64,000 bases of DNA from Mobula hypostoma (lineage: Eukaryota), in the NCBI RefSeq assembly GCF_963921235.1, contig NC_086097.1, positions 28,212,001 through 28,276,000 on the forward strand. Reading direction: 5' to 3'. The notes beneath the pieces were generated by a model. That model worked only from the letters and a program-made list of their open reading frames with translations. It made no database searches and was not told the origin of the DNA. Below are positions 1 through 64,000 of this stretch, piece after piece. The first letter of the stretch is position 1; each line of letters opens with the position of its first letter. Position numbers and translations under genes: made by a program.

Positions 1-710
1 TTAATCCCATTCTGATCATTCATATATTTGACAAACAACAAAGGTGCCAGACTGATCCCTGTGATCCACCGCTGGATACAAGCAACCCTCCAGCACCACG
101 TTCTGCCAACCCTCCAGCACCACGTTCTGCCAACCCTCCAGCACCATGTTCTGCCAACCCTCCAGCACCACGCTCTGCCAACCCTCCAGCACCACATTCT
201 GCCAACCCTCTACCACCACGTTCTGCCAACCCTCCAGCACCACGTTCTGCCAACCCTCCAGTACCACATTCTGCCAACCCTCCAGCACCACGTTCTGCCA
301 ACCCTCTACCACCACGTTCTGCCAACTCTCCAGCACCACGTTCTGCCAACCCTCCAGTACCACATTCTGCCAACCCTCCAGCACCACGTTCTGCCAACCC
401 TCCAGCACCACATTCTGCCAACCCTCCAGCACCACATTCTGCCAACCCTCCAGCACCACGTCCTGCCAACCCTCCACCACAGCGCTCAGCCTCCCGTCAC
501 CTAGACAATTTTGGATCCTATTTGCCTATATGCCTTGAATCACATGTTACCTAATGTTATGCAACCTTGTCGAAAGCCTTGCAAATATCTGTATATACCA
601 CTTCACCCAGCTTGCCCTCATCAATTTTCTTACTAACCTTGGCAAACAACACAATCAAGTTTGTAAGGCAGGATTCCTATGAACAAGATCATCCTGACAC
701 CCCTAATAGA
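1..710 (-). mobile_element. Decayed CR1-type LINE reverse-transcriptase fragment, interrupted by a 24-bp minisatellite
   Basis: Minus strand reads ANRIQNCLGDGRLSAVVEGW...LVSSGGSQGSVW, resembling the CR1 RT segment [26 protein letters not shown]. Boundaries approximate. Confidence 0.7.
83..480. repeat. 24-bp minisatellite (CAACCCTCCAGCACCACGTTCTGC), about 16.5 copies
   Basis: Tandem units directly visible; 8-aa periodicity in all overlapping ORFs. Confidence 0.97.
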
Positions 711-1667
711 ACATAGAACATTACAGCCAAGGCAGGCCTTTCAGCCCATGATGTTTTGCTGACCTTTTAACCTACTCTCAGGCCAACCTAACCCTTCCCT
801 CCCACATAGCCCTCCAGTTTTCTTTTATACATGTGCCTATCTCAGAGTTTCTTAAATCACTCTATCACTTTCACAAATCCTATCCCTTAGATCTTTTTAC
901 TAATAGTTTTCCTACTACTGTGGCAAGAATCAGCAGCCAAGAGTTTTCTGGCTTCCCCCTGCCAACTTTTTCAGTCTGAGAACAACATGAGCTACCTTTG
1001 GGTCTCCTGGTACATCTGAAGATGATGAATTGTCCTTGTCCTGTGGGGTGAATGCACACAGCACTATTCCCAGGGAGGACAGAGGTTTATGGTGAGAAGG
1101 GCAACTGTTTCATTCAGGGGGTGGTCAGTATGTGGAACGAGAGGCCAGAGGAAGTGTTTGCGAGAGGTATTTGACATTTAAAAGGGTCATGGATAGGAAA
1201 TATCGTGGATGGGAATCTTGGTTAGTAGGGATTAGAGGGGCTGAATGTCTCTATCACTGTATGCTAAAAGATTCAGGAGCTCATTGGTAAATCTGGGTTA
1301 AAGCAGTATGCCCACCGTGGTCAATGTAAATTGTGTAATGGTTCTAATTGAATTAGAATCTAGTTTATTAATACTGACATGTAACTTGACATTTGGTGTT
1401 TCGTGTGAACAGTACAGTGCAATATACTATAAATTGCAAGAAATATACAAAAAAAATGAGAATTGAGAATCAAGGGCCAACTTGATGTGTATTAAGAATT
1501 TGCTGTGGTGTGTTGGCGAGACATGCAAGCAAAAAAAAAACAACTTTCAATAATTATAATTGATGCAAAAAGATTGTGAGGTGGTGTTCGTGAAATCTGC
1601 TGGGAGAGGGGAAGAAGTTGTTCCTATTGTTCTGGATATTAACAAATTTAAATGTGATTTGCATCAG

Positions 1668-1866
1668 GACTGATTGTCTACGATACAGGAAGTATGAGAA
1701 TGGAATCTTCACTGGTTATCTGCAGAACCTCATGCAATACACTGAGCAGCTAAAGGATATGGTCACCTTTTACGTGGGATGCAGCTATTCCTTTGAGAGT
1801 GCAGTGCTGGAGGCCGGCGTTCCAATCCGGAATGTTGAACAAGGGTGCAGCGTCAGCATGTACAGG
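1668..1866 (+). CDS. DGLUCY: D-glutamate cyclase, first coding exon present in window (RTDCLRYRKYENG...FYVGCSYSFE...VSMYR)
   Basis: AG at 1666-1667, GT at 1867; GCSYSFE and PIRNVEQG..VSMY motifs typical of the DUF1445/D-glutamate cyclase domain; phase 0 join to next exon. Confidence 0.92.
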
Positions 1867-2471
1867 GTAGGACATTATACAACAGTCTGCACAAGTTGTC
1901 CCATTATGTTCACCGATGATGTTTCTCCATCGCTGAGTGCAGCAATTTACAGTGCCAGCAAGTGGGGTTCAATTCCCACAAGGTGTTTGTACCTTCTCTC
2001 TGTGATCGCATGGGTTTATTCTGGGTGCTTCAGTTTCCTCCCAGGTTCCAAAGATGTACAAGTTAGGGTTGGTATGTTATGGGCACGTTATGTTGGTGCA
2101 GGAAGCATGGTGACACAGCATATCCTCGGACTGTATTGCTATATGTTCCAATTTTTCAATGTACATATGACAAGACCACTCTAACCCTTTCTTCCTACTA
2201 TCATCCATGTGCCTATCTAAAAGTATGTTAAATGTCCCTAATGCATTGCCTCTACCATCAGCCCTGGCAGGGCATTCCGCCCACCCACCACTCTGTGTAA
2301 AAAAAACTTACCTTTGACATCCCCCCCTATACCTACACCTTAAAATTATGCACCCTGGTATTAACCATTTCCATCCTGGGGAAAAGGTCTCTGGCTATCT
2401 ACTCAATTTATGCCTCTTTTCATCTTGTATCCCTCTGTCAAGTCACCTCTCATCCTCTTTCCATCCCACCC

Positions 2472-2535
2472 ATGAAGGATGCTCACAGCATAACCATACT
2501 CAGCGGCCATCCAGGTAACATCCGTTTAACGCTCT
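2472..2535 (+). pseudogene. Decayed duplicate of the 3' end of the DGLUCY exon at 2947-3097 plus its donor site
   Basis: GGCCATCCAGGTAACATCCGTTTAACGCTCT (2505-2535) versus GGCCATCCAGGTAACATCGGTTTAACGTTCT (3088-3118); peptide MKDAHSITILSGHP versus MVDSHGAPIHIGHP. Confidence 0.8.
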
Positions 2536-2644
2536 GAAATGGATGAGAACAAATGCAGCTCTTCACACCTTCGACATCGGGGAGAATTTACAGAATTTAC
2601 TAAAAACTAAAGCTGTCTGATGTTTACAAAAGCGCTGAAATTTT

Positions 2645-2855
2645 GTATGGTGTAGCATAGCAGTTAGTGCAATGCTGTTGCAACACCAGCAACCAGCTGA
2701 TGTCTGTAAGGAGTTTTGTACTTTCTATCCATGACTGCGCGAATCTCCTCTGGATGCTCCAGTTTCTTCCCACATCTCAAAGGTGTACGGGTTAGTCAGT
2801 TATTTGGGTGTAATTGGGCAGTGTGGGCACATTGGGCTGGGAGGAGCTGTATCTC
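2645..2855 (+). mobile_element. HE1/V-SINE-like element (other copies near 1930-2180, 7215-7420, 13520-13820, 16855-17075, 19515-19760, 22985-23215)
   Basis: Recurring core TGTCTGTAAGGAGTTTGTA...GGGTTTCCTCCGGGTGCTCCGGTTTCCTCCCACA resembling the V-domain of vertebrate V-SINEs. Confidence 0.7.
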
Positions 2856-2946
2856 TAAATCTAAATCTAAACCTAAACCTTGTGCCAGTGGCTTGTTTAA
2901 TGTTTCCAAAGGCTTTTTATCTTCTTTCTGTCTTTTCTCCCTGAAG

Positions 2947-3097
2947 ACAAACATCCAGTGTGCCAGGGTCGGTGTCTTCCAGTGTAACATGGTGGTCTCG
3001 ATGCGACCCATTCCTGTTGACAAGCTTGACGTGGTTGTACAAGTGAGCCATTGCATGGTGGACTCCCATGGTGCGCCCATACACATTGGCCATCCAG
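2947..3097 (+). CDS. DGLUCY: D-glutamate cyclase exon (TNIQCARVGVFQCNMVVSMRP...HGAPIHIGHP)
   Basis: Polypyrimidine tract plus AG at 2945-2946; donor G|GTAACA; VVSMRP and HGAPIHIG motifs. Confidence 0.94.
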
Positions 3098-3243
3098 GTA
3101 ACATCGGTTTAACGTTCTCATCGAGAACAGGAAGGGTGAGTTTTCTGCAGAGGCACAAAGTAAGCTGAGCACATTTGGTGCCTCAGCCCATTCCTGCCCT
3201 TCAGTGGGACTATGGCTGATTGGAATTAACTCCAGAGACACAA

Positions 3244-3596
3244 GATTAGATTAGATTAGATTAGATTCAACTTTATTGTCATTGTGCCGAGTACAGATAC
3301 AAAGCCAACAAAATGCAGTCAGCATCTAACCAGAAATGCAAAGAATAGTGTTATTTACAAAATAACTGCGAGTAAAAAGTAAGTGCTACAGCACACAAAT
3401 ATAAAAGTACTGAGACAGTCCAATATGGGTGCAATACTGCTTAGACTGTGATGAGAGGTTCAGCAGTGTCACAGCCTCAGGGAAGAAGCTCTTCCTGAGC
3501 CTGCTGGTGCGGGAACGGAGGCTCCTGTAGCGCCTACCGGATGGGAGAAGAGTAAAAAGTTCATGGTTAGGGTGAGATGCATCCTTGATAATGCTC
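3244..3596 (-). mobile_element. 3' end of a Rex1/Babar-like non-LTR retrotransposon with (TCTAA)n tail
   Basis: ORF end IIKDASHPNHELFTLLPSGRRYRSLRSRTSRLRKSFFPEAVTLLN, then 3' UTR with AATAAA and microsatellite tail; related copies at 40495 and 41572. Confidence 0.65.
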
Positions 3597-3886
3597 AATT
3601 TATTTGCACAATGATAATAGTTTATTTGTCATATGTACATTGAAACATCAAAACATACAGAGAAATGTATTATTTATACAAACAACCAATGTACCCAAGG
3701 GGCACATACACAAAAATACTTTGTTTATGTTAAAACCATAAGACATAGAAGCAGAATTAGCCCCTCAGCCCATCGAATCTGCTTCACCGTTCTATCATGG
3801 CTGATTTATTAACTTCTTCCACCCCATTCTCCTACCTTCAGGGAAATTGAAATCATTGAAAATATCAAGTGTGTGTGTGTGAAGTG

Positions 3887-5245
3887 TCACGGATGTAGGT
3901 AGAAAGGGACTGAACAGGGGCGAGGGGCGGAATAAAGCTTAGTCAGGGTATGCAGATATGAGTTCAGTGGGGAGGAACAAGCAGAGACAATGGGTCTACC
4001 GGGACAGGCAGGTTTATGGATCTTGGGTAGGAGGTAGAAACAGTAAGTGCGAGGTGAGGGAACTATCAGGTTGGTGCCAGTGGGTGGAAGATACTGCAGA
4101 TGACCCGACGCAGATTGGGAGACTGTTTCGCCGAGCATCTACACTTCGTCCTCCAGAAAACGCGGGATCTCCCAGTGGCCACCCATTTTAATTCCACTTC
4201 CCATTCCCATTCCGGCATGTCAGTCCATGGCCACCTCTACTGTCGCGATGAGGCCACACTCAGGTTGGAGGAGAAACACTTTATATTCCGCCTGGGTAGC
4301 CTCCAACCTGATGGCGTAAACATAAATTTCTCAAGCTTCCAGTAATGCCCCCCTTCACCATTCCCCATTTCCATTTCCCTCTCTCACCTTATCGCCTTAC
4401 CTGTCCGTCACCTCCCTCTAGTGCTCCTCCTCCTCTTCTCTCTTCCATGGCCTTCTGTCTTCTCCTATCAGATTTCCCCCTTCTCCAGCCCTGTATCTCT
4501 TTCACCAGTCAACTTCCCAGCTCTTTACTTCGCCCCCTTCCCCACTCCTGGTTTGACCTTTCACCTTGTGTTTCTTCCTCCCCTCCCCCGCCTTCTAACT
4601 CCTCATCTTTTTTTCTCCAGTCCTGATGAAGGGTCTCAGCCCGAAACACGACTATATTTTTATAGATGCTGCCTGGCCTGCTGAGTTCCTCCAGCATTTT
4701 GTGTGTGTTATTTTAATAAGGTCGGTAATGGTGTGGGAGACAATGACCTGGTGCTTCTTAGTGGGATCCTGTTTGAGGAGTAAATAAGAGGAGTTGTATG
4801 ACAGTCGTCGCTGGGCCTCAGCAGGATAGAGGTCAGTTTGCCAGACTACCAGAGTATCCCCTTTATCTGTGGGTTTGATGGTGAGGTTAGGATTGGTGCG
4901 GAGAGAGTGGAACGCAGAGTGTTCGGAAGGAGTGAGGTTGGAATTGGAGAGAGGAGTGGTGAGGTCGAGATAGTTGATGTCCCACCGACAGTTGGCAATG
5001 AATGGATCTCGAGCAGGCAGAAGACCAGAACCGGGGTATCCAGGAAGAGGAGGAGGGTTGAAGGGGTGGAGAGTCTTTGCCAAAGAGGTAGGCTCGGAGT
5101 CAGAGGTGGTGGAAGAAGATCTCCGTGTCATGGCGGGTGCAGAACTCACTGAGATGTGGGTGCAGAGTGACAGGGGTGAGGCCAAGACGTTCTGCCGCAG
5201 AGAGGGGAAGGTCGGCGGGTATGGTGATGACCTGGCATGGATGAA
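3887..5245 (-). mobile_element. Penelope-like retroelement fragment (N-terminal/RT-proximal region), split by an opposite-strand Penelope piece
   Basis: LTIKPTDKG..VVW and FYLLPKIHKP..PGRPIVS motifs on the minus strand. Confidence 0.85.
4100..4709 (+). mobile_element. Penelope-like 3' fragment (GIY-YIG end, pyrimidine-rich UTR, tail with decayed hammerhead motif)
   Basis: TRRRLGDCFAEHL...PVATHFNS...RLEEKHFIFRLGSLQPDGVN; CTGATGAAGGG...CCCGAAAC at 4623-4647. Confidence 0.85.
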
Positions 5246-5287
5246 AGTGAATTACAGTGAAATACTGTGGTAAATCATATATATATA

Positions 5288-5506
5288 TGTTGTAACTGGG
5301 TTAACTGTCTGGACACGCCCCTCTACTGACTGCCCCTGTGGCTCCTCCCACAGAGTCCTGTATAAAGATGTTTCGCCTTGCCCCTCCCCCTCAGTCCGGG
5401 GGCAGACACTCACTGTGGAGGTCGTGGAGGTCATATTGTACAGCGAATAAAAGCCTTTCAATATTTTACCAAACCTCAGTCTTTTGGAGTTATTGAAGGT
5501 GCTTCA
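5288..5506 (+). mobile_element. Probable short solo LTR
   Basis: TG...CA ends, internal TATAAA and AATAAA; flanks TATA/AATA are only an imperfect target-site duplication. Confidence 0.5.
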
Positions 5507-6634
5507 AATACATGGTTTGCGTCAATGACCAACACAGTGGGAGGAATGTGCTGGGGGCAGCCCACAAGTGTCGCCATGCATCTGGCACCAATATAGCATG
5601 CCCACAACTTACTAACCCTAGTGAGAAAACAGTCAACGTTGATGGGACTGACGAAGGGTCTCAGCCCAAACAACAACTGCCCATTTCCTTCCGTAGGTGC
5701 TGCCTGGCCTGCTGACGGCCTCCAGCATTTTGCATGTGGCATCAGCTCCAGTTGCCTGACATGCCCCTTACAGTTTGCCCAAATTTTTTTGATATTATTT
5801 AAATTATTGTTCGAACACGTCTCTATTTTTGTGAGCGGACTCCACTTCTCCAGCAGCCATTGCAAGAAGAGCTATTTCCCAGTTTCTCATCTGCGTGGCC
5901 AGGCTCTGATGCAGAGACAGTGGCCAGGTTCATGTTCAGATTTGCTTATCACACGTATGGTAAGATGCACCGTTTGTGTCAATAACCAACACACTCAGCA
6001 AACACAAAATGCTGGAGGAGCTCATCAGGTCAGGTGATCTGCGAAACCAGGTGGGTGGGGGAGGGGGAATGAAGTGAGAAGCTAGGAGGTGATAGGTAGG
6101 AGAGGTCAATAGCTGAAGAAGATTCTGATAGGAGAGGAGAGAGGACCATTGGAGAAAAAGAACAGACTGGAGTGCCAGAGGAAGGTTTTGGGGCAGGTGA
6201 GGAGAAGGTCAGTGGTAAGATGGGAACCAGAATGAGGAATGGAAAATGTGAGAAGGGGTAGGGGCCAGAAATCACTGGAGGTGAGAGAAATTAATGCTCA
6301 TTCAGTCAGACTGGAGACCACCCAGATGGAGTGTGAGATGTTGAGGTGATGAGGTATGGATTTCCAAAATCTGCAGAATTTTATCTGTTGTGGAGGGAGA
6401 TGGCCTTACTGTTACTCACCTGAATGTGGTACCTGTCTGTTTGTGATCTCCCCCTTCCTGAGGGAAAAGGTTGGCAGAGCCAACACACCAAGCAGTTCTA
6501 CCAGCTGGTAACAGCTAAGCCAGGTGTTGAGGCTGAAGATCTTGTATTCGTTTCCTTTTTGTTGGTCAGTTTTGATGTTTCTCCAATAAAGCTTCAACAT
6601 CAGAACTAAAACTGGTTCAATTTCTCTTTTGCAG

Positions 6635-6757
6635 GATTGATTGGAATTGGCGATTTGTCCGTGCCCGACTTCGGGGACGTGGTTGAAGCTCATCCTGGGG
6701 ATGTCCCTGTCTTCTGGGCCTGTGGGGTCACTGGAGCAGAGGCTGTCAGCAGCTTAA
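6635..6757 (+). CDS. DGLUCY: D-glutamate cyclase exon ([14 protein letters not shown]...[10 protein letters not shown]...)
   Basis: TTTTGCAG acceptor, A|GTAAGA donor; PVFWACGVT motif; phases 1/1 consistent. Confidence 0.95.
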
Positions 6758-7989
6758 GTAAGATGGCAGTACGCAATGAAAAATGTAGAGTTCCTATGAA
6801 GTTAGTAAATGGGCCAGACTCAAAACAAGGTGGAATCCATCATCCCAACAGGCACATGGGGTTTCTGTGGAAGAACGTCCCTCTGACACTGAATGGTCCA
6901 TGGCACTGGATTAGGGTGCCTGTCTGAAGCCTAGGTTCCACTACCAGGTGTCAAGATCAATGCTTTGACATTCTACATCTGTAGTGGAACAGGGACCCAC
7001 TGATAATTGCACACTTTAATGAACTAAACTTAATTCCTTCCCACTGTGGAACAGGCAGTCCATGATGAAACTACAGTGCTCAAATAGGGGCTTCACCAAC
7101 ACACCAAGTGCTCTCTGTGGTGAAATTCTCCCCTTTTGTCCAAAGCCTATGGTGGTCGGGCATGAGTCTGGAGTTGTCCGTCCTGCAGGTGTTGTGATGT
7201 CATCGTTGCCCAGGTAACACAGTAGCGTTCGGGTTACTATTCAGGAGACCCCGGTTCAATTTCTGCCGCTGTCCGTAAGGACGTTGTATGTTTTCCCCGT
7301 GACCTCGTGAGTTTCCTCCAGGTGCTCCGTCTCCTCCAACATTCCAAAGACATAAGGAGTCGCAGATTGGTCACATGGGTGCAACTGGGCAGCACAGGCC
7401 TGTTATCATGCTTTATCTCTAAAATATAAAAAAAATTAAATTAAAACCATCTCATAACAGGATTCAACCCGGAAAGCATAGAACGTTGAATAGTACAGCA
7501 CATGAATAGGCCCAATGTTGTGCCAAGCGAACTAAACTGGTAATTAAAAGCCAACTGAACTAATCTCTGCTGCCTGCACAATGTCTATATCCTTCCATTT
7601 TCTGCGCTTTAGTGTACCTATCGAAGAACCTCTTGAACACCTCTATCGTGCTTGTGTCCACCGTCACCCCTGGCAGCTCATTCCACACCCCACCACACTA
7701 TGGGTGTAAGAAAGAACCTTGCCTCTTCCCACCTTTGAGGATCCACCATATACATTTACATGTGTGAGGAATTTGCTGTGGTGTGTTAGTTGGGGTGCGA
7801 CATACAACAAATAAACAGCATTTAACAATTACAAAGAATAAAAAAAATATAAAAGTCATGTTAGGGGTTAAAGAACAGATATGGAATAAGATACATAAAT
7901 ACCATCATGTACTGGTATTTACAAAGTAAACAGCATTATAAACTGGTAGGGAACGAGCTGCAGCTGGATGACGTCTGGCTTATATACGA

Positions 7990-10730
7990 GAATGAGGAGG
8001 TGATTAAAAGGAGCTGCAAGGAGGTAGTTACCCTTAAGTTGTAGGAGGTGGGGAAGTGGGTAGCTGGGTGACTGTCAGAAATAGGCAGCCAGTAAAGGGT
8101 ACCCTTGTGGTCATTCCCCTCACTAATGTATACTGTTTTCGATTCTGTTTGGGGGGGGTTGGCCGGGGGCGGGGGGGGCGGCCTACCAGGGGAAACCCAT
8201 AGCAACCGGGTATTTGGCACTGAGTCTGGCTCTGTGGCTCAGGAAGGAAGGGGGGAGAAGGGGAGTGTAGTAGTGACAGGGGGTTCCATAGTTCGAGGAG
8301 CAGGCCGGAGACTCTGTGGACGTGAAAGAGACACCCCAATGGTATGTTACCTCCCAGGTCCTTGGGTCGGCTCGTCAGCATTCTAAAGGGGGAGGGTAAA
8401 CAATTGGAAATTGTGGTACCTATTGGTACCAACAACAGAGGTAGGAAAAGGGAGGGGGTCCTGAAGAGAGAATTTTGGGAGTTAGATAGAAAGCTGAAAA
8501 GCAGGATCTCAAGGTTAGTAATGTCTGGATTGCTGCCTGTACTATGTGCCAGTGAGGGTAAGAGTAGAATGATTTGGAAGTTGAATGTGTGCTGGGAATT
8601 TGTGTGTGGGGGTTGGGGGGGTGGAAGGATTTCAGATTTCTGGATCATTGGGATCTCTTAAAACACAGAGCAATACAGCACAGGAACAGGCTATTCAGCC
8701 CCTCAATGATGTGCTGAACCAATTAAATTAGTAATCACATCAAAGTTGCTGGTGAACGCAGCAGGCCAGGCAGCATCTCTAGGAAGAGGTACAGTTGACG
8801 TTTCAGGCCGAGACCCTTCATCAGGACTGCTTTGACCTGCTGCGTTCACCAGCAACTTTGATGTGTGTTGCTTGAATTTCCAGCATCTGCAGAATTCCTC
8901 TTGTTTGCGTTTTTAAATTAGTAATCAAATGGCTAACTGAACTAATCTCTTCTACCTACACCATGTCCATATTCTTCCATTTTTCTCACATTCCTGTACC
9001 TATCTCCAAGTCTCCTAAAATCCTCTAATGTATCTGTCACCACCCTGGGCAGTGCATTCCAGGCACCCACCACTCTCTGTGTAAACAATCTTGTCCCGCA
9101 CATCTCCTTTGAAATCATCCCCTCACCTTAATCCATGCCCTCAGGTAGTAGACATTTCAACCAGAGGGAAAAGATATTGTCTGTCTACTCTTTATATGCC
9201 TCTCATAATCTTATAAACTTCTATCAGATCTCCCCTCAGCCTCCACCACTCCAAAGAAAACAGCCAAAGTTTGTCCAACTTCTTGTTACAGCACATGCCC
9301 TCTAATCCAGGCGACATCCTGGGAAACTTCTGCAGCCTTTCTAAAGCCTGGACATCCTTCCTGCAATGGAGACGACCAGAACTGAATGTAATATTCCAGA
9401 TGTGTCCTGGCTAGAGTTTTATAAAGCTGCAACATAACCTCCTGACTTTTGAACTCAATGCTTCGACTGATAGAGGCAACCCTTCTTAGCTACCTCTCCT
9501 GGGGAATGTATGACCTGTACAAAAAGGACAGTTATACCTGAATTTTAGGGGGATCAAAATCCTTGCAGGAAGATTTGCTAGAGCTGTTGGGGAGGGTTTA
9601 AACTAATTTGGCAGGGGGGCGGGAACCAGATTGATAGGGTTGAGGATGGAGCCCTCAGATGCAGTATGTAGTGTGACTGTGAGAAAAGATAGGCAAACTT
9701 TAAAGTGAAGTTGCAGTCAGTGAGATGAGTTAAAGTGTAACATGGCAAAATCAAAAATGGTGATGAATACTGGAATGAGGGCGTTATATTTGAATGCATG
9801 TAGAATACAGACTAACATAGTACAGTTACAGACTGGCAGATATGACATTGTGGGCATCACTGAGTTGTGGCTGAAAGAAGATCGTAGTTGGGAGCTTAAC
9901 ATCCAAGGATACATATTGTATCGAAAGGACAGGCAGATGGGCAGAGGGGGTGGGTTGGCTCCATCAGTAAAATTTAAATCAAACCCTGAGAGAGATTGTG
10001 ACATAGGATCGGAAGATGTAGAATCCTTGTGGATAGAGTTAAGAAACTGCAAGGGTAAAAAGACCCTGGTGGGAGTTATATACAGCCTGCAAATAGTAGC
10101 CAGGATGTGCAATACTAATTACAATGGTAGATGGAAAAGTCATGTTAAAAAGGGCAATGTTTTGATAGTCATGGGAGATTTCAATATGCAGGTGAATTGG
10201 GAAAATCAAGTTGGTACTGGATATCCAGGGGAGGAATTTGGAGAGTACCTATGAGATGGATTTTTAGAGAAGCTTGTGGTTGAGCCCACTAGAGAAAAGG
10301 CAATTCTGGATTGAGGTTTGTGTAATGAATCAGATTTGATTAGGGTGCTTAAGGTAGAGGAACCTTTCGGAGGCAGTGATCATAATATGATAGAATTCAC
10401 CCTGAAGTTTGAGAGGAAGGAACTGAAATCAGATGTATCAATATTACAGTGAAGTAAAGGGAATTACAGAGACATGATCGAGGAGCTGGCAAAAAGTTGA
10501 TTGGAAGGGGACACTAGCAGGGATGATGGCAGAGCAACAATGGCTGCTGTTTCTGAGAGCAATTCGGAAGGCGTGGGATAGATAGATCCCAAAGAAGAAG
10601 TATTCTAAAGGGAGGATAAGGCAACTGCAACTGACAAGGGAAGTCAAAGACAGCTTAAAAGCAAAACAAAATATATAATATAGCAAACATTAGTGAGAAG
10701 TTACAAGATTGGGAAACTGTTTGAAGAGCC
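7990..10730 (+). mobile_element. Decayed CR1 LINE 5' half (SGNH-esterase ORF1 and APE endonuclease), interrupted at about 8660-9495 by other repeats
   Basis: GGSIVRG..RLCG..MVCYLPG and IGTNN motifs (ORF1); YLNAC..DIVGITELWL..YRKDR..GGG..MGDFN (APE). Confidence 0.85.
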
Positions 10731-11011
10731 AGAAGGGTCTGTTCTGCACTGTATCTTACTATGTAAATAAATTACACTATTAACTGAAATGTCATCTTTT
10801 TCCTCCACAGATGGTGCTTGACCTGTTGAGTTCTCCCAGCATTTTGTTTATGTTCCAGATTCCAGCATGTATGTCCTCTTTTGTCTTCTTTGATGGTTAA
10901 TGCATCATTGACTGGTGACAGTTGTTGCAATCTGCCCACATATTGTGCAAGTTAATGTGAAGTTGATTCTATTCTAAGTGATGTGACTGGTCCAATTCCT
11001 CTTCCCTTCAG

Positions 11012-11218
11012 AGTCTCCCCTGGCTTTCACCCATGCTCCCGGCAGTATGTTCCTCACAGACCTGAGAAGTGAGAGGCTGGTGACCGGTGATGGCGTCAGC
11101 AGTCTCGAGACCCCTCAGGTTTTCTGCATCTCTGAGAACCCGCCCCATTACAGCGTGGCCTCGCTCTCCGCAGTGGAGAAGATTAGGGCACTGGAGAGAC
11201 TGATTCAGGAAGACCCAG
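11012..11218 (+). CDS. DGLUCY: D-glutamate cyclase exon (KSPLAFTHAPGSMFLTDL...LIQEDP)
   Basis: CTTCCCTTCAG acceptor, G|GTAATT donor; THAPG.MF.TD motif; 207 nt open; absent from the ORF track (no long ATG-initiated ORF). Confidence 0.93.
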
Positions 11219-11617
11219 GTAATTAGAAGCATATAAACATAAGTGTCTCAATCAGGGACTAGATGTGTTATTAGCCCAAGCAAGAATCAGATTCAGGTTT
11301 ATTTACCAAATGTACATCTAAACCTACAGGAAAATGCATTGTTTGCATTAACAGCCGACAAAACCCAAGGTGGTGCTTTTGGCAGCCCACAAGTGCCGCC
11401 ACACATTCTGGCGGCCACGTAGCACATCAGTGGAACAACACAGATGAAAAAAGCCAAACAAGACCCTTTCTCACCTTTCCACCAATCCACCCACTCAAGA
11501 ACAGGCCTCCAACTGCAGGACCAGGCACCTTCTGGCCTCCAGTTGTTAGCCCTTGCTCTCAGATGCACAAACATCTGGCCTCGAACTTCGGCTTCACCAA
11601 CTTCTAGGCACCAATCG

Positions 11618-11830
11618 CAGGTTTTACCAATCTCAGGTTTTACCAATCCCAGGTTTTACCAATCCCAGGCCTTTCCAATCCCAGGCCTTTCCAATCCCAG
11701 GCCTTACCAGTCACAGGTCTTACCAATCCCAGGTCTTACCAGTCCCAGGCCTTGCCAATCCCAGGCTTTGCCAATCCCAGATCTTACCAGTCCCAGATCT
11801 TACCAGTCACAGGCCTTACCAATCCCAGGT
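11618..11830. repeat. 16-bp minisatellite (CAGGYYTTACCAATCC-like), about 13 copies
   Basis: Tandem degenerate units directly visible. Confidence 0.92.
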
Positions 11831-12651
11831 TTGACCTTAGGGCCATGATTTCTGGTCTTGCATGTACCTCCAACCCAGGTGACTAGGGAGGGTGAAATCA
11901 CTGGCCCTTGTTAGGAGTTAACGCTGCGCTTATTCAAGATTCAAAATGCAAGATTCAAGTTTATTTATCACACGTATATTGAAACATAAAGGGAAATGTA
12001 TCATTTGTGTTAACCATCTGCTGGGGGCATCCCTCAAGTGATGCCACACATTCCAGTGGCATCATGGCATACACACAGTGCTCGTAAGTACAACTCAGAG
12101 CACAGCAAACCATAAAAGTGAGTCCTGTTCTTTCCTCCACATATACAGTCCTTTAACCGCCAGGATAGCCCTACAGCCTCCAGTGGACTTGGACTTGGGC
12201 CTGTGGACATGACACTTCGACTTCCTCTGCGGACTCACAGAGATTTGCAGACTTGGCTCCAGCCAATGGGCCTCGACTTCTGGCTTTGCAATTCAACCCT
12301 CGGGCCACTGTCCTTGGCATTGATTCCAGGACGCACCAATCACTGAACACCGGCCTCAAACTTGGGACTCACCGATAACAGGACTATGACACTAGGCCTT
12401 AATCTCAGATCTTACCAATTTGTCAATCCAGGGGGTCATTGGAACTCGTTTCTCCTGCATCCACAGAACTCCTCCAGGACCCGCTGTCATCCTGTTGACC
12501 TGGGGCCTTGTCCACTTTCTGCCGGCCTGATATCTGATGTCCAGCCACAGATGTCCCACGTCATTGTCTCTGGCCTTTGAACATGGATTAGAGACTTCGA
12601 CTCTGGGCTGATCTCTAATTTTCCCACATCACTATCCTTACTTCCCTTCTG

Positions 12652-13180
12652 AAATGCCTGCTTCGCTGCTGCTGCTACTGTGTGGTCCGAAATCTCCGGA
12701 GGGGAAGGCCTCGAGTCCTCGGCTTTGCTTGTTGCTCAGCGGCCGGGGCGGGGTCAAAGCACTCGGCAGAGATGGTGCTCGGTGTCGAAGGGCTGGTCGG
12801 AGGCTCGAAGTTTTCAGACGGACTCAGGGTCCGCTGCGGTCGAGTACTTCCAATGGTGCTGCATCGGCAAGTTTGTGGCGCTTGGAGATTCATGGCAGGG
12901 AGAGTTTCTCCCTTCTACCATCTGCGTGAGATGATGAGGCTATCGGGATTTTGAGATTTTTTTTTCCCGTGCCCATGGTCTGCTCGTTATCAAATTACGG
13001 TATTGCTTTGCACTGTTGTAACTTTATGTTATAATTATGTGGTTTTGTCAGTTTTAGTCTTGGTCTGTCCTGTGTTTCTGTGATATCTTTCTGGAGGAAC
13101 ATTGTATCATTTTTTAATGCATGCATTTCTAAATGACAATAAACGAGGACTGAGTGTCCTCATAATCTAATCTAATCTAA
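12652..13180 (+). mobile_element. Non-coding interspersed retroposon with CpG-rich body and (TCTAA)n tail
   Basis: 3' part matches the reverse complement of 20074-20400; ends AATAAA...AATCTAATCTAATCTAA. Confidence 0.7.
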
Positions 13181-15049
13181 ACCCTAACCTGACCCCTAAC
13201 TTCCCTCTCTGTCCCTAAAAGCATCCCTACGAACCTAATAAAACAGAAACAGCCAAGTCTGAGGCTTGACTCAATGGAGGTAGCAGCTCAGTACCATCTT
13301 GCACAAACGATTTATGTCAGGATTTTGTATCTGTCCAGCTTCTTTGATGGTATCCAACCCAGCCTCCCCAGCACCGTCCCCGACCCCACCATTGTACTGA
13401 TGGAATTGAGGTCAGAGGGTCAGAGATTCTGTCTACTGACTCCCGATTCCCACCTTCAGCTTGGCCATTCTACATTTCACTTAATAGTCATGGTATAGGT
13501 AATTCTTACGCTCCTAGCCCAATGCATAGCGGTTAGCACAATCGCTTTACGGTGGCAACGATCGCTGATAGGTGTTCAATTTCCTCCACTCGCTGTAAAG
13601 AGTTTGTGTGTTCTCACCACAATTGCATGGGTTTCCTCCGGGTGTTCCGGTTCTTCTGGAGATATATGGCTAAGGTTAGCATTAGTAAGTTGTAGACTTG
13701 CTATGTTGGCGCCCAAAGCATGGTGACACTTCCAGGTTGCCCCCAGCACAATCCTTGCTGATTTGATTTGGTGCAATTGACATATTTCACTGTATGTTTC
13801 AATGTAAAACCAAGCTAATCTTTGTCTCTTTTATGCTTCTTCTGCCAACTTTGCCTCACCCTCTTCCTTATCCACCCCCCAAATGCAGATGGACTTCATA
13901 ACTCCACGACTAGTCCACCTTCACCAGACCTTCAGGAGATTCACACAACTCCTACCCACAGTAGACTGACACACCCACACAACATCTGCAGTTCTGTAGA
14001 CCCTTAACCTTTGATAAAACATTTCAAAGATCACAATCAATCCAAATTTTGTACAAAATCACCAGAAAAAAATTAAGGATGAGATAGATTTTAAAGGGCA
14101 TCTTGAAGAACAAGACAGGTTTATGGAATTTTGTTCTGGCATGCTATGTCAGTGTCAGAATGTGTGGTGACACTTGTGGGCTGCCCCCTGCACCTGCTTA
14201 GGTTCGGTTGGTTATTAACACAAATGATGAGTTTCATTGTATGTTTTAATGTACCTATGATAAATAAATGAATGATTTCCAAAGTTCAGGAGTTTGGTAT
14301 CTGAAGGGTTGCCTGCCAATGGTGGACACTTAATTTTGTGCTTTACAGGAAAAAATATGGGCACGGATAGCTCAGATTTGTCAGTTTATGGGGGAGGTCA
14401 GAGCAGACAGCTGCAATAGAAAGATTAGTGTCACAAGAGATGGCAATGGAAGTTTTGTTTCTAACTAGGAATGGGTAGGAATCTACCTAAGAAGGCAGCA
14501 GCTATCATCAAAATCCCTACCATCCGAGGCATGCCATCTCTTCACTGCTGCAAATGGGCAGGATGTACAGAAGACTGAAGTCCCACACAACCAGGTTCAA
14601 GAGCAGCTCCTTCCCTTCAACCTTGGAACAGCAGGAGTGGTGAATGCGGGTTCAATTACAACATTTAAGAGAAATTTAAATAGGTACATGGATAGGAGGG
14701 GTATGGACGGCTATGATCCAGGTGCGGGTCGATGGGACGAGCAGAATAATATTTCGGCATGGACTAGATGGGCTGAAAGGCTTGTTTCTCTGCTGTAGTG
14801 CTCAATGTTCTATGCTTTGTGTAGAGCTGCTGACGTGCCTTCTTCATGCTTGCATCAATGGGCGAATAGTTTGTCTGTGGTTACAATTGTGGTACACACC
14901 TAGGCCCATACAGAAACCGCACTAAAATAATATCTGCCCCTTTTCAACTTGCAATTGCAAACATGTTTGCTCTGTTTTGATAATGTGTATAACTGGATGG
15001 AAGTAGGTTGGATTCAAGACTTGATGCCATATTTTTCTATCCTGAGCAG

Positions 15050-15310
15050 GTGACCGAGGGATCAAGCATTTGTTCATCAAAGACCAGCTACTGAAAGCTT
15101 CCCTCTCATTGTCTCATGCAAAGTCTGTGCTCATAACCACTGGATTTCCAACCCACTTTAATCAGCAACCCCCAGAGGAGACGGATGGTCCTCCCGGAGC
15201 CATTGCCATGGCAGCCATGCTGCAGGCCCAGAAGAAGGGCGTCGTCATAGTAACAGATCAAAGAGCCTTAGAGATGAACAAGAAGGTCATTGAAGAGGCT
15301 GTTGAGCAAG
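15050..15310 (+). CDS. DGLUCY: D-glutamate cyclase exon (GDRGIKHLF...VLITTGFP...ETDGPPGA...AVEQ)
   Basis: CAG acceptor at 15047-15049, G|GTGCTT donor; TGF and ETDGPPG motifs of the DUF4392-type C-terminal domain. Confidence 0.95.
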
Positions 15311-16207
15311 GTGCTTTGTTTTCTCTCTTATAAAAATTGCCAGAAAGTGAAGATTGATGATTATCAGCGCATTCTAACACACTGATTCCCGCTGAATGCT
15401 AACCTAAGTAGACAGATATAATTGCACATTTAAGAAGTATTCAGATGATCATTGAATCGCCAAGGCAGAGAAGGTCCTGGATCTACTAAGGGCAAATGGA
15501 ATTAGTATGGAGAGGTACAGTGATCAGCATGGACATGGTGGGGTAAAAGGCCCATTTCTGTGGGAAACAAAGAAAAGGAGACTATTTCATAGAGCTGCGG
15601 ATGATGTACATATCAAATAGTCTTTTCTCTTTTAATCCCTCCATTAGTCCCCATTTGTCTGACTTTAAAGAAATAGTACAGGTGTGTGCATTGAGTGGTC
15701 TGGGATGGTCTTAGCCTCCTTCAAAGTCCTAGATAAAGTGGATAGGGAGGGGATGTTTCCAATGGTGAGAAAATCTAGGACCAGAGGGCACAGTTTCAAA
15801 ATAGAGGGATGTCCCTTTACAACAGAGATGAGGAGGAATTTCTGTAGCTAGAAGGTGGCAATACTGTGTAATTATCGTCACAGATGACTATGGAGGCCAA
15901 ATCAATGGTTATATTTAAAGCAAGGGTTCTTGATTAGTAATGGCATCAGGGTCTTGGGAAAAAGCCAGGAGACTGACATTGAGAGAGAAAATAAATCAGC
16001 CATGATTTATGGACAGTCTCGAGGCCTGATAGCCCAATTCTGCTCCTCTGTCGTATGGTCTTAGAGCCTTTTTCTGTGCTTTATCAACTATCTTTTTCCA
16101 GTTATCATTCCCATCAATTGTCCTGAAGGAATGAAGTGACAGAGATTGTCATCTGCCCTTCACAAACAAATCCCTTACCGGCAATCGTGGAAGTAAAGTC
16201 TCTCTTT

Positions 16208-16345
16208 GACACACAGAAAGATACACAGACAGGACTTAGAGACACAGATACACACACAGAAAGGCACGCAAGTGTGTAAGGACACACAGACCTGTGCACA
16301 CACACAGAAAGGCATAGAAACACACACACACAGAGAAAGGCATAG

Positions 16346-16386
<41 letters not shown>

Positions 16387-16490
16387 TATACACAAAGAAA
16401 CACAGACAAACAGAGTGCGTGTGTATGTGAGAGAGTGAGAGAGAGAGAGAGAGAGAGAGTGAATCAGACATAGAAATACACACAAACACT
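16208..16490. repeat. (CA)n/(GA)n microsatellite cluster
   Basis: Pure CA run at about 16348-16382 and GA run at about 16428-16458, within a degenerate CA-rich tract. Confidence 0.9.
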
Positions 16491-16743
16491 GATGCTTAAA
16501 CCAAAGGGGCATGAATGGGTTGGGGGATAAGTTTGCTGCAGAATTAATTACTTTAATTCCAGGTTTAACTAATTATTGAATTTAAATTTCCGCCTTTATG
16601 GGATTTGAACTCGTGCCTTTAGCTCAGTGGTGTAAATGTTGGTTGTTCCTGCAATAATATAGCCACTGTGACAAATATTTTGTGTGTTTCCAATATTTAT
16701 AGTTTCCCTTCTCTTTGCACCTATCTTCTCTGTCCCCTCTTAG

Positions 16744-16843
16744 GAGTAATGCAAGCCCCCGTGCCTGTTGTCAGCTACCAGGACGATAGTGATGAATCAC
16801 CCCTGATGTTCCTGTGCCATGATGGCAACCCCCGGTTTCCAAG
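16744..16843 (+). CDS. DGLUCY: D-glutamate cyclase exon (VMQAPVPVVSYQ...FLCHDGNPRFP), GC donor
   Basis: CTCTTAG acceptor; AG|GCAAGT donor gives the phase-2 join to G-TTT-GAC (PRFDHL). Confidence 0.88.
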
Positions 16844-17084
16844 GCAAGTTCTGACCGAGCTACCACAACACCGGCAACTGGCGTTCAATTCTGGCCTCTG
16901 TCTGTAAGGAGTTTGTATGTTCTCCTTGTGACCACTTGGGTTTCCTCTGGGTGCTCTGGTTTCTTCCCACATTTCAAAAGACACACAGGTTAGTAGGCTA
17001 ATTGGTCACGTGGGTGTAATTAGGCAGTGAGGGCTGGTTGAGCCAGAGAGGCCTGTTACCGTGCTGTATCTCTACCTCATTAAA

Positions 17085-17475
17085 CTATAACCATATAACC
17101 ATATTAGAATTACAGCACGGAAACAGGCTATCTCGGCCCTTCTAGTTTGTGCCAAACTCTTACTCTCACCTAGTCCCACCGACCTGCACTCAGCCCATAA
17201 CCCTCCATTCCTTTCCTGTCCATATATCTGTCCAGTTTAACTTTAAATGACAACATCAAACCTGCCTCAACCCCTTCTGCTGGAAGCTCGTTCTACACAG
17301 CTACCACTCTCTGAGGAAAGAAGTTCCCCCTTGTGTTACCCCTAAACTTTTGCCCTTTAACTCTCAACTCATGTCCTCTTGTTTGAATCTCCCCCACTCT
17401 CAATGGAAAAAGCCTATCCACATCAACTCCGTCTATCCCCCTCATAATTTTAAATACCTCTATCAAGTTCCCCCC
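17085..17475 (-). mobile_element. CR1 LINE 3' fragment
   Basis: NLIEVFKIMRGIDGVD..LFP....TRGH.L........FF.QRVV motif. Confidence 0.8.
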
Positions 17476-19271
17476 ACTATAAACTACAAACATGGGTTAG
17501 GAGTCAACTGCGTCGTGTATCGATAAAATTAGAGTCGCTCAGCAGTGAGACCTCAGCAATAAGCCCAGCAGACTGCTTACAATAAGACATCAACAGGAAG
17601 TTGCAGAGGTGGGGACAATTCCAGTGTATAAAGGACACTGGGACAGGTGCATGGTTGGAACAAGTTTAGAGAGATATGTGCCAAACCCAGGCACGTAGAA
17701 CCAGCTCAGAATGGCATGGATAAGTTGGGACAAAGGGCCTGTTCCTGTACTGTATAACTCTTATGACTCCAGCACTGCGGATGAATTTGTAAATTGGTTT
17801 ATTGTTGTCACATGTACCGAGGTCGTCCATGCAGACCGTTTCATTACGACAGTGCATTGAGTTAGGGAAGGGAGGAGAAGAGCAGAATACAGAATGAAGT
17901 ACTACAGCTTCAGAGAAAGTGCAGTGCAGGCAGATAATAAACTGCAAGGCACAATGAGGTAGATTATCATGAGGTAGAGGTCGAGAGTCCTTTTATCATA
18001 TTAGGGTACCATTCAATAATCTTGTAACGGTGGGATTGAAGCTATCCTTGAACCTGTTGGTACGTGCTTTTTGGAATTTCTATCTTCTGCTCGATGGAAG
18101 GGGGGTAAAAGAGAGTGTGTGTCTGGGGTGGCTGGGTTGCTTTACTAAGGCAACGGGAAGTATATAGAGAATTTATGGAGGGGAGGCTGGTTTCTCTGAT
18201 GTGCTGAGGTGTGTCCACAACTCGCTGCAGCTATTTGTGGCCTCGATCAGAGCGGTTGCCATACCAAACTGGTAGGGATGGGGCTGTTGGTCCCTGTATA
18301 ACAGGACATCAACCAAAAGAGGGTTCTGTGTGCAATGGGGCACAATTAATAAGCAGGTGGATATCTTTCTGGGTAGCCTCCAACCTAATAGTACGAACAT
18401 TGATTACTCGAACTTATGGTTAATTTTTCTCCCTCCCCCTTCTCTCTTTTTCGATTCACCATTCTGGCTCCTCTCTTACCCCTTCTCTTCTTCTCACCTG
18501 CCCATCACTTGCCCCCAGTTCCCCTCTTCCTTCCCTTTCATCCATGGTCCACTGACCCCTCCTGTCAGATTCCTTCTTCTGCAGCCCTTTGCTTCTTCCA
18601 CCTATCCCATTCCAGATTTTTACTGCATCCCCTCCTTGTCCACCCACCCCCAACCTGCTCTTACCTACCACCTGCCATTTTGTACACCTTCCACTCTCCT
18701 CGCCCCCCCCCCCACCGCACACCACACCTTCTTATTCTGGCTTCTGTCTCCTTTATGATAAAGAGTGTTGGTCCAAAATGCTGCCTGACCTGCTGAGCTC
18801 TTCCAGCATTTTGTGTGTGTTGCTCTGGAATGGCAGGACGCCTGACTAACAGGACATTAACCAAACTAGGGTTCTGTGTGAATGGGACACTATTAATAAA
18901 CAGATGATAGGGCAGGGTCCCTGCACAATAGGACAAACGAGGTTCCTTGTACAATGGGGTGCCATCAGTAAAAGGAATGGAGGGGTTCCCATACTACAGG
19001 ATATATGATCTTTGTACCATGATTCATCACCCACAATTTACACTCAGTAACTGTTCCTTCTCCTCCTGCCCCCTCCTTTTTTTTCTAGCTGCTTCCCTTC
19101 TTTACCGGTCTTGATGAAGGGTCTCAGCCTGAAACGTCAGCTCTTTATTCCTTCCCATTGTTGCCTGACCTGCTGAGTTCCTCCAGCATTTTCTGTGTGT
19201 TACTCGGTATTCCCAGCCCCTTCAGAATCTCCGGTGATTTTTTCTTTGCAATTTTGTTTGCCCGCGGATAG

Positions 19272-19420
19272 GTTTGACCATCTTGTGGCCATCGAGCGTG
19301 CAGGCATGGCTGCCGATGGCAACTACTACAATATGAGGAAAGTGAACATCAAGCACTTGGTGGACCCCATTGACAAACTGTTCTTGGCAGTCAAAAACAT
19401 CCCAGGGATAGTCACAACCG
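19272..19420 (+). CDS. DGLUCY: D-glutamate cyclase exon ([23 protein letters not shown]...IVTT)
   Basis: TAG acceptor at 19269-19271, G|GTAAGT donor; IERAG..ADG.YYNM motif. Confidence 0.95.
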
Positions 19421-20073
19421 GTAAGTGTTTGTCCTTGGGTTCTGGCTAGCCATCATTCTGTAGGGTGTAGACCAACCTCAGGAGGGTAGGATGGATCTCG
19501 TTATTTATCTGCTGTGGGGTGTCATAGTAGTAGTGGTTACGTAACAGCTCCAGCAACCCTGGTTCAATTCTGCCACCGTCTGTAAAGAGTTTCTACGTTC
19601 TATCCATAACTGCGTGGGTTTCTTCTGAGTTCCCCAGTTTCCTCCCTCATTCCGAAGGCTTGCGGGTTAGTAGGTTAATCGGTCCCATAAGCGTAATTGG
19701 ATGGAGCAGGCTTGTTGGGCTGGAAGGACCTGCCCCCGTGCTGTTTCTCTGAATAAAATAAATCAAGATTAAAAAGTGGCTTGAACACAATGGGCTAAAT
19801 TCTCTCTGGTTCTGCCCTTCAGTGAGCGCTACAAAGCTGGGGTCTGGGGCAAAGGATATATAGAAGTGGGTTGGAATACTAGCTGCTGGTCTGAGTGGGT
19901 GAGGCCAAAATGAGATTGTGGAAGCCCAACACCAACCTGGTGCAAGCTGTTTGCTTGAAGAGGCTGCTGGTCACCGGACTCGTTACTCAAGTTCAAGTTT
20001 AATTCTCATAGGCATACATAGAACAGGTATAATTGCCTTGAAAAGTAGCCTCTTGCAGCAGCAGCACAGTACA

Positions 20074-20700
20074 TTAGATTATGAAGACACGCAGTCCTCT
20101 TTTATTGTCATTTAGTAATGCATGCATTAAGAAATGATACAATATTCCTCCGGTGTGATATCACAAAACACAGGACAGACCAAGACTGAAAAAACTGACA
20201 AAACTACATAATTGTAACATATAGTTACAACAGTGCACAATACCATAACTTGATGAAGAAAGTCCATGAGCACAGTAAAAGTTCAAAGTTTCTCAAATGT
20301 CCCACATCTCACGTAGACGGGAGAAGGAAGAAAAACTCTCCCTGCCATGCCAACCACAATCTGACTCTGAGTCATCCGAAAACTTTGAGCTCTGATCAGC
20401 TCTCCGACACCAAGTACTGAGCGCCATCTCTGTCCGAACGATTCGACCTCCTTCTTGGTTGCCAAAAGCAGGCAAGGCCAGGGATTTTGAGGCCTACCCT
20501 CCGAAAGATTCCCAACCACACAGTAACGACAGCAGTGAACGAGCGTTTCAGAAATTTCTCCAGATGTTCCTCTGTGCTTTCGTGTCCATTCTCCATCAAA
20601 TCAGAATTGTCCACGGCCCCTATTTAACAGGTACAATATCATTTTTCACCGGAGGGCTGTGCACACGCAGGCGTGCCGCCATCTTCTCCTCCCGCCTTAT
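20074..20700 (-). mobile_element. Second copy of the non-coding (TCTAA)-tailed retroposon
   Basis: Shares its 3' region with 12652-13180; 5' end carries AAGATGGCGGC. Confidence 0.65.
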
Positions 20701-23700
20701 CAAAGTACAGGCATGGTAAACATGTTAAGTCAGCCATGATGGAATAGCAGAGCAGTTCGATGGGTTGAATGGCCTAATTCTGATCCCATGTTTTATGGTC
20801 TTATGGTTAACATCAACTTAAATTAACATAAATTATGCATAACTTAACATGTTGAACATAAAGACACTAGTGCAAACTGAGAGAGAGAAAACCTGAAATC
20901 TAGTCTAAGCAGAGTTAAGGCTTTCCAAGTTGGTTCAAGAACCTGACGGCCGTGAAGAAAAAGCTGTTGTTGAGCTTTCAGGTGTGGGTCTTCAGGCTCC
21001 CGTACCTCCTGCCTGATGGCAGTGTCAAGAAGACCATTAGGCATAGGTGCAATATTGGGTCATTCAGCTCGAGTCTGCTCCGCCATTCAATCATGGATGA
21101 TTTGTGCAATGAATTCCAAAAATTCACCACTCTCTGGCTAAAGAAATTCTTCCTCATCTCTGTTTTAAAGGGATGTCCTTCTATTCTGAGGCTGTGCACT
21201 CTAGTCCTAGACTCCCCCACTACTGGAAATACCATCTTCTCCCCCACTCTATCTAGGCCTTTCAATGTTTGGTAGGTTTCAATAACATCCTCCCTCTTCA
21301 GTCTGTGTTCCTCTTAATAAGCCTGGGATGTATTAATTCCCCAGCCCCTAGCTTGAAGCTTCTCTTGCCAATTCGCCCACTTCGCTCTCAGTAGTGGGAA
21401 TCAGAACTATGATCTTATGATTGGCGATCTCTGCAAACCCTCAGAACTACGTTTCTCCAACTGCAGCACATCCTATCGTACTCATTCATCGTTATATGGT
21501 ACAGACAGTGAAATCCCCCGTGAACCCTCCAACTCTGCGGAACACCCTTCCTGTCGGTTTGACTTACGATGGATATTCATTTCCTAGACCTGTTGCTCAT
21601 GTTTGCTAAGCTCACTTTCTAAACACAGCCACTGCCACTTGTAAGATCAAACAGATGTTAGTAAACTTACAACTAATATTTCTTTGTTTAGTTTTTGGTC
21701 GAAAACAGGAGTCAGTCTTCAGTTCTTAAAATGTAAATGGAAAGCAGCAATCAGCTTGATGTTAAAATACAGTTTTGCAAAAAAGCTCTGTATATAGCAG
21801 ACATCCTGTAGAAAGCAAGTGATAGCTCATAGCATCCTGTCTTGCTGCTTAAGAATGCAGTATAAGACAATGCATTTGTTTAATTTGGCTTGTTTCAAAT
21901 CAAAGAAAGCTGACTAATTTGCTTAGTTCAAGGAAGCATATCAAATAACTGATGTGTTTATAGTTGGGAGTTTTATGTACTCAAGGAAGTTTGCTTCACA
22001 GCATTAATGGTAGGAGCTGAAAACTGTCTCCAAGATGCTTTTAGCAACACACACGAAATGCTGGAGGAGCTCAGCAGGTCAGGGTGCCTCGATGAAAAGG
22101 AATAAACAGTCAGTGTTTCAGCACTTCTTCTTCAGGACTGGAAAGGAAAGAAATTGCTAGAATAAAAAGGTGAGGGAAGGGGAAGGAGGATAGCTAGAGG
22201 GTGATAGGTGAAGCCAGGTGGGTGGGAAAGGAAGAAAGCTGGAGAAGGTGGAATCTGATAGAAAAGAAGAGATGTCCATGGGAGACAGGGAAGAAGGAGA
22301 TGCACCGGGGGAGGTGACCAATTGTGTAAAAAAGGGTATCATATGTGTGAACTTAGCCAAGTGGCAGAAGAAGTATGTAAATGTTGAAACCATTTCAGAC
22401 TTCTTAGGAGGAATGGGGTAAAGAACATCAAGAAGCCATGAAAGAAGCACAGTTTCTGCAAAAAGAATGATTCATTTGTCTGCATTGTTGGTACCTCTTT
22501 AGTGTTTATAGGAATTGTACCTTTGTTTAGAAATCTTTTCTACTTTGTATTTTAGAAATGCTTTGTGGTTTAGAAATGGTTTGTAATTTGAAAATATTTA
22601 AGATAGAAATCCTTTTTTGAATGTGTTTTAGGAATTGTTGTTTGAATTTCAATGTGTATCACTGAAAATAACTGAACTGTCTTTTAAACTACTTTGTAGA
22701 TGGAAATATCTTCTCCTTGGCAGGGAGAGAGGACCCACTGCCCAAACAGGGGGTTTTGGCAGCCAAACACACTGTGGAGAATAAACATGAAGTAAATTAG
22801 TCTATGAAGATGGGGTAATTACAGTATAACCTTCCTCCAGTGGCTATTTGTATCTGAGAGGGCTTAAGGTCTTTGTCTGAGTTTGAGTTTAGAACTGTGC
22901 AGTCAGCAAACCCAATTATCATTACAAGCTTTGATCTCCTGCTCCAACATCAGTTTCTGTGTCTTAGTGTCAAAGACATTTGTTCTTCCTGCCACTGTCT
23001 GTAAAGAGTTTGTATGTTTTCCCTGTGGTCATTTGAGCTTCCTCCAGGTGCTCCAGTTTCCTTCCACATTCCAAAGACATATGGGTTAGAGTTAGTAAGT
23101 TGTGGGAATGCCATGGCGACATTTGTGGGCTGCGCCCAATATATTTTTGGTCTGTGTTGGTCATTCACTTTATGCTTCAATGTGCTTATGATAAATAGGG
23201 CTACTCTTTAATCTTTAATAAAGCACCTTGGGACCCTTTACTGCTGAGGAGAGTTTATAAATGCTGAAGAAGGGTTGCGGCCTGAAACATGAATTGTTTA
23301 TTCCTCTCCATAGATGCTGCCTGACCTGCTGAGTTCATCCAGCATTTTGTGGGTGTTACTTTGGATTTTTAGCATCTGCAGAATCTCTTGTGTTTATAAA
23401 TGCAAGTTCCTAAAGCATAAAAAACACAAATTGGCCGAGATCCCACCTCTATGGGATGTTTCTCAGATTAGACCCACATTACAGATGGACTCCATATGAA
23501 ATCATTTAGTGATTTAGTCTCTTGATCTTTACCTCTTCCTCCTTTAACATGTTTCCGAAAATCCCATGAACTTTCCCATAGCATGCCAATTCCGGCAAAT
23601 GGATCCACCCTATCATTTTCTTCAGTTTTTCCATTATTTCTCATGGATATTTTAAATCTTAGTAAGAGTTCTTGAAGATGTTTTCTATTTCAGAAGGTCT

Positions 23701-24526
23701 CCTTCACATTAATAATAGTATTCAGCCTAAAAACTTAAGTAAATGTTAGTTTCCCTATAATAGTTATTTTCTATACAAATCTTTGTTTATGCATTGTTTT
23801 TCATAATTTCTTTTGCATTTGTTTATTTTCCTTTAAATGCCTGCAAGAAAATGAAACTCAAAGTAATATATGGTAAGACCATAAGATATAGGAGCAGAAT
23901 TAGGCCGTTCAGCCCATTGAGTCTGCTCCGCCATTCAATCATGGCTGATCTTTTTTTCTCCTCCTCAACCCCATTCCCCAGCCTCCTCCCTGTAACCTTT
24001 GTGTCCAATCAAGAATCTATCAATCTCTGCCTTAAATACAACCAATGACCTGGCATAGAAGTGATACGTGTCAGTTTCCAAAGCAACTCTCTTTAAGTGG
24101 CTTCTGGTGGTGAAACTAACAGTCTGAGTGATGTCTGATTACACTGGGGCTAGTTCCCAATCAAAATCTACTGATGCAGGCTGTGTAATGTAAACAGTGT
24201 TCCCTAATTCATTGATCTTGTATCTAATTTACATTATGGCAACACATGTTATATCAGACAACCTGCGATTATACAACCACCTTGCTGCACCGTTTAGAGC
24301 AAATGCCTGCTTTCATTTCTACTCTATCCAAGGAACTGCGTGTACTATTTCTCCAAGAAATATTGTAGTTTAAAAACTATAGTATAGTATAATAAAAAAA
24401 ATACAGTGCAATTAAACTCTGTTGGAGTACGAAAACAGAAAATGTTGAAAACACTCGTCAGAGGGAGGGAAGGAAACAAAAGAAGCTCATGCCTTATTAC
24501 TTTCTGTGGAACTTAGCTGATAATTA

Positions 24527-24823
24527 ACAATAGGCGTCCGTCATGAGACCATGGATTTGCATCTTGGAAGGTTTCCCGGGTGCAGGCCTGGGCAAGGTTG
24601 TATGGAAGACCGGCAGTTGCCCATGCTGCAAGTCTCCCCTCTCCACGCCACCGATGTTGTCCAAGGGAAGGGCATTAGGACCCATACAGATTGGCACTGG
24701 TGTCGTCGCAGAGCAGTGTGTGGTTAAGTGCCTTGCTCAAGGACACACACGCTGCCTCAGCCAAGGCTCGAACTAGCGACCTTCAAATCACCAAACGCCT
24801 TAACCACTTGGCCATGTGCCAAC
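24527..24823 (-). mobile_element. tRNA-derived SINE
   Basis: Minus-strand head TGGCCAAGTGG (A box) ... GTTCGAGCC (B box), followed by GTGTCCTTGAGCAAGGCACTTAACC. Confidence 0.75.
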
Positions 24824-25119
24824 TTTGCTGAATGCCTTACTAAAGGCCATAAACATCACATCCACCGCTCTACTTTCATCAGTTTGTCTTGTCCCCTCCT
24901 AGAAAATCTCAGTCAGGCTCGAGAGGCACAAACTTCCCCTCACAAAGCTATACTGTTTTCAGTAATAAGAATATGCTTCTGCAAATATTCATAATTCCTG
25001 TCTCTAATCTTCTCCATTAGTATGTCTACCACTGACGTAAAACTCACTGATCTATACAAATAATCTCCTCTTGGACTTCCAACTGGGTATGGGTATCGAT
25101 TTGAATTGACAAACTCTGC

Positions 25120-27132
25120 GATCTTTATCAGGGATGAAGATGCAACGAACCAGAATTGATTAGAGAGCTTAAGATTAAAGATTCCTGAGGGACAAGTGAT
25201 CATAATATGATCGAATTCACCCTGAAATTTGAGAAGGAGGAGCTAGAGTCAGATGTATCAGTACGTAAAGGGAATTACAGAGGCATGAAGAGGAGTTGGT
25301 CAGAATTAATTAACAGCAGAGCAGCAATGGCTGGAATTTCTGGAAGCAATTCATAAGGCACAGGATATATACATTCCCAAAAGGAAGAAGTACCCTAAAG
25401 GAGAGATGGCATGACCGTGGCTAACAGGAGAAGTCAAAGCCAACATGAAAGCCAATGAGAGGGCATATAATAGAGCAAAAATTCGTGGGATGTTAGAGGA
25501 TTGGGGAGGTTTTAAAAACCAAAAGAAGGTAACTAAAAAGGGCAGTAAGAAGGTAAAGATGGAATACAAAAGTAAGCTAGGCAATAATAGTAAGAGGATA
25601 CCAAAAGTTTCTTCAGATACATATAGTGTAAAAAAAGAGGTGAGGGTGGATATCGGACTGCTTGAAAACAATGCTGGAGAGGTAGTAATGGAGGACAAGA
25701 AAATAGCAGATGAATTGAACAAGTATTTTGCATCAGTCGTCACTGTGGAAGACACTAGCAGTATGGGGGCAGTTCCAGGCGTCAGGGGCATGAAGTGTGT
25801 GAAGTTACCATAACTAGAGAGAAGGTTCTTGGGAAACTGAAAGGTCTGAAGGTGCATAGGTCAACTGAACCAGATGTTGTACACCCCAGGGTTCTGAAAG
25901 AGGTAGCTGAAAAGATTGCGGAGGCATTAGTCATGATCTTTAAAGAATCACTAGATTCTGGAATGGTTCTGGGAGACTTGAAAATTGCAAATGTTACTCC
26001 ACTCTTCAAGAAGGGAGAGAGGCAGAAGAAAGGAAACTATAAGCCAGTTAGTCTGACCTCAGTGGTGGGAAGATGTTGGAGTCGATGATTAAGGATGACA
26101 TCTCAAGGTACTTGGAGGCACATGATAAGATAGGCCACAGTCAGCATGGTTTCATCAAGGGAAAATCTTGTCTGCCAGATCTGTTGGAATTCTTTGCAAA
26201 AGTAACAAGCAGGATAGACAAAAGAGAATCAGTTGATTTCTACTTGGATTTTCGGAAGCCCTTTGACAAGGTACCTCACTTGAGGATGCTTAACAAGGTA
26301 CAAGCCCGTGGTATTACAGGAAAGATTCTGGCATGGATAAAGCAGTGGCTGATTGGCCAGAAGCAAAGAGTGGGAATAAAGGGAGCCTTTTCTGGTTGGC
26401 TGCCAGTGACTACTGGTATCACACAGGGGTCTGTGTTGGGACTGACTCTTTTTACGTTATATGTCAATGATTTAGATGATGGAATTGATGGAAAGTTTGC
26501 AAAGGATCTGAAGGTAGGTGGATGGGCAGGTAGTTTTGAGGAAGTAGAGAGGCTACAGAAGGAATTAGACAGATTATGAGAATGGGCAAAGAAATGGCAG
26601 ATGGAATACAGTGTCTGGAAGTGTATGGTCACGTACTTTTGTAGAAAAAATGAAAGGGTTTACTACTTTCTAAATGGAGAGAAAATACAAAAAAACTGAA
26701 GTGCAAAGGGACTTGGGAGATCTTGTGTAGGATTCCCTAAAGGTTAACTTGCAGATTGAGTCTGTAGTGAGGAAGGTAACTGCAAAGCTGGCATTCATTT
26801 CAAGAGGACTAGAATATAAAAGCAAAGATGTAATGTTGAAAGTTTACATCCTTTAGAGGGGTGTCCTTTTCGAATGGAGATGAGAAGGAATTTCTTTAGC
26901 CAGAGAGTGGTGAGTCTGTGGAATTCTTTGCCACAGGCAGCTGTGGAGGGTAAGTTTTTATGTTTATTTAAGGCAGAGGTTGATAGATTCTTGACTGGTC
27001 AGGGCATGAAGGGATACGGGGAGAAGGCAGGAGATTGGGCTGAGAGGAAGATTGGATCAGCCACGATGTAATGGCAGAACAGACTCACTGGGCCAGATGG
27101 CCTAATTCTGCTCTTATATCTTATGGTCTTAT
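25120..27132 (+). mobile_element. Decayed CR1 LINE ORF2 (RT) through 3' end
   Basis: ANVTPLFKKG..NYKPVSLTS, SQHGF.KGKSC, DFRKPFDKVPH, QGSVLG motifs with frameshifts; tail TCTTATGGTCTTAT. Confidence 0.92.
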
Positions 27133-27268
27133 ATACGCAGGGAGAGAACTAGATCCTTATTCACTGATATATAATTACCAGGATTATCCCAATTACCTTT
27201 CCTGAACAAATAGAGCAACATGTTCCATCCTCCAATTCTCCAGTGCGACTCCTTTGGGTAGTGAGAAC

Positions 27269-28093
27269 TGTGACGAGAAACCAAGTTATCAGAAGATTGA
27301 TGCTGATGAGAGAGATAAGGGAGACAATGGAGAAGCGTTCAAAATGTTAATAAGAGAGGAGAGAGATTAACGAAAAAAGATACAGTTCCGAGTATTGACA
27401 GACCGGTTGCTTTGAACCTGAACTGTTTGAAGTTTGATGGACAGGAGGTACCCCAGCAGGGGGATAAAAAGAACAGGTTTGCTAAGGCAAGACACACACC
27501 ACGAGATCACGAGATAACGAGACCCTGGAAAAGCGGTGTGCCCCCACAAGTTGGTGGGAGTTTGGAGGTCTGGTCGTGGAACCGACCATAGACGCACAGG
27601 GTGAAAAGGTACGATCGGCGGGAACCTGGTGTGTGTGTCCGCCCTTGCCTGGGTGCCGGGTTCACCGCGGAAGAATGGTTGTATCCGGAATGGAGGGGTC
27701 ACAGTCGGTGACCACAGAAGACATAAAAGGGTTCACCCGAAAGCTAACTGTGAAGAACAAAGGTCTGTGTGAATCAGAATTTGCATTCTCACTCTCTCTC
27801 TCCAACGGCATAACAGCGATTACTACGAACTGTACTAAGCTGAACTGAACTCTGCGTCACTTGAGACTGATCATTTTGCCCCTAGACTGCGATAGAGCTT
27901 GTTTGATTCCTATTACCCTAGTTCTGTGTACATGTGTGTTTTATCATTGCTAATCTGTTGCATTCATATCCTTACGATTAGAGTACTGTGTTACTTATTT
28001 CTTTAATAAAACTTTCTTAGTTCCAGTAATCCAGACTCCAACTAAGTGGTCCATTTCTGCTGGTTTGGCAACCCAGTTATGGGGTATGTAACA
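27269..28093 (+). mobile_element. Solo LTR, 825 bp (Gypsy-like)
   Basis: Begins TGTGAC, ends GTAACA; 4-bp target-site duplication GAAC (27265-27268 and 28094-28097); AATAAA near 28005. Confidence 0.85.
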
Positions 28094-29049
28094 GAACATA
28101 AAGAATGCTGTCAAAGTCCCAGCAATCTTTTCTCTCATTTTCCATAGTAACCTAAGGTACATTACATCCAGAGCTGTGACTTATTTATCCGAATAATAAT
28201 AATATAATGCAAGACCATACATTACTCTACACTACAGTATGTTCCATCTGCCACTCCTTTGCCCATCCTCATGATCTGCTTAAGTCATTCTGCAGACTCC
28301 CTGCTTCCTCAACACTACCTGCCCTCCACCTGCCTTCCCATCACTCAAAAACATTAGGAACCCAGGAATGAAAGGGTTAACAGGTGAGGTGAGTTTGATG
28401 GGTCTGGGTCTATACTCACTAGGATTTAGAAGAATAATGGCTGGGGGGAGAGGTCTCATTGAATTCTTGTGAATATTGAAAAGTTCAGATAGAGTGGAAG
28501 TGAAGAGGATGTTTTCGACAGTGGACCAGAGAGCCGGCCTCAGAATATAAGGGCATTACTTTAGAACAGAGCTAAGGAGGAATTATCTTTATCCAGAGGG
28601 TGATGAATCTGTGGAATTCATCGCCACAGACCCTATGACCTAGTCATAGGGTGTATTGAAAGCAGAGGTTGATAGGTTCTTGATTAGTCAGAGTGTGAAA
28701 GGTTAAGGCGAGAAGGCACAAGAATGAGGTTGGGAGGGATCATGGAATGACAGAGAAGACTTATTGGGCCAAATGGCTCAATTCTGCTCTTACATCTTTT
28801 ATCTAATATTCTTCAGAAGCTCCAGCACTGCCTCTTTCTTAAGGTCAAAGTCCCCGTTACCGGTGAACACTGAAGCCAAGTATTCATTAAGGATCTTCCC
28901 TGCCTCCTGCAACTCTAAACACGTTTTTACTTTAACTCCGAGCAGTCCTACCCTCACTCTAGTAACCGTCCTGTTCCTTGTGTACGCATAGAATAAAGCA
29001 CAGCTAACATATATACTGACTGAGACAACAATAGTCAGAGATTACACGA

Positions 29050-29765
29050 CAAACACCGCAAAACCTGCAGGTGCTGGAAATGCAAAGCAACACGCACAAA
29101 ATGTTGGAGGAACTCAGCAGGTCAGGCAGCATCAATGGAGAGGGGTGAACAGTTGACATTTTGGGCCGAGACCCTTCTTCAGGACTGAGAAGGAAGGGGG
29201 AAGATCCGGAATTTAAAAATGGGGGGAGGGTAACGAGGCTAAGTAGAAGGTGATAGTGGATGGGCAAGGTCAAGGGCAGGGGAAGAAAGAATCCGATAGG
29301 AGAGGAGAACGGACAATAGGAGAAATGGAAGGAGGAGGGGACCCGGGGGAAGTGATAGGCAGGTGAGAAGAAGTAAAGGCCAGAGTGAAGAATAAAGGTG
29401 GGGGAGGGGGAAATTTTGTTCACGGGAAGGAGAAATTGATATTCATGCCCCCAGTTTGGAGGCTACCCAGACAGAATTTAAGGTGCTGCTCCTCCACCCT
29501 GAGGGTGCCCTCAGCGTGGTACAAGAGGAGGCCGTGGATCGACATGTCGGAATGAGAATGGGAACGTGAATTAACATTTTTGGCCACCAGGAAGTCTTGC
29601 TTGTGGCAGATGGTGTGGAGATGTTCGACGATGCGGTCTCCCAATTTATGACAAGTCTCACTGATGTAGAGGAGGCCGCATCGGGAACACTGGATACAAT
29701 AGACAACCCCAGCCGATTCACAGGTGAAGTGTTGCCTCACCTGGAAGGACTGTTTGTGGCCCTGA
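29050..29765 (-). mobile_element. Penelope-like 3' fragment (GIY-YIG)
   Basis: FTCESAGVVYCIQCSRCGLLYISET motif; tail with decayed hammerhead motif at 29150-29187. Confidence 0.88.
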
Positions 29766-30182
29766 AGTACGGAATTATTTATTTACTGTTCATTTTTCTT
29801 TTTTTTCTTGTTTAACGTGTGTACAATTTGTTCTCTTTTGCACATTAGGTGATTGTCAGTCTTCCATATATATAGTTGTTGATAAAAATCTATTTATTTC
29901 CGTATAAACGCCTGCAAGAAAATTAATCGCAGGATGGTATATGGTGACATATATGCGTGTAATTTGACAATAAGCTGACTTTGAACTTGAATCATCTGGG
30001 ATTGTTCTCACTGGAATGTGAGAGGCTGAAGGACGATGACAACGTTGAAGGGTATAAATAGGGCATTGAGCTGGTTCACACACAGTACATGCTCACCTTC
30101 GCTGTTCTGAAACAAGTCAATCATCTCGATCATAGGCGCAATCTTATTGACATCAGGGTGTCGTTTTACCTCTGCCCAATAG

Positions 30183-30302
30183 GTATCGGTGATGGAGGGA
30201 ATGAACTGGGAATGGGGAAGGTGAAAGAGGCTGTCAAGAAGTACATTCCCAACGGGGACCGGATAGCTTGTGACGTCAGTGCGGACTTTACAGTTGTTGC
30301 AG
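30183..30302 (+). CDS. DGLUCY: D-glutamate cyclase exon ([14 protein letters not shown]...[13 protein letters not shown])
   Basis: AG at 30181-30182, G|GTGGGT donor; GDGGNE.GMG signature. Confidence 0.95.
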
Positions 30303-30969
30303 GTGGGTTTCATTGATCTTCAATCGAACAAAGGATTGATGATTAGTTGATTGGTTTATTATTATTATTGATACAGTGGATGAATTTATTTTTCACATGT
30401 ACACTGAAAATTAGAGTGAAATGTGTGGCTTGCGTTAACAACCGGCACAATCTATGGATGTGCTGGGGGCAGCCTGTGAGTGTGGCCACTCATTCTGGTG
30501 CCAACATACTCACAGTGCTCAGCAGGTCACAACAAGTAACAAGATAGCAGCAGCAAAACAAGCCCAAGCAGTTGCAGAGGAAGTGCAATGCAAGTAGACT
30601 AAGGCCTTGATGAGGTAGATTGGGAGGTCAGGAGCTCATCTTTTAGTCTACGAGAGGTTTGTTCAAGAGTCCGAAGAGACAATCATTAGGTGTTAGGCTG
30701 AGGTTGGCTTTTGTTCCTGTGAAGCTGACCCTTGTCTACCCATGATTAGTGAAAGTGATAACTGGTCCATCACTGGAGAGACCCAGGGCTTCGCATGATT
30801 GATGTTTCTTCTTAGTCCATTCACCTGAAGTTGGCATAATCCATACAGAAGATGGCAGGATTTTAAGCACAATTTATCTTCAGCCAACTTGAGCTTCATT
30901 GATTGTTGCCTTTCATTCAGCCTGGGAATTCTGCCATGTGACAAATAAAGCTAATCTTAAATCATCTTA

Positions 30970-31890
30970 TTTACGTGGTTGGCTGCCTGTGACTAGTGGT
31001 GCTCCACAGGCATGGATGGTGGAACCACTTCTTTCCACATTATGTGTCAGTGATAAGGACCGAGATACAGTGAAAAGCTCTGTGGCCAAATTTACAGATG
31101 ATACGAAAGCAAGCTGAAGACGCAGGGAGTCTGCAGAAGGACTTGGACAGAATTAGAGAATAAGCAAAGTATATATAGTGTAGGGAACTCTGTGGTCATG
31201 CACTTTGGTAGAAGGCATAGACTATTTTCTAAAATTCAAAGAGACTTGGGAGTCCTCTTGCAGGATTCACCAGAGGTTAACTTGCAAGCTGAGTCAATCA
31301 TGAGGAAGGCAAATGCAATGTTAGCATTCATTTCGAGAGGATTGGAATGAGGCTTTGTAAGGCATTGGTCAGATTACACTTGGAGTACTGTGAGCTGCTT
31401 ATCTAAAAAAAGGATGTGCTGGCATTGGAGAGGGTCCAGAGGAGGATTCTGGTAATGAAAGGGAAACATATGAGGAGTGTTTGATAGCTCTGGGCCAGTA
31501 TTCACTGGAATTTAGAAGAATGAGAGGGGATCTCGTTGATACCTATCGAGTATTGAAAGGCCTAGATAGAGTGGGGGAGTCTAGGACCAGAGGGCACAGC
31601 CTCAGAATAGAGGGACATCCGTTTAGAACAGAGATGAGGAGGAATTTCTTTAGCCAGATGGTGGCGAATCTCTGGAATACACTGCCGCAGACGGCTGTGG
31701 AGGCCACGACATTGGGTATACTTAAGGTGGAGGTTGATAGATTCTTGATTAGTAAGGGTGTCAAAGGTTACGGGGAGAAGGCAGTGAAATAGGGCTGGGA
31801 GGGATAGTAAATCATCCATGATAAAATGGTTGAACAGACTCAATGGGCTGAATGGCCTACTCCTATGTCTTAGGGTCTATGGTCTTATTC
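30970..31890 (+). mobile_element. Decayed CR1 3' fragment
   Basis: WLPVTSGAPQ, KFTDDTK and YSLEFRRMRGDL motifs. Confidence 0.8.
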
Positions 31891-31931
31891 TGATTTGTTA
31901 TTGTTTTACCTTATTTTAGCTCAAACCTACT

Positions 31932-32589
31932 TCCTTTTTAAATCTTTTTATTGAATAAGTATACAAAAGGGTAAGCCATATAGGCACTAATACACTGTTA
32001 GAATATAATAAAATTACAGGAAATATTAATACAAAAAAAAGTGATACAAACAATGTAATTTAAACATAACATACTAAGGTAACATAATAGTATACTAATT
32101 TTTATATATATATCTCAATAGAGAAAAGGAAAAAAAAACCCAAAAAAACCCCACCGTGCAACTAACTAAAAGCAAAGCAAAGCAATGGGCTAACTTGGAA
32201 CCAAGCAGAGTTAAAGAACTTAAGATCACGTCCTCAATCCCGACCTCCATTAAAAACAGTAAAAAAAAACAAGAAGGGTATATAAATATGGAGCAAAAAA
32301 AGAGGAGAAAAAAAATTACATTAAATGAAAATATTGAATAAAAGATCTCCAGGTCTGTTCAAATTTAAGTGAGGAATCATAAAGATTGCTTCTAATTTTC
32401 TCCAAATTCAAGCATAATATCGTCTGAGAAAACCAAAAAAAGGTAGTTGGAGCATTAAGCTCTTTCCAATGTTGTAAGATACATCTTTTCGCTATTAAAG
32501 TAAGAAATGCAATCATTCTACGGGCTGAAGGAGAAAGATTACTGGAAATTTTAGGTAGTCCAAAGATAGCAGTAATAGGGTGAGGAGAG
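31932..32589 (-). mobile_element. 5'-truncated L1/Tx1-type LINE with 14-bp target-site duplication
   Basis: AGCTCAAACCTACT at 31918-31931 and 32590-32603; near-identical to the 3' part of 38100-39089. Confidence 0.9.
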
Positions 32590-34554
32590 AGCTCAAACCT
32601 ACTGTGTAATGATTTGACCTGTATGAACAATATGCACGACAATCCTTTAACTGTATCTCGGTTCATGTGACAATAAAAACCCATTTCCAATACCAATACC
32701 ACATTGAAGTGAAGATGCTGCTCCCAAAACTCGTCAGAAGCCCCGCCCTCTGGACAGAACTTCTTATCGCTCCTGAGCAGACATTGGACATGTCTATTCA
32801 ACACCTACAACACCAGATGCAAAAAATTGTTTTGAGGAGTTTCTGCAGATATGCATTCTCCAAATAATCTCTAAACATGAGACAGGATATTTTTGAGCAA
32901 AAGGACACTAATAGACACAGTTCAAAAGTTTTGTAGAATTCAGTGGTCTTAAAAAAACTGAGAAACTGACTAATATAACTAGCAAACACCTTTCTGTTTA
33001 GAACGACATTGTTGTGTTGACCTTTTAACCTACTCCAAGGTCAGTCTAACCCTTCTCTCCCACATAGCCTTCCAATTTTCTTTCATCCTTCTGCCTTTCT
33101 GAGAGTCTCTTAAATGTTTGTGGAATGCCTCTACAACCACCCCTGGTAGGGCATCCCACAAACTCACCACTCTTTGTGTAACAAACCTATTTTAAGGTAG
33201 TACAAGGGAAAACAGTTACCAAATGCAGAATAAAGTGTTACAGTCAGCGCAGGCAAACAAAAAGATGGAAGGTTATAATGGGGTAGATTGTGAGGCTCAG
33301 AGTCCATCTTATCGTACTAGGGGACCATTCAATAATTTTATAACTTCATGATGGAAGCAGTCCTTAAGTCTGTGGTTCCAGATTACTGGTGTTCAAATTA
33401 GGTTAAATTAAAGTGCATTATTTTCTCCTTTATTGTTAGGTGCTTTCAGACTTTTATATCTTCTGCCTGATGGGAAGGGCAAGAAGAGAGAGTGATCTAG
33501 GGTGGGTGGTATCTTTGATTATGTTGGCTGCTTTCCCGAGGCAACGAAAAGTGCAGACATATTCCATGGAGGGAGGCTGGTTTCCGCGAGGCGCTTAGGA
33601 GGTTCGTAAGTCTGCTATCAGAATAACTTCTGGAAAGTAAATGCAAGGGGAATGTTGGTTGAGGAGGACGGGAAGAGCGAAGGGGGAAGGGGGAGGTGGG
33701 AGGTGGGAAGCTTGCTGGCCAGCTTCTCCCGTCCGTCCAGTGATGAGCTGCCTGTAATTCTGCGCAGACGTTGGGCTGAGAGGCCACCTATGCGAAATAT
33801 TAAATAGGAAGAGAGCGGAAAGCACGTGAACAGATTTGAAGTAGTTATTGGAGATCAGACAAAGTAATTTTCAGCAAAACTGAGGGGCTTCTTGCTCAGC
33901 TAAATACTTAAGGACATTAAAACTGGAGGGAGGTTACAATCTTTTCTATTGGAGGCTTACACATATCCCTGCAATATATGCTGTACCTTAACTATGTGAA
34001 GGGAAAAAGCGATCTGGGAATGCAGATAAATAATTCCTTGAAAATGGTGTCACAAGTAAAATAAGGTTGTAACAAGAGCTGTTGGCATATTGACCTTCTT
34101 AAGTCAGAATACAGGAACTGGAATGTTATGTTGAAGTTGTTTAAGATGTTGGTGAGGCCAATTTGGAATATTGTCACCCATTGTTCTGGTCACCCATCTA
34201 TAGGAACGATCAATAAGTGTGAAGGAGTAGAGACAACATGTACATGGTTGTGCTGGAACTGCAGGACCTGAGTTTCAGAAAGAGGTTGGATAGGTTAGGA
34301 CATTATTCCCTGGAACGTTGGAGAATGAGGGAAGATTAGATAGAGATATACAAAATTATGATGCATCTAGAGAAGGCGAATACAAGCAGGCTTTCCCCAC
34401 TGAGGGTTGGTTGAAACTAGACCAGAGGGTATAGGTTTAGCATGAAAGGTGAAATGTTTAAGGGGAACCTGAGGGGAGACTTCTTCAGTCAGAGGGTGGT
34501 GAAGGAAAAAGCTGGCCAAAGTGGTGGATGTGAGTTAAACTGTAACATTTCATA

Positions 34555-35548
34555 CAAACATAGAAACACAGAAAACCTACAGCACAATACAGGCCCTTCG
34601 GCCCACAATGCTGTGCCGAACATATACTTACTATAGAAACTACCTAGGGTTACCCATAGCCCTCTGTTTTTCTAAGCTCCATGTACCGATTCAAGAGTCT
34701 CTTAAAAGACCCTATCGTATCTGCCTCCACCATCGTCACTGGCAGCCCATTCCACACACTCACCACTCTGCGTAAAAAAAACTCACCCCTGACATCTACC
34801 CTGTACCTACTTCCAAGCACCTTAAAACTGTGCCCTCTTGTGTTAGCTATTTCAGCCCTGAGAAAAAGCCTCTGACTATCCACACGATCAATGTCTCTCA
34901 TTATCTTATACACCTCTATCAAGTCACCTCTCATCCTCCATCTCTCCAAGAAGAAAAGGCCAAGTTCACTCAACCTGTTCTCGTAAGGCATGCTCCCCAA
35001 TCCAGGCAACATCCTTGTAAATCTCCTCTGCACCCTTTCTATAGTTTCCGCATCCTTCCTGTAGTGAGGTGACCAGAACTGGTCACAGTACTCCAAGTGG
35101 GGTCTGACCAGGGTCCTATAAAGCTGTAACATTATCTCTTCACTCTTAAACTCAATCCCACGATCGATGAAGGCCAATGCACCGTATGCCTTCTTAACCA
35201 CAGAGCCAACCTGCACAGCAGCTTTGGGTGTCCTATGTACTTGGACCCCAAGATCCCTCTGATCCTCCACACTGCCAAGAGTCTTACCATTAATACTACA
35301 AACGTTTGTATATTCTGCCGTCATATTTGAGCTATCAAGATGAACCACCTCACACTTGTCTGGGTTGAATGCCCCACTGTAGCCTCTGACAGCCCTCCAC
35401 ACTATCCACAACACCCCCAACCTTTGTGTCATCAGCAAATTTACTAACCCATCCCTCCACTTCCTCATCCAGTTCATTTATAAACATCACAAAAAGAAGG
35501 GGTCCCAGGACAGATCCCTGAGGCACAGCACTGGTCACCGACCTCCAA
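34555..35548 (-). mobile_element. CR1 LINE 3' portion nested in an older plus-strand CR1 relic (about 33990-35690)
   Basis: [16 protein letters not shown] and LYRTLVRPHLEYC.QFWSP motifs. Confidence 0.88.
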
Positions 35549-35836
35549 GGAAGATTGGATAAGTGCATGGTTGGGAGGGTATGAAGAGCTGAGGTCCAGG
35601 TGTGGGTAGATTGGACTAGTTAGGAACACAGAGTGGCATAGACTAGATGGGCCAAAGGGCCTGTTTCTGTGCTGTAGTATTCTATGACTCTAAGAAGCAA
35701 TCTTAATGGCAGTAACACACACAAAATGCTGCAGGAACCCTGCAGATTAAGCAGCGTCTTAAACGATAAACAGTTGATGTTTGGGCTTTCCTGCATCTGC
35801 AGAGACTGCTGTGTAATGATGGCTGTGTTTCCTTAG

Positions 35837-35988
35837 GTGTGTCAAACTGGGCTGGCTATGCCATGGCTTGTGCCCTGCACGTCCTCAACAACTGCACGGT
35901 CCATGAACGCTACCTTCACAAAGCCACTGGATTTCCCAAGGTGCTGGACGTTGACAGATACACTGCAGCACTGCCCACCGTCCTCAAG
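35837..35988 (+). CDS. DGLUCY: D-glutamate cyclase exon (GVSNWAGYAMACAL...ALPTVLK)
   Basis: TTTCCTTAG acceptor, AAG|GTAAGG donor; VSNW.GY motif. Confidence 0.94.
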
Positions 35989-36599
35989 GTAAGGTGCACA
36001 AGCCAATAGGTGAGGGAAAAGGCCATTTGGCCCCTCAAGCCTGCCATACTGTTCAGCCTGACCATGGCAGGTCTCTGCTGGCCTCAGTCCCCCCCATCGG
36101 TGCCAGTTCCCCACAGCCCTCAATTCCTTGATCTTTCAAATGTTTATCTGTCTTATCTTAAATATGTCAAATGATCCGGCCCCCGCCACCTAGAGAGGCC
36201 AAGAGTTCCAGAGATTCACCTCCCTTTGTGACAACAAATTTCAGTGCACCTTAGTCTTTAATGACAGTCTCCTTGTAACGATATCTCCTTGTTCATGACT
36301 CTCCCACTGGTGGAAACATCTCAGCATCTACTCCATTAACTCCTCTTATGTGTTTGAATAAACTCATTCCTCATTCTTTTAAGCTCCAAGGAATACAGAC
36401 CCACAATTGCCAACCTCTAGTGACGTAGGATAAAGTGGGGCAATATGGTGGTGCAGCAGTTAATGTAATGCTAATAAAGCATCAGCGACCAGGGATCAAA
36501 TCCCACCGCTGTCTTGTATGTTCTTCCCACGTCCGTGTAGGTTTCCTCTGGGTGCTCTGGTTTCCTCTCACGTTCCAAAGATGTACGGGCTAGTAAATT

Positions 36600-36857
36600 A
36601 ATTGGACACATCGGTGTAATTGGAAACATCGGTGTAATTGGACACATCGGTGTAATTGGAAACATCGGTGTAATTGGAAACATCGGTGTAATTGGACACA
36701 TCGGTGTAATTGGAAACATCGGTGTAATTGGAAACATCGGTGTAATTGGACACATCGGTGTAATTGGAAACATCGGTGTAATTGGACACATCGGTGTAAT
36801 TGGAAACATCGGTGTAATTGGACACATCGGTGTAATTGGACACATCGGTGTAATTGG
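36600..36857. repeat. 18-bp minisatellite (AATTGGAMACATCGGTGT) x14 inside an HE1/V-SINE-like copy (about 36440-36980)
   Basis: Fourteen units differing at a single A/C site. Confidence 0.97.
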
Positions 36858-37184
36858 CGCCAGAAGCATGGCGACATTTGCAGGCCACCGTCAGCACATC
36901 CTCGAACTGTGTCGGTTGTTGACACAAATGTTGTATTTCACTGTATGTTTTAATGTACATGTGACAAATAAAGCTAATCTTCTTCTACCAAACAACAAGT
37001 TTCACGCCATATCTCAGTGATAATAAACCTGATTCTGATTGTGTTAACACTACCAGCTATCTAACTACAGACTTACTAACTGGACCCTGGGGAGGAATCT
37101 GAAATCCGCGGTACTCCCAGTTACTTCCTCTGTCTGAATAAACCCACGAGAAGTTTTCCAATCTCTCTCTTCACCTGTCCTCAG

Positions 37185-37337
37185 GAAGAAAAACTGCTGG
37201 CGCTGCTGGTGAAACATGGAATTCGGAGTGGGAAAACCGGGAATCTGGGAATGGAAGTGGATGGCTTGTTATTCCACGATGTGCATTCACCCATGATCAA
37301 AAAGTTACTGGAGATCACACTTAAGCAACACCAGTGA
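37185..37337 (+). CDS. DGLUCY: D-glutamate cyclase terminal coding exon (EEKLLALLVKHGIRSGKTG..GMEVDGL...KQHQ*)
   Basis: CCTCAG acceptor, phase 0, TGA at 37335-37337; EVDGL motif. Confidence 0.93.
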   Translation, partial: EEKLLALLVKHGIRSGKTGNLGMEVDGLLFHDVHSPMIKKLLEITLKQHQ

Positions 37338-37570
37338 AATTAGCAAGAAAGGAGTCAACCTTAGACAGGGAGTTCCAGAAAATGTTAGATTAACTGATTG
37401 ATGTAATGGAGAAGGTTTATTAGATTTTAATGAACTGTTTTCTTTGATATATGCCATATTTTCCTGATATAGTTCAGGCACAGTTTTCTCTTTAATACAT
37501 TGTTTTTCCTATCACTAGGTTATTTCAGATTCAAATTAGTTTATTATCAAATACCCCGGGAATCTCTCAG

Positions 37571-37884
37571 AATAAACAGTGTACTTGTCAATAATAAAGA
37601 CTGTGACAAGCACAGAACATTGGACGAGTGCAAAGTATAGTGGAAACTAAACTAGTGTGGAAAGAAGTGACAATAACAGAATAACCAGAAGAGGTAGAGC
37701 CAAGAGGTCGAGAAGGTGACAGTATCAATCGGAAGGAGGTGCGAAAGAGCTGAATAGGTCTGAAGTCCGATAACAATTGGGAGAAGTTCACTGTTAATGT
37801 TGATTATATTTCTTCCCTTTAGTAATTGTTCTCAATGCTGATTGTATTTTCATTTTGCATCATGCCGCTGACATTTTTAATAAA
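37571..37884 (+). terminator. Candidate DGLUCY polyadenylation signals
   Basis: AATAAA at 37571, 37593 and 37879; the last is followed by GT/T-rich sequence. The site actually used cannot be determined from sequence alone. Confidence 0.5.
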
Positions 37885-38099
37885 GACTTGATCAGTGTTT
37901 TTGCAAATTAGTTGTTTGTCAGTCTTTGTAATTTATAGTTTTTCCTGAATGCTATTGTATTTTTTCATTTTCCTGTAAAGGCCTGCGAGAAAACAAGCCC
38001 AAAGTAAGAGTGTGGGGACATATAGGCACTTTGATAGTATATTCACTTTCTACTTTGGAGATGTTTTTGTAAAACTAGGATGTGTTAAGAGTGGGCTTA

Positions 38100-39089
38100 T
38101 AAGGTGCATCGGCTATGATTTATAATATTATTATGAAACTCAGGAAAGCTCCATTTGATAAGATTAGGGTAGATTGGGAACAGGAATTGGGGCTTACCAT
38201 TTCTGTGGATGATTGGGGGCAGATTTTACAATTAGTTAATACTTCCTCTATTTGTGCTAAACATTCCCTAATTCAATTTAAAGTGGTGCATAGAGCACAT
38301 ATGTCCAAAGATAAGTTAGCGCGTTTTTACTCACATATTAATCCTTTCTGTGATAGATGTTCGGGGCAGATAGCCTCTTTAACTCATATGTTTTGGTCTT
38401 GCCCTACTTTGGAAACTTTTTGGAGAGATATTTTCAATATTATTTCTAAGGTATTAAATATAGATACCTCTCCTCACCCTATTACTGCTATCTTTGGACT
38501 ACCTAAAATTTCTAGTAATCTTTCCCCTTCAGCCCGTAGAATGATTGCATTTCTTACTTTAATGGCGAAAAGATGTATTTTACAACATTGGAAAGAGCTT
38601 AATGCTCCAACTACCTTTTCTTGGTTTTCTCAGACGATTTTATGTTTGAATCTGGAGAAAATTAGAAGTAACCTTTATGATTCTTCATTTAAATTTGAAC
38701 AGATTTGGGGACCTTTTATTCGATATTTTCATTTAATGTAATATTTACCCTTCTTGTTTTTTTTCACTGTTTTAATGGAGGTCGGGATTGAGGACGTGAT
38801 TTTAAGTTTAACTCTGTTTGGTTTCAAGTTAGCCCATTGCTTTGCTTTGCTTTTAGTTAGTTGCACGGTGGGTTTTTTTTGGGGTTTTTTTTTCCATTGA
38901 TATATATAAAATCTAGTATACTATTATGTTATCTTGGTTTCTTATGCTTAAATTACATTGTTTGTAGTATTTTCTTTTTGGTATTGTTATCTTTTGGAAT
39001 TTTATTATACTTTAACATTGTATTAATGTTTATATGGCTTACCTTTTTTGTATACTTACTCAATAAAAAGATTTAAAAAGAAAGAAAGA
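38100..39089 (+). mobile_element. 5'-truncated L1/Tx1-type LINE (ORF2 C-terminal Cys/His region) with 13-bp target-site duplication
   Basis: Open ORF 38115-38741 with CDRC.......THMFWSC; AATAAA plus A-rich tail; AAGAGTGGGCTTA at 38087-38099 and 39090-39102. Confidence 0.92.
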
Positions 39090-40494
39090 AAGAGTGGGCT
39101 TACAGATGTTCTGGTTGAGTATGTAACACACAAAAAGAGCCGCAGAACTGAGGTCAGGCAGCATCTATGGAGGGGGAATAGACAGTCAATGTTTTGTGTT
39201 GAGTCCCTTCATCAGGACTGGAAAGGAAGGGGGCAGCAGGTGAGGGGGAATCACCGATCAGAAAACCTGTCAGCTTTTACCACCCCCTTCCCACCTTCTT
39301 ATTCTGGCCTCTGTCCCCCTTCCTTTCCAGTCCTGGTGAAGGGTCTCGGCCCGAAACATCGACTGTTTATTCCCCTCCATTGATGCTGGCTGATCTGCTG
39401 AGTTCCTCCAGCATTCTGTGTGTGTTTTACTTAACATTTCCAGCATCTGCAGACTCTCCTGTGCTTTATGATGTGCTGGATCAGTGAGATGTCATTTGAA
39501 CTCCGAGGCCGAAGGTTGTAAGTTAAGGTGAAAGCTGAGATTTCAGTATAGTTCTGGGAGAGTCAGCATTGCGTGGTCAGGAATGCTGAAGTGGTTTAGC
39601 ACGAGGAGAAAACATCGGGTAGTGTGTTGCATCACGGCTTGGTACGGCAACTGCTCTGCCCTCGACTGTAAGGAACTGCAGGGTTATGGACACATCTCAG
39701 CACATCACAGACACCAGCCACCCCTCTGTGGACTCTGTTGCCTTGGTATAGCTGCCAACATAATCAAAGACCCAACCACCCCAGATCCCCGACTCCCAGC
39801 GGAAGATACAAAAGCCTGAAAGCACATACCACCAGGCTCCTGGGCAGCGTCTATCCCGCAGATATCAGACTCTTGACCTCGTTGTGGCGTTGCACCTTTC
39901 TGTCTACACCACAGCACATTCTCTGTAACACCTTGTTCTGCATTTTCTTGCTTTTCCTTGCAATCAATTTACCAATCAACCAAGACCTGTGTGGTCTCAC
40001 TCCCCAGAGGACCACAACTTTGTCACGGTTTTGCAGAGCAAACAGGTCAAAGGGTAGAGGCCAGATTCAGAGTGGTCCAGTTCAGGGCTAACAACTCTGA
40101 CTGGTAAAACAAAACTGTTACGGAAACAGCAATGAAAATTTCTTCTACATCTGAGTGCGATGCTATTCCTGAGTCTCCACTCAGAATTTGAACGACTGAC
40201 AGTAGTGAAAACCAACAGGAAGCTACTGACAAGATGAAGGAAGCCCCGAACAGCGCCAGAGTTGAAGCACCTTCATTGTTGCCCTAATCACCAGCAACGT
40301 AACGGGCAGTGAGTAAGTGTGGTCTCAGATAAATGTTAACAATGTAACAATGCAAAAAGAATGGGGAGTTCTCTCAGTCTCCTGCTGGTACTGTATTTAT
40401 CCTGCAGCTACCATCACCAACTGCCATGTCCCTTCATCATTTCCATGTCGACATTATGGAAAAGTTTTTGCAAATGCAAGTATCTTTTGCTTTT

Positions 40495-40952
40495 ACAAAT
40501 GCAAAAGCACTCCAGCGTGTGGTGGAAACTGCCCAGCGGATTATTGGCATCCAATTGCCTACCATTGAGAACATCTACCATAAACGTAGCCCGGGCAGGG
40601 CAAAAAAGCATTATCAGGGATGCATCTCACCCTAACCATGGACTTTCTACTCTCCTCCCATCCAGTAGGTGCTACAGGAGCCTCCGCTCCCACACCAGCA
40701 GGCACAGGAAGAGCTTCTTCCCTGAGGCTGTGACCCTGTTGAACCTCACATCACAGCGCTAAGCAGTATTGCACCCATATTGTACTGTCTCAGTACTTTT
40801 ATATTTGTGTGCTGTAGCACTTACTTTTTATTCGTAGTTATTTTGTAAATAACACTATTCTTTGCATTTCTGGTTAGATGCTAACTGCATTTCATTGGCT
40901 TTGTATCTGTACTTGGCACAATGATAATAAAGTTGTATCTAATCTAATCTAA
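40495..40952 (+). mobile_element. Rex1/Babar-like LINE 3' end with (TCTAA)n tail
   Basis: KALQRVVETAQRIIG.QLP and IIRDASHP..LLPS.R.YRS motifs. Confidence 0.7.
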
Positions 40953-41086
40953 ACTAAAACTTTGATGTTTCGGACTTCTGGCTTCTGGGTTTTTTTTACA
41001 CACGACGATTGCTGTAGTCAGTCTCTCCTGCCACAAGATGGGGCTCCATTCTCAGTTTTGCCAAGACGTAACCCAACAGGAACTGA

Positions 41087-42827
41087 CAAAAGGACAAAAG
41101 GAGCCTACTGACTCTCACAGCTATCTGAACTATTCCTCTTCCCACCCTGTCTCTTGCAAAAGTTCCATCCCCTTCTCACAATTCCTCCGTCTCCACAGCA
41201 TCTGCTCTCAGGATGAGGCTGTTTATTCCAGGACGAAAGAGATGTCTTCCTTTAAAAAAGAAAGGGGCTTCCCTTCCTCCACCATCAACTCTGCTCTCAA
41301 ACGCATCTCTCCCATTTCATGCACATCTGCTCTCACCCCATCCTCCCGCCACCCAACTAGGGATAGGGTTGCCCTTCTCCTCACCTACCACCCCACCAGC
41401 CTCCGGGTCCAACATATAATTCTCTGTAACTTCTGCCACCTCCAATGGGATCCCACCACCAAGCACATCTTTCCCTCCCCACTCTTTCTGCTTTCCACAG
41501 GGATCACTCCCTAGGCGACTCCCTTGTCCATTCGTTCCCCCCCCCATCCCTTCGCACCAATCTCCCTCCTGGTACAGATACAAAGCCAATGAAATGCAGT
41601 TAGCATCTAACCAGAAATGCAAAGAATAGTGTTATTTACAAAATAACTGCGAATAAAAAGTAAGTGCTACAGCACACAAATATAAAAGTACTGAGACAGT
41701 ACAATATGGATGCAATATTGCTTAGCGCTGTGATTATGAGATTCAGCAGGGTCACAGCCTCAGGGAAGAAGCTCTTCCTGTGCCTGCTGGTGTGGGAGCG
41801 GAGGCTCCTGTAGCACCTACTGGATGGGAGGAGAGTAGAAAGTCCATGGTTAGGGTGAGATGCATCCCTGATAATGCTTTTTTGCCCTGTAACTCCTGCC
41901 ACCTCCAATGGGATCCCACCACCAAGCACATCTTTCCCTCCCCATTCTTTCTGCTTTCCGCAGGGATCGCTCCCTAGGCGACTCCCTTGTCCATTCATTT
42001 CCGCCCCCCCCCCATCCCTTCGCACCAATCTCCCTCCCGGCACTTATCTTTGTAAGCGGTACAAGTGCTACACATGTCCTTACACTTCCTCCCTCACCAC
42101 CATTCAGGGCCCCAAACAGTTCTTCCAGGTGAGGCAACACTTCACCTGTGAGTCGGCTGGGGTGATATACTGCGTCCGGTGCTCCTGTTGTGGCCTTCTA
42201 TATATTGGCGAGACCCAACGCAGACTGGGAGATCGTTTTGCTGAACACCTAGACTCTGTCCGCCAGAGAAAGCAAGATCTCCCAGTGGCCACATATTTTA
42301 ATTCCACGTCCCATTCCCATTCTGATATGTCAATCCGCGGCCTCCTCTACTGTAAAGATGAAGCCACACTCAGGTTGGAGGAACAACACCTTACATTCTG
42401 TCTGGGTAGCCTCCAACCTGATAGCATGAACATTGACTTCTCTAACTTCCGCTAATACCCCTCCTCCCCTTCTTACCCTATTCCTTGTTTTCTCTCTCTC
42501 TTTTTTCTCCCTCTGTCCTCTCACTATAACTCCTTGCCTGCTCTCCATCTTCCTCTGGTGCTCCTCTCCTCCCATCCCATGATCCTGTCCCTTCTCCAGC
42601 CTCGTATCCCTTTTGCCAATCAATTTTCCAGCTCTTAGCTTCATCCCTCTCCCTCCTGTCTTCTCCTATCATTTCAGATCTCCCTCTCCCCTTCCTACTT
42701 TCAAATCTCTTACTATCTCTTCTTTCAGTTAGTCCTGACGAAGGGTCTCGGCCTGAAACGTCGACTGCACCTCTTCCTAAAGATGCTGCCTGGCCTGCTG
42801 CGTTCCACCAGCATTTCGTGTGTGTTG
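41087..42827 (+). mobile_element. Penelope-like 3' insertion with internal rearrangement and 10-bp flanking duplication
   Basis: KEPTDSHSYLNYSSSHP..CKSSIPFSQFLRL and GIY-YIG (VIYCVRC..CGLLYIGET) motifs; CAGGAACTGA at 41077-41086 and 42828-42837. Confidence 0.9.
42730..42767 (+). ncRNA. Minimal type I hammerhead ribozyme motif in Penelope tail
   Basis: TAGTC-CTGACGA-AGG(GTCTCGG)CCT-GAAAC-GTC-GACTG: stem I, core, stem II, palindromic ACGT stem III and GUC site all present. Confidence 0.75.
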
Positions 42828-43299
42828 CAGGAACTGAGGTGTAAAGGCCAGGGATAGAAATAACTGCAAAATGGTCCAGGAAACACCAAAGGAAAATGAT
42901 TCATCTCTGACCCGTCACAATTAGTAAGCAGATGAAGAAAATTGTTCTGAACTAAAAGTTAATTTGTTAATAGTTTATGTTAACTTGCTGTAGGTTTGCA
43001 ATGTATCGTGTCAATTAATCTAAAAGCCGATTGTTTTAGCTTTCTTATCCAAGGTATGACTGCCAGTAGCAATAAGCTTGAACTTGGCAGTTCAGGAAAG
43101 AGAGACAGCTAGTCTACTTCTGCCTCTGTTAGATAGAGACAGATAAATTGGCGATTTTTAAAAAGATTCTTAGATAGGCATATGGATGAAAAAAATGGAG
43201 AGTTGTGTGGGAGGAAAAGGTTAGATTGATCTTGGAGTAGCTTAAAGGGTAATTACTGTGTTGTAGTGATCTATGTTCTATTCCTTATTGAGTAATATA

Positions 43300-43637
43300 C
43301 GAGGGGTGATTGATAAGTTTGTGGCCTAAGGTAGAAGGAGATGAGTTATTAACTTAAAACTTTCTGCATAATCACTCAAAGAGTTGAACTGCATGTGCAT
43401 GTAATGAGAGCTGTATAGCTCACTCCTTCCACCTTAGGCCACAAACTTATCAATCACCCCTGCTGTGGACCACTTTCTGGAGGTCCAAGACGCCGACTTC
43501 TACAAAGAAGAGATCCGTATGCTCCACTGGACTAAGTGTGTACGTGTAGGAGGGGACTATGTTGAAAAATAAATGTGCTTGGTTTTCTAAAATTGACTCC
43601 TCCTACCTTAGGCCACGAACTTATCAATCATCCCTCG
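43300..43637 (+). mobile_element. Non-autonomous mariner element with terminal inverted repeats and transposase C-terminal remnant
   Basis: TA|CGAGGGGTGATTGATAAGTTTGTGGCCTAAGGTAG ... CTACCTTAGGCCACGAACTTATCAATCATCCCTCG; DFYKEEIRMLHWTKCVRVGGDYVEK* at about 43495-43572. Confidence 0.88.
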
Positions 43638-44203
43638 CACCATGGAAACAGGCCCTTCAACCCAATTTGTCAATGCCCCAAACTTTGTGCCAACGAAGCT
43701 AGTCCCACTTGCTTGCATTTGGCCCATATCCCTCGAAACCTTTCTTGTCCAAGTGGCTGCTATATTCTTAGACGTCTAGGCTGGCTCTCCAGAACCAATT
43801 CATATTTCAGATTCAGACTTGTATTTATTACATGTATATTACTACATACAGTGAAATATGTCATTTGCGTTAATAACTTACACAACCTAAGGGTGTGCTG
43901 GGGGCAGACCACCAGCATCACTACACGTTCCAGTGCCAACATAGCATGCCCACAATGTTCAGCAGAACAATACAGAACACAACAAGTAACACACACAGAA
44001 TGCTCAGCAGGCCAGGCAGTATTCATGGAAAAGAGTAAACAGTTGCTGTTTCGGGCTGAGACCTTCTTCAGGACTGGAAACATGAGATGAGAAGTCAGAG
44101 TAAGAAGGCCCCACTGAACTTGTATCTGCACTTCTTCTGCTGCCTCCATCTCCATCTCCATACCCATTTCTTTAGCAAGGACTCTCCAACCCGCACCGAT
44201 GAC

Positions 44204-47200
44204 CCCTTCTCCCAGCTCCAACCCTCCTGCCGTCTCCAACCCTCCTCCCCTCCAACCCTCCACCCCTCCAACCCTCCTCCCATCTCCAACCCTCCTCCCG
44301 TCAACCCTCCTCCCGTCTCCAACCCTCCTCCCCTCCAAACCTCCTCCCCTCCAACCCTCCACCCCTCCAAACCTCCTCCCATCTCCAACCCTCTTCCCAT
44401 CTCCATCCTCCTCCCATCTCCAACACTCCTCCCATCTCCAAACCTCCTCCGATCTCCAACACTTTTCCTGTCTCCAACTCTACTCCCATCTCCAACCCTC
44501 CTCCTGTCTCCAACCCTCCTCCCGTCTCCAACCCTCCTCCCATCTCCATCCTCCTCCCATCTCCAACACTCCTCCCATCTCCAACCTTCAACCCCTCCAA
44601 CCCTCCTCCCCTCTAACCCTGCACCCCTCCATCCTCCTCCCATCTCCAACCCTCCTCCCAGCTCCAACCCTCCTCGCCTCCAACCCTCCTCCCATCTCCA
44701 ACCCTCCGCCCATCTCCAACCCTCCTCCCCTCAAACCTTCAACCCCTCCAACCCTCCTCCCATCTCCAACCCTCCTCCCGTCTCCACCCTCCTCCCGTCT
44801 TCACCCTCCTCCCATCTCCAACCTCCACCCGTCTCCAACCTACTCCTGTCTCCAACCTCCTCCCAGCTCCAACCCTCCTCCCAGCTCCAAACCTTCTCCC
44901 CTCCAACCCTCCTCTCATCTCCAACCCTCCTCCCGTCTCCAACCTTCCTCCCACCTCCAACCCTCATCCCATCTCCAACCCTCCTCCCCTCCAAACCTCC
45001 TCCCCTCCAACCCTCCACCCTTCCAACCCTCCTCCCATCTCCAACCCTCCTCCGTCAACCCTCCTCCCGTCTCCAACCCTCCTCCCCTCCAACCCTCCAC
45101 CCCTCCAAACCTCCACCCCTCCAAACCTCCTCCCATCTCCAACCCTCTTCCCATCTCCATTCTCCTCCCAGCTCCAACAGTCCTCCCATCTCCAACCCTC
45201 CTCCGATCTCCAACACTTCTCCTGTCTCCAACTCTACTCCCATCTCCAACCCTCCTCCCGCCTCCTACCCTCCTCCCGTCTCCAACCCTCCTCACATCTC
45301 CAACCCTCCTCCCATCTCTAACCCTCCTCGTCTCCAACCCTTCTCCCAGCTCCAACCCTCCTCCCATCTCCAACCCTCCTCCCCTCCAACCTTCAACCCC
45401 TCCAACCCTCCTACCCTCTAACCCTGCACCCCTCCATCCTCCTCCCATCTCCAACCCTCCTCGCCTCCAACCCTCCTCCCATCTCCAACCCTCCGCCCAT
45501 CTCCAACCCTCCTCCCCTCAAACCTTCAACCCCTCCAACCCTCCTCCCATCTCCAACCCTCCTCCCATCTCCACCCTCCTCCCGTCTTCACCCTCCTCCC
45601 GTCTCCAACCTCCACCCGTCTCCAACCTATTCCTGTCTCCAACCTCCTCCCAGCTCCAACCCTCCTCCCAGCTCCAACCCTTCTCCCCTCCAACCCTCCT
45701 CTCATCTCCAACCCTCCTCCCGTCTCCAGCCCTCCTCCCGTCTCCAACCTTGCTCCCGTCTCCAACCTTCCTCCCATCTCCAACGCTCCTCCCCTCCACC
45801 CCTCCAACCCTTCTCCCGTCTCCAACCCTCCTCCCCTCCAAACCTCCTCCCCTCCAACCCTCCACCTCTCCAAACCTCCACCCCTCCAAACCTCCTCCCA
45901 TCTCCAACCCTCTTCCCATCTCCATCCTCCTCCCAGCTCCAACACTCCTCCCGTCTCCAACCCTCCTCCCGTCTCCAACCCTCCTCCCGTCTCCAACCCA
46001 CCTCCCGTCTCCACCCTCCTCCCGTCTCCACCCTCCTCCCGTCTTCACCCTCCTCCCGTCTCCAACCTCCACCCGTCTCCAACCTACTCCTGTCTCCAAC
46101 CTCCTCCCAGCTCCAACCCTCCTCCCAGCTCCAACCCTTCTCCCCTGCAACCCTCCTCTCATCTCCAACCCTCCTCCCGTCTCCAACTTTGCTCCCGTCT
46201 CCAACCTTCCTCCCATCTCCAACCCTCCTCCCCTCCACCCCTCCAACCCTCCTCCCGTCTCCAACCCTCCTCCCATCTCCAACCCTCCTCCCCTCCAACC
46301 CTTCTCCCAGCTCCAACCCTCCTCCCATCTCCAACCCTCCTCCCCTCCAACGTTCAACCCCTCCAACCCTCCTCCCCTCTAACCCTGAACCCCTCCATCC
46401 TCCTCCCATCTCCAACCCTCCTCGCCTCCAACCCTCCTCCCATCTCCAACCCTCCGCCCATCTCCAACCCTCCTCCCCTCAAACCTTCAACCCAGCCAAC
46501 CCTCCTCCCATCTCCAACCCTCCTCCCGTCTCCACCCTCCTCCCGTCTTCACCCTCCTCCCGTCTCCAACCTCCACCCGTCTCCAACCTACACCTGTCTC
46601 CAACCTCCTCCCAGCTCCAACCCTCCTCTCATCTCCAACCCTCCTCCCGTCTCCAACCCTCCTCCCGTCTCCAACCTTGCTCCCGTCTCCAACCTTCCTC
46701 CCATCTCCAACGCTCCTCCCCTCCACCCCACCAACCCTCCTCCCGTCTCCAACCCTCCTCCCCTCCAAACCTCCTCCCCTCCAAACCTCCTCCCCTCCAA
46801 CCCTCCACCTCTCCAAACCTCCACCCCTCCAAACCTCCTCCCATCTCCAACCCTCTTCCCATCTCCATCCGCCTCCCAGCTCCAACACTCCTCCCGTCTC
46901 CAACCCTCCTCCCGTCTCCAACCCTCCTCCCGTCTCCAACCCTTCTCCCGTCTCCAACCCTCCTCCCGTCTCCACCCTCCTCCCTTCTAACCCTGCACCC
47001 CTCCATCCTCCTCCCATCTCCAACCCTCCTTGCCTCCAACCCTCCTCCCATCTCCAACCCTCCGCCCATCTCCAACCCTCCGCCCATCTCCAACCCTCCT
47101 CCCCTCAAACCTTCAACCCCTCCAACCCTCCTCCCGTCTCCAACCCTCCTCCCGTCTCCACCCTCCTCCCGTCTTCACCCTCCTCCCATATCCAACCTCC

Positions 47201-50200
47201 ACCCGTCTCCAACCTACTCCTGTCTCCAACCTCCTCCCAGCTCCAACCCTCCTCCCAGCTCCAACCCTTCTCCCCTCCAACCCTCCTCTCATCTCCAACC
47301 CTCCTCCCGTCTCCAACCCTCCTCCCGTCTCCAACCTTGCTCCCGTCTCCAACCTTCCTCCCATCTCCAACGCTCCTCCCCTCCACCCCTCCAACCCTCC
47401 TCCCGTCTCCAACCCTCCTCCCCTCCAAACCTCCTCCCCTCCAACCCTCCACCTCTCCAAACCTCCACCCCTCCAAACCTCCTCCCATCTCCAACCCTCT
47501 TCCCATCTCCATCCTCCTCCCAGCTCCAACACTCCTCCCGTCTCCAACCCTCCTCCCGTCTCCAACCCTCCTCCCGTCTCCAACCCTTCTCCCATCTCCA
47601 ACCCTCCTCCCGTCTCCACCCTCCTCCCGTCTCCACCCTCCTCCCGTCTTCACCCTCCTCCCGTCTCCAACCTCCACCCGTCTCCAACCTACTCCTGTCT
47701 CCAACCTCCTCCCAGCTCCAACCCTCCTCCCAGCTCCAAACCTTCTCCCCTCCAACCCTCCTCTCATCTCCAACCCTCCTCCCGTCTCCAACCTTGCTCC
47801 CGTCTCCAACCTTCCTCCCATCTCCAACCCTCCTCCCCTCCACCCCTCCAACCTTCCTCCCGTCTCCAACCCTCCTCCCCTCCAAACCTCCTCCCCTCCA
47901 ACCCTCCACCTCTCCAAACCTCCACCCCTCCAAACATCCTCCCATCTCCAACCCTCTTCCCATCTCCATCCTCCTCCCAGCTCCAACACTCCTCCCGTCT
48001 CCAACCCTCCTCCCATCTCCAACCCTTCTCCCGTCTCCAACCCTCCTCCCGTCTCCAACCCTCCTCCCATCTCTAACCCTCCTCGTCTCCAACCCTCCTC
48101 CCATCTCCAACCCTCCTCCGATCTCCAACACTTCTCCCGTCTCCAACCCTCACCCCATCTCTAACCCTCCTCGTCTCCAACCCTCCTCCCCTCCAAACCT
48201 CCTCCCCTCCAACCCTCCACCTCTCCAAACCTCCACCCCTCCAAACATCCTCCCATCTCCAACCCTCTTCCCATCTCCATCCTCCTCCCAGCTCCAACAC
48301 TCCTCCCGTCTCCAACCCTCCTCCCATCTCCAACCCTTCTCCCGTCTCCAACCCTCCTCCCGTCTCCAACCCTCCTCCCATCTCTAACCCTCCTCGTCTC
48401 CAACCCTCCTCCCATCTCCAACCCTCCTCCCGTCTCCACCCTCCTCTCCAACACTTCTCCCGTCTCCAACCCTCACCCCATCTCTAACCCTCCTCGTCTC
48501 CAACCCTCCTCCCATCTCCAACCCTCCTCCCCTCCAACCCTTCTCCCAGCTCCAACCCTTCTGCCAGCTCCAACCCTCCTGCCAGCTCCAACCCTTCTCC
48601 CTTCCAACCCTCCTCTCATCTCCAACCCTCCTCCAAACCTCCAACCCTCCTCCCATCTCCAACCTTCCTCCCATCTCCAACCCTCCTCCCATCTCCAACC
48701 CTCCTCCCCTCACACCTTCAACCCCTCCAACCCTCCTCCCATCTCCAACCCTCCTCCCGTCTCCACCCTCCTCCCGTCTCCACCCTCCTCCCGTCTTCAC
48801 CCTCCTCCCATCTCCAACCTCCACCCGTCTGCAACGTACTCCTGTCTCCAACCTCCTCCCAGCTCCAACCCTCCTCCCAGCTCCAACCCTTCTCCCCTCC
48901 AACCCTCCTCTCATCTCCAACCCTCCTCCCGTCTCCAACCCTCCTCCCGTCTCCAACCTTCCTCCCATCTCCAACCCTCCTCCCCTCCAAACCTCCTCCC
49001 CTCCAACCCCTCCAACCCTCCTCCCATCTCCAACCCTCCTCCCGTCTCCAACCCTCCTCCCCTCCAACCCACCACCTCTCCAAACCTCCACCCCTCCAAA
49101 CCTCCTCCCATCTCCAACCCTCTTCCCATCTCCATCCTCCTCCCAGCTCCAACACTCCTCCCATCTCCAACCCTCCTCCCGTCTCCAACCCTTCTCCCGT
49201 CTCCAACCCTCCTCCCGTCTCCAACCCTCCTCCCATCTCTAACCCTCCTCGTCTCCAACCATCCTCCCATCTCCAACCCTCCTCCGATCTCCAACACTTC
49301 TCCCGTCTCCAACTCTACTCCCATCTCCAACCCTCCTCCCATCTCCAACCCTGCTCCCGTCTCCAACCCTCCTCCCATCTCTAACCCTCCTCGTCTCCAA
49401 CCCTCCTCCCAGCTCCAACCCTTCTCCCCTCCAACCCTCCTCTCATCTCCAACACTCCTCCCGTCTCCAACCTTGCTCCCGTCTCTAACCTTCCTCCCAT
49501 CTCCAACCCTCCTCCCATCTCCAACCCTCTTCCCATCTCCATCCTCCTCCCAGCTCCAACACTCCTCCCGTCTCCAACCCTCCTCCCGTCTCCAACCCTT
49601 CTCCCGTCTCCAACCCTCCTCCCGTCTTCAACCCTCCTCCCATCTCTAACCCTCCTCGTCTCCAACCCTCCTCCCATCTCCAACCCTCCTCCGATCTCCA
49701 ACACTTCTCCCGTCTCCAACCCTCACCCCATCTCTAACCCTCCTCGTCTCCAACCCTCCTCCCATCTCCAACCCTCCTCCCGTCTCCAACCCTCCTCCCA
49801 TCTCTAATCCTCCTTGTCTCCAACCCTCCTCCCATCTCCAACCCTCCTCCCCTCCAACCCTTCTCCCAGCTCCAACCCTCCTCCCCAACCCTCTTCCCCT
49901 CTCCAACCCTCCTCCCATCTCCAACCCTCCTCCGATCTCCGACACTTCTCCCATCTCCAACTCTACTCCCATCTCCAACCCTCCTCGTGTCTCCAACCCT
50001 CCTCGTGTCTCCAACCCTCCTCCCGTCTCCAACCCTCCTCCCATCTCTAACCCTCCTCGTCTCCAACCCTCCTCCCATCTCCAACCCTCCTCCCCTCCAA
50101 CCCTTCTCCCAGCTCCAACCCTCCTCCCATCTCCAACCCTCCTCCCCTCCAACCTTCAACCCCTCCAACCCTTCTCTCCTCTAACCCTGCACCCCTCCAT

Positions 50201-53200
50201 CCTCCTCCCATCTCCAACCCTCCGCCCATCTCCAACCCTCCTCCCCTCAAACCTTCAACCCCTCCAACCCTCCTCCCGTCTCCACCCTCCTACCGTCTCC
50301 ACCGTCCTCCTGTCTTCACCCTCCTCCCGTCTCCAACCTCCACCCGTCTCCAACCTACTCCTGTCTCCAACCTCCTCCCAGCTCCAACCCTCCTCCCAGC
50401 TCCAACCCTTCTCCCCTCCAACCCTCCTCCCATCTCCAACCCTCCTCCCGTCTCCAACCCTCCTCCCATCTCTAATCCTCCTTGTCTCCAACCCTCCTCC
50501 CATCTCCAACCCTCCTCCCCTCCAACCCTTCTCCCAGCTCCAACCCTCCTCCCCAACCCTCTTCCCATCTCCAACCCTCCTCCCATCTCCAACCCTCCTC
50601 CGATCTCCGACACTTCTCCCATCTCCAACTCTACTCCCATCTCCAACCCTCCTCGTGTCTCCAACCCTCCTCGTGTCTCCAACCCTCCTCCCGTCTCCAA
50701 CCCTCCTCCCATCTCTAACCCTCCTCGTCTCCAACCCTCCTCCCATCTCCAACCCTCCTCTCTTCCAACCCTTCTCCCAGCTCCAACCCTCCTCCCATCT
50801 CCAACCCTCCTCCCCTCCAACCTTCAACCCCTCCAACCCTTCTCCCCTCTAACCCTGCACCCCTCCATCCTCCTCCCATCTCCAACCCTCCGCCCATCTC
50901 CAACCCTCCTCCCCTCAAACCTTCAACCCCTCCAACCCTCCTCCCGTCTCCACCCTCCTACCGTCTCCACCGTCCTCCTGTCTTCACCCTCCTCCCGTCT
51001 CCAACCTCCACCCGTCTCCAACCTACTCCTGTCTCCAACCTCCTCCCAGCTCCAACCCTCCTCCCAGCTCCAACCCTTCTCCCCTCCAACCCTCCTCTCA
51101 TCTCCAACCCTCCTCCCGTCTCCAACCCTCCTCCCGTCTCCAACCCTCCTCCCCTCCAAACCTCCTCCCCTCCAGCCCTCCACCTCTCCAAACATCCACC
51201 CCTCCCAACCTCCTCCCATCTCCAACCCTCTTCCCATCTCCATCCTCCTCCCAGCTCCAACACTCCTCCCGTCTCCAACCCTCCTCCCGTCTCCAACCCT
51301 TCTCCCTTCTCCAACCCTCCTCCCGTCTCCAACCCTCACCCCATCTCTAACCCTCCTCGTCTCCAACCCTCCTCCCATCTCCAACCCTCCTCCCCTCCAA
51401 CCCTTCTCCCAGCTCCAACCCTCCTCCCATCTCCAACCCTCCTCTCCTCCAACATTCAACCCCTCCAACCCTCCTCCCCTCTAACCCTGCACCCCTCCAA
51501 CCTCCTCCCAGTTACAACCCTCCTCGTCTCCAACCCTCCTCCCATCTCCAACCCTCCTCTCATCTCCAACCCTCCTCCCGTCTCCAACCTTCCTCCCATC
51601 TCCAACCCTCCTCCCATCTCCAACCCACCTCCCCTCCAAACCTCCTCCCCTCAAACCTTCAACCCCTCCAATCCTCCTCCCATCTCCAACCCTCCTCCCG
51701 TCTCCACCATCCTCCCGTCTCCACCCTCCGCCCGTCTTCACCCTCCTCCCATCTCCAACCTCCACCCGTCTCCAACCTACTCCTGTCTCCAACCTCCTCC
51801 CAGCTCCAACCCTCCTCCCAGCTGCAACCCTTCTCCCCTCCAACCCTCCTCTCATCTCCAACCCTCCTCCCGTCTCCAACCCTCCTCCCGTCTCCAACCT
51901 TCCTCCCATCTCCAATCCTCCTCCCCTCCAACCCCTCCAACCCTCCTCCCATCTCCAACCCTCCTCCCGTCTCCAACCCTCCTCCCCTCCAACACCCCTC
52001 CCCTCCAACCCTCCACCTCCCCAAACCTCCACCCCTCCAAACCTCCTCCCATCTCCAACCCTCTTCCATCTCCATCCTCCTCCCAGCTCCAACACTCCTC
52101 TCATCTCTAACCCTCCTCGTCTCCAACCCTCCTCCCATCTCCAACCCTCCTCCGATCTCCAACACTTCACCCGTCTCCAACTCTACTCCCATCTCCAACC
52201 CTCCTCCCATCTCCAACCCTCCTCCCGTCTCCAACCCTCCTCCCGTCTCCAACCCTTCTCCTGTCTCCAACCCTCCTCCCGTCTCCACCCTCCTCCCGTC
52301 TCCACCCTCCTCCCGTCTTCACCCTCCTCCCGTCTCCAACCTCCACCCGTCTCCAACCTACTCCTGTCTCCAACCTCCTCCCAGCTCCAACCCTCCTCCC
52401 AGCTCCAAACCTTCTCCCCTCCAACCCTCCTCTCATCTCCAACCCTCCTCCCGTCTCCAACCTTGCTCCCGTCTCCAACCTTCCTCCCATCTCCAACCCT
52501 CCTCCCCTCCACCCCTCCAACACTCCTCCCGTCTCCAACCCTCCTCCCCTCCAAACCTCCTCCCCTCCAACCCTCCACCTCTCCAAACCTCCACCCCTCC
52601 AAACATCCTCCCATCTCCAACCCTCTTCCCATCTCCATCCTCCTCCCAGCTCCAACACTCCTCCCGTCTCCAACCCTCCTCCCATCTCCAACCCTTCTCC
52701 CGTCTCCAACCCTCCTCCCGTCTCCAACCCTCCTCCCATCTCTAACCCTCCTCGTCTCCAACCCTCCTCCCATCTCCAACCCTCCTCCGATCTCCAACAC
52801 TTCTCCCGTCTCCAACCCTCACCCCATCTCTAACCCTCCTCGTCTCCAACCCTCCTCCCATCTCCAACCCTCCTCCCCTCCAACCCTTCTCCCAGCTCCA
52901 ACCCTTCTGCCAGCTCCAACCCTCCTGCCAGATCCAACCCTTCTCCCTTCCAACCCTCCTCTCATCTCCAACCCTCCTCCCGTCTCCAACCTTCCTCCCA
53001 TCTCCAACCCTCCTCCCATCTCCAACCCTCCTCCCCTCCAAACCTCCTCCCCTCAAACCTTCAACCCCTCCAACCCTCCTCCCATCTCCAACCCTCCTCC
53101 CGTCTCCACCCTCCTCCCGTCTCCACCCTCCTCCCGTCTTCACCCTCCTCCCATCTCCAACCTCCACCCGTCTGCAACCTACTCCTGTCTCCAACCTCCT

Positions 53201-56200
53201 CCCAGCTCCAACCCTCCTCCCAGCTCCAACCCTTCTCCCCTCCAACCCTCCTCTCATCTCCAACCCTCCTCCCGTCTCCAACCCTCCTCCCGTCTCCAAC
53301 CTTCCTCCCATCTCCAACCCTCCTCCCCTCCAAACCTCCTCCCCTCCAACCCCTCCAACCCTCCTCCCATCTCCAACCCTCCTCCCGTCTCCAACCCTCC
53401 TCCCTCTCCAACCCTCCTCCCCTCCAACCCTCCTCCCAGCTCCAACCCTTCTCCCCTCCAACCCTCCTCTCATCTCCAACCCTCCTCCCGAACCCACCAC
53501 CTCTCCAAACCTCCACCCCTCCAAACCTCCTCCCATCTCCAACCCTCTTCCCATCTCCATCCTCCTCCCAGCTCCAACACTCCTCCCATCTCCAACCCTC
53601 CTCCCGTCTCCAACCCTTCTCCCGTCTCCAACCCTCCTCCCGTCTCCAACCCTCCTCCCATCTCTAACCCTCCTCGTCTCCAACCCTCCTCCCATCTCCA
53701 ACCCTCCTCCGATCTCCAACACTTCTCCCGTCTCCAACTCTACTCCCATCTCCAACCCTCCTCCCATCTCCAACCCTGCTCCCGTCTCCAACCCTCCTCC
53801 CATCTCTAACCCTCCTCGTCTCCAACCCTCCTCCCAGCTCCAACCCTTCTCCCCTCCAACCCTCCTCTCATCTCCAACCCTCCTCCCGTCTCCAAACCTC
53901 CTCCCGTCTCCAACCTTGCTCCCGTCTCCAACCTTCCTCCCATCTCCAACCCTCCTCCCATCTCCAACCCTCTTCCCATCTCCATCCTCCTCCCAGCTCC
54001 AACACTCCTCCCGTCTCCAACCCTCCTCCCGTCTCCAACCCTTCTCCCGTCTCCAACCCTCCTCCCGTCTCCAACCCTCCTCCCATCTCTAACCCTCCTC
54101 GTCTCCAACCCTCCTCCCATCTCCAACCCTCCTCCGATCTCCAACACTTCTCCCGTCTCCAACCCTCACCCCATCTCTAACCCTCCTCGTCTCCAACCCT
54201 CCTCCCATCTCCAACCCTCCTCCCATCTCCAACCCTCCTCCCGTCTCCAACCCTCCTCCCATCTCTAATCCTCCTTGTCTCCAACCCTCCTCCCATCGCC
54301 AACCCTCCTCCCCTCCAACCCTTCTCCCAGCTCCAACCCTCCTCCCCAACCCTCTTCCCATCTCCAACCCTCCTCCCATCTCCAACCCTCCTCCGATCTC
54401 CGACACTTCTCCCATCTCCAACTCCACTCCCATCTCCAACCCTCCTCGTGTCTCCAACCCTCCTCGTGTCTCCAACCCTCCTCCCGTCTCCAACCCTCCT
54501 CCCATCTCTAACCCTCCTCGTCTCCAACCCTCCTCCCATCTTCAACCCTCCTCCCCTCCAACCCTTCTCCCAGCTCCAACCCTCCTCCCATCTCCAACCC
54601 TCCTCCCCTCCAACCTTCTACCCCTCCAACCCTTCTCCCCTCTAACCCTGCACCCCTCCATCCTCCTCCCATCTCCAACCCTCCGCCCATCTCCAACCCT
54701 CCTCCCCTCAAACCTTCAACCCCTCCAACCCTCCTCCCGTCTCCACCCTCCTACCGTCTCCACCGTCCTCCTGTCTTCACCCTCCTCCCGTCTCCAACCT
54801 CCACCCGTCTCCAACCTACTCCTGTCTCCAACCTCCTCCCAGCTCCAACCCTCCTCCCAGCTCCAACCCTTCTCCCCTCCAACCCTCCTCTCATCTCCAA
54901 ACCTCCTCCCGTCTCCAACCCTCCTCCCGTCTCCAACCCTCCTCCCCTCCAAACCTCCTCCCCTCCAGCCCTCCACCTCTCCAAACCTCCACCCCTCCCA
55001 ACCTCCTCCCATCTCCAACCCTCTTCACATCTCCATCCTCCTCCCAGCTCCAACACTCCTCCCGTCTCCAACCCTCCTCCCGTCTCCAACCCTTCTCCCT
55101 TCTCCAACCCTCCTCCCGTCTCCAAACCTCCTCCCATCTCTAACCCTCCTCGTCTCCAACCCTCCTCCCATCTCCAACCCTCCTCCGATCTCCAACACTT
55201 CTCCCGTCTCCAACCCTCACCCCATCTCTAACCCTCCTCGTCTCCAACCCTCCTCCCATCTCCAACCCTCCTCACCTCCAACCCTTCTCCCAGCTCCAAC
55301 CCTCCTCCCATCTCCAACCCTCCTCTCCTCCAACATTCAACCCCTCCAACTCTCCTCCCCTCTAACCCTGCACCCCTCCAACCTCCTCCCAGTTCCAACC
55401 CTCCTCGTCTCCAACCCTCCTCCCATCTCCAACCCTCCTCTCATCTCCAACCCTCCTCCCGTCTCCAACCTTCCTCCCATCTCCAACCCTCCTCCCATCT
55501 CCAACCCACCTCCCCTCCAAACCTCCTCCCCTCAAACCTTCAACCCCTCCAACCCTCCTCCCATCTCCAACCCTCCTCCCGTCTCCACCCTCCTCCCGCT
55601 CCACCCTCCTCCCGTCTTCACCCTCCTCCCATCTCCAACCTCCACCCGTCTCCAACCTACTCCTGTCTCCAACCTCCTCCCAGCTCCAACCCTCCTCCCA
55701 GCTCCAACCCTTCTCCCCTCCAACCCTCCTCTCATCTCCAACCCTCCTCCCGTCTCCAACCCTCCTCCCGTCTCCAACCTTCCTCCCATCTCCAATCCTC
55801 CTCCCCTCCAACCCCTCCAACCCTCCTCCCATCTCCAACCCTCCTCCCATCTCCAACCCTCCTCCCCTCCAACACCCCTCCCCTCCAACCCTCCACCTCC
55901 CCAAACCTCCACCCCTCCAAACCTCCTCCCATCTCCAACCCTCTTCCATCTCCATCCTCCTCCCAGCTCCAACACTCCTCCCATCTCTAACCCTCCTCGT
56001 CTCCAACCCTCCTCCCATCTCCAACCCTCCTCCGATCTCCAACACTTCACCCGTCTCCAACTCTACTCCCATCTCCAACCCTCCTCCCATCTCCAACCCT
56101 CCTCCCGTCTCCAACCCTCCTCCCATCTCTAACCCTCCTCGTCTCCAAACCTCCTCCCATCTCCAACCCTCCTCCCCTCCAACCCTCCTCCCAGCTCCAA

Positions 56201-59200
56201 CCCTTCTCCCCTCCAACCCTCCTCTCATCTCCAACCCTCCTCCCGTCTCCAACCCTCCTCCAGTCTCCAACCTTCCTCCCATCTCCAACCCTCCTCCCCT
56301 CCAAACCTCCTCCCCTCCAACCCCTCCAACCCTCCTCCCATCTCCAACCCTCCTCCCGTCAACCCTCCTCCCGTCTGCAACCCTCCTCCCCTCCAAACCT
56401 CCTCCCCTCCAACCCTCCACCTCTCCAAACCTCCACCCCTCCAAACCTCCTCCCATCTCCAACCCTCTTCCCATCTCCATCCTCCTCCCAGCTCCAACAC
56501 TCCTCCCATCTCCAACCCTCCCTCCGTCTCCAACCCTCCTCCCATCTCTAACCCTCCTCGTCTCCAACCCTCCTCCCATCTCCAACCTTCTCCGATCTCC
56601 AACACTTCTCCCGTCTCCAACTCTACTCCCATCTCCAGCCCTCCTCCCATGTCCAACCCTCCTCCCATCTCTAACCCTCCTCCCCTCCAACCCTTCTCCC
56701 AGCTCCAACCCTCCTCCCCAACCCTCCTCCCATCTCCAACCCTCCTCCCCTCCAACCTTCAACCCCTCCAACCCTCCTCCTCTCTAACCCTGCACCCCTC
56801 CATCCTCCTCCCATCTCCAACCCTCCGCCCAGCTCCAACCCTCCTCCCCTCAAACCTTCAACCCCTCCAACCCTCCTCCCATCTCCAACCCTCCTCCCGT
56901 CTTCACCCTCCTCCCATCTCCAACCTCCACCCGTCTCCAACCTACTCCTGTCTCCAACCTCCTCCCAGCTCCAACCCTCCTCCCAGTTAAAACCCTTCTC
57001 CCCTCCAACCCTCCTCTCATCTCCAACCCTCCTCCCGTCTCCAACCCTCCTCCCGTCTCCAACTTTCCTCCCATCTCCAACCCTCCTCCCGTCTCCAACC
57101 CTCCTCCTGTCCAAACCTTCTCCCCTCCAACCCTCCTCCCGTCTCCAACCCTCCTCCAGTCTCCAACCTTCCTCCCGTCAACCCTCCTCCAGTCTCCAAC
57201 CCTCCTCTCCTCCAAACCTCAACCCCTCCAACCCTCCTGCCATCTCCAACCCTCTTCCCATCTCCATCCTCCTCCCAGCTCCAACACTTCTCCCATCTCC
57301 AACACTTCTCCCATCTCCAACACTCCTCCCATCTCCAACACTTCTCCCATCTCCAACTCTTCTCCCATCTCCAACTCTTCTCCCAACTCCAACCCTCCTC
57401 CCGTCTCCACCCTCCTCCCGTCTTCACCCTCCTCCCATCTCCAACCTCCACCCGTCTCCAACCTACTCCTGTCTCCAACCTCCTCCCAGCTCCAACCCTC
57501 CTCCCAGTTAAAACCCTTCTCCCCTCCAACCCTCCTCTCATCTCCAACCCTCCTCCCGTCTCCAACCCTCCTCCCGTCTCCAACTTTCCTCCCATCTCCA
57601 ACCCTCCTCCCGTCTCCAACCCTCCTCCAGTCTCCAACCTTCCTCCCGTCAACCCTCCTCCAGTCTCCAACACTCCTCTCCTCCAAACCTCCACCCCTCC
57701 AACCCTCCTCCCATCTCCAACCCTCTTCCCATCTCCATCCTCCTCCCAGCTCCAACACTTCTCCCATCTCCAACACTTCTCCCATCTCCAACACTCCTCC
57801 CATCTCCAACACTTCTCCCATCTCCAACTCTTCTCCCATCTCCAACTCTTCTCCCATCTCCAACCCTCCTCCCGTCTCCAACCCTCCTCTTGTCCCCAAC
57901 CCCCCTCTCAGCTCCAACCCTCCTCGCCTACAACGCTCCTCCCATCTCCAACTTCCTAGCCTCCAACCCTCCTCCCATCTCCAACCCTCCTCCCGTCTCC
58001 AACCCTCCTCCTGTCTCCAACTCTCCTCCCATCTCTAACCCTCCTCGTCTCCAACACTCCTCGTCTCCATCCCTCCTCCCATCTCCAACCCTCCTCCCCT
58101 CCAACCCTCCTCCCCAACCCTCCTCCCATCTACAACCCTCCTCCCCTCCAACCTTCAACCCCTCCAACCCTCCTCCCCTCCAACCCTGCACCCCTCTATC
58201 CTCCTCCCATCTCCAACCCTCCTCCCGTCCCCAACCCTCCTCCCATCTCTAACCCTCCTCGTCTCCAACCCTCCTCCCATCTTCAACCCTCCTCCGATCT
58301 CCAACACTTCTCCCGTCTCCAACTCTACTCCCATCTCCAACCCTCCTCCCATCTCCAACGCTCCTCCCGTCTCCAACCCTCCTCCCATCTCTAACCCTCC
58401 TCGTCTCCAACCCTCCTCCCATCTCCAACCCTCCTCCCCTCCAACCCTTCTCCCAGCTCCAACCCTCCTCCAAACTCTAACCCTCCTCGTCTCCAACCCT
58501 CCACCCATCTCCAACCCTCCTCCGATCTCCAACACTTCTCCCGTCTCCAACTCTACTCCCATCTCCAACCCTCCTCCCATCTCCAACCCTCCTCCCGTCT
58601 CCAACCCTCCTCCCATCTCTAACCCTCCTCGTCTCCAACCCTCCTCCCATCTCCAACCCTCCTCCCCTCCAACCCTTCTCCCAGCTCCAACCCTCCTCCC
58701 ATCTCTAACCCTCCTCGTCTCCAAACCTCCTCCCATCTCCTACCCTCCTCCGATCTCCAACACTTCTCCCGTCTCCTACTCTACTCCCATCTCCAACCCT
58801 CCTCGTGTCTCCAACCCTCCTCCCGTCTCCAACCCTCCTCCCATCTCCAACTCTCCTCCCCTCCAACCCTTCTCCCAGCTCCAACTCTACTCCCATCTCC
58901 AACCCTCCTCGTGTTTCCAACCCTCCTCCCGTCTCCAACCCTCCTCCCATCTCTAAACCTCCTCGTCTCCAACACTCCTCGTCTCCATCCCTCCTCCCAT
59001 CTCCAACCCTCCTCCCGTCTCCAACCCTCCTCCTGTCTCCAACTCTCCTCCCATCTCTAACCCTCCTCGTCTCCAACACTCCTCGTCTCCATCCCTCCTC
59101 CCATCTCCAACCCTCCTCCCCTCCAACCCTCCTCCCCAACCCTCCTCCCATCTACAACCCTCCTCCCCTCCAACTTTCAACCCCTCCAACCCTCCTCCCC

Positions 59201-62200
59201 TCTAACCCTGCACCCCTCTATCCTCCTCCCATCTCCAACCCTCCTCCCGTCCCCAACCCTCCTCCCATCTATAACCCTCCTCGTCTCCAACCCTCCTCCC
59301 ATCTTCAACCCTCCTCCTATCTCCAACACTTCTTCCGTCTCCAACTCTACTCCCATCTCCAACCCTCCTCCCATCTCCAACGCTCCTCCCGTCTCCAACC
59401 CTCCTCCCATCTCTAACCCTCCTCGTCTCCAACCCTCCTCCCATCTCCAACCCTCCTCCCCTCCAACCCTTCTCCCCGCTCCAACCCTCCTCCCAACTCT
59501 AACCCTCCTCGTCTCCAACCCTCCACCCATCTCCAACCCTCCTCCGATCTCCAACACTTCTCCCGTCTCCAACTCTACTCCCATCTCCAACCCTCCTCGT
59601 GTCTCCAACCCTCCTCCCGTCTCCAACCCTCCTCCCATCTCCAACCCTCCTCCCCTCCAACCCTTCTCCCAGCTCCAACCCTACTCCCATCTCCAACCCT
59701 CCTCCCCTCCAACCTTCAACCCCTCCAACCCTCCTCCCCTCTAACCCTGCACCCGTCCATCCTCCTCCCATCTCCAACCCTCCGCCCATCTCCAACCCTC
59801 CTCCCCTCAAACCTTCAACCCCTCCAACCCTCCTCCCATCTCCAACCCTCCTCCCGTCTCCACCCTCCTCCCGTCTTCACCCTCCTCCCATCTCCAACCT
59901 CCACCCGTCTCCAACCTACTCCTGTCTCCAACCTCTTCCCAGCTCCAACCCTCCTCCCAGCTCCAACCCTTCTCCCCTCCAACCCTCCTCTCATCTCCAA
60001 CCCTCCTCCCGTCTCCAACCCTCCTCCCGTCTCCAACTTTCCTCCCATCTCCAACCCTCCTCCCGTCTCCAACCCTCCTCCTGTCCAAACCTTCTCATCT
60101 CCAACCCTCCTCCCGTCTCCAACCCTCCTCCAGTCTCCAACCTTCCTCCCGTCAACCCTCATCCAGTCTCCAACCCTCCTCTCCTCCAAACCACCACCCC
60201 TCCAACCCTCCTCCCATCTCCAACCCTCTTCCCATCTCCATCCTCCTCCCAGCTCCAACACTTCTCCCATCTCCAACACTTCTCCCATCTCCAACACTCC
60301 TCCCATCTCCAACACTTCTCTCATCTCCAAATCTTCTCCCATCTCCAACTCTTCTCCCATCTCCAACCCTCCTCCCGTCTCCAACCCTACTCTTGTCCCC
60401 AACCCCCCTCTCAGCTCCAACCCTCCTCGCCTACAACGCTCCTCCCATCTCCAACTTCCTAGCCTCCAACCCTCCTCCCATCTCCAACCCTCCTCCCCTC
60501 CAACTCTACTCCCATCTCCAACCCTCCTCCCGTCTCCAACCCTCCTCCTGTCTCCAACCCTCCTCCCCAACCCTCCTCCCATCTACAACCCACCTCCCCT
60601 CCAACCTTCAACCCCTCCAACCCTCCTCCCCTCTAACGCTGCACCCCTCCATCCTCCTCCCATCTCCAACCCTCCTCCCGTCTCCAACCCTCCTCCCCTC
60701 CAAACCTCCTCCCCTCCAACCCTCCACCTCTCCAAACCTCCACCCCTCCAAACTTCCTCCCATCTCCAACCCTCTTCCCATCTCCATCCTCCTCCCAGCT
60801 CCAACATTCCTCCCATCTCCAACCCTCCTCTCGTCTCCAACCCTTCTCCCGTCTCCAACCCTCCTCCCGTCTCCAACCCTCCTCGTCTCCAACCCTCCTC
60901 CCATCTCCAACCCTCCTCCGATCTCCAACACTTCTCCCGTCTCCAACTCTACTCCCATCTCCAACCCTCCTCCCGTGCCAACCCTCCTCCCATCTCTAAC
61001 CCTCCTCGTCTCCAGCCCTCCTCCCATCTCCAACCCTCCTCCCCTCCAACCCTTCTCCCAGCTCCAACCCTCCTCCCATCTCTAACCTTCCTCGTCTCCA
61101 ACCCTCCTCCCATCTCCAACCCTCCTCTGATCTCCAACACTTCTCCCGTCTCCAACTCTACTCCCATCTCCAACCCTCCACCAGTCTCCAACCCTCCTCT
61201 CCTCCAAACCTCCACCCCTCCAACCCTCCTCCCATCTCCAACCCTCTTCCCATCTCCATCCTCCTCCCAGCTCCAACACTTCTCCCATCTCCAATACTCC
61301 TCCCATCACAAACACTCCTCCCATCTCCAACACTTCTCCCATCTCCAACTCTTCTCCCATCTCCAACCCTCCTCCCGTCTCCAACCCTCCTCTTGTCCCC
61401 AACCCCCGTCTCAGCTCCAACCCTCCTCGCCTACAACGCTCCTCCCATCTCCAACCTCCTAGCCTCCAACCCTCCTCCCATCTCCAACCCTCCTCCCCTC
61501 CAACCCTTCTCCCAGCTCCAACCCTCCTCCCCAAACCTCCTCCCATCTACAACCCTCCTCCCCTCCAACCTTCAACCCCTCCAACCCTCCTCCCCTCTAA
61601 CCCTCCTCCCGTCTTCACCCTCCTCCCATCTCCAACCTCCACCCGTCTCCAACCTACTCCTGTCTCCAACATCCTCCCAGCTCCAACCCTCCTCTCAGCT
61701 CCAACCCTTCTCCCCTCCAACCCTCCTCTCATCTCCAACCCTCCTCCCGTCTCCAACCCTCCTCCCGTCTCCAACCCTCCTCCCATCTCCAACCTTCCTC
61801 CCATCTCCAACACTCCTCCCGTCAACCCTCCTCCCGTCTCCAACCCTCCTCCCCTCCAAACCTCCTCCCCTCCAAACCTCCTCCCCTCCAACCCTCCACC
61901 CCTCCAACCCTCCTCCCATCTCCAACCCTCCTCCCGTCAACCCTCCTCCCGTCTCCACCCTCCTCCTGTCTCCACCCTACTCCCGTCTTCACCCTCCTCC
62001 CATCTCCAACCTCCACCTGTCTCCAACCTACTCCTGTCTCCAACCTCCTCCCAGCTCCAACCCTCCTCCCAGCTCCAACCCTTCTCCCCTCCAACCCTCC
62101 TCTCATCTCCAACCCTCCTCCCGTCTCCAACCCTCCTCCCGTCTCCAACCTTCCTCCCATCTCCAACCCTCCTCCCCTCCAAACCTCCTCCCCTCCAACC

Positions 62201-64000
62201 CTCCACCCGTCCAACCCTCCACCCGTCCAACCCTCCTCCCATCTCCAACCCTCCTCCCATCTCCAACCCTCCTCCCGTCAACCCTCCTCCTGTCTCCAAC
62301 CCTCCTCCCCTCCAAACCTCCTCCCCTCCAAACCTCCACCCCTCCAAACCTCCTCCCATCTCCAACCCTCTTCCCATCTCCATCCTCCTCCCATCTCCAA
62401 CCCTCCTCCGATCTCCAACACTTCTCTTGTCTCCAACTCTACTCCCGTCTCCAACCCTCCTCCCGTCTCCAACCTTCCTCCCATCTCCAACCCTCCTCCC
62501 CTCCAAACCTCCTCCCCTCCAACTCTCCACCCGTCCAACCCTCCACCCGTCCAACCCTCCTCCCATCTCCAACCCTCCTCCCATCTCCAACCCTCCTCCC
62601 GTCAACCCTCCTCCTGTCTCCAACCCTCCTCCCCTCCAAACCTCCTCCCCTCCAAACCTCCACCCCTCCAAACCTCCTCCCATCTCCAACCCTCTTCCCA
62701 TCTCCATCCTCCTCCCAGCTCCAACACTCCTCCCATCTCCAACCCTCCTCCGATCTCCAACACTTCTCTTGTCTCCAACTCTACTCCCGTCTCCAACCCT
62801 CCTCCCGTCTCCAACCCTCCTCCCATCTCCAACCCTCCTCCCATCTCCAACCCTCCTCCGATCTCCAACACTTCTCCCGTCTCCAACTCTACTCCCATCT
62901 CCAACCCTCCTCCGATCTCCGACACTTCTACCGTCTCCAACTCTACTCCCATCTCCAACCCTCCTCCCATCTCCAACCCTCCTCCCGTCTCCAACCCTCC
63001 TCCCATCTCTAACCCTCCTCGTCTCCAACCGTCCTCCCATCTCCAACCCTCCTCCCCTCCAACTCTACTCCCATCTCCAACCCTCCTCCCGTCTCCAACC
63101 CTCCTCCTGTCTCCAACCCTCCTCCCATCTACAACCCACCTCCCCTCCAACCTTCAACCCCTCCAACCCTCCTCCCCTCTAACCCTGCACCCCTCCATCC
63201 TCCTCCCATCTCCAACCCTCCTCCCGTCTCCAACCCTCCTCCCGTCTCCAACCCTCCTCCCATCTCTAACCCTCCTCGTCTCCAACCGTCCTCCCATCTC
63301 CAACCCTCCTCCCCTCCAACTCTACTCCCATCTCCAACCCTCCTCCCATCTCCAACCCTCCTCCCGTCTCCAACCCTCCTCCCATCTCTAACCCTCCTCG
63401 TCTCCAACCGTCCTCCCATCTCCAACCCTCCTCCCCTCCAACTCTACTCCCATCTCCAACCCTCCTCCCGTCTCCAACCCTCCTCCTGTCTCCAACCCTC
63501 CTCCCATCTACAACCCACCTCCCCTCCAACCTTCAACCCCTCCAACCCTCCTCCCCTCTAACCCTGCACCCCTCCATCCTCCTCCCATCTCCAACCCTCC
63601 TCCCGTCTCCAACCCTCCTCCCCTCCAAACCTCCTCCCCTCCAACCCTCCACCTCTCCAAACCTCCACCCCTCCAAACCTCCTCCCATCTCCAACCCTCT
63701 TCCCATCTCCATCCTCCTCCCAGCTCCAACATTCCTCCCATCTCCAACCCTCCTCTCGTCTCCAACCCTTCTCCCGTCTCCAACCCTCCTCCCGTCTCCA
63801 ACCCTCCTCGTCTCCAACCCTCCTCCCATCTCCAACCCTCCTCCGATCTCCAACACTTCTCCCGTCTCCAACTCTACTCCCATCTCCAACCCTCCTCCCG
63901 TGCCAACCCTCCTCCCATCTCTAACCCTCCTCGTCTCCAGCCCTCCTGCCATCTCCAACCCTCCTCCCCTCCAACCCTTCTCCCAGCTCCAACCCTCCTC
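44204..64000. repeat. Large 18-bp satellite array (consensus about CCCRTCTCCAACCCTCCT), runs off the window end
   Basis: Continuous degenerate tandem units with hexapeptide periodicity (LQPSSH/SNPPPI/PTLLPS) in the translated frames. Confidence 0.98.

What the first reader, a model, noticed from the sequence alone, without database searches (positions are those of the whole stretch)
44130..64000. A >19 kb satellite that grows out of a Penelope retroelement coding segment
Seen: the array is preceded without a break by FFSKDSPTRTDDPFSQLQPS. CTTTAGCAAGGACTCTCCA (44170-44188) matches the minus-strand Penelope copy in this window (5067-5085; CTTTGGCAAAGACTCTCCA, 17/19). That copy continues ...TTCAACCCTCCTCC, essentially the satellite unit (codons for LQPSS). 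Inference: one 18-nt piece of a Penelope ORF amplified in place to on the order of a thousand units, with the seed still attached at the left junction. TE-derived satellites are known in general, but I do not know a description of this one.
Basis: partly seen in the sequence, partly recalled or inferred. Interest (0 to 1): 0.7.

Follow-up and report, generated by a model that had tools for sequence, protein, structure and literature searches.

The report
Giant minisatellite grown from Penelope retroelement
In a ray genome, six codons of a broken Penelope-type jumping gene were copied head-to-tail more than 1,100 times into a repeat block of at least 19.8 kb beside a normal gene, a clear new example of the known process by which mobile elements seed satellite DNA.

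Summary
Confirmed. An 18-nt array runs from 44210 off the window end (at least 1,150 units). Its first unit lies in register inside a 5'-truncated Penelope-like (PLE) ORF: the junction peptide matches a stingray PLE-derived protein at 22 of 32 residues (E 2e-11), and the unit is exactly that protein's six codons S-R-L-Q-P-S. An inverted PLE 3' end sits just to the left, a known PLE insertion layout. The array starts 6.9 kb after the DGLUCY stop codon. Best explanation: slippage between two 8/9-identical words 18 nt apart, then growth by unequal exchange (block duplications of 0.2-4.7 kb), perhaps aided by G-quadruplexes. The right junction and other loci could not be examined. TE-born tandem arrays, including Penelope-related and ORF-derived ones, are in print, and this scan noted SINE-born and twister-born arrays elsewhere in this genome. 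I found no description of this array. Bold, unlikely reading: the telomerase-related PLE reverse transcriptase made the first copies itself. New member of a known kind; interest 0.3.

The parts
1663..37337 (+). DGLUCY (D-glutamate cyclase) host gene: ten coding-exon matches in order, the last ending at 37334 plus stop; context only
   Evidence: tblastn of Hemitrygon akajei P0152, 66-97% identity per match, residues 101-639; Pfam PF07286 E 3.9e-11; stop codon
43984..44108 (-). Inverted short PLE 3' end (pseudo-LTR arm), pointing away from the ORF piece; holds a degenerate hammerhead-like core at 44048-44071
   Evidence: blastn to many PLE 3' ends in the window, e.g. 39294-39426 and the end of the GIY-YIG-bearing copy at 42826; regex core match; Rfam gave no hammerhead at E<=1
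44109..44209 (+). 5'-truncated PLE ORF piece upstream of the seed (FF..LH.HFFSKDSPTRTDDPF); the significant match starts at 44132, and 44109-44131 is uncertain
   Evidence: 22/32 aa with P0001, E 2e-11; tblastn P0001 200-229 to 44132-44227, E 2.4e-8; alignment A1
44210..44227 (+). Seed = unit 1, codons S-Q-L-Q-P-S (S-R-L-Q-P-S in P0001 residues 224-229), with 9-nt look-alike words starting at 44204 and 44222
44228..64000 (+). Amplified array: about 1,150 units, mostly 18 nt (660), 16 nt (291) and 17 nt (140); nested block duplications; G-rich minus strand; runs off the window
4715..5243 (-). Second, unexpanded PLE copy (comparator) with an about 24-nt in-frame gap over the seed; continues SSSW after LQPS; interrupted at 4102-4713 by another PLE 3' part
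36599..36857 (+). Small in-window parallel: a 14-unit, 18-nt array inside a dispersed SINE-like repeat, with both flanks still collinear with unexpanded copies
   Evidence: TRF; left flank aligns to 1974-2086 and right flank to 2093-2194 of one other copy; single unit-like copies at 16999 and 19676

Best explanation
A locus-born giant minisatellite derived from a Penelope-like retroelement. (1) A PLE inserted 6.6 kb downstream of DGLUCY in the usual form of an inverted short 3' end joined to a 5'-truncated copy (shown for the left part). (2) About 100 nt into the truncated ORF, the codons for Pro-Phe-Ser and Pro-Ser-Ser form two 9-nt words, 8/9 identical, exactly 18 nt apart; slippage or unequal exchange between them made the first 18-nt duplication (inferred). 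(3) The tandem grew by repeated unequal recombination or conversion, copying blocks of 0.2-4.7 kb, while CpG decay and 1-3 nt deletions produced 225 monomer variants (pattern shown, mechanism inferred). (4) The G-rich strand can form G-quadruplexes, which may have favoured instability (predicted only). The array is non-coding and most likely neutral. The rest of the PLE (about 2.3 kb: SSSWTP..., RT, GIY-YIG, 3' end) should resume at the right end unless it was deleted.
For: Register-exact match of unit and ORF; 127 of 660 18-nt monomers still translate as SRLQPS and 219 as SHLQPS. CG 294, CA 473, TG 52 at the Arg codon among 1,150 monomers, the pattern of CpG decay from the ORF form, although the CA count includes 96 CAG variants. 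Family identity: 10 of 15 scanned relatives of the adjoining ORF segment carry both RVT_1 and GIY-YIG at E<=0.01 (I chose these 15 from the 150 hits listed, 13 of them for their length). Inverted arm; such arms are described for PLEs (PMC8557442, passages). Microhomology: 44204-44212 against the comparator's 5057-5049. Block duplications: near-identical runs up to 778 bp at offsets 311, 668, 1022, 2925, 3793 and 4669. G4Hunter >=1.2 in 75% of array windows against 2.9% of the flank. Same process on a small scale at 36599-36857. A contig of organism C spans 43743-44031 at about 90% identity and near single-copy depth, which suggests the PLE arm is older than the A/C split.
Against: The right junction is not visible and no genome is held. 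No divergence gradient from the junction (0.88-0.91 identity in every 2-kb bin), so the left edge does not look older. Unit 1 is a derived CAG variant (0.846 mean identity to the array, against 0.87-0.88 for the two top units). The only listed raw-data contig over the junction (X1, 44049-44227, no differences) stops at the end of unit 1 and so does not show the array following the seed; X1 may be the source sample. The local downstream word is CCCTCCTGC, so the 8/9 microhomology is pieced together from two copies. P0001 and P0005 themselves had no RT or GIY-YIG hit; the link to PLEs is through the adjoining segment.
Confidence: 0.8

Rival explanations
1. The unit came from a PLE, but at another locus. 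An existing array then invaded this copy by ectopic recombination or conversion through the shared 18-25 nt, so the attached PLE piece is a landing site and not the birthplace.
For: No gradient from the junction. A 25-nt word that spans the seed's upstream edge recurs 16 times inside the array, which shows exchange with the seed but not its direction. Thousands of seed-like PLE copies exist in organisms A and B.
Against: My rough simulation says the visible array alone would give 4,000-56,000 depth units in the last bin, against 24,206 observed in X1. That leaves little room for a large family elsewhere, though the tool's aligner and contig filters are unknown to me. 18-25 nt is short for homologous invasion (general knowledge).
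Confidence: 0.1
2. The first tandem copies were made during insertion by the PLE reverse transcriptase itself, realigning on the 9-nt repeated word as telomerase realigns on its template; DNA-level recombination did the later growth.
For: PLE RTs share their most recent ancestor with telomerase RTs (PMC8557442 abstract start). The seed has a 1.5-repeat, template-like layout. It lies only about 100 nt from the truncation/inversion point of an estimated 2.4-kb copy.
Against: The C-rich seed is unstable anyway: the comparator copy has a deletion at the same spot. A non-PLE repeat in the same window also grew an array. Depth ratios suggest single-unit seeds dominate in all four runs (last/penultimate bin 0.16-0.21).
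Confidence: 0.06
3. Chance likeness or mis-join: an unrelated C-rich satellite abuts a PLE fragment, in the genome or only in the assembly.
For: Both sequences are low in complexity; the in-window DNA match alone is marginal; no listed contig bridges unit 1 to unit 2.
Against: The second most common monomer (100 exact copies) encodes the six residues of the stingray protein in register, directly after about 25 matching codons.
Confidence: 0.04

Closest known systems
SINE-derived satellites (sSats) of squamate reptiles (Vassetzky, Kosushkin and Ryskov 2023, PMC10702118; abstract, Background, Discussion and one Results section read)
   Same: Tandem array of an internal piece of a retroelement, with a longer terminal unit that still matches the element; up to 1000 units per locus; proposed start by duplication within an abundant repeat.
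   Different: Source is the coding region of an autonomous PLE, not a SINE; host is a ray; the locus is interstitial (at least 26 Mb and 67 Mb from the ends of its piece, by distances listed), not subtelomeric; monomers are heterogeneous.
TE-ORF-derived satellites and TE-derived expanded repeats: chicken HinfI from CR1 ORF2, Phodopus PROsat from L1 ORF2, rye gag-derived satellite, mouse Ms6-hm and Hm-2 from a MaLR LTR (review PMC9659126; passages and part of Table 1 seen)
   Same: Part of a retroelement, in some cases its ORF, becomes a tandem repeat.
   Different: That review has no occurrence of 'Penelope' in its main text. Here the unit is exactly six codons and the parent ORF is still attached in register.
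Penelope-related satDNAs, e.g. HviSat02-2707 of Harttia catfish (PMC11955569, passages); the review PMC12692304 lists Penelope elements among satDNA sources (passage)
   Same: Satellite sequence related to a Penelope element.
   Different: By its name that monomer is 2.7 kb; the passages seen report similarity only, with no birth junction. This one is an 18-nt unit with its seed junction.
G4-forming unstable minisatellites such as human CEB1 (PMC3486850, abstract and outline only)
   Same: GC-rich, strand-asymmetric unit with G-quadruplex potential.
   Different: G4 formation and instability are only predicted here; the array is far longer and TE-derived.

Membership tests
Endonuclease-bearing Penelope-like element (parent copy) | Single ORF with RT and C-terminal GIY-YIG endonuclease | tested here: inconclusive
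   Not visible in this copy (would lie beyond the array). 10 of 15 scanned relatives of the adjoining segment have both domains. A GIY-YIG ORF with the same 3' end lies at 41859-42455.
Endonuclease-bearing Penelope-like element (parent copy) | Homology of the junction to the PLE ORF upstream of the RT | tested here: met
   22/32 aa with P0001, E 2e-11; P0005 E 1.2e-6; weak hit to the RT+GIY-YIG protein P0071, E 0.044
Endonuclease-bearing Penelope-like element (parent copy) | 5' truncation with an adjacent inverted 5'-truncated copy (inverted pseudo-LTR) | tested here: met
   43984-44108 is a PLE 3' end on the minus strand abutting the ORF piece; layout described in PMC8557442
Endonuclease-bearing Penelope-like element (parent copy) | Hammerhead motif in the pseudo-LTR | tested here: inconclusive
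   Degenerate core at 44048-44071 by a recalled-motif regex with up to 2 mismatches; no Rfam hammerhead at E<=1
Endonuclease-bearing Penelope-like element (parent copy) | Target-site duplication or tail around the whole insertion | not testable with these tools
   Right end is outside the window; no genome held
TE-derived satellite (sSat type) | Unit equals an internal segment of the element | tested here: met
   Unit = codons of P0001 residues 224-229
TE-derived satellite (sSat type) | Terminal unit extends into the parent element on at least one side | tested here: met
   Left side, 44132-44227; right side not visible
TE-derived satellite (sSat type) | Several loci with concerted evolution; subtelomeric preference of long loci | tested here: inconclusive
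   Depth estimate fits one or few loci; position is interstitial by the distances; no genome search possible
Classical major or centromeric satellite DNA | Megabase-scale, homogenised, heterochromatic arrays | tested here: inconclusive
   Full length unknown; 225 monomer types and no fixed higher-order period; 6.9 kb from a gene; rough depth estimate argues against megabases

The most novel reading that the evidence does not exclude
The telomerase-related PLE reverse transcriptase can copy a short internal RNA segment repeatedly by realigning on a repeated word, so that it writes the first units of a minisatellite at the moment of insertion. This array, 100 nt from the element's truncation point and carrying one telomere-type hexamer per unit (691 occurrences), would be a fossil of telomerase-like repeat addition by a retroelement, later enlarged by recombination.
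Probability: 0.06. Interest if true: 0.7.

Novelty: new member of a known kind. Interest (0 to 1): 0.3.

Why it matters
Most TE-satellite links rest on similarity alone. Here the birth junction is kept to the codon, so direction, seed and probable first step can be read, and orthologous unexpanded copies in related rays could date the expansion. With the small SINE-born array 7 kb upstream and the scan's unchecked notes of 13.5-kb and 74-kb TE-born arrays in this genome, it suggests that TE pieces are a regular source of the simple-tandem-repeat-rich regions reported for the red stingray (bioRxiv 10.1101/2025.06.08.657570, passages and one section). No function is indicated.

Tried and rejected
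No whole genome is held, so the right junction and other loci were not examined. Exact DNA-pattern scans for the seed (metagenomes; prokaryote genomes) and for a unit dimer (metagenomes) found 0 stretches; P0001 found no related locus in viral or prokaryote contigs. These collections are not expected to hold ray DNA. A protein search with junction plus array translation found nothing at E<=0.001 among 8000 scored candidates of 127-405 residues. P0002, named 'proline-rich protein', is a frameshifted PLE read-through and not a second array. Rfam gave 3 weak, irrelevant matches. Contig depth cannot say whether organisms B, C or F hold the array: the ratio of the last two bins is 0.16-0.21 in all 4 runs, as single-unit PLE copies would give, while the simulated array gives the opposite ratio. 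I laid 4 of the 20 runs that hold part of the stretch, and the output showed only the best-supported rows. A coding role is rejected: 21-32 stops per plus-strand frame and about 40% of monomers are not 18 nt long. A telomeric array is rejected: no tandem telomeric decamer in the array. A fixed higher-order repeat is rejected: offsets are many and local. PLE insertion into an existing satellite is rejected: the unit is an internal ORF segment, not a target next to the element's end. Literature: eight searches (five of them aimed at Penelope-derived or elasmobranch satellites) listed no description of this array; only the top listings were seen, subscription papers are mostly missing, and the supplement of the stingray preprint (curated repeat table) could not be seen.
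Full report
Observation. The array is real. TRF reports 44204-64000, period 18, 1143.4 copies, 81% matches; GC skew is -0.85 to -0.91 from 44 kb on. A wraparound alignment gives 1,150 monomers from 44210, of 225 types; 660 are 18 nt, 291 are 16 nt and 140 are 17 nt. The two commonest are TCCCATCTCCAACCCTCC (160) and TCCCGTCTCCAACCCTCC (100). No foreign island interrupts it. The 17/19 match to the minus-strand copy is as stated. That copy lacks about 24 nt of the seed, however, and the DNA match alone is marginal: score 50, equal to the best of 200 shuffles.

Host and context. DGLUCY exons map in order from 1663 to 37334, best to the stingrays Hemitrygon akajei and Hypanus sabinus, so the host is probably a myliobatiform ray. 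The array starts 6.9 kb after the stop codon. By the distances listed with earlier notes, the window lies at least 26 Mb and 67 Mb from the ends of its piece, so it is interstitial.

The seed. The translation of 44108-44230 matches H. akajei P0001 at 22 of 32 residues, E 2e-11. P0001 reads FFGKDSSTPTDDPFSRLQPSSSSWTP; the window reads FFSKDSPTRTDDPFSQLQPS and then repeats. The unit is thus the six codons S-R-L-Q-P-S; 127 of 660 18-nt monomers still translate so, 219 as SHLQPS. The ORF segment just downstream, taken from the comparator copy, finds 833 proteins at E<=0.001. Of 15 that I scanned (13 picked for length from the 150 listed), 10 carry both RVT_1 and GIY-YIG, the PLE architecture. P0001 and P0005 are partial and had no such hit. 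Directly left of the ORF piece, 43984-44108 is a PLE 3' end on the opposite strand with a degenerate hammerhead-like core (motif partly recalled; Rfam found none). An inverted 5'-truncated copy at the 5' end is a described PLE layout (PMC8557442, passages). So the left part is one ordinary truncated PLE insertion, and the array begins about 100 nt into its ORF.

Direction and growth. At the Arg codon the array has CG 294, CA 473 (96 of them CAG variants) and TG 52 times. CpG decay from the ORF form explains this (inference). The word at 44204-44212 and the word that follows the unit in the comparator (5057-5049) are 8/9 identical and 18 nt apart, which gives a route to the first duplication; the comparator's deletion at this spot shows the stretch is unstable. 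Later growth was by copying blocks: near-identical runs up to 778 bp at offsets from about 0.2 to 4.7 kb, with no single higher-order period. Identity to the consensus is flat at 0.88-0.91, so position gives no age gradient. The minus strand scores G4Hunter >=1.2 in 75% of windows, against 2.9% of the flank. G4-dependent instability is reported for human CEB1 in yeast (PMC3486850, abstract only); here it is a prediction.

Other samples. Twenty of 23 listed runs hold part of 40000-44260; I laid 4. X1 has a contig over 44049-44227 with no differences at single-copy depth (18.8 against 19.9). It confirms the arm-to-seed join but stops at the end of unit 1, and X1 may be the source sample. Organism C has a contig over 43743-44031 (26 other letters, 17 gaps, depth 3.8 against 5.8), probably orthologous, which suggests the inverted arm predates the A/C split. 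Depth does not show who has the array: the last two bins have the same ratio (0.16-0.21) in all four runs. A rough simulation of the visible array gives 4,000-56,000 depth units in the last bin against 24,206 seen in X1, which fits one or few loci and not a megabase family; the tool warns that such sums are no copy number. Unexplained: the seed bin is about ten to twenty times deeper, relative to other repeats, in organisms A and B than in C and F.

A parallel in the window. The 14-unit array at 36599-36857 lies inside a dispersed SINE-like repeat (label from my recall). Its flanks align contiguously to one other copy (1974-2086 and 2093-2194), and single unit-like copies occur at 16999 and 19676. 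Earlier notes of this scan describe a 74-kb SINE-born and a 13.5-kb twister-born array in this genome; I did not check those loci.

What is known. Squamate sSats are tandem pieces of SINEs with a terminal unit that extends into the parent, up to 1000 units (PMC10702118, sections read). ORF-derived satellites are listed for CR1, L1 and gag (PMC9659126, passages). Penelope-related satellites are reported in Harttia (PMC11955569, passages) and named as a class in a 2025 review (PMC12692304, passage). The searches aimed at this listed no description of this array. It works like an sSat and meets the two tests I could run; it differs in source (PLE coding sequence), host and position.

Verdict. Observation confirmed, interpretation supported. 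In-place birth with later recombinational growth: 0.80; invasion from another PLE-born array: 0.10; first copies written by the PLE reverse transcriptase: 0.06; chance or mis-join: 0.04. New member of a known kind. Interest 0.3; 0.7 if the reverse-transcriptase reading were true. The right junction and the orthologous loci decide between these.

Noticed in passing
36599-36857: 14-unit, 18-nt array grown inside a dispersed SINE-like repeat in the last DGLUCY intron; both flanks kept and collinear with unexpanded copies.
   Followed up: partly
83-480: 24-nt minisatellite, 16.6 copies, whose unit shares the 9-mer CAACCCTCC with the big array's unit; parent not identified.
   Followed up: no
11610-11830: 16-nt minisatellite, 13.8 copies, between two SINE-like pieces in a DGLUCY intron; parent not identified.
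   Followed up: no
3896-5243: A minus-strand PLE ORF copy is interrupted at 4102-4713 by the 3' part of another PLE in opposite orientation; the ORF continues on the far side.
   Followed up: partly
44172-44220: Contig depth over the seed is 10-20 times higher, relative to six other repeat bins, in organisms A and B than in C and F; perhaps a lineage-specific PLE subfamily.
   Followed up: partly
40596-40957 and 41572-41889: Two 98%-identical copies of a young repeat in inverted orientation, 0.6 kb apart; the second interrupts a PLE between its RT-end and GIY-YIG parts.
   Followed up: no
44210-64000: The unit contains one telomere-type hexamer (691 occurrences) but never two in tandem.
   Followed up: partly
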